Assembly (NCBI GenBank): GCA_029858305.1
Contig: JAOUFI010000036.1
Location: 1-21,699, forward strand
Source: Candidatus Thorarchaeota archaeon
GTDB taxonomy: Archaea > Asgardarchaeota > Thorarchaeia > Thorarchaeales > Thorarchaeaceae
Direction: 5' to 3'
Length of the DNA: 21,699 bases
In this document: positions 1-21,699 of the stretch, one piece after another
Numbering within the stretch: the stretch's first letter is position 1
Layout: every line of letters starts with the position of its first letter
The notes under the pieces: model-generated
What the model was told of the DNA's origin: nothing
The model's database searches: none
What the model saw: the letters and a program-made list of their open reading frames with translations, nothing else
Made by a program: the position numbers and the translations under genes

Positions 1-254
1 GTCGTGACTCCCTGTCTCACCTTGCTCTCCGCATTCGGGTTTATGAGTAATGTGAGATCAGAATGTGTATGAATGTCAATGAAACCAGGGGAAACAATTA
101 GACCGGTTGCATCAATAACATGTGCTGCCTGTGAGGCGTCCAACTCACCGACCGATGAGATTTTTCCAGCAGAAACACCAACATCTAACTGCACCCAAGG
201 ATTCCCTGTGCCATCAATAACCCGCCCGTTCTTGATGATGATGTCATAATCCAT
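1..254 (-). CDS. N-acyl-D-amino-acid deacylase (D-aminoacylase)/amidohydrolase, N-terminal part, truncated by window edge
   Basis: Not in the ORF track. Manual translation from ATG at 254: MDYDIIIKNGRVIDGTGNPWVQLDVGVSAGKISSVGELDASQAAHVIDATGLIVSPGFIDIHTHSDLTLLINPNAESKVRQGVT. PGFIDxHxH metal motif and QGVT are typical of this family. Confidence 0.9.
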   Translation of the reverse strand, partial: MDYDIIIKNGRVIDGTGNPWVQLDVGVSAGKISSVGELDASQAAHVIDATGLIVSPGFIDIHTHSDLTLLINPNAESKVRQGVT

Positions 255-443
255 AGTCCCACATTCCCTGTTGCCAATCACTGTTGGTAATAACTGATGT
301 ACCTGATAAGCTGAATGGTGCTTGAAATCAATTCTAAGAGCCAAACCATCACATGCGTTATGTGTATCCTCGTGTCCATAACAGTTCATATGCTGTTGAA
401 GCATAAGACATTGCAGCAGGACTGTTCGTGGTGGTCGTGTGAC

Positions 444-2654
444 ATGGTGAGGACGCGGTGTCGCAGGAGAAGATGTTTGGTTGTTGTTCTAGTAGTGCAC
501 TTCTTTTTCTTCTCATCTATTGGAGAACTCTTTGTAATGACGCAACCATCACATCACCTCGTAGATACATGTGTTTGGGAGATAGCAGGCAGACCGGATT
601 CAATGGATCCAGCTGTTGACTATGAGAGTATTGGCAACTGGGTGCTGTCCAATATCTATGAAACTCTATTCACCTATCCGTTTGACAGCAATGCGACTGA
701 GCCATTAGTACCATTACTGGCTGCTGGACCATACTCGATATCTCCCGACGAGAGGAATTACACTTTTGAAGTACGGCAGGGAATCACTTTTCATGATGGC
801 ACGCCCTTCAATGCAAGCTGCGTAAAGTGGAACATCGAGCGTGCTATGAAAATCTTTGCAGAATGGAGTGCGATTGGGCTTTTGGCTGATGTGTTACAGG
901 GGGGTGCTCAGGTGAAGGAGGTTGCACTATCTAATGGAACTGATTCATCTGAGTTTGCGACTACATTTGATACTTGGATTGCCACCTCGGGAGCAATAGA
1001 GATTCCTGATGTCTACACAGTCAGATTCGTGCTTGAGAAAGCATTCTCGCCTTTCATTACACTACTGGCGACAGAGGCGACATATATCATGAGCCCCACA
1101 TATGCAGTAGATCATGCAAGTGATATAGCATGGGCAACCTGGGAAAACTACGGGGTTGATTATGGTGAGTTCGTGAACTATATGGATAGCCACACCTGTG
1201 GTACTGGTCCCTACACACTCACCAACTGGATACCAGACCAGTATATTGAGTTGACCATTCATAGTGACTACTGGCGGACGGCTGAAAAAGCTCCCTTGAT
1301 ATCACCGCCATCCTATGCAGGTGCAATTGGGAAGGTCTTTATCAGGACCAATGATGACGCCCATGGGAGAGAGTTGAACCTCAGAGCAGGCGTAGTAGAC
1401 GGAGTATACTGGCCAACAATATACGCTTTGGACATTTGGGATTCCGAAACAGGGGAGTCATTAGATCCTAACATCGATATTTCCACAGGTGGTTACGAAT
1501 TTGCCACCGCCTTCTTTGGCTTTAATATGAGCAACCTCACAATAATTGTCAATTCTAGTGATGTGAGCATTGAAAGCCCTTTCAAAAACAAGCATCTCAG
1601 GAGAGGCGCCTCGTTTGCATTCGATTATGATAGATTCATAGAGGAGGAATACTATGGCTTTGGCGTCCAAGGCAAAGGACCAATTCCCATAGGAATGGCA
1701 GGGCACAATAGTACCAGCTACGAATTCAAGTATAATATCACTGCGGCCGTGGAGGAGTGGAATCTTGCAATGCTGGACTCTGAATTCATATCGTCGCTGA
1801 ATGCAATGAATTGCTCGTTTACTCTCTATTACATTGAAGGCGGCTCATCTTTGAGACCGCTATCTATGAATCTGCTCCAACAAGGAATTGAGGAGGTCTT
1901 TTGGCATCCCATGGCCAATCATACAGGACTGACTCATAATATCACAATCGCGGTAGAGGGGCTGATATTTTCGGACTATATGCAATATCGTGAAGAGAGA
2001 AGATTGTTGATGATGGATTATGGTTTGATTCCCGATTACGCAGATCCAATCAGCTATTTGTATCCACTCTGCTACTCAGAAGGAGATTTAGCCCAAGAGA
2101 TTGGCTACAATGATACAGACATTGATCTGTGGTGTGACTTAGCAATCTCTGAAATTGACTCCCTCCAACGTCATATATACTTCAATCAGATTCAGGATGC
2201 AGTAGCAGATGAGGCTCCGTACCTCTGGGCGTATCAGCAAGTGGAGTTCCGGACCTGGAGAAACTGGACATCTGGAGATGGTCTAATCTTCAACCCAATG
2301 CGTGATGTCTATTTCTATCATATTATCAAGGATTTTTCATTATACACTCCGCCGTATCCTTATCTTGAGGCTATCCTTGCTGGTGCAATGTTCGTGATAA
2401 TCATTGGCTACGGAACCATGAACTACTATAGCTCACGAACTCTCTTACGCAACAGAATCAAGCTTGGATTTTTAGCGGTTTACACAGGACTTGGATTGTA
2501 TTTGACAGCTTGGATCATCTTCTTCATTATGTACTGGCTAATCCTATTCCCCGCACCAGCTCTTATCTGGGTGCCATGGTGTTTCATCTATTGTGACTAC
2601 ATGAATGATCACGATGCTCTAAAATCTGCTCAGCCGACTGTTGAGTTGCAATGA
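444..2654 (+). CDS. ABC transporter substrate-binding protein, family 5 (oligopeptide/dipeptide type), with C-terminal membrane segments
   Basis: Motifs PDSMDPA, NIYETLF, YTFEVRQGITFHDGTPFNASCVKWNIER, GTGPY, PDYADP. Start moved from 315 to ATG 444, which opens a basic-then-hydrophobic signal-like segment (MVRTRCRRRRCLVVVLVV). Confidence 0.88.
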   Translation: MVRTRCRRRRCLVVVLVVHFFFFSSIGELFVMTQPSHHLVDTCVWEIAGRPDSMDPAVDYESIGNWVLSNIYETLFTYPFDSNATEPLVPLLAAGPYSISPDERNYTFEVRQGITFHDGTPFNASCVKWNIERAMKIFAEWSAIGLLADVLQGGAQVKEVALSNGTDSSEFATTFDTWIATSGAIEIPDVYTVRFVLEKAFSPFITLLATEATYIMSPTYAVDHASDIAWATWENYGVDYGEFVNYMDSHTCGTGPYTLTNWIPDQYIELTIHSDYWRTAEKAPLISPPSYAGAIGKVFIRTNDDAHGRELNLRAGVVDGVYWPTIYALDIWDSETGESLDPNIDISTGGYEFATAFFGFNMSNLTIIVNSSDVSIESPFKNKHLRRGASFAFDYDRFIEEEYYGFGVQGKGPIPIGMAGHNSTSYEFKYNITAAVEEWNLAMLDSEFISSLNAMNCSFTLYYIEGGSSLRPLSMNLLQQGIEEVFWHPMANHTGLTHNITIAVEGLIFSDYMQYREERRLLMMDYGLIPDYADPISYLYPLCYSEGDLAQEIGYNDTDIDLWCDLAISEIDSLQRHIYFNQIQDAVADEAPYLWAYQQVEFRTWRNWTSGDGLIFNPMRDVYFYHIIKDFSLYTPPYPYLEAILAGAMFVIIIGYGTMNYYSSRTLLRNRIKLGFLAVYTGLGLYLTAWIIFFIMYWLILFPAPALIWVPWCFIYCDYMNDHDALKSAQPTVELQ

Positions 2655-2693
2655 TACTATAGTAGATGTTCAATAATGTCAATTGAGTGTCTA

Positions 2694-3182
2694 TTACAAT
2701 ACAGTTTTTTCAATCTGTTTTGTCAATTCCTCCAAAGGCAATGATTTCCTCCGGTTCTCACAATTAACACATTCGTCATATTTTCCGCAGTTTGGTTTCA
2801 ACACACCCATCTTTACAAGATATTGAGGGAATGATCTGAATGCCATGGGATTAATCTCTTCGTTCCTATCAGGTACGACGGAGCCATATCGGTCTACAAA
2901 TAGATCTGCAATCTGACGAAGAGTTGCTCTGTTAGTTTGATCTGTCTTATCATCAGAGGAGAGAGCAAAGATTAGATCACCCTGTGAGAGAAGCATGAAT
3001 GAGAGTGCGCCAAGTCCTATCTCATTTACCGAGTCAGGAGATAGCATTTTTGAAAATGTAAAAATGGCACCAACGAATCCACTGATCATTACATCGTCAT
3101 CACCAAGAGAGTGGCAGTCACCAAAGTTTGCGCTTAAGAGGGAGTGACCATTCTTGTCAAGAATGACTAGATTCCGAATCAT
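2694..3182 (-). CDS. Longin-like domain protein with C-terminal Cys motif
   Basis: MIRNLVILDKNGHSLLS...MISGFVGAIFTFSK...EIGLG...GDLIFALSSD...LRQIADLFVDRY fits the longin beta-beta-alpha-beta-beta-beta-alpha pattern. Tail is CGKYDECVNC. Start 3182 chosen (3191 or 3197 possible); the 3293 start overlaps the upstream gene. Confidence 0.7.
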   Translation of the reverse strand: MIRNLVILDKNGHSLLSANFGDCHSLGDDDVMISGFVGAIFTFSKMLSPDSVNEIGLGALSFMLLSQGDLIFALSSDDKTDQTNRATLRQIADLFVDRYGSVVPDRNEEINPMAFRSFPQYLVKMGVLKPNCGKYDECVNCENRRKSLPLEELTKQIEKTVL

Positions 3183-3237
3183 ACTGCTCATCAGCATGGA
3201 TATGTGGTAACGAATAAAGGATTCTGGTGTAGGAGCT

Positions 3238-3765
3238 TTAGAAGTACATCCCAGCTCGCATCGGGAATCGATCACGAAAGGTCTTCTGAGCACTGCGATC
3301 GAGAGCCATCTGCATCTTCAGAATCTCAGGGCTCAATGAACCTAAATCAGGACGCATTAGTACCGGACCTCGAAGAATGTGATCTGTTGCATGTTTATTC
3401 GAAGAGAGGTCTTCGAGGGACACAGGAGAACGTCTGAGTATCTCTTGTATCTCGGGACTTGTACCCTGAGGACTTCCCAACGCAGTCAGGATTCCTCTCA
3501 GGTCGTCTTCGTCAATTGGACGGAGTCCGAACTCAGGAGATGCGCGAATCTCCTCGATTGTCTCACTCGATTTTGGAAGTTCAATCCCTGCTCCTGTGAA
3601 CTCGTATGGATTTAGCGGGATGAGTTTCAATTGGAATGCGGAGTCTGGACTAAGAACTAGCACTTCTCCTCGTGGAGTATTCATGATACGCCAGCCACGA
3701 GGGTGTTCAGTGTACTGCTTCACGATGCGTGGTACTATCTTTTCCGCAGGTTCCGGATCGGTCAC
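3238..3765 (-). CDS. Hypothetical protein
   Basis: 175-aa ORF with GTG start and a TATA-like TTTAAG about 25 nt upstream, co-oriented with its neighbours. No function recognised. Confidence 0.75.
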   Translation of the reverse strand: MTDPEPAEKIVPRIVKQYTEHPRGWRIMNTPRGEVLVLSPDSAFQLKLIPLNPYEFTGAGIELPKSSETIEEIRASPEFGLRPIDEDDLRGILTALGSPQGTSPEIQEILRRSPVSLEDLSSNKHATDHILRGPVLMRPDLGSLSPEILKMQMALDRSAQKTFRDRFPMRAGMYF

Positions 3766-3897
3766 TGTATCTCAATTCACTGATAACTTAAACACAAAAA
3801 GCCATATCGGTTCTGCCAAGGATTCTGATTGTCAAGCTTCGAGATGGTCTAAAGGCTTGCTTGCCTCAGTATGTACAACAGAAAAATGATGCAGACA

Positions 3898-4248
3898 TTA
3901 AGGACGTACTGTGAGCAGTTCACCTATTGATCGGGTGGTCTCAATTGTTCCCCTGACCGCATTGACGCTGTACTCCAGTTCTTCAATTATCTCGTTGGCA
4001 ACTCTGTCGAGGTCCCTAACATCCTCGAGAATGTATCTGAAGGTTAGAGGAAGTCCTTTGCGTACAACGCCCACTGCAGATAGAGTAAGTCTGCGTACAT
4101 GTTTTGGCCCATCCATGAAAGGACCTTGGTAATATTCTGGGCTATAGACGACCAAAGCCGCCTCGTTGATAATATCTTTGAAGTCAGAATAGCTGTCTAA
4201 CTGCACCGGGGGAATAAACACATTCTGTTCGTTAGTCATAATTTCCAT
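3898..4248 (-). CDS. Hypothetical protein
   Basis: ORF with ATG at 4248 (or 4239). The extension to GTG 4332 runs through a structured GC-rich segment and is probably untranslated. Confidence 0.7.
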   Translation of the reverse strand: MEIMTNEQNVFIPPVQLDSYSDFKDIINEAALVVYSPEYYQGPFMDGPKHVRRLTLSAVGVVRKGLPLTFRYILEDVRDLDRVANEIIEELEYSVNAVRGTIETTRSIGELLTVRP

Positions 4249-4332
4249 CTCGCTGCTCGGGAACCCTATATCACCCCATTGTTTCCGATGGAGATTCTCA
4301 GGGTTTCCACTGGTTTGCGGCCTCCCGGCCAC
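4249..4332 (-). ncRNA. Candidate structured 5' leader or small RNA with two GNRA-capped hairpins
   Basis: Minus-strand RNA: GUGGCC-GGGA-GGCCGC hairpin (4332-4317). Second hairpin GGAAACCCU/AGGGUUCCC (4308-4259) with inner stem CUCCAUCG-GAAA-CAAUGGGG. Begins 23 nt downstream of TTTATATA. Confidence 0.5.
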
Positions 4333-4355
4333 AACTATTAGTATATAATCAAACC

Positions 4356-4363
4356 TATATAAA
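4356..4363 (-). promoter_or_regulatory. Archaeal TATA box (TTTATATA)
   Basis: Plus strand reads tatataaa in an AT-rich intergenic region. Spacing predicts a transcription start near 4332. Confidence 0.55.
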
Positions 4364-4444
4364 TATATCTAATCTTTTATTTTAATCGTTAATCGTCTAA
4401 ATAAAGGTTATTGGAACACATGTTCTAAATAGATGGTCATGTAC

Positions 4445-4467
4445 AAAAAGCAAAGAAAAAAGGGAAA
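4445..4467 (-). terminator. Oligo-T archaeal-type terminator
   Basis: TTTCCCTTTTTTCTTTGCTTTTT directly follows the stop codon of the 4468..4941 gene. Confidence 0.6.
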
Positions 4468-4941
4468 TCAGAAGCTTTCGCAAACCTTGCGTATCTTTCG
4501 AATCTGATCCGATTTGATGAAAGCAAGATACTCATAGAGCCGCCGCATAATTTCTGACTTTGCCCTGGAGGCTATTGAGTTAAAGAACGAGAATCCCTTG
4601 AACTCCATCTCAAGGGCACGATTACAGACATAGAACCGCGGGTCAGTATCAGGATTGGATTGAGCGAAAGGAGTGCGATCCATTCCAAAAGGAGTGGGAT
4701 CGGGATCTTCCTGGAAAAAAGACTCTTTCCTGACCTCCTCAATGGCATCCAGAATGCCAGTCGTCATCATGAGCTTAATCCTATCCATGAGGTCGCCCTC
4801 TGTTTCAGCAAGGACCAACAATAAGGCCTTCACTCGAGGGGTCTCCACAGCGTTGGCTGCTTTGAGATAGAAATCATAGTGATTAGCAGCAGTTGTGAGG
4901 GCAACTCTTAGCATATTCTGGACAGCAGTCTTGTCGGTCAT
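4468..4941 (-). CDS. Ferritin/rubrerythrin-like four-helix-bundle protein, paralog A (degenerate diiron site)
   Basis: FYLKAA...VKALLLVLAETE and RALEMEFKGFSFF...RRLYEYLA give the duplicated helix-pair pattern of the ferritin-like superfamily. ATG at 4941. Confidence 0.72.
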   Translation of the reverse strand: MTDKTAVQNMLRVALTTAANHYDFYLKAANAVETPRVKALLLVLAETEGDLMDRIKLMMTTGILDAIEEVRKESFFQEDPDPTPFGMDRTPFAQSNPDTDPRFYVCNRALEMEFKGFSFFNSIASRAKSEIMRRLYEYLAFIKSDQIRKIRKVCESF

Positions 4942-4998
4942 TGAAAAAGTATACAACAGCGAACAAAGAAAGCACTTTCTATCATCTAATCAATTGGT

Positions 4999-5451
4999 CT
5001 AGAATGTCCCACATACTTTTCGAACCCTCTCGATCTGTTGCGACTTGATGAATGCAAGATATTCGAAAACGCGGCTAACAATCTCGGATTTTGCGCGTGC
5101 AGCAATGGAGAGGTAGAATGTGTACCCCTTGACCTCTTGTTCAAGAGCCCTATTACAGACAAAGATACGAGGATCAGTATCATTACGGTCAGGTGCAAAA
5201 GGAGTGTCGTTAGGAGGCCTTTCACTGACTTCAACTTTTCCCATTGCCTCTATTTCATCCAACACACCAGTCGCCATCATGTGGCGTATCTGTGCAATAA
5301 GGTCACGCTCAGTGTCAGCAAGAACCCTAAGTAATGCTTTGACCTTGGGGGTTTCGACATTGTCAGCCGTTTCTCTATAGTACTCATAATTACGTGTAGA
5401 CATGGTCAAGGCGAGATTCAGAAGATTTTCTAGGGGATTCTTTTGACTCAT
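4999..5451 (-). CDS. Ferritin/rubrerythrin-like protein, paralog B (degenerate diiron site)
   Basis: Aligns end to end with paralog A (VETPxVKALL, DTDPRxxVCNRALE, RAKSEI, EYLAFIKS, RKVC). ATG at 5451. Confidence 0.72.
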   Translation of the reverse strand: MSQKNPLENLLNLALTMSTRNYEYYRETADNVETPKVKALLRVLADTERDLIAQIRHMMATGVLDEIEAMGKVEVSERPPNDTPFAPDRNDTDPRIFVCNRALEQEVKGYTFYLSIAARAKSEIVSRVFEYLAFIKSQQIERVRKVCGTF

Positions 5452-5508
5452 AAGGTGCAAAAGACAGTAATTTGTAAAGAAAATGGTTTCTGTGTTGCAC
5501 CCATTCTA

Positions 5509-6225
5509 CTAAGGTCTCTCAAAACCCTCCGGGTCTGTGAGGTAATCAGATACAATGGAATATTCCTCATCTGACATGGAGTCTCGGAGAATAAGCAGAC
5601 CATCATATACGATATCAATGAGACAATGTAACCGTAGATTTAGGGCACGAGCACGCTGACGTGCTCCTTGATGTCGATCAAGGATGACTGCGATGTCGTT
5701 ACATGTCACATCAGAGAGTCCTCGCTTCTCAACCTCTGCAAGGACTTGATCGCGCGCTACAACCTTGCTCTCCATCCCTGTAACTAGGTCGTCGACTAGA
5801 CAGAGTGCATCACCATCTTCAATGATACCCTCCAAGAATGAGTGCTGTCCGTACGCACTGATAGCTTGTTTCATCTCTTCCTCAGTTCTTACACCTAGAA
5901 TCTTACGAGTGTGACATGCAGGAATTCCAGACTCGAGTGAGATGGATGTCGCGATTGGAATGCCAGCAAATGCCACTCCCACAAGCCTATTGACATGAGG
6001 GGCTTTTTCCTGAATAAGAATTGAGAGCGCCTGTCCAACCTTGGCAAGGGTTTCAGGGTATGAACAGAGCTCACGAAGTTGGATATAGAATGGGCTCCAC
6101 ATTCCAGAGTGTAGAGTCCAGCCTTCGGGTTTATCACGTATTGACGTGAGGACCATCCTCTTATCGTAGATGTCTCGCATTATCTCAGTCTTGAGCTTAT
6201 CTAGGAGAGCTGTACTATCGCTCAT
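5509..6225 (-). CDS. pyrE: Orotate phosphoribosyltransferase-like type I PRTase
   Basis: TLHSGMWSPFYIQLR, LVGVAFAGIPIA, PRPP loop LVDDLVTG, and ILDRHQGA. Start is ATG 6225 or GTG 6234. Confidence 0.75.
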   Translation of the reverse strand: MSDSTALLDKLKTEIMRDIYDKRMVLTSIRDKPEGWTLHSGMWSPFYIQLRELCSYPETLAKVGQALSILIQEKAPHVNRLVGVAFAGIPIATSISLESGIPACHTRKILGVRTEEEMKQAISAYGQHSFLEGIIEDGDALCLVDDLVTGMESKVVARDQVLAEVEKRGLSDVTCNDIAVILDRHQGARQRARALNLRLHCLIDIVYDGLLILRDSMSDEEYSIVSDYLTDPEGFERP

Positions 6226-6325
6226 GTGTGACACTCAAGATTCCTGTTGTGCGTTCGTGCTTAACTCTCTATCGTCTTTTGGAGAAAGTGAGAACAGATA
6301 TACAGCTTGGCGCCGAGGTTGATCT

Positions 6326-7396
6326 ATGAACTCAAACGATCTTGCTCAATGGTTGCTATGGAATGCAGGACCTTGTATTAGATTCCGCACCTTGGTGGAG
6401 ATTCTTCACGAGCAAGATGTTAGTCTGGTATCACAAGCTCTTCAGGAACTGCTTGTGAGTCCCGAGGTGGTAGAGTGGACGAGTAGATTGAATCCCCAAT
6501 TCGATATCAACAGTATACATTCAGGAAAACCGAATGCCTTTGAGAATGTGATTGGAAAGCTTGTGCAGTTGGGCGTCAGGGCTGGACTTCAACCGTTTGA
6601 TAACAAGACCCTTCCCTTCCGGGTCTGGTTGTCAGAAAATGTGGAAGTATATCCAGAAACGCCTCACGCAGTGTTTCTCCGAACAATCATAGCCGCCTTT
6701 CTTGCATTTGCTGGCTATGATTCGATTAGTCCGGTCATGGCACAGATGACAAAGCGCCTGCAAGCTCTCTACTTGTTTGCAAAAGATCCAGACTTTGCGA
6801 GTGTTTTTGTTGACAAATCAGAAACCAATGGGTTTCCCGAGGGTAGTGAGAATCACCAGCTTGTAAACCCAGAGTTATACCAAGACCAGCAATTCATGCT
6901 TCCATGGATTCATGACATCCGAGGGCTATCAAGTTGCATTGACATCCTCTCCAAACAAAGCTACGTATCTAAGACCGAAAAGATAGTTGAGATGATTCTT
7001 ACCAGTGAATATCAGAGCTTGCCATCGAGCTATGGATTGGCTAAGTATGGCAAGAGATACTATGTTCTGGGGTGGGCCGTACATCTGCCAGGTTACTCAG
7101 CCAAACCAGAGGGGAGAAGTTTTGCTAATCTCTTGCTCACTCTGGAGGTCATGGGAAAATTCCCTGTGGCTCGAAAAAATCCTTGGTTCGTAAACTCGAT
7201 AGAGTATCTGGAGAGTTTCAGAACTGAGTACGGCACGTACATCTTTCCGTTTTCTTGGTTACCAGAGAAGCAAACTGGCTACTGGGTCGGAGGATTACGG
7301 ATGGGTTATGATGAACGAAAGAGCTATCCAAAGGCTATAGAGTGTGAATCAACATTCAGGATGCTCAAGATAAAACAGATTGCTGGTGGAACGTGA
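6326..7396 (+). CDS. Hypothetical protein, possibly an alpha-helical toroid (prenyltransferase/cyclase-like)
   Basis: 356-aa ORF with ATG start. N-terminal WLLWNAGPCIRFRTLVEIL. The fold call is a weak impression only. Confidence 0.7.
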   Translation: MNSNDLAQWLLWNAGPCIRFRTLVEILHEQDVSLVSQALQELLVSPEVVEWTSRLNPQFDINSIHSGKPNAFENVIGKLVQLGVRAGLQPFDNKTLPFRVWLSENVEVYPETPHAVFLRTIIAAFLAFAGYDSISPVMAQMTKRLQALYLFAKDPDFASVFVDKSETNGFPEGSENHQLVNPELYQDQQFMLPWIHDIRGLSSCIDILSKQSYVSKTEKIVEMILTSEYQSLPSSYGLAKYGKRYYVLGWAVHLPGYSAKPEGRSFANLLLTLEVMGKFPVARKNPWFVNSIEYLESFRTEYGTYIFPFSWLPEKQTGYWVGGLRMGYDERKSYPKAIECESTFRMLKIKQIAGGT

Positions 7397-7403
7397 AGTA
7401 CTC

Positions 7404-7892
7404 ATGATTCGAGAAGACATCCAAGTTATCGAGTATTCGAGAGAACATGCTAAATCGATTTCAGAACATCTATTCGAGGGTGTACCAGAAGAAATTGTGG
7501 AAAAGCAAAGAGAAGAGCTCTTGAGACCGGGACCTGAGGAGGTCTTCAGTGTCTGCGCCTTGCATGACGGAGAGGTCGTAGGAGTCTGTACTGGGGTGAG
7601 AATGAGATGGGCGGGATCTAGGCACCGCATCGAGATGGTCCAGGTCGTAGTACACGAGCAGTTCAGAGGACAAGGAATTGCGCGAAGCATGATGCAGTCC
7701 ATAGCCACTCATTTCTCAGCTCATGGCGTAGAGATTATTCAGATCAGTGTTAAGGCGGGCAACTTTGAAGCCATGGGGGCATATGAGAGGATAGGATTCA
7801 AGAAGTTCGGTACTCTGCACCATGGACTAAAATATGACGATGAGTACCGTGATGAGATCATGATGGCCGCACCGATAGCAGCCATGCTCTGA
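7404..7892 (+). CDS. GNAT-family N-acetyltransferase
   Basis: Acetyl-CoA motif VVVHEQFRGQGIA and NFEAMGAYERIGF. ATG 7404 lies 7 nt after the upstream stop. Confidence 0.9.
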   Translation: MIREDIQVIEYSREHAKSISEHLFEGVPEEIVEKQREELLRPGPEEVFSVCALHDGEVVGVCTGVRMRWAGSRHRIEMVQVVVHEQFRGQGIARSMMQSIATHFSAHGVEIIQISVKAGNFEAMGAYERIGFKKFGTLHHGLKYDDEYRDEIMMAAPIAAML

Positions 7893-7997
7893 ATCATCAT
7901 TATTGTCTTGAGATATCTCTAGCTAGTCGAATGTACTAGAGTCAGTACGACATATCTGACACTCAAGGCTTCGAGGAGGCGACAGGACATTGGGATA

Positions 7998-9203
7998 CTA
8001 TTCTGCTGTAATTTCCGGAGGAGGGATTGTGGCCTCTCTGAATTTACGCTTTGATGCAAGATTGATAGTTTTGTCCATGCCTTTTTGAATGAGGTAGGAA
8101 AATAGGAATATGAATGGAACGAAAATTAGGACCAAATAGAAGTTATCTCTCGCAAATATGTTGACATCCAATACATCAGTTAAAACAAAATCAAAAATGA
8201 TAAGGAAGATTCTGTGGAATAAATATACACAGAAAGTAGAGTAAGCTATTGCTGAAATAATAGATTCAATTCTAGTTTTGGAAAATTTCAGTTCTAAAGC
8301 TCGAGAGGCGAAGTTAAAGGATGAAAGAGCAAAAATGACGAAAGATATCATGATCAGGTCAAATAGGAGAAAAACTGATGCCAACTCAATGAAGTTAGGA
8401 TTTCTTTCTAAGATGAATTCTATATGGCTTGTTCCATATCTTAAATTCAAAGTAGAATAGCAGAACTGGTTCAAGAAGCCTAGGAGAAAATAAAATAGCA
8501 CAGCCAAACATAATGGAATGGCAAGAGATGCTGCCGTTGGTATCTTTATCAGGCGCTCTTTGATATTGTTGTAATAGGGAGAGGTGAAAAATCCCGCGGC
8601 AGCTATTCCAGCGATGAACATGAAATAGTAAAAGAAGAAGCGATATTCAACGAGCCCAAAAACGCCATTAAGAAGCACAAAGAAAAAGAAAATAGCTATG
8701 GAAACCGGTATGATCCGCTTGATTGAACCTACGGTGTTAATGATGATATAAGTCAAGTAATATAGTACGATTACACCAATAAACCAGAGAGTCAGGATAG
8801 GAGCACCAAATTCCGGAGCGACAAATATTTGCAACCCAAAAATATGAGCCAATAGATAGAAAGGATTGATGCGTAGATAATCAAGAAAGAAGAGAAATAA
8901 GACCAGCGCAATCCAATATAGGGGAAATATTCTCAAGACTCTTTTCTTGAGGAATGCAAGAATCTTCTTGGTTGAGTTAATTTTTCTATTATTGGGATTC
9001 AGATATAGTCCAAACCCAGAGGCAAATACGAAGGAACCCATAGCGGTAAATATTCCCACATTATTTACAACAAACACGCCAAATCGATCCAAATCGTTGT
9101 AGAAATTATATGCGTAATTAAGAGGAACATGAATCATTATTACGACGATTAAAATCGAAACAATACGAAGCATGTCTATTTCGATTGATCTCGTGTTTAC
9201 CAT
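7998..9203 (-). CDS. Acyltransferase family 3 (OafA-like membrane O-acyltransferase)
   Basis: IDMLRIVSILIVVIMIH, FVFASGFGL, FLKKRVLRIFPLYW, LWFIGVIVLYY, YSTFCVYLFH, and multiple TM helices. ATG at 9203. Confidence 0.88.
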   Translation of the reverse strand: MVNTRSIEIDMLRIVSILIVVIMIHVPLNYAYNFYNDLDRFGVFVVNNVGIFTAMGSFVFASGFGLYLNPNNRKINSTKKILAFLKKRVLRIFPLYWIALVLFLFFLDYLRINPFYLLAHIFGLQIFVAPEFGAPILTLWFIGVIVLYYLTYIIINTVGSIKRIIPVSIAIFFFFVLLNGVFGLVEYRFFFYYFMFIAGIAAAGFFTSPYYNNIKERLIKIPTAASLAIPLCLAVLFYFLLGFLNQFCYSTLNLRYGTSHIEFILERNPNFIELASVFLLFDLIMISFVIFALSSFNFASRALELKFSKTRIESIISAIAYSTFCVYLFHRIFLIIFDFVLTDVLDVNIFARDNFYLVLIFVPFIFLFSYLIQKGMDKTINLASKRKFREATIPPPEITAE

Positions 9204-9444
9204 ATTCAATTGACCAATTAATGAATAGTATAAGGATAATGATAGACGTAACAATTATGTTATGATTCACCTGAATCGATAGATCCCTCAGAATAGAATC
9301 ATGCAATGAAAATCATTGTAAAACCTGTTAACGTAACTCTTTTCGTGACAGATCAATGCTCTCAACAAGATAGCAGAAAATGCGTCTGTCGTCTAGGAGG
9401 TCTCAGTTTCTATGACCTTTATTCCTGTTGAGCCTTTGGTAAGC

Positions 9445-9451
9445 TTTTTAA
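9445..9451 (+). promoter_or_regulatory. TATA box of the tRNA gene
   Basis: TTTTTAA ends 26 nt before the tRNA 5' end. Confidence 0.45.
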
Positions 9452-9477
9452 CGCTCTCAGATGCGTTGTGCCTAAAA

Positions 9478-9585
9478 GCGCTCGTTGTCTAGGGGCTATG
9501 ATGGATCCCTGCCATCGTGCGGGGGCTCATCCCTCGGAACCGTAGAACGGATCCGGCCCGGGTTCGAATCCCGGCGAGCGCACCA
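9478..9585 (+). tRNA. tRNA-Gly(GCC) with 33-nt intron at position 37/38 (9515-9547) and encoded CCA
   Basis: Acceptor stem GCGCTCG/CGAGCGC, A73 and CCA. Anticodon stem GATCC/GGATC with GCC at 9511-9513. T-arm CCGGG-TTCGAAT-CCCGG. Central BHB helix CTGC/GTAG with a 3' bulge AA|C. Confidence 0.95.
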
Positions 9586-9960
9586 CTTTACTATTCCAGA
9601 TCATATCCATTTCCTTCTAATCACTGCTTCATTCTCTCAACGTCATTTGGATGACTCCTCCATGATACAGCAACTGGAATTCATCAACAACCTATTGTTG
9701 TTACATGCAGTCTGATTGATAGAAGTGCGATTAGTTCAGCAATATTATCATATATGGTAGATGTTATTGAATGGCACAACGTCTCAATGTCTTGGGATGG
9801 TGTCCATGTGAAATGAACTAGGTGAGTTTGCCATTTCTGTAACATCTGATTTTCCCACAATTGATTTAACTATTCAATAGATTGAGTACGCCAAAAATCA
9901 TAAAGATTAAGTTATAGTTTGAATTATTATTGTGGTTAGTTTTGAGGGGATTTGGAATAC

Positions 9961-11361
9961 ATGCTAAATAAGAAGAATTTTCTCATTGTATCATCTGTCT
10001 TGTTTGTTCTCTTTTTTTCTCAACTGCTTGTTGCAGGATTCATAATGAATACAGAAGAAATCAAAAATGAAAATTCAACTCTAGAGCGAAACGGCGTCTA
10101 TACTCTTGCATACGAAACATCTGGAGTTGAGATAGTATTTGGAGGTGATTTTGCATATCATGAGATTTCGGCGTGGGAGAATTTCAATGATTGGTGGGAG
10201 GAGAACTATTCGATTGAAGTTCATGATCCTGGTTGGGGTTTTGTTCGAGATGTCATTGTTGAGGATATTGATGGTGATGGAGAACATGAAACAATCATCG
10301 CAAATAGTGGGAGCACAATCCATATCTTTGAACACAATGGGACTGACTTGGTTGAAGCATATAATATGACTCATCCTGCTTGGAGTAATGCTCAAGTCGT
10401 AACTCTTGCTGTGGGTGATCTTGATAATGATGAAGATTCCAACTTGGAAATTCTAGCCGGGACTTTTGACTTCAACTTTCAATCAGTTATTTTCAAAAAG
10501 GTCGGTGATTCATACCATCCAATTTTCAATATCTCTTCTTCTGATTCTAGAAATGTGGGCGGACCAGCCTGCTGTGTGGGAGATTTGGATAATAATGGTG
10601 ATCTCGAATTCATCGTCACTGAAGAGTTACCCAATGTTGATGGGGTATCTGAACTACGTCTATTCGACTGGCAGACAGACCACTGGGCTAACATTAGAAA
10701 CTACTCATTTGCTAAAGGTGCTTTTCATAATATGGTTCGACACATTCAGATTGCTGATGTGGATAATGATGGTGCTAGTGAAGTTCTCGTAGTTCATGAT
10801 CAAGAATGGGTACATATTCTAGAATATTCTGGTGGTTATTTTTCAAAATCCTGGAGTTGTCCGCTACTCACCGAAAATGTAGAAAGTGCAATAGCTGGTG
10901 ACATCACAAATGATGGATTAATTGATATCGTCATTCCAGATTCAGCAACAGATGTAGTGTATATCTATGAAACAGTCGAAGGGAGTATCATGAATACTTT
11001 CAATGTTTCTTTGGCTCATACATCAACCCGTTGGAATTGTATGGATATTGATGACTTGAATGCGGACGAACAGAATGAGTGGGTCTGTGTTTACTGGAAT
11101 GAAACCGCTTTTCCGTACATGTGGGTTTCTGTCTTCAAGAACAATACTTTGCTTCTGCAGAAATCAACTGGATTCCTAGAGGCCTCTGCTGTTGAAATTG
11201 GTAATTACGATAATGACGATGCTGGAACCATATCTACTACAACTCCAACAACTTCTAGTTCCGGTGGATTTTCAATACCAATGGAGATACTTGCGATTGT
11301 GATAATTGCACCAATTGCATTGATTCCCATTGCTATTGTTGTTAGACGCCAGCATAGGTAA
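9961..11361 (+). CDS. FG-GAP/VCBS-repeat beta-propeller surface protein with C-terminal TM anchor
   Basis: N-terminal signal, seven Ca-binding-type repeats (DIDGDG, DLDNDE, DLDNNG, DVDNDG, DITNDG, DLNADE, NYDNDD), Thr/Ser linker, TM helix and RRQHR tail. GAGGGGA lies upstream of ATG 9961. Confidence 0.85.
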   Translation: MLNKKNFLIVSSVLFVLFFSQLLVAGFIMNTEEIKNENSTLERNGVYTLAYETSGVEIVFGGDFAYHEISAWENFNDWWEENYSIEVHDPGWGFVRDVIVEDIDGDGEHETIIANSGSTIHIFEHNGTDLVEAYNMTHPAWSNAQVVTLAVGDLDNDEDSNLEILAGTFDFNFQSVIFKKVGDSYHPIFNISSSDSRNVGGPACCVGDLDNNGDLEFIVTEELPNVDGVSELRLFDWQTDHWANIRNYSFAKGAFHNMVRHIQIADVDNDGASEVLVVHDQEWVHILEYSGGYFSKSWSCPLLTENVESAIAGDITNDGLIDIVIPDSATDVVYIYETVEGSIMNTFNVSLAHTSTRWNCMDIDDLNADEQNEWVCVYWNETAFPYMWVSVFKNNTLLLQKSTGFLEASAVEIGNYDNDDAGTISTTTPTTSSSGGFSIPMEILAIVIIAPIALIPIAIVVRRQHR

Positions 11362-11476
11362 TTGAAATTCTAGGAGAACTAGTGTTAATCATATTGTAAT
11401 TAATGCAATGTCGTGTCCCAGTACATTACAATAAATGTAACAAAGTATATTCTCACTTGGTGAGAATGGATGAAGC

Positions 11477-11974
11477 ATGGGAGATGCTGGACGACCACAT
11501 AGAAGAGTGATTCTAGTTCTATTTCTTATTGTCATTCTATCTCCTACTGTCCTAGAATCAGAGACCTTCGGCGCAGGAGAACACATAGTTCTTGATGCAG
11601 TGTTTTATCAAACAAGATTCAAAGGTGTTTGCTGGGCTCTCGAATGGAATAGCTCAGGAACTCTGATTTCACACGCTGATACTTTCAAGCTATTGCTTCC
11701 ATATTTTGATCCAATAGCATTTCTAGTATTGATGATTGGATTTCTGTCACCAATTACTTCATGGTTAGTTCTAGCCAAGAGATTCAGTTTTCGTAGTGGA
11801 TTTCTCATCATAGTGCTATGCTCGATCCTTCTTGTAGTGGCACCAGGTATCAATATTCTTAGAATAGAAGAGTTTTACACCTATCAAATGCACCCACTTC
11901 TTGTTCCGCAAATTACAAGCGCGCTTGTTCTCTTTTGGTACCGAAGAAGTAGGACATACGAGTTGATGAAGTGA
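11477..11974 (+). CDS. Hypothetical membrane protein (~4 TM)
   Basis: 165-aa ORF with several hydrophobic segments, ending 11 nt before the att-like repeat. Confidence 0.7.
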   Translation: MGDAGRPHRRVILVLFLIVILSPTVLESETFGAGEHIVLDAVFYQTRFKGVCWALEWNSSGTLISHADTFKLLLPYFDPIAFLVLMIGFLSPITSWLVLAKRFSFRSGFLIIVLCSILLVVAPGINILRIEEFYTYQMHPLLVPQITSALVLFWYRRSRTYELMK

Positions 11975-11985
11975 TGTTTCCAGAA

Positions 11986-12007
11986 TCGAATCCCGGCGAG
12001 CGCACCA
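11986..12007 (+). repeat. Duplicated 3' end of tRNA-Gly (att-like direct repeat)
   Basis: Identical to 9564-9585; the identity begins inside the T-loop. Confidence 0.93.
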
Positions 12008-12083
12008 TTTTTGTCCATCCAGATGCATATCCAAGAGTGGGAAAAGAGTTATTGCTCACCTAAAGAAGTTCTATCGATTTATT

Positions 12084-13064
12084 ATGAGAATCTTCATTGT
12101 GGGAGGTACAGGGTTCCTCGGATACTACTCGACACTTGAGGCCTTGAAACGAGGTCACGAAGTGAGTTCCATTTCCATTCCTGACATAGAACTCGGCGAT
12201 TGGTTTCCGGAAACCGCGAATGTGGAATATGGGGATATCTTCGAGATGCCATTCGAAGAATTGGTGGAACTCTTCAGAGGGTATGATGGATTAGTGTATG
12301 CAGTGGGTCCAGATGACCGGGTCACACCCAAAGCGCCTGCATACAAGTTCTTTCATGACAGACTCGTTGTTGCATGCACAAAAGTAGTTGAAGCTGCGAG
12401 AGAGGCGGGGATTAGACGATGCGTTGTATTGAATTCGTACTTTGCTTACTTCAATCGAATTTGGCCAGAGAAGAAATTAGCTGAAAATCACAGCTATATC
12501 AAATGCCGAGTTGAGCAGGCAACAAGTGTGATTGAAGCTGGAGGGGAAAGAATGGCTGTCGTTGTGCTGGAACTCCCGTACATCTTTGGTGTAATGCCTG
12601 AGCGAATACCGCTTTGGAAAGACATGTTATTCGATAGAGTGCTTGGTATGAAGATAGTGTTCTTCCCAAGAGGCGGCACAAATATGATTGCAGTAGAAAA
12701 AGTTGCAGAAGCAATCATCGGGGCTCTCGAATATGGACGAGCGGGAATGAGATATCTTGTTGGGGACGTGAATATGCCATACAAGGAGATGCTCAGAATC
12801 GTTCTTGACACCTTGGGTCTGAAGAAACGGTTGATTGTCACTCTTCCGACAAGTTTGGCGACCTTCATAGGAAAATGGATGAAGAGAAAAGAGAGGAAGA
12901 TGGGACTTGAGTCAGGCCTGGATCGAGCATATGTGTTTAGTGACATCCTATCGCAGAAACTCTACTTTGATCCTACACCATCTGTAGAGGAGCTGAGATA
13001 CGGGCAAGGAGGAGTCAGAGAAGCAATTGAAACCACAGTGAGAACTCTTTATCCAAAAGCCTAG
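12084..13064 (+). CDS. NAD-dependent epimerase/dehydratase (extended SDR)
   Basis: MRIFIVGGTGFLG Rossmann motif, LPYIFG and GGTNMIAVEKVAEAI. The catalytic YxxxK position reads YIKCR. Confidence 0.88.
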   Translation: MRIFIVGGTGFLGYYSTLEALKRGHEVSSISIPDIELGDWFPETANVEYGDIFEMPFEELVELFRGYDGLVYAVGPDDRVTPKAPAYKFFHDRLVVACTKVVEAAREAGIRRCVVLNSYFAYFNRIWPEKKLAENHSYIKCRVEQATSVIEAGGERMAVVVLELPYIFGVMPERIPLWKDMLFDRVLGMKIVFFPRGGTNMIAVEKVAEAIIGALEYGRAGMRYLVGDVNMPYKEMLRIVLDTLGLKKRLIVTLPTSLATFIGKWMKRKERKMGLESGLDRAYVFSDILSQKLYFDPTPSVEELRYGQGGVREAIETTVRTLYPKA

Positions 13065-13181
13065 TGGTCAGTTCAGAGACTTTGGGGCATCAATTGCTTA
13101 CTATTTGCTTAGCTTTTCCAGTCGGATTCGGCAGTAATCAAAACGGTTGACCAGAGCAGCTCATAACTCCAAATCAACGAT

Positions 13182-13214
13182 AAGTCTCAGGTTCGATTCC
13201 TGAAGAGCGGACTA
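13182..13214 (+). pseudogene. tRNA-like 3' half (remnant, possibly tRNA-Tyr-derived)
   Basis: AAGTC, then a perfect T-arm TCAGG-TTCGATT-CCTGA, then 7-nt AGAGCGG, A and CTA. No intact 5' acceptor strand or anticodon arm found. Confidence 0.45.
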
Positions 13215-13230
13215 TTACTTTTCATACTAT

Positions 13231-15534
13231 TCAAGGGCTACTGACCCAAATAGGACCAATGTACGATGTCCTTCCATTCGCACCAACAATTCGAATTGCA
13301 TAGTAGTCCATTCCACCGGTGCTCAATAGAGATGGATTAATGGGATTCTCGCTGCGTTCATTTATGTAGTAGTTACTATCCGCTCCCTCAACACACTCAT
13401 CATATTGTGTCCCTATAATTGCATCAGTATCTGTGATTGTGATAATTCCAAATGGTGCAGACAGTTGAATTGATTGCCAAATCACACCATTCTTGATTAT
13501 CTCAATAGTCGCACCCCAGTTAGGAGCCCAGCCTATACCTGCTGTTGCCGCATGATTGAAACCTGCTGCAGGCGAACCATCTTGAGCAACGAATATTGTC
13601 AAGTTGCGCGAGGTTGTGGGCGTTGCAACAAATACAGTAGAATTGTATCCTACTGGTACGTCATTAATTGAGAAGTCAAGGATGGGCCGTCCATAGTCCG
13701 AGTTTGCATACACCTGTCCACTATCCAAGCCGCTGAAGATGCCATCCCTTGTCAGACTTGTTGCATACACTGCAGTGATACCACTAGGATAGGGATGTCC
13801 ATTCCTGGCATTGTAGAGGGTGTAGGGATATTGATGCCCAACGCGAGCTCTTGTGTGGCTGATGCTATGGCCAGGATGCCCATCATGATTGTCACCATTT
13901 GCTATGAATGTCATTCTGTAACCCATACTCAAGGCGTCAATGACAGATGAACCTGGTATTGGTGTTGCGGGAAGGTCAACCGACCCCCTATAGTTCAATT
14001 CGTTATCGTAGAGGCATTCTCCATGTACAGATGTGACTTCCACTAATTTGACATATTTTGGATTCATCAGAGTCCAGTCCTGTATGAACATACTTCGAAT
14101 AGTATGATGAGGAATAGCTAAAGCGTGGTTTCCAGTGGATGCCGTAAAGTCATCAAGTAATGACCAGAGCTCACTAGCCGTGTTCTCAGTAATAGCTGAG
14201 ATTATGGGCATGGTTTCTCCGCTGAAGATACACGTGTAGTGTCCGCCTATTGCTATGGGCACAGGAATGAACGGAAAGGTTTGATCAACGTAGTTCGTGG
14301 TCCATTCAATACCATATAACGTGACGAACTCATTGGGAGCATAAGCATCGGCTGTTGATGCAATGTAGTCCCAATATTCAGCAGTACCCGTCTTCAATCG
14401 ATCAAACATGGTAAAATCAAGACCATGGTCAGTGAGGGACATAAAATCCAGACGAGAAACATATCGACCGTAATAGTATGATTCTGTAGGTGCACCGGAC
14501 CCATCAGAAATTGCTGAATGGCTGTGAAGATCGCCCCAGTAGATTCTTGGAGAATCAACAGCAAAGTCATCAACGATTATAGGGTTGCTCCAGTAGGTAT
14601 TCTGTGTGAGTGAGTCCTCGACAAGTAAATAGTGAATTCCAACGGTATTAATTCGAGTTGTGAACGAATGAAGTCCGAAGTCCTGAGAGCCAAGCATCAC
14701 ATACGCTGGGACAACTCCTGCGCTATAGAAGGCACCAGTGAACGTGTACTCCCCAGGTAGAGTTGCATCAACGCCTGATAATGGCAAGCCGGTTGTCAAA
14801 TTATAAGAAACAATAGAGAAATTAACAGTCCCTTGATAGCTACTACTTAGACGCTCAAAGGAATCCCATACTTCAACTGTAACTACAAAATCATCATCAA
14901 GATTTACTGTGGAGGGGGCTTGAATCCAGAGCAAAGTGGGACTATTATCGAACAGCACACCAAGGTCAATATTTATGCTGGACCACATGAGAAGTGGGGC
15001 TACGAAGATAACGATAGTAGCCAATGTCTTGAGTCTGAGGGAGAGCTTGGGTCTGCTCGTTAATGCGTCAATTTTTATTCGATTCGCAAAGATTCTTTGT
15101 ACCAGCGACTTTTTTACTAAGTTGGATGAAGTCTTTTGTTTCTTGAGTAACCTGTGAATTAGAGTTCTGATAGACCGTGCTCCAAAGATGATCAATGAGC
15201 CAAGTAGATATGATATCAGGACAAGAAAGATGAGAAGAATCCACAGCCATGCATATACTGCCATGGCGCCTGTTAGTAGGCCTGAAGAATATGCCAAGAC
15301 ATAACCGTGTCTTCGCCACGCGCCTTCTTTTGAAAATGCAGCAAGACTGATTCCAATTAGAATTCCAAGAATACTCCAATAATAGAGTAGGATAGTCCAC
15401 ACTCCAAATGTGTAGAGCGCTATACGACCAATTCGTAATGTAATTCGAAATACTGGAGATTGCTTGATGTGTTGTAATCTCAAAGTAAGGGAATCTGTGT
15501 CACTAGAAGGGATTGTGTTTTCTGCAGCATCCAT
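13231..15534 (-). CDS. Membrane-anchored PHP-fold metallohydrolase (DUF3604-like)
   Basis: YWGDLHSHSAISDG, SLTDH, GIEWT, GGHY, IPHH, EVTSVHG and GDNHDGHPG metal motifs, preceded by several N-terminal TM helices. Confidence 0.8.
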   Translation of the reverse strand: MDAAENTIPSSDTDSLTLRLQHIKQSPVFRITLRIGRIALYTFGVWTILLYYWSILGILIGISLAAFSKEGAWRRHGYVLAYSSGLLTGAMAVYAWLWILLIFLVLISYLLGSLIIFGARSIRTLIHRLLKKQKTSSNLVKKSLVQRIFANRIKIDALTSRPKLSLRLKTLATIVIFVAPLLMWSSINIDLGVLFDNSPTLLWIQAPSTVNLDDDFVVTVEVWDSFERLSSSYQGTVNFSIVSYNLTTGLPLSGVDATLPGEYTFTGAFYSAGVVPAYVMLGSQDFGLHSFTTRINTVGIHYLLVEDSLTQNTYWSNPIIVDDFAVDSPRIYWGDLHSHSAISDGSGAPTESYYYGRYVSRLDFMSLTDHGLDFTMFDRLKTGTAEYWDYIASTADAYAPNEFVTLYGIEWTTNYVDQTFPFIPVPIAIGGHYTCIFSGETMPIISAITENTASELWSLLDDFTASTGNHALAIPHHTIRSMFIQDWTLMNPKYVKLVEVTSVHGECLYDNELNYRGSVDLPATPIPGSSVIDALSMGYRMTFIANGDNHDGHPGHSISHTRARVGHQYPYTLYNARNGHPYPSGITAVYATSLTRDGIFSGLDSGQVYANSDYGRPILDFSINDVPVGYNSTVFVATPTTSRNLTIFVAQDGSPAAGFNHAATAGIGWAPNWGATIEIIKNGVIWQSIQLSAPFGIITITDTDAIIGTQYDECVEGADSNYYINERSENPINPSLLSTGGMDYYAIRIVGANGRTSYIGPIWVSSP

Positions 15535-15662
15535 TCAGAGAACCCAGAAAGGCACGTACAATCCCCCATAAAAAGAAGCACTATTTTTCCAAGAATTTCT
15601 TACTAATTTAAAAGACCCTTGTGCATTACATTTTGCTCCATCTTCAATCTTGGTGTTCAAAG

Positions 15663-17084
15663 ATGACAGCAGTGTATTCTGAGAAACTAAGTCGTCGGAA
15701 TCTATGGGGATGGGCTCTCGGTGCAATCCCTACGGGATTATTGGCATTTGTCTTTAGTCTTAAGTATGTAGAATTCTTCTTTGACGATCTAGGTCTACTT
15801 CCATCCTTCTTCATCGCTGGACAAGTAGTCTATATGATAATTAACGCAGTGAACGATCCGCTGTTAGGGCAGTTATCGGATCAGACAAATAGGGAGAAGT
15901 GGGGTAGTAGACGCCTGGTATACATAAGGTATGGAGGCCCCATTTGGGCACTGACTTTCATTCTTGTATGGTTTCCATGGAGCTTGACAAACCAGATCAT
16001 TATCTTCATTCATTATGTAATCACGATCTGTTTGTTTGATACACTGCTTACAATGGTGCTTCTTGTCTGGTTGGCAGTACTTCCAGAGATGACAACAGAT
16101 ATCGATGAACGGAACAAGGCTCAGTTTTACGCTGGTGTCTTGGGAACAATCGTTGTTTTACCAATATTCATCATGATTGCTACAATGGAACCCAACTCAG
16201 ACGGGTTCCGTTATCTCATGCTACTGTTTGCTCTAATTTCAACTGTATTTCTGTGGCTCACAGCACGATATTGCGAAGAACGCCCAGAGTTCCAAGATGA
16301 CAAAACCTACACACTTGTTGAATCAATTAAAGCCACTTTCAAATCACGCACATTTCTCGTGTATGTCGGTTTCTACTTTAGTCAGAATTTCCTTAGTAGC
16401 TTAGGCCTGAGCTACTTCTTTGTGTATCTTCTGTTACTCGAGAGTGTCACACCAGGATTGAATACTCTGCTTCTCTTCTTTGCAATCTATTTCATTGTAG
16501 GTTATGCGGGAAACATTGTGTGTCTGAGATTGCAGCCAAAATGGGGAATGAGGAAGATAATCTTGCGATTCGGAGTATTGAGAACTATCAGCTCAATCGC
16601 TCTTTTCCTGATTATTCTTGTTCCTGTATTTGAACCATTGATTTGGTATGGGCTTGTTCTAACAACTTTTGTTAGTGGATATGGTATTTTCCAAATTCCA
16701 ATGCAATATCTTGCAATTGATGAGGATGAGGTTTTAAATGGCTCTAGAAGAGAAGGGATGTTCATCGGAGTGATGGCACTCCTAACAAAACCCGCTACAA
16801 GCCTTGGTCCAATCATCGCTACGGCAATTCTAGTTGCATTTGGATATGTTCAAGGTGGAGCACTTGCAGTTCAACCAGCTTCAGCATTTCTTGGAATCAA
16901 GATAATGTGGTTGCTACTCCCAGCAATAGTCGCGGGATTGAGTCTCATCTTCATCTACTATTACCCACTCTATGATCAGAAACTCGTTGATATGAAGGAG
17001 AAACTGGAGAAGCTACATCAAGAGAAGAGAGCTCGACTTAAGAGTGTAGAATCTGAGTCTGCCGAGTCTGAAATGAAGATGTGA
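15663..17084 (+). CDS. MFS transporter, glycoside-pentoside-hexuronide (GPH/MelB-like) family
   Basis: NAVNDPLLGQLSD, WGSRR, LPEMTTDIDER, IDEDEVLNGSRREGMFIG, YYYPL, and about 12 TM helices. ATG at 15663. Confidence 0.9.
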   Translation: MTAVYSEKLSRRNLWGWALGAIPTGLLAFVFSLKYVEFFFDDLGLLPSFFIAGQVVYMIINAVNDPLLGQLSDQTNREKWGSRRLVYIRYGGPIWALTFILVWFPWSLTNQIIIFIHYVITICLFDTLLTMVLLVWLAVLPEMTTDIDERNKAQFYAGVLGTIVVLPIFIMIATMEPNSDGFRYLMLLFALISTVFLWLTARYCEERPEFQDDKTYTLVESIKATFKSRTFLVYVGFYFSQNFLSSLGLSYFFVYLLLLESVTPGLNTLLLFFAIYFIVGYAGNIVCLRLQPKWGMRKIILRFGVLRTISSIALFLIILVPVFEPLIWYGLVLTTFVSGYGIFQIPMQYLAIDEDEVLNGSRREGMFIGVMALLTKPATSLGPIIATAILVAFGYVQGGALAVQPASAFLGIKIMWLLLPAIVAGLSLIFIYYYPLYDQKLVDMKEKLEKLHQEKRARLKSVESESAESEMKM

Positions 17085-17093
17085 GGACAAGAG

Positions 17094-17125
17094 TATTTGG
17101 GGAGATTGGGATGGCTCCCCAAATA
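17094..17125. terminator. Hairpin between convergent genes, probable bidirectional terminator
   Basis: Perfect 11-bp inverted repeat TATTTGGGGAG / CTCCCCAAATA with a 10-nt loop. Confidence 0.6.
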
Positions 17126-17133
17126 ATAATCAA

Positions 17134-18300
17134 TTAGCTAGCCTGTATTGGATAGGTACCATATTTCTCTCGGACTCGCATAACGGCCTCCCATCGATCA
17201 ACCGTGATTGCGGGATTGATACTATGACCGCTACTAAAGATGTAGCCACCACCTGGGGCGAGCTCTTGAATCAGCTTCTTGCTGTAATCCTCGATCTCCG
17301 AAATTGTGCCTTCAGCTAACATAACTGGACTGATATTACCGACAAATGTGATTTTGTCACCGTATTTTTCTTTGAGTTTGAAAATGTCATATTCAGGATT
17401 GGCAGTTGTTGGTTCAATGGGATTGAGTGCATCAACTCCACAATCAACGATGTCATCAAATAGGAGCATAAGGTCTCCATCAGAGTGAAGGAGTATCTTC
17501 GAACCACGTTTATGCGCTTCAACACAGATTCGTTTTAGCCATGGGAATACGTAGGTCCGGAAGCTCTTCGGACTCATGAAAGGACCGTTCTTGAATCCGT
17601 AGTCATCCCAGATTAGGATCAATTCCGCGCCATGATCTGCTAGTATCTTGGTTAACTCTAAAGCTAATTCGCCATTATCGTCGAAGACTTTCTTTGCTTG
17701 TTTTGGATGGCCAAGTATACGAGAAAATCTTTCGAATCCAAAAGCCTCCCAACTTGGTTCCATCATGCCACCAATGGCAGGGACTGAAAGAATCTCATTA
17801 TTCATCTGTTCTTGTACTTCTTTTCCTGCTAGATAAGCAGCCAATCGTTTTGGTTCGTGAGGGTCTGGACGTATCCAGCTCTCATACTCTTCGAAGTTCT
17901 TTAGATAACCTCCATGATATGCAGTGATTATGGTGCCATCTCCCTCATACTCTTCGAACTTCATTATTCGTCCGAATTCATCAATGATTCCACCCTTGAT
18001 GATCTTGCGTTGTGTATGTGTGACTAGACTAATGCCAATATCGATTTTTACACGACGAAGAAACTCATAGTAATCAGTATAACCCTTAGCTAAGAACTTT
18101 TGATTACTTACAGCCCAATTTGCTATTCGATCCTTGAATGGTAGGTATTTGAGGGCACTTATACCACTCGTCAATCCCCCACCAGTGGGAATACCATAAT
18201 GCTCCATGATAGTGTTGTTCGTGAATGCGCTCTCAAATGCAGGTACCCGGTCAGGTTCTTCGTGATTTATCGCCTTCAACACGCGAGTTGGTGCATCCAA
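17134..18300 (-). CDS. Uroporphyrinogen decarboxylase (URO-D)/cobalamin methyltransferase superfamily protein
   Basis: RVLKAINHEEPDRVP, IWDDYG, MSPKSFRTYVFPW, LLHSDG, FVGNI, APGGGYIFSSGHSI. TTG start preceded by GGAGGT. Confidence 0.88.
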   Translation of the reverse strand: MDAPTRVLKAINHEEPDRVPAFESAFTNNTIMEHYGIPTGGGLTSGISALKYLPFKDRIANWAVSNQKFLAKGYTDYYEFLRRVKIDIGISLVTHTQRKIIKGGIIDEFGRIMKFEEYEGDGTIITAYHGGYLKNFEEYESWIRPDPHEPKRLAAYLAGKEVQEQMNNEILSVPAIGGMMEPSWEAFGFERFSRILGHPKQAKKVFDDNGELALELTKILADHGAELILIWDDYGFKNGPFMSPKSFRTYVFPWLKRICVEAHKRGSKILLHSDGDLMLLFDDIVDCGVDALNPIEPTTANPEYDIFKLKEKYGDKITFVGNISPVMLAEGTISEIEDYSKKLIQELAPGGGYIFSSGHSINPAITVDRWEAVMRVREKYGTYPIQAS

Positions 18301-18305
18301 TGAAA

Positions 18306-18935
18306 TCAGACCTCCAGTAGCGCTTTGATGCGCCGTACTCCATCAATAGCATCTGCACCATAATCATCAGCGCCTAGTTCTTTTGCGATTGCCATATTTA
18401 GCGGAGCTCCACCTACAATCAGTTTCACATCATCACGAAGTCCAGCATCTCTCAGAGCTTTGTCAACAGTAGAGATTTCTCTCATGGTCATTGTGAGTAA
18501 GCAACTGAGCGCAACTACTTTCGCTCCAGAGCCTTTTACCGCTTGAACAATCTTGTCTGCAGGACAGTCCATACCTAGGTCAATAACATCAATACCTGCT
18601 GACAGTAGCATTGTGGAGAGGATATTCTTACCAATATCATGGTTATCGCCCCTCACAGTGGCTGCAATGATCTGAGTTCTGGCATCAGCATTTGAAGTAG
18701 TCAGATGGGGCTTCAGGATCGCAAAAGCCTCCTTCATTGTTTCACCCGCCAAAACTAGCTCGGCAAGGAAGTATTCATTTGTTTCATATCGGCGCCCAAC
18801 CTCATCCATACCTTTTGTTAGGGCTTCAAGTACAGTAAAAGGATCGACACACGCATCGAGTTGATTCTGAACAGCGGATGCAATATTATCTACGTCTAGT
18901 TCAATAATCATATTGGTAATGTCTTTGAGGTTCAA
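18306..18935 (-). CDS. Methyltransferase cognate corrinoid (B12-binding) protein, MtaC/MttC-like
   Basis: Cap domain GMDEVGRRYE...YFLAEL, DxHxxG motif GDNHDIGKN, SCLLT and VGGAP. TTG start preceded by AGGAG. Confidence 0.93.
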   Translation of the reverse strand: MNLKDITNMIIELDVDNIASAVQNQLDACVDPFTVLEALTKGMDEVGRRYETNEYFLAELVLAGETMKEAFAILKPHLTTSNADARTQIIAATVRGDNHDIGKNILSTMLLSAGIDVIDLGMDCPADKIVQAVKGSGAKVVALSCLLTMTMREISTVDKALRDAGLRDDVKLIVGGAPLNMAIAKELGADDYGADAIDGVRRIKALLEV

Positions 18936-19053
18936 TGTTAATTGCTCCTATTCAAAGTCTATTCAGATTCAAAGGGGGTAATATTGTTTCTTTATTTTGC
19001 TAGTCAGTAAGAGATTATAATCCGTTCTTACTCAGCACTGGTCTATATCTGGG

Positions 19054-21699
19054 GTGATTTTAATTTCAGAGAAGACGTTTGGATCAGGATATTTTGGAGA
19101 ATGGATTGATGATGATTTTGGCCTTCCGGCTTATCGCTATACATGCAATCAAAATAGTGACCCAAAGGCAAACACACACTTTGAGAGAGATCTCTGGCGT
19201 ATTCGGACGGAGCATCTCCATCAGGTAGGAAATGATAGACTGGTTGGGGTCGCTTCAAATCATGGACATATCAGAATTAGACAGGATGAAGGTAGTCCGA
19301 AATTTCTCAATGACTTCGATCCTACAAACTATCAATATGGGGGTGGATTTGGATACCTAACTGATGGTACTGTAGTACTTAGTACCTACTATTCTGGACA
19401 AGAACAGTTCTTTAATCGTATTTTTGGAATTGGATATTACCGAAAGAGTGTGAAGAGCGAGGGATTGTTCGCAGATCAAATAGTTTTTGCGCCCTATGGT
19501 GATGACCCTCTCATTATTTCTCAAGTAACAATTGGAAATGAGCGTGATAGAGAAGTTGATCTAAAATGGATTGAATATTGGGGCTGTCAACAGTATCAAT
19601 TTTCTTTCAAAGCACTCATGAGAAGCTTCGTATCAAAACTGCATCCAAATCACTATCGTAGAGGACTTTCAAAGCGCTTTAAACATGATATAAAGGTAGA
19701 AGGAAACAATAGAGGTCTTTTGGATAAGACACACTTCAAGGGGTATCTGTTGGGAGATAGGTTAAGCTGGAGTGTTTTCAACTTCGCATTAAGAAGCGGA
19801 ACTGGAAAGAAGCTAACTGGCGGACCTGTTAAATCACCAGTTCCTGAGGCTGTTCTTGAGGACCTAACACCCCCCTCGGTTTTTCTTGTGTCCCTAGATG
19901 CACCATTTGATGACTGTGGTACCGATGCAGCAGCCTTCTTTGGAGAAGGGGGGGTATTTTCACCAGATGGATTGCAGAAACAGCTCTCAAGAAACACGGA
20001 GGCTCAGGACTTTGAAAAGGGTTTATTTCTCGAAAGGAAATTGACTCTACAACCCGGCGAAAGAAAGACGATCTTCTTTGCATATGGTTACCTTCCAGAA
20101 GGTTTTGCTGTCGAAAATCTAGTTGCCAAATATAAGAAAGATCTTCCGAATCTACTGCAAGAATCATGCAATAAGTGGAAGATTGGACGAATTCAACTAA
20201 AGCTTGATAGTGATAAATGGGTCGACCGTGAACTCACTTGGCACAACTATTACCTCAGAAGTAATATGACATATGATAGTTTCTTCAAGGAACACATTCT
20301 CTCTCAGGGACATGTTTACCAATACATTATAGGATTTCAGGGTGCAGCAAGAGATCCTCTTCAGCATGCTCAGCCATTTGTCTTCTGTGAACCCTATATT
20401 GTAAAAGACATTCTTAGATATACGCTCAAAACAGTGACTTCTGAGGGAAGGATACCTTACGGCATCACTGGAAGTGGTATGATTATGCCATCTCCTTTCA
20501 AACCCAGTGATCAGGAGATGTGGCTCCTCTGGTTAGCAAGCGAGTATGTGCTTGCCACAAGGGATCTTGCATTTCTAGACGAAATGATTCCTACATATCC
20601 AGTATATGGCAAGAGAGCAGGAATGGCGAGCGTTCGAGATCTATTATACAGATGCTACAGTCATTTTATCGAAGCAACAGGAACAGGAGACCATGGACTG
20701 CAGCGCCTATCGAATGGAGACTGGAATGATGCAATGGTTCTAGGATATGTTCCAGATTATGAGCAATTGCAGGTTGAAGAAGTAGGGGAGAGTGTTCTCA
20801 ACGCTGCCATGGCTGCATATGCATTTGATATCTACTCACGATTATTGAGATACTCTGGTGACAATATACATGCAGATGAAGCTCTACAGTTGGCAGATAA
20901 TCAGAGAGCTGCAGTCCGCAAACAATGGACTGGAAAATGGTTCAGACGAGCATGGCTCTCAGAAGAACTTGGATGGGTTGGAGAGGATAATCTATGGTTA
21001 GAACCACAATCTTGGGCCATTATTGGGGGATCAGCAGATCCCGATCAGGCAAAGGTGTTAATCAAATCAATTGATGAGAATAATCGAAAGGCATCTAAGA
21101 TTGGAGCCACTATTCTCGGAAAGCCAGACAAAAAAATGGCAGGTGATGATGGAATAGGCACAAATGCTGGTATCTGGCCATCAATCAATGGCACACTTGT
21201 CTGGGCATTGGCACATGTTGATGGCAAAATGGCATGGGATGAATGGAAGAAGAACTCACTTACGATTCATGCTGAAAACTATCCAGATATCTGGTATGGA
21301 ATCTGGAGTGGGCCCGATACCTACAATTCTGAGTATTCAGACTTTCCTGGAGGAACTATCCACAAAGGTGAGGAAGACTCCTCTCGAGAAACAAAGGAAG
21401 AAAGAGAGCTTGAGCGCGTAGCTAGTGCTACTGAAGTTCTTTGGACTGATTACCCAGTCATGAATATGCACCCACACGCATGGCCATTGCAAAACATACC
21501 AAAACTGCTCGGTGTGGAGTTTAATGATGTAGGATTGGATTTTGCGCCATCACTGCCAATGGATGCCTATAGATTCTCCTCACCTCTATTAGCGTTTGAG
21601 AAGTCCAAATCGGGTTACAAGGGCATGTATGCTCCAATGAATAAAGGAAGCTGGAAAATCTCAATACGAGTTGAGAAACATGACCTTGTACGAGTAACT
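19054..21699 (+). CDS. GH94-like glycoside phosphorylase/hydrolase, truncated by window edge
   Basis: Absent from the ORF track. Frame 1 appears open from GTG 19054 to the window end: GYFGEWIDDDFGLPAYRY..., FQGAARDPLQHA, GLQRLSNGDWND, GESVLNAAMA, WTGKWFRRAW, LWLEPQSWAI. RD, DWND and GESV are (alpha/alpha)6 GH94-type motifs. Confidence 0.82.
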   Translation, partial: MILISEKTFGSGYFGEWIDDDFGLPAYRYTCNQNSDPKANTHFERDLWRIRTEHLHQVGNDRLVGVASNHGHIRIRQDEGSPKFLNDFDPTNYQYGGGFGYLTDGTVVLSTYYSGQEQFFNRIFGIGYYRKSVKSEGLFADQIVFAPYGDDPLIISQVTIGNERDREVDLKWIEYWGCQQYQFSFKALMRSFVSKLHPNHYRRGLSKRFKHDIKVEGNNRGLLDKTHFKGYLLGDRLSWSVFNFALRSGTGKKLTGGPVKSPVPEAVLEDLTPPSVFLVSLDAPFDDCGTDAAAFFGEGGVFSPDGLQKQLSRNTEAQDFEKGLFLERKLTLQPGERKTIFFAYGYLPEGFAVENLVAKYKKDLPNLLQESCNKWKIGRIQLKLDSDKWVDRELTWHNYYLRSNMTYDSFFKEHILSQGHVYQYIIGFQGAARDPLQHAQPFVFCEPYIVKDILRYTLKTVTSEGRIPYGITGSGMIMPSPFKPSDQEMWLLWLASEYVLATRDLAFLDEMIPTYPVYGKRAGMASVRDLLYRCYSHFIEATGTGDHGLQRLSNGDWNDAMVLGYVPDYEQLQVEEVGESVLNAAMAAYAFDIYSRLLRYSGDNIHADEALQLADNQRAAVRKQWTGKWFRRAWLSEELGWVGEDNLWLEPQSWAIIGGSADPDQAKVLIKSIDENNRKASKIGATILGKPDKKMAGDDGIGTNAGIWPSINGTLVWALAHVDGKMAWDEWKKNSLTIHAENYPDIWYGIWSGPDTYNSEYSDFPGGTIHKGEEDSSRETKEERELERVASATEVLWTDYPVMNMHPHAWPLQNIPKLLGVEFNDVGLDFAPSLPMDAYRFSSPLLAFEKSKSGYKGMYAPMNKGSWKISIRVEKHDLVRVT

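Follow-up and report, generated by a model that had tools for sequence, protein, structure and literature searches.

A GH94-like enzyme linked to URO-D-family and corrinoid proteins in Asgard archaea: a possible module for demethylation of O-methylated sugars

O-Methylated sugars occur widely in the glycans of algae, plants, and microbes. Aerobic marine bacteria demethylate 6-O-methyl-D-galactose with a cytochrome P450, which is oxygen-dependent and releases formaldehyde, and to our knowledge the sole known route for O-methyl-sugar demethylation needs oxygen. The use of such sugars in anoxic sediments may be touched by a locus from a Thorarchaeota archaeon in which a corrinoid protein and a URO-D-family protein are encoded beside a GH94-like enzyme. 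Does this locus serve the demethylation of O-methyl sugars, as an earlier note had proposed? This reading fitted the module best in the analysis reported here, and it is held with somewhat less than even confidence. Like the P450 enzyme, the proposed system would remove an O-methyl group that blocks algal-sugar catabolism; unlike it, the system would be anaerobic, corrinoid-dependent, and methyl-conserving.

The analyzed window (21,699 nt) is one entire Thorarchaeota contig, JAOUFI010000036.1, and the 3' end of the GH94-like gene is therefore cut at the contig end. Open reading frames were present at all five positions at which the earlier note had placed genes (Table 1). The corrinoid protein gene and the URO-D-family gene, here termed U1, indeed lie on the same strand with a gap of 5 nt (18301-18305). 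The transporter gene converges with U1 across 49 nt; between it and the divergent PHP gene lie 86 nt. The divergent layout around 18936..19053 also occurred in Thor-type and three other family arrangements. A profile scan of the 21 window ORFs found no member of the MtaB, MttB, or MtmB families, in agreement with the earlier reading. Only DNA runs were listed as containing positions 15621-21699, with no RNA run among them.

Table 1. Features of the locus within the window
Feature	Position	Strand	Remarks
PHP-like protein (DUF3604 / CehA-McbA-like), membrane-anchored	13231..15534	-	767 aa; Pfam, NCBIfam
MFS_2 / GPH-type sugar:cation symporter	15621..17084	+	487 aa; Pfam, NCBIfam
U1, URO-D/MtaA-superfamily protein, proposed corrinoid-dependent methyltransferase	17134..18300	-	388 aa
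Corrinoid (B12-binding) protein, MtbC/MtgC/MtaC-like	18306..18935	-	209 aa; 5 nt upstream of U1
Intergenic region (118 nt) between the corrinoid-U1 pair and the divergent GH94-like gene	18936..19053	.	presumed site of both promoters
GH94-like (alpha/alpha)6-barrel glycoside phosphorylase or hydrolase	19054..21699	+	first 882 aa here; rest on contig C184

Contig C184, when reversed, begins in frame with the missing ~37 C-terminal residues of the GH94-like protein and continues into two more URO-D paralogs, Uc (354 aa) and then Ub (390 aa). Thus, the module contains not a single URO-D gene, as had been assumed, but three paralogs (U1, Uc, and Ub). The full locus assembled from both contigs comprises the MFS_2/GPH transporter, U1, and the corrinoid protein, followed divergently by the GH94-like enzyme, Uc, and Ub. 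We propose that the window carries one half of a conserved catabolic module.

Linkage was evaluated from both sides, with 80 GH94-like ortholog loci out of 400 Asgard genomes (locus L179, with a GH94-like piece of <1.5 kb, was left out) and with 57 loci of U1 orthologs sharing at least 54% identity. A URO-D-family gene lay within 3 kb of the GH94-like gene in 50 of the 80 loci; 28 of these held a U1, Ub, or Uc ortholog and 22 a distant paralog only. Clustering of ORFs without the query proteins gave URO-D linkage in 51/80. Within 5 kb of the GH94-like gene, a corrinoid gene was found in 18/80 loci and an MFS_2 gene sharing 30% identity or more with the transporter in 19/80. Seen from the other side, 14 of the 57 U1 loci had a GH94-like gene and 14 a corrinoid gene as neighbor, and transporter orthologs (68-74% identity) flanked U1 in eight Thor-type loci. 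Among 85 sampled genomes of the Thor family, 14 contained both the GH94-like gene and U1, two the former only, and one the latter only. Of the five genes whose linkage the earlier note wished to see tested, four therefore recur together, namely the GH94-like gene, URO-D, the corrinoid gene, and, at lower frequency, the MFS_2/GPH transporter; the linkage does not extend to the PHP protein. The GH94-linked U1 genes fell into three separate clades in a quick tree with SH-aLRT support only. For a clade of 27 shorter Loki-type U1 proteins, the genes sit in a conserved block alongside those for ribosomal protein S10, an inositol monophosphatase, and a DNA glycosylase, and both the GH94-like and the corrinoid gene are missing from the vicinity.

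Gene order was shuffled between Asgard families. With '<' and '>' giving gene direction, '|' a strand switch, and CP the corrinoid protein, the arrangements included GPH U1< CP< | GH94> Uc> Ub>; CP< | GH94> Uc> Ub>; Ub< GH94< | CP> U1> Uc>; GH94> Ub> | <U1 <CP; and GH94> U1> Ub> Uc>. The linkage survives at least five rearrangements; the compared genomes are kin, so that the locus counts exceed the number of independent events. Two proteins, P0238 (1451 aa) and P0234 (1445 aa), unite GH94, URO-D, and SCP2 domains in one polypeptide. Metagenome locus L183 encodes a GH94-like protein, a URO-D+SCP2 protein, a corrinoid protein, and a URO-D protein with His-x-Cys...Cys, and locus L187, on a 114-kb contig, interleaves five URO-D genes with GH94-like, GH31, and GH29 genes. 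Bacterial-type metagenome loci and gene fusions contradict the idea of an exclusively archaeal module. Whatever the substrate, linkage and fusion of GH94-like and URO-D proteins amount to a gene-neighborhood rule, which offers a working context for hundreds of database entries named 'uroporphyrinogen decarboxylase family protein' or 'GH36-type glycosyl hydrolase domain-containing protein'.

These data bear on the question of whether the corrinoid and URO-D genes instead serve a small methyl compound (methanol, methyl sulfides, or methylamines) and share a regulon or island with the sugar genes. Such a role would suit the patchy, island-like occurrence of the module (3/27 genomes of the genus), the closest models, which are those of the methylcobamide:CoM methyltransferases MtaA and MtbA, and the thiol-type zinc motif of Uc. 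URO-D matches numbered 85 in 423 kb of near flank around the GH94-like genes and 2 in 542 kb of flank at 3-8 kb, a density difference of ~54-fold. This local enrichment, the persistence of the linkage through rearrangement, and the fusion of GH94 and URO-D in one polypeptide all argue against two merely co-regulated gene sets, and we consider this explanation very improbable.

The GH94-like protein scored above the cut-offs of the Glyco_hydro_94 model (94.4 bits; cut-off 27) and the supersandwich model (31.9 bits; cut-off 23), and it had no NCBIfam match. Cellobiose/lactose phosphorylase was matched in the PDB at 1.7e-13, and a profile search returned 4zle (4e-24) and cellobiose phosphorylases (6e-21). 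In a HMMER alignment to 3s4c, the DWND motif with the catalytic Asp490 and the RD motif (Arg367-Asp368) were kept; the corresponding residues D551-W552-N553-D554 and R428-D429 were invariant in 14/14 homologs. According to PMC5501786, Asp490 is catalytic in C. gilvus CBP, Arg367-Asp368 and Trp488 bind sugar, and Arg351 and His666 bind phosphate. Serine stood opposite both phosphate ligands, in a part of the alignment that contains gaps and deserves moderate confidence, so that either phosphorylase or hydrolase activity would be compatible with it; Thr731 and Gly732 lay beyond the aligned stretch. Thus, the protein shares the supersandwich, the (alpha/alpha)6 barrel, DWND, and Arg-Asp with the GH94 phosphorylases of cellobiose, chitobiose, cellobionic acid, and cellodextrin, and differs from them as a remote subfamily, in this alignment by the two serines, and in being linked or fused to URO-D. 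The earlier note placed release of the methylated compounds before their import. This was not borne out: the translation has no obvious signal sequence, so that the enzyme is probably cytoplasmic and would act after import rather than free substrate extracellularly. Apparent stops inside GH94-like matches raised the possibility of recoding, which was rejected because the stops lie upstream of the start codon.

Import could be provided by the transporter, which scored 154.9 bits with MFS_2 (cut-off 27) and 110.6 bits, below the cut-off of 231.35, with the GPH model TIGR00792. Its homologs align from about residue 20, and the true start may therefore be the ATG at 15663. Other genes within 5 kb of the GH94-like gene encoded SGSH-like sulfatases (32/80 loci), MFS_2 proteins (22/80), GFO/IDH/MocA oxidoreductases (16/80), and radical SAM-SPASM proteins (13/80). 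In 16/80 loci, archaeal lipid genes adjoined, namely PcrB, a UbiA prenyltransferase (15 loci), and a geranylgeranyl-reductase-like gene. SCP2 was fused to URO-D also in L181, L183, and L187, and a free SCP2 gene lay between U1 and Uc in L082; 3 of the 16 URO-D+SCP2 loci, most of which are on short contigs, had an adjoining corrinoid gene. Against a sugar substrate, the SCP2 domains and the lipid genes of the 16 loci suggest that the compound may be hydrophobic and not purely a sugar. They could also mean that the module acts on glycolipids in place of imported glycans, remodeling or breaking down, for instance, head groups of sulfated or methylated glycosyl-archaeol, and the frequent sulfatases would fit this role as well. 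The lipid genes, however, occur in a single gene order, mostly in loci of a single Loki-type genus (g9), and their side relative to the GH94-like gene never changes, a pattern that fits inherited synteny. Moreover, lipid genes are missing from the Thor-type loci, including the one in the window, which encode a sugar importer, and L187 carries GH31 and GH29. Glycolipid turnover is the least probable of the explanations weighed here.

The identity of U1 was approached through models, fold, and motif. Its Pfam URO-D match (99.4 bits) is confined to the C-terminal half. As had been proposed, U1 is not HemE: it reached 33.7 bits with the hemE model TIGR01464 (equivalog cut-off 302.95), and MtaA-type models outscored hemE in 12/12 family members (best hemE E = 1.2e-9), its placement relative to HemE and MtaA being judged from HMM scores and fold ranks. 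The MtaA-type models gave 53-68 bits against cut-offs of 235-400; of the MtaA/CmuA models, neither TIGR01463 (56.4 bits, cut-off 235.4) nor NF040654 (52.8 bits, cut-off 400) was reached. An AF2 model (pLDDT 81.3, pTM 0.86) had a URO-D-type TIM-barrel fold, and its best Foldseek match was MtaA (4ay8/4ay7; 4ay8_A, E 1.9e-14). The TM score to 4ay8_A was 0.73 over the target and only 0.65 over the query owing to extra N-terminal elements in U1. Searches of PDB sequences with the U1 family profile placed CdmB (9rui) first, over residues 240-383 only (E 1.8e-4, 24.2 bits), with MtaA at an E value of about 3e-4, so that the family is only remotely like any characterized methyltransferase. Longer proteins (680-2000 aa) included no fused form of U1, which the search itself grades as weak evidence, and an ESM Atlas search returned further URO-D clusters and nothing else.

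In a HMMER alignment to 4ay7, LHSDGD and SSGHS of U1 stood opposite LHICGN and APGCGI of MtaA. Instead of the His-x-Cys...Cys residues of MtaA, which we take to be zinc ligands, U1 thus has His272-x-Asp274 and His359, the latter in a stretch (residues 350-359) with pLDDT <50 in the model. LHSDGD was present in 57/57 U1 orthologs. Uc retains the MtaA-type His-x-Cys...Cys (YHVCGD, SAGCEW), and Ub has His-x-Cys...His. Both stayed below the cut-offs of TIGR01463 (235.4) and NF040654 (400), with 77.8 and 68.8 bits for Uc and 25.8 and 36.1 bits for Ub. The module resembles the methanogen MT2 proteins MtaA/MtbA (4ay7/4ay8) in the TIM barrel, the adjacent corrinoid gene, the aligning motif positions, and the intact motif of Uc. 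It differs from them in the altered motifs of U1 and Ub, the low model scores, the extra N-terminal elements, the Asgard host, and the linkage to a glycoside-cleaving enzyme.

The corrinoid protein combines B12-binding_2 (68.6 bits) and B12-binding (80.5 bits) Pfam domains, that is, cap and Rossmann parts, and Asp97, His99, and Gly102 of its D-x-H-x-x-G motif were invariant in 14/14 homologs. It scored below the cut-offs of TIGR02370 (160.8 bits versus 215.3), MtbC (160.2 versus 350), and MtgC (152.3 versus 370). A complex of U1 with this protein was predicted with a score of 0.82, compared with 0.00 for the best control; the mark applied is passed by 116/157 solved complexes and 2/215 mismatched pairs, and a pass may stem from resemblance to solved complexes. 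Contacts agreed by at least 97% between runs, partner pLDDT was at least 84, and the predicted interface would span the D-x-H-x-x-G loop.

The genome (88.9% complete) encodes five URO-D paralogs and two corrinoid proteins, with two RACo_C_ter matches (RACo-type activase; one with in-frame stops), three MtrH matches, and one CdhC match; PF06253 and PF12176, for MttB and MtaB, had no match in it. An adjacent corrinoid protein, activase and MtrH matches, and Uc with the MtaA motif, as parts of an MT1 system, are all present in the genome. The postulated link to C1 metabolism gained support, since the parts that methyl transfer would need appear to be encoded (two RACo-type, three MtrH, one CdhC).

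Could the URO-D paralogs function without the corrinoid protein? HemE, the founder of the superfamily, is a cofactor-free decarboxylase. By analogy, the paralogs might be metal-dependent or cofactor-free TIM-barrel sugar enzymes, catalyzing decarboxylation or isomerization, with the corrinoid protein as a lineage-specific addition. No corrinoid gene was present within 5 kb in 62/80 GH94-like loci or in the locus (flanks up to 8 kb) of 43/57 U1 orthologs, the P0238 and P0234 fusions contain no B12 domain, and the replacement of Cys ligands by Asp and His in all U1 orthologs fits an altered chemistry. Yet the corrinoid gene recurs in loci of varied gene order (18/80) and in bacterial-type loci, MtaA is the best fold match, and Uc has the full MtaA motif. 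The predicted docking of U1 to the corrinoid protein points the same way. In addition, a TrmB+MEDS regulator adjoins Ub in 4/80 GH94-like loci, and the genome, with its two corrinoid proteins and activase matches, yielded no further MT1 family. On balance, non-corrinoid enzymes appear decidedly unlikely.

The methylated substrate itself might be aromatic. The earlier note's placement of O-demethylase MT1 components in the UroD superfamily is confirmed by PMC13222342: MtvB, OdmB, VdmB, and MtoB demethylate methoxylated aromatics, and the substrates of the superfamily MT1s named in passages of that paper are all aryl methyl ethers or haloalkanes. The present module would share with these proteins and CdmB the superfamily and a division of labor between MT1, a corrinoid protein, and MT2, supplemented by an activase (PMC13222342). 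In a corresponding scheme, the GH94-like enzyme would remove the sugar from a glycoside with a methoxylated-aromatic or hydrophobic aglycone (lignan, monolignol, or phenolic), and the URO-D paralogs would O-demethylate the aryl methyl ether, a chemistry for which known MT1 enzymes set the precedent. The SCP2 domain, which is a lipid/hydrophobic-ligand domain, fused or free, would be at home there. The neighbors, however, are of the carbohydrate type (sulfatases, sugar oxidoreductases, and GH31 and GH29 in L187), and the similarity to CdmB is marginal and limited to the C-terminal ~140 residues. U1, Ub, and Uc also keep a metal motif where CdmB has neither His nor Cys. Such a glycoside is therefore regarded as unlikely. 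Searches of openly accessible full-text papers yielded no description of a corrinoid- or URO-D-type system for methylated sugars or linked to glycoside hydrolases, and no report of a characterized UroD-superfamily MT1 beside a glycoside hydrolase.

For demethylation of O-methyl sugars, the following sequence of steps is conceivable, in which we infer methyl transfer, the MT1 and MT2 roles, and the methyl acceptor, and deduce an O-methylated sugar or glycoside substrate from the carbohydrate neighborhood. The transporter would import a methylated glycoside or oligosaccharide, which the cytoplasmic GH94-like enzyme would cleave. One or two of U1 (His/Asp/His) and Ub (His/Cys/His) would act as substrate-specific MT1 and methylate the Co(I) corrinoid protein with the sugar methyl group, most likely that of an O-methyl ether activated by the metal in the role of a Lewis acid. 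Two onward routes are conceivable: transfer to a thiol by Uc (His-x-Cys...Cys), or transfer to a pterin by one of the three MtrH homologs, with acetyl-CoA synthase as the next recipient. Corrinoid O-demethylases known so far act on aryl methyl ethers; the alkyl methyl ether of a sugar is chemically harder to cleave, and we know of no precedent for its cleavage by a corrinoid system. The many loci that lack a corrinoid gene, the fusions without a B12 domain, and the remote likeness to characterized methyltransferases also speak against this reading. Asgard archaea and some anaerobic bacteria may thus possess an unrecognized class of corrinoid-dependent O-demethylases for methylated sugars, with a re-tuned metal site and coupled or fused to GH94-like enzymes, a proposal made tentatively and with clearly less than even confidence. 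If true, cleavage of sugar methyl ethers by a corrinoid system would represent a new type of enzyme chemistry. Methyl groups from the glycans of algae and plants could feed the Wood-Ljungdahl pathway or pass to methanogenic partners in the absence of oxygen, as an added methyl source for acetogenesis and, indirectly, methanogenesis, and uncultured Asgard archaea would gain a concrete, testable catabolic trait.

The PHP protein stands apart. It has a hydrophobic N-terminal third followed by an H-x-H motif and scored 45.9 bits with DUF3604 (cut-off 20.4) and 47, below the cut-off of 80, with the CehA/McbA metallohydrolase model. The 56 other U1-ortholog loci, all nine Thor-type loci among them, yielded no homolog. 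PHP homologs occur in 1-2 copies per genome; in G346 and G370, two complete Thor genomes, they are encoded far away from the module. The protein is sporadically linked, and its membership in the module is doubtful. In 2/80 loci, G036 (adjacent) and G041, the GH94-like gene had a homolog at a distance of up to 8 kb; proximity to the module was confined to two Atabeyarchaeia-type genomes.

The window is a complete contig of 21,699 bases and belongs to a metagenome-assembled genome of 3.04 Mb (205 contigs, 88.9% complete). By the names attached to its closest protein relatives, the genome falls among Thorarchaeota-type Asgard archaea. An ORF and domain scan recovered all five genes of the candidate corrinoid-dependent glycoside O-demethylation locus at the coordinates of an earlier note. 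As that note had stated, the corrinoid gene and the gene for the URO-D-family protein, here called U1, are separated by 5 nt; the GH94-like gene diverges from this pair across 118 nt. None of the 21 window ORFs scanned matched MtaB, MttB, or MtmB, in agreement with the note, and PF06253 and PF12176 found no match anywhere in the whole 88.9% complete genome. A second contig of this genome, C184 (5,888 bases), when reversed opened in frame with about 37 residues matching the C-termini of full-length GH94-like orthologs. This reading frame, together with the order GH94-like gene, Uc, Ub (two further URO-D paralogs) in more than 10 relatives, argues that C184 continues the window; no sequence overlap between the two contigs was found at the junction.

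Features of the window and of contigs C184, C158, and C148 of the same genome
Feature	Contig	Position	Strand	Remarks
Family-5 solute-binding protein (Opp/Dpp type)	window	315-2654	+	779 aa; upstream of module
Tandem small ORFs	window	4468-5460	-	162 and 153 aa; weakly rubrerythrin-like
FG-GAP repeat protein	window	9952-11361	+	upstream of module
DUF3604 / CehA-McbA-like metallohydrolase (PHP) protein	window	13231-15534	-	767 aa; N-terminal third hydrophobic
MFS_2 transporter	window	15621-17084	+	resembles GPH model, score under its cut-off
U1, URO-D-family protein	window	17134-18300	-	388 aa
Corrinoid protein	window	18306-18935	-	209 aa; both B12 domains present
GH94-like protein	window	19054 to contig end	+	domain match
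Uc, URO-D paralog	C184	5756-4692	reverse	354 aa; after GH94-like C-terminus
Ub, URO-D paralog	C184	4690-3518	reverse	390 aa; 73% identical to relatives' Ub
ABC-2 transporter pair (ATPase and permease), then HTH regulator	C184 (locus L098)	within 1-5888	reverse	after Ub
Second corrinoid protein with SCP2-domain and metallo-beta-lactamase-fold proteins	C158 (locus L099)	4896-6991		adjoining genes
RACo-type activase match	C148	73199-73963		in-frame TAG and TAA

The two rubrerythrin-like ORFs cluster together, and only the second passed the Pfam cut-off. The solute-binding and FG-GAP proteins did not recur near the module except for weak matches of the former in loci L025, L069, and L138.

The earlier note had proposed to check the linkage by synteny. 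Eighty-one GH94-like ortholog loci were fetched, and 80 were counted, one piece being too short. A URO-D-family gene lay within 3 kb of the GH94-like gene in 50 of the 80, which bears the linkage out. Of these loci, 28 hold an ortholog of U1, Ub, or Uc there, and the other 22 no more than a distant paralog carrying a His-x-Cys motif. In an internal control, the near flanks (up to 3 kb; 423 kb in all) held 85 URO-D hits, and the flanks 3-8 kb away (542 kb) held 2. A corrinoid gene and an MFS_2 gene (at least 30% identity) were present within 5 kb in 18/80 and 19/80 loci, respectively, and a TrmB+MEDS regulator within 8 kb in 4/80. Layouts varied by family (divergent, convergent, or tandem, with the corrinoid gene present or absent), and the U1 genes linked to a GH94-like gene fell into three separate clades of a quick tree. 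Related genomes are not independent, so the locus counts make the events look more numerous than they are; a better argument for linkage is how varied the arrangements are.

Orthologs of U1 (55-94% identity) were common in Asgard archaea labelled Thor, Hel, Loki, Odin, and Hermod. Eighty loci were fetched from this side, and the counts refer to 57 of them, the window among these, in which the U1 ortholog was at least 54% identical. The GH94-like gene stood beside U1 in 14 of them, a corrinoid gene was likewise present in 14, and a close transporter ortholog in 9. The PHP protein, which the earlier note had listed at the locus, was seen in 0/56 other U1 loci and within 8 kb of the GH94-like gene in 2/80, and it is a doubtful member of the module. 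At genome level, the phylum sample of 400 genomes gave 113 with a GH94-like match (E up to 1e-30); a U1 ortholog was present in 101. Among 85 genomes of the Thor family, 14 had both genes, 2 the GH94-like gene only, and 1 U1 only; in one of the two with the GH94-like gene only, U1 was cut off at a contig end.

GH94, URO-D, and SCP2 domains occurred in one chain in two of the best 120 GH94-like homologs, P0238 (1451 aa, encoded on a 5.4-Mb contig) and P0234 (1445 aa); some other homologs were labelled Anaerolineales and Acidobacteriia. Metagenome contigs were queried with the URO-D+SCP2 part of P0238. Locus L183 has the order GH94-like, URO-D+SCP2, corrinoid protein (251 aa), URO-D (338 aa), the last with His-x-Cys ... 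Cys and 33% identity to Uc. We take this to be the usual order of known systems, that is, MT1 (methyl transfer onto the corrinoid), corrinoid protein, and MT2 (transfer off it). Locus L187, on a 114-kb contig, reads URO-D, then divergently GH94-like, URO-D+SCP2, GH31, URO-D, an unknown 879-aa protein, GH29 fucosidase, URO-D, and URO-D. In 3 of 16 loci with a URO-D+SCP2 gene, a corrinoid gene directly adjoined it; most of these loci are contigs below 2.7 kb. Since the linkage is conserved, shuffled, and sometimes fused, the GH94-like enzyme is very likely coupled functionally to the URO-D/MtaA-like proteins.

The possibility that U1 is a true HemE, raised in the earlier note, was dismissed: U1 scored 33.7 bits with the hemE model against a cut-off of 303. 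MtaA-type models outscored hemE for 12/12 family members, yet all scores stayed far under those models' own cut-offs. In an HMMER alignment, LHSDGD and SSGHS of U1 corresponded to LHICGN and APGCGI of the MtaA structure 4ay7, the segments that carry its zinc ligands His, Cys, and Cys. Of the three paralogs, Uc alone retains His-x-Cys ... Cys; the motif is His-x-Cys ... His in Ub and His-x-Asp ... His in U1. LHSDGD was found in 57/57 U1 orthologs of at least 54% identity; among 21 more distant relatives (40-48% identity), 18 had His-x-Cys, 1 had His-x-Asp, and 2 did not match the pattern. The exchange of thiolate ligands for Asp and His in U1 would fit a metal that activates an ether oxygen as a Lewis acid. 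The AlphaFold model of U1 (pLDDT 81.3, pTM 0.86) matched MtaA best (E 1.9e-14), followed by HemE structures (~1e-12), and the family profile barely reached CdmB (1.8e-4) and MtaA (2.9e-4) among PDB sequences. CdmB is described as a chloromethane MT1, and the UroD superfamily as including the O-demethylases MtvB, OdmB, VdmB, and MtoB, with homologs in Asgardarchaeota (PMC13222342).

The D-x-H-x-x-G motif of the corrinoid protein was kept in 14/14 homologs. A complex of U1 and the corrinoid protein was predicted with a score of 0.82 (runs 0.81-0.83) versus 0.00 for the best of three controls, with at least 97% contact agreement between runs and partner pLDDT of at least 84. The mark applied was reached by 116/157 solved complexes and 2/215 mismatched pairs; a passing score may reflect resemblance to solved complexes and does not amount to proof. 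In the predicted interface, the B12 loop of the corrinoid protein (residues 96-104, 147-151, and 176-178) faces loops of U1 (residues 189-197, 235-243, 298-300, 325-330, and 362-364) that probably form the C-terminal face of the barrel. The genome encodes two corrinoid proteins of the window type (64% identical to each other), five URO-D paralogs, three MtrH matches, one pterin-binding match, one CdhC match, and two RACo-type activase matches, of which the one on C148 represents a pseudogene or else an error of assembly. From this inventory and the absence of MtaB/MttB matches, the URO-D paralogs are the only candidate MT1 enzymes found in this genome.

The recurring corrinoid protein, MtaA-like fold, zinc motif of Uc, predicted docking, and MEDS regulators favour methyl transfer. 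That the URO-D paralogs are instead sugar enzymes other than methyltransferases is distinctly unlikely. Neighbours of the sulfatase, transporter, oxidoreductase, GH31, and GH29 types favour carbohydrate as the substrate. A small methyl donor unrelated to sugars appears very improbable. Demethylation of O-methyl sugars is the best-fitting reading, if a tentative one. Against it stand the local absence of the corrinoid gene at most loci, fusion proteins without a B12 domain, and the many U1 orthologs that stand alone. Furthermore, we know of no precedent for corrinoid-dependent cleavage of an alkyl methyl ether, which also counts against it.

By family profile, the closest solved relatives of the GH94-like protein were 4zle (4e-24), which we take to be a cellobionic-acid-type phosphorylase entry, and cellobiose phosphorylases (6e-21). 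Conserved in the protein are the DWND motif, which includes the catalytic residue Asp490, and Arg367-Asp368, which bind sugar. At the positions of Arg351 and His666, which bind phosphate, the alignment shows Ser. These residue roles are those given in PMC5501786. As the alignment at the phosphate ligands is of moderate confidence, the enzyme may be either a phosphorylase or a hydrolase.

A clustering that used no query proteins was applied to all ORFs lying up to 5 kb from the 80 GH94-like genes. Recurring neighbours, with numbers of loci out of 80, were URO-D of any kind (51), FAD or geranylgeranyl-reductase-like proteins (33), sulfatases with SGSH_C (32), MFS_2 (22 by clustering), an unknown ~249-aa protein with no Pfam match (18), the corrinoid protein (17 by clustering), PcrB (16), GFO/IDH/MocA oxidoreductases (16), UbiA (15), and radical SAM-SPASM proteins (13). 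The radical SAM-SPASM gene adjoining the sulfatase probably encodes a sulfatase-maturating enzyme. A common Loki-type layout was URO-D, GH94-like, sulfatase, MFS_2, FAD oxidoreductase. In 16 Loki-type loci (L102, L106, L108, L109, L133, L146, L148, L150, and others), genes for PcrB, a UbiA prenyltransferase, and a geranylgeranyl-reductase-like protein adjoin the GH94-like gene, with radical SAM-SPASM, sulfatase, and two GFO/IDH/MocA genes on the opposite side. The three former genes always lie on one side and in a single order, mostly in Loki-type genus g9, which looks like inherited synteny. Together with SCP2, found fused to or beside URO-D genes, they keep a lipid-linked substrate possible; a module for glycolipid remodelling seems very improbable. 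SCP2 hints at a hydrophobic ligand, against the O-methyl-sugar reading, and methoxy-aromatic or hydrophobic glycosides are an unlikely alternative substrate.

The three-part logic of corrinoid methyltransferases is already known, and MttB-like and MtrH-linked methyltransferases are described for Asgard archaea (PMC11291895). Full-text searches, subscription journals and supplements aside, found no paper on a corrinoid- or URO-D-type system that acts on methylated sugars or is tied to glycoside hydrolases. Neither the MtaA-like subfamilies with their altered metal site nor the coupling of these to a GH94-like enzyme appears to have been described.

A shorter Loki-type U1 (L024-L058 and others), missing roughly residues 40-70, formed a 27-row clade in the quick tree. 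These genes sit in a conserved block with methylpurine-DNA glycosylase, three small unknown ORFs, inositol monophosphatase, and ribosomal protein S10; neither a GH94-like nor a corrinoid gene is nearby, and a Ub-like gene is often convergent. Contigs recorded as 'Candidatus Nanopelagicaceae bacterium' (L052, L085) or as 'Pirellulales' (L059) also carried Asgard-like U1-family genes, L052 having the Loki-type neighbourhood as well; these contigs are probably mis-binned. In the complete chromosome of genome G370, the module is split into parts ~95 kb apart with both boundary genes truncated. Of the two loci, L056 and L178, one keeps only residues 138-208 of the corrinoid protein, along with U1 and the transporter; in the other, the C-terminal part of the GH94-like protein (from residue ~404) is present with Uc and Ub. 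The split seems to stem from a rearrangement in which both genes were disrupted.
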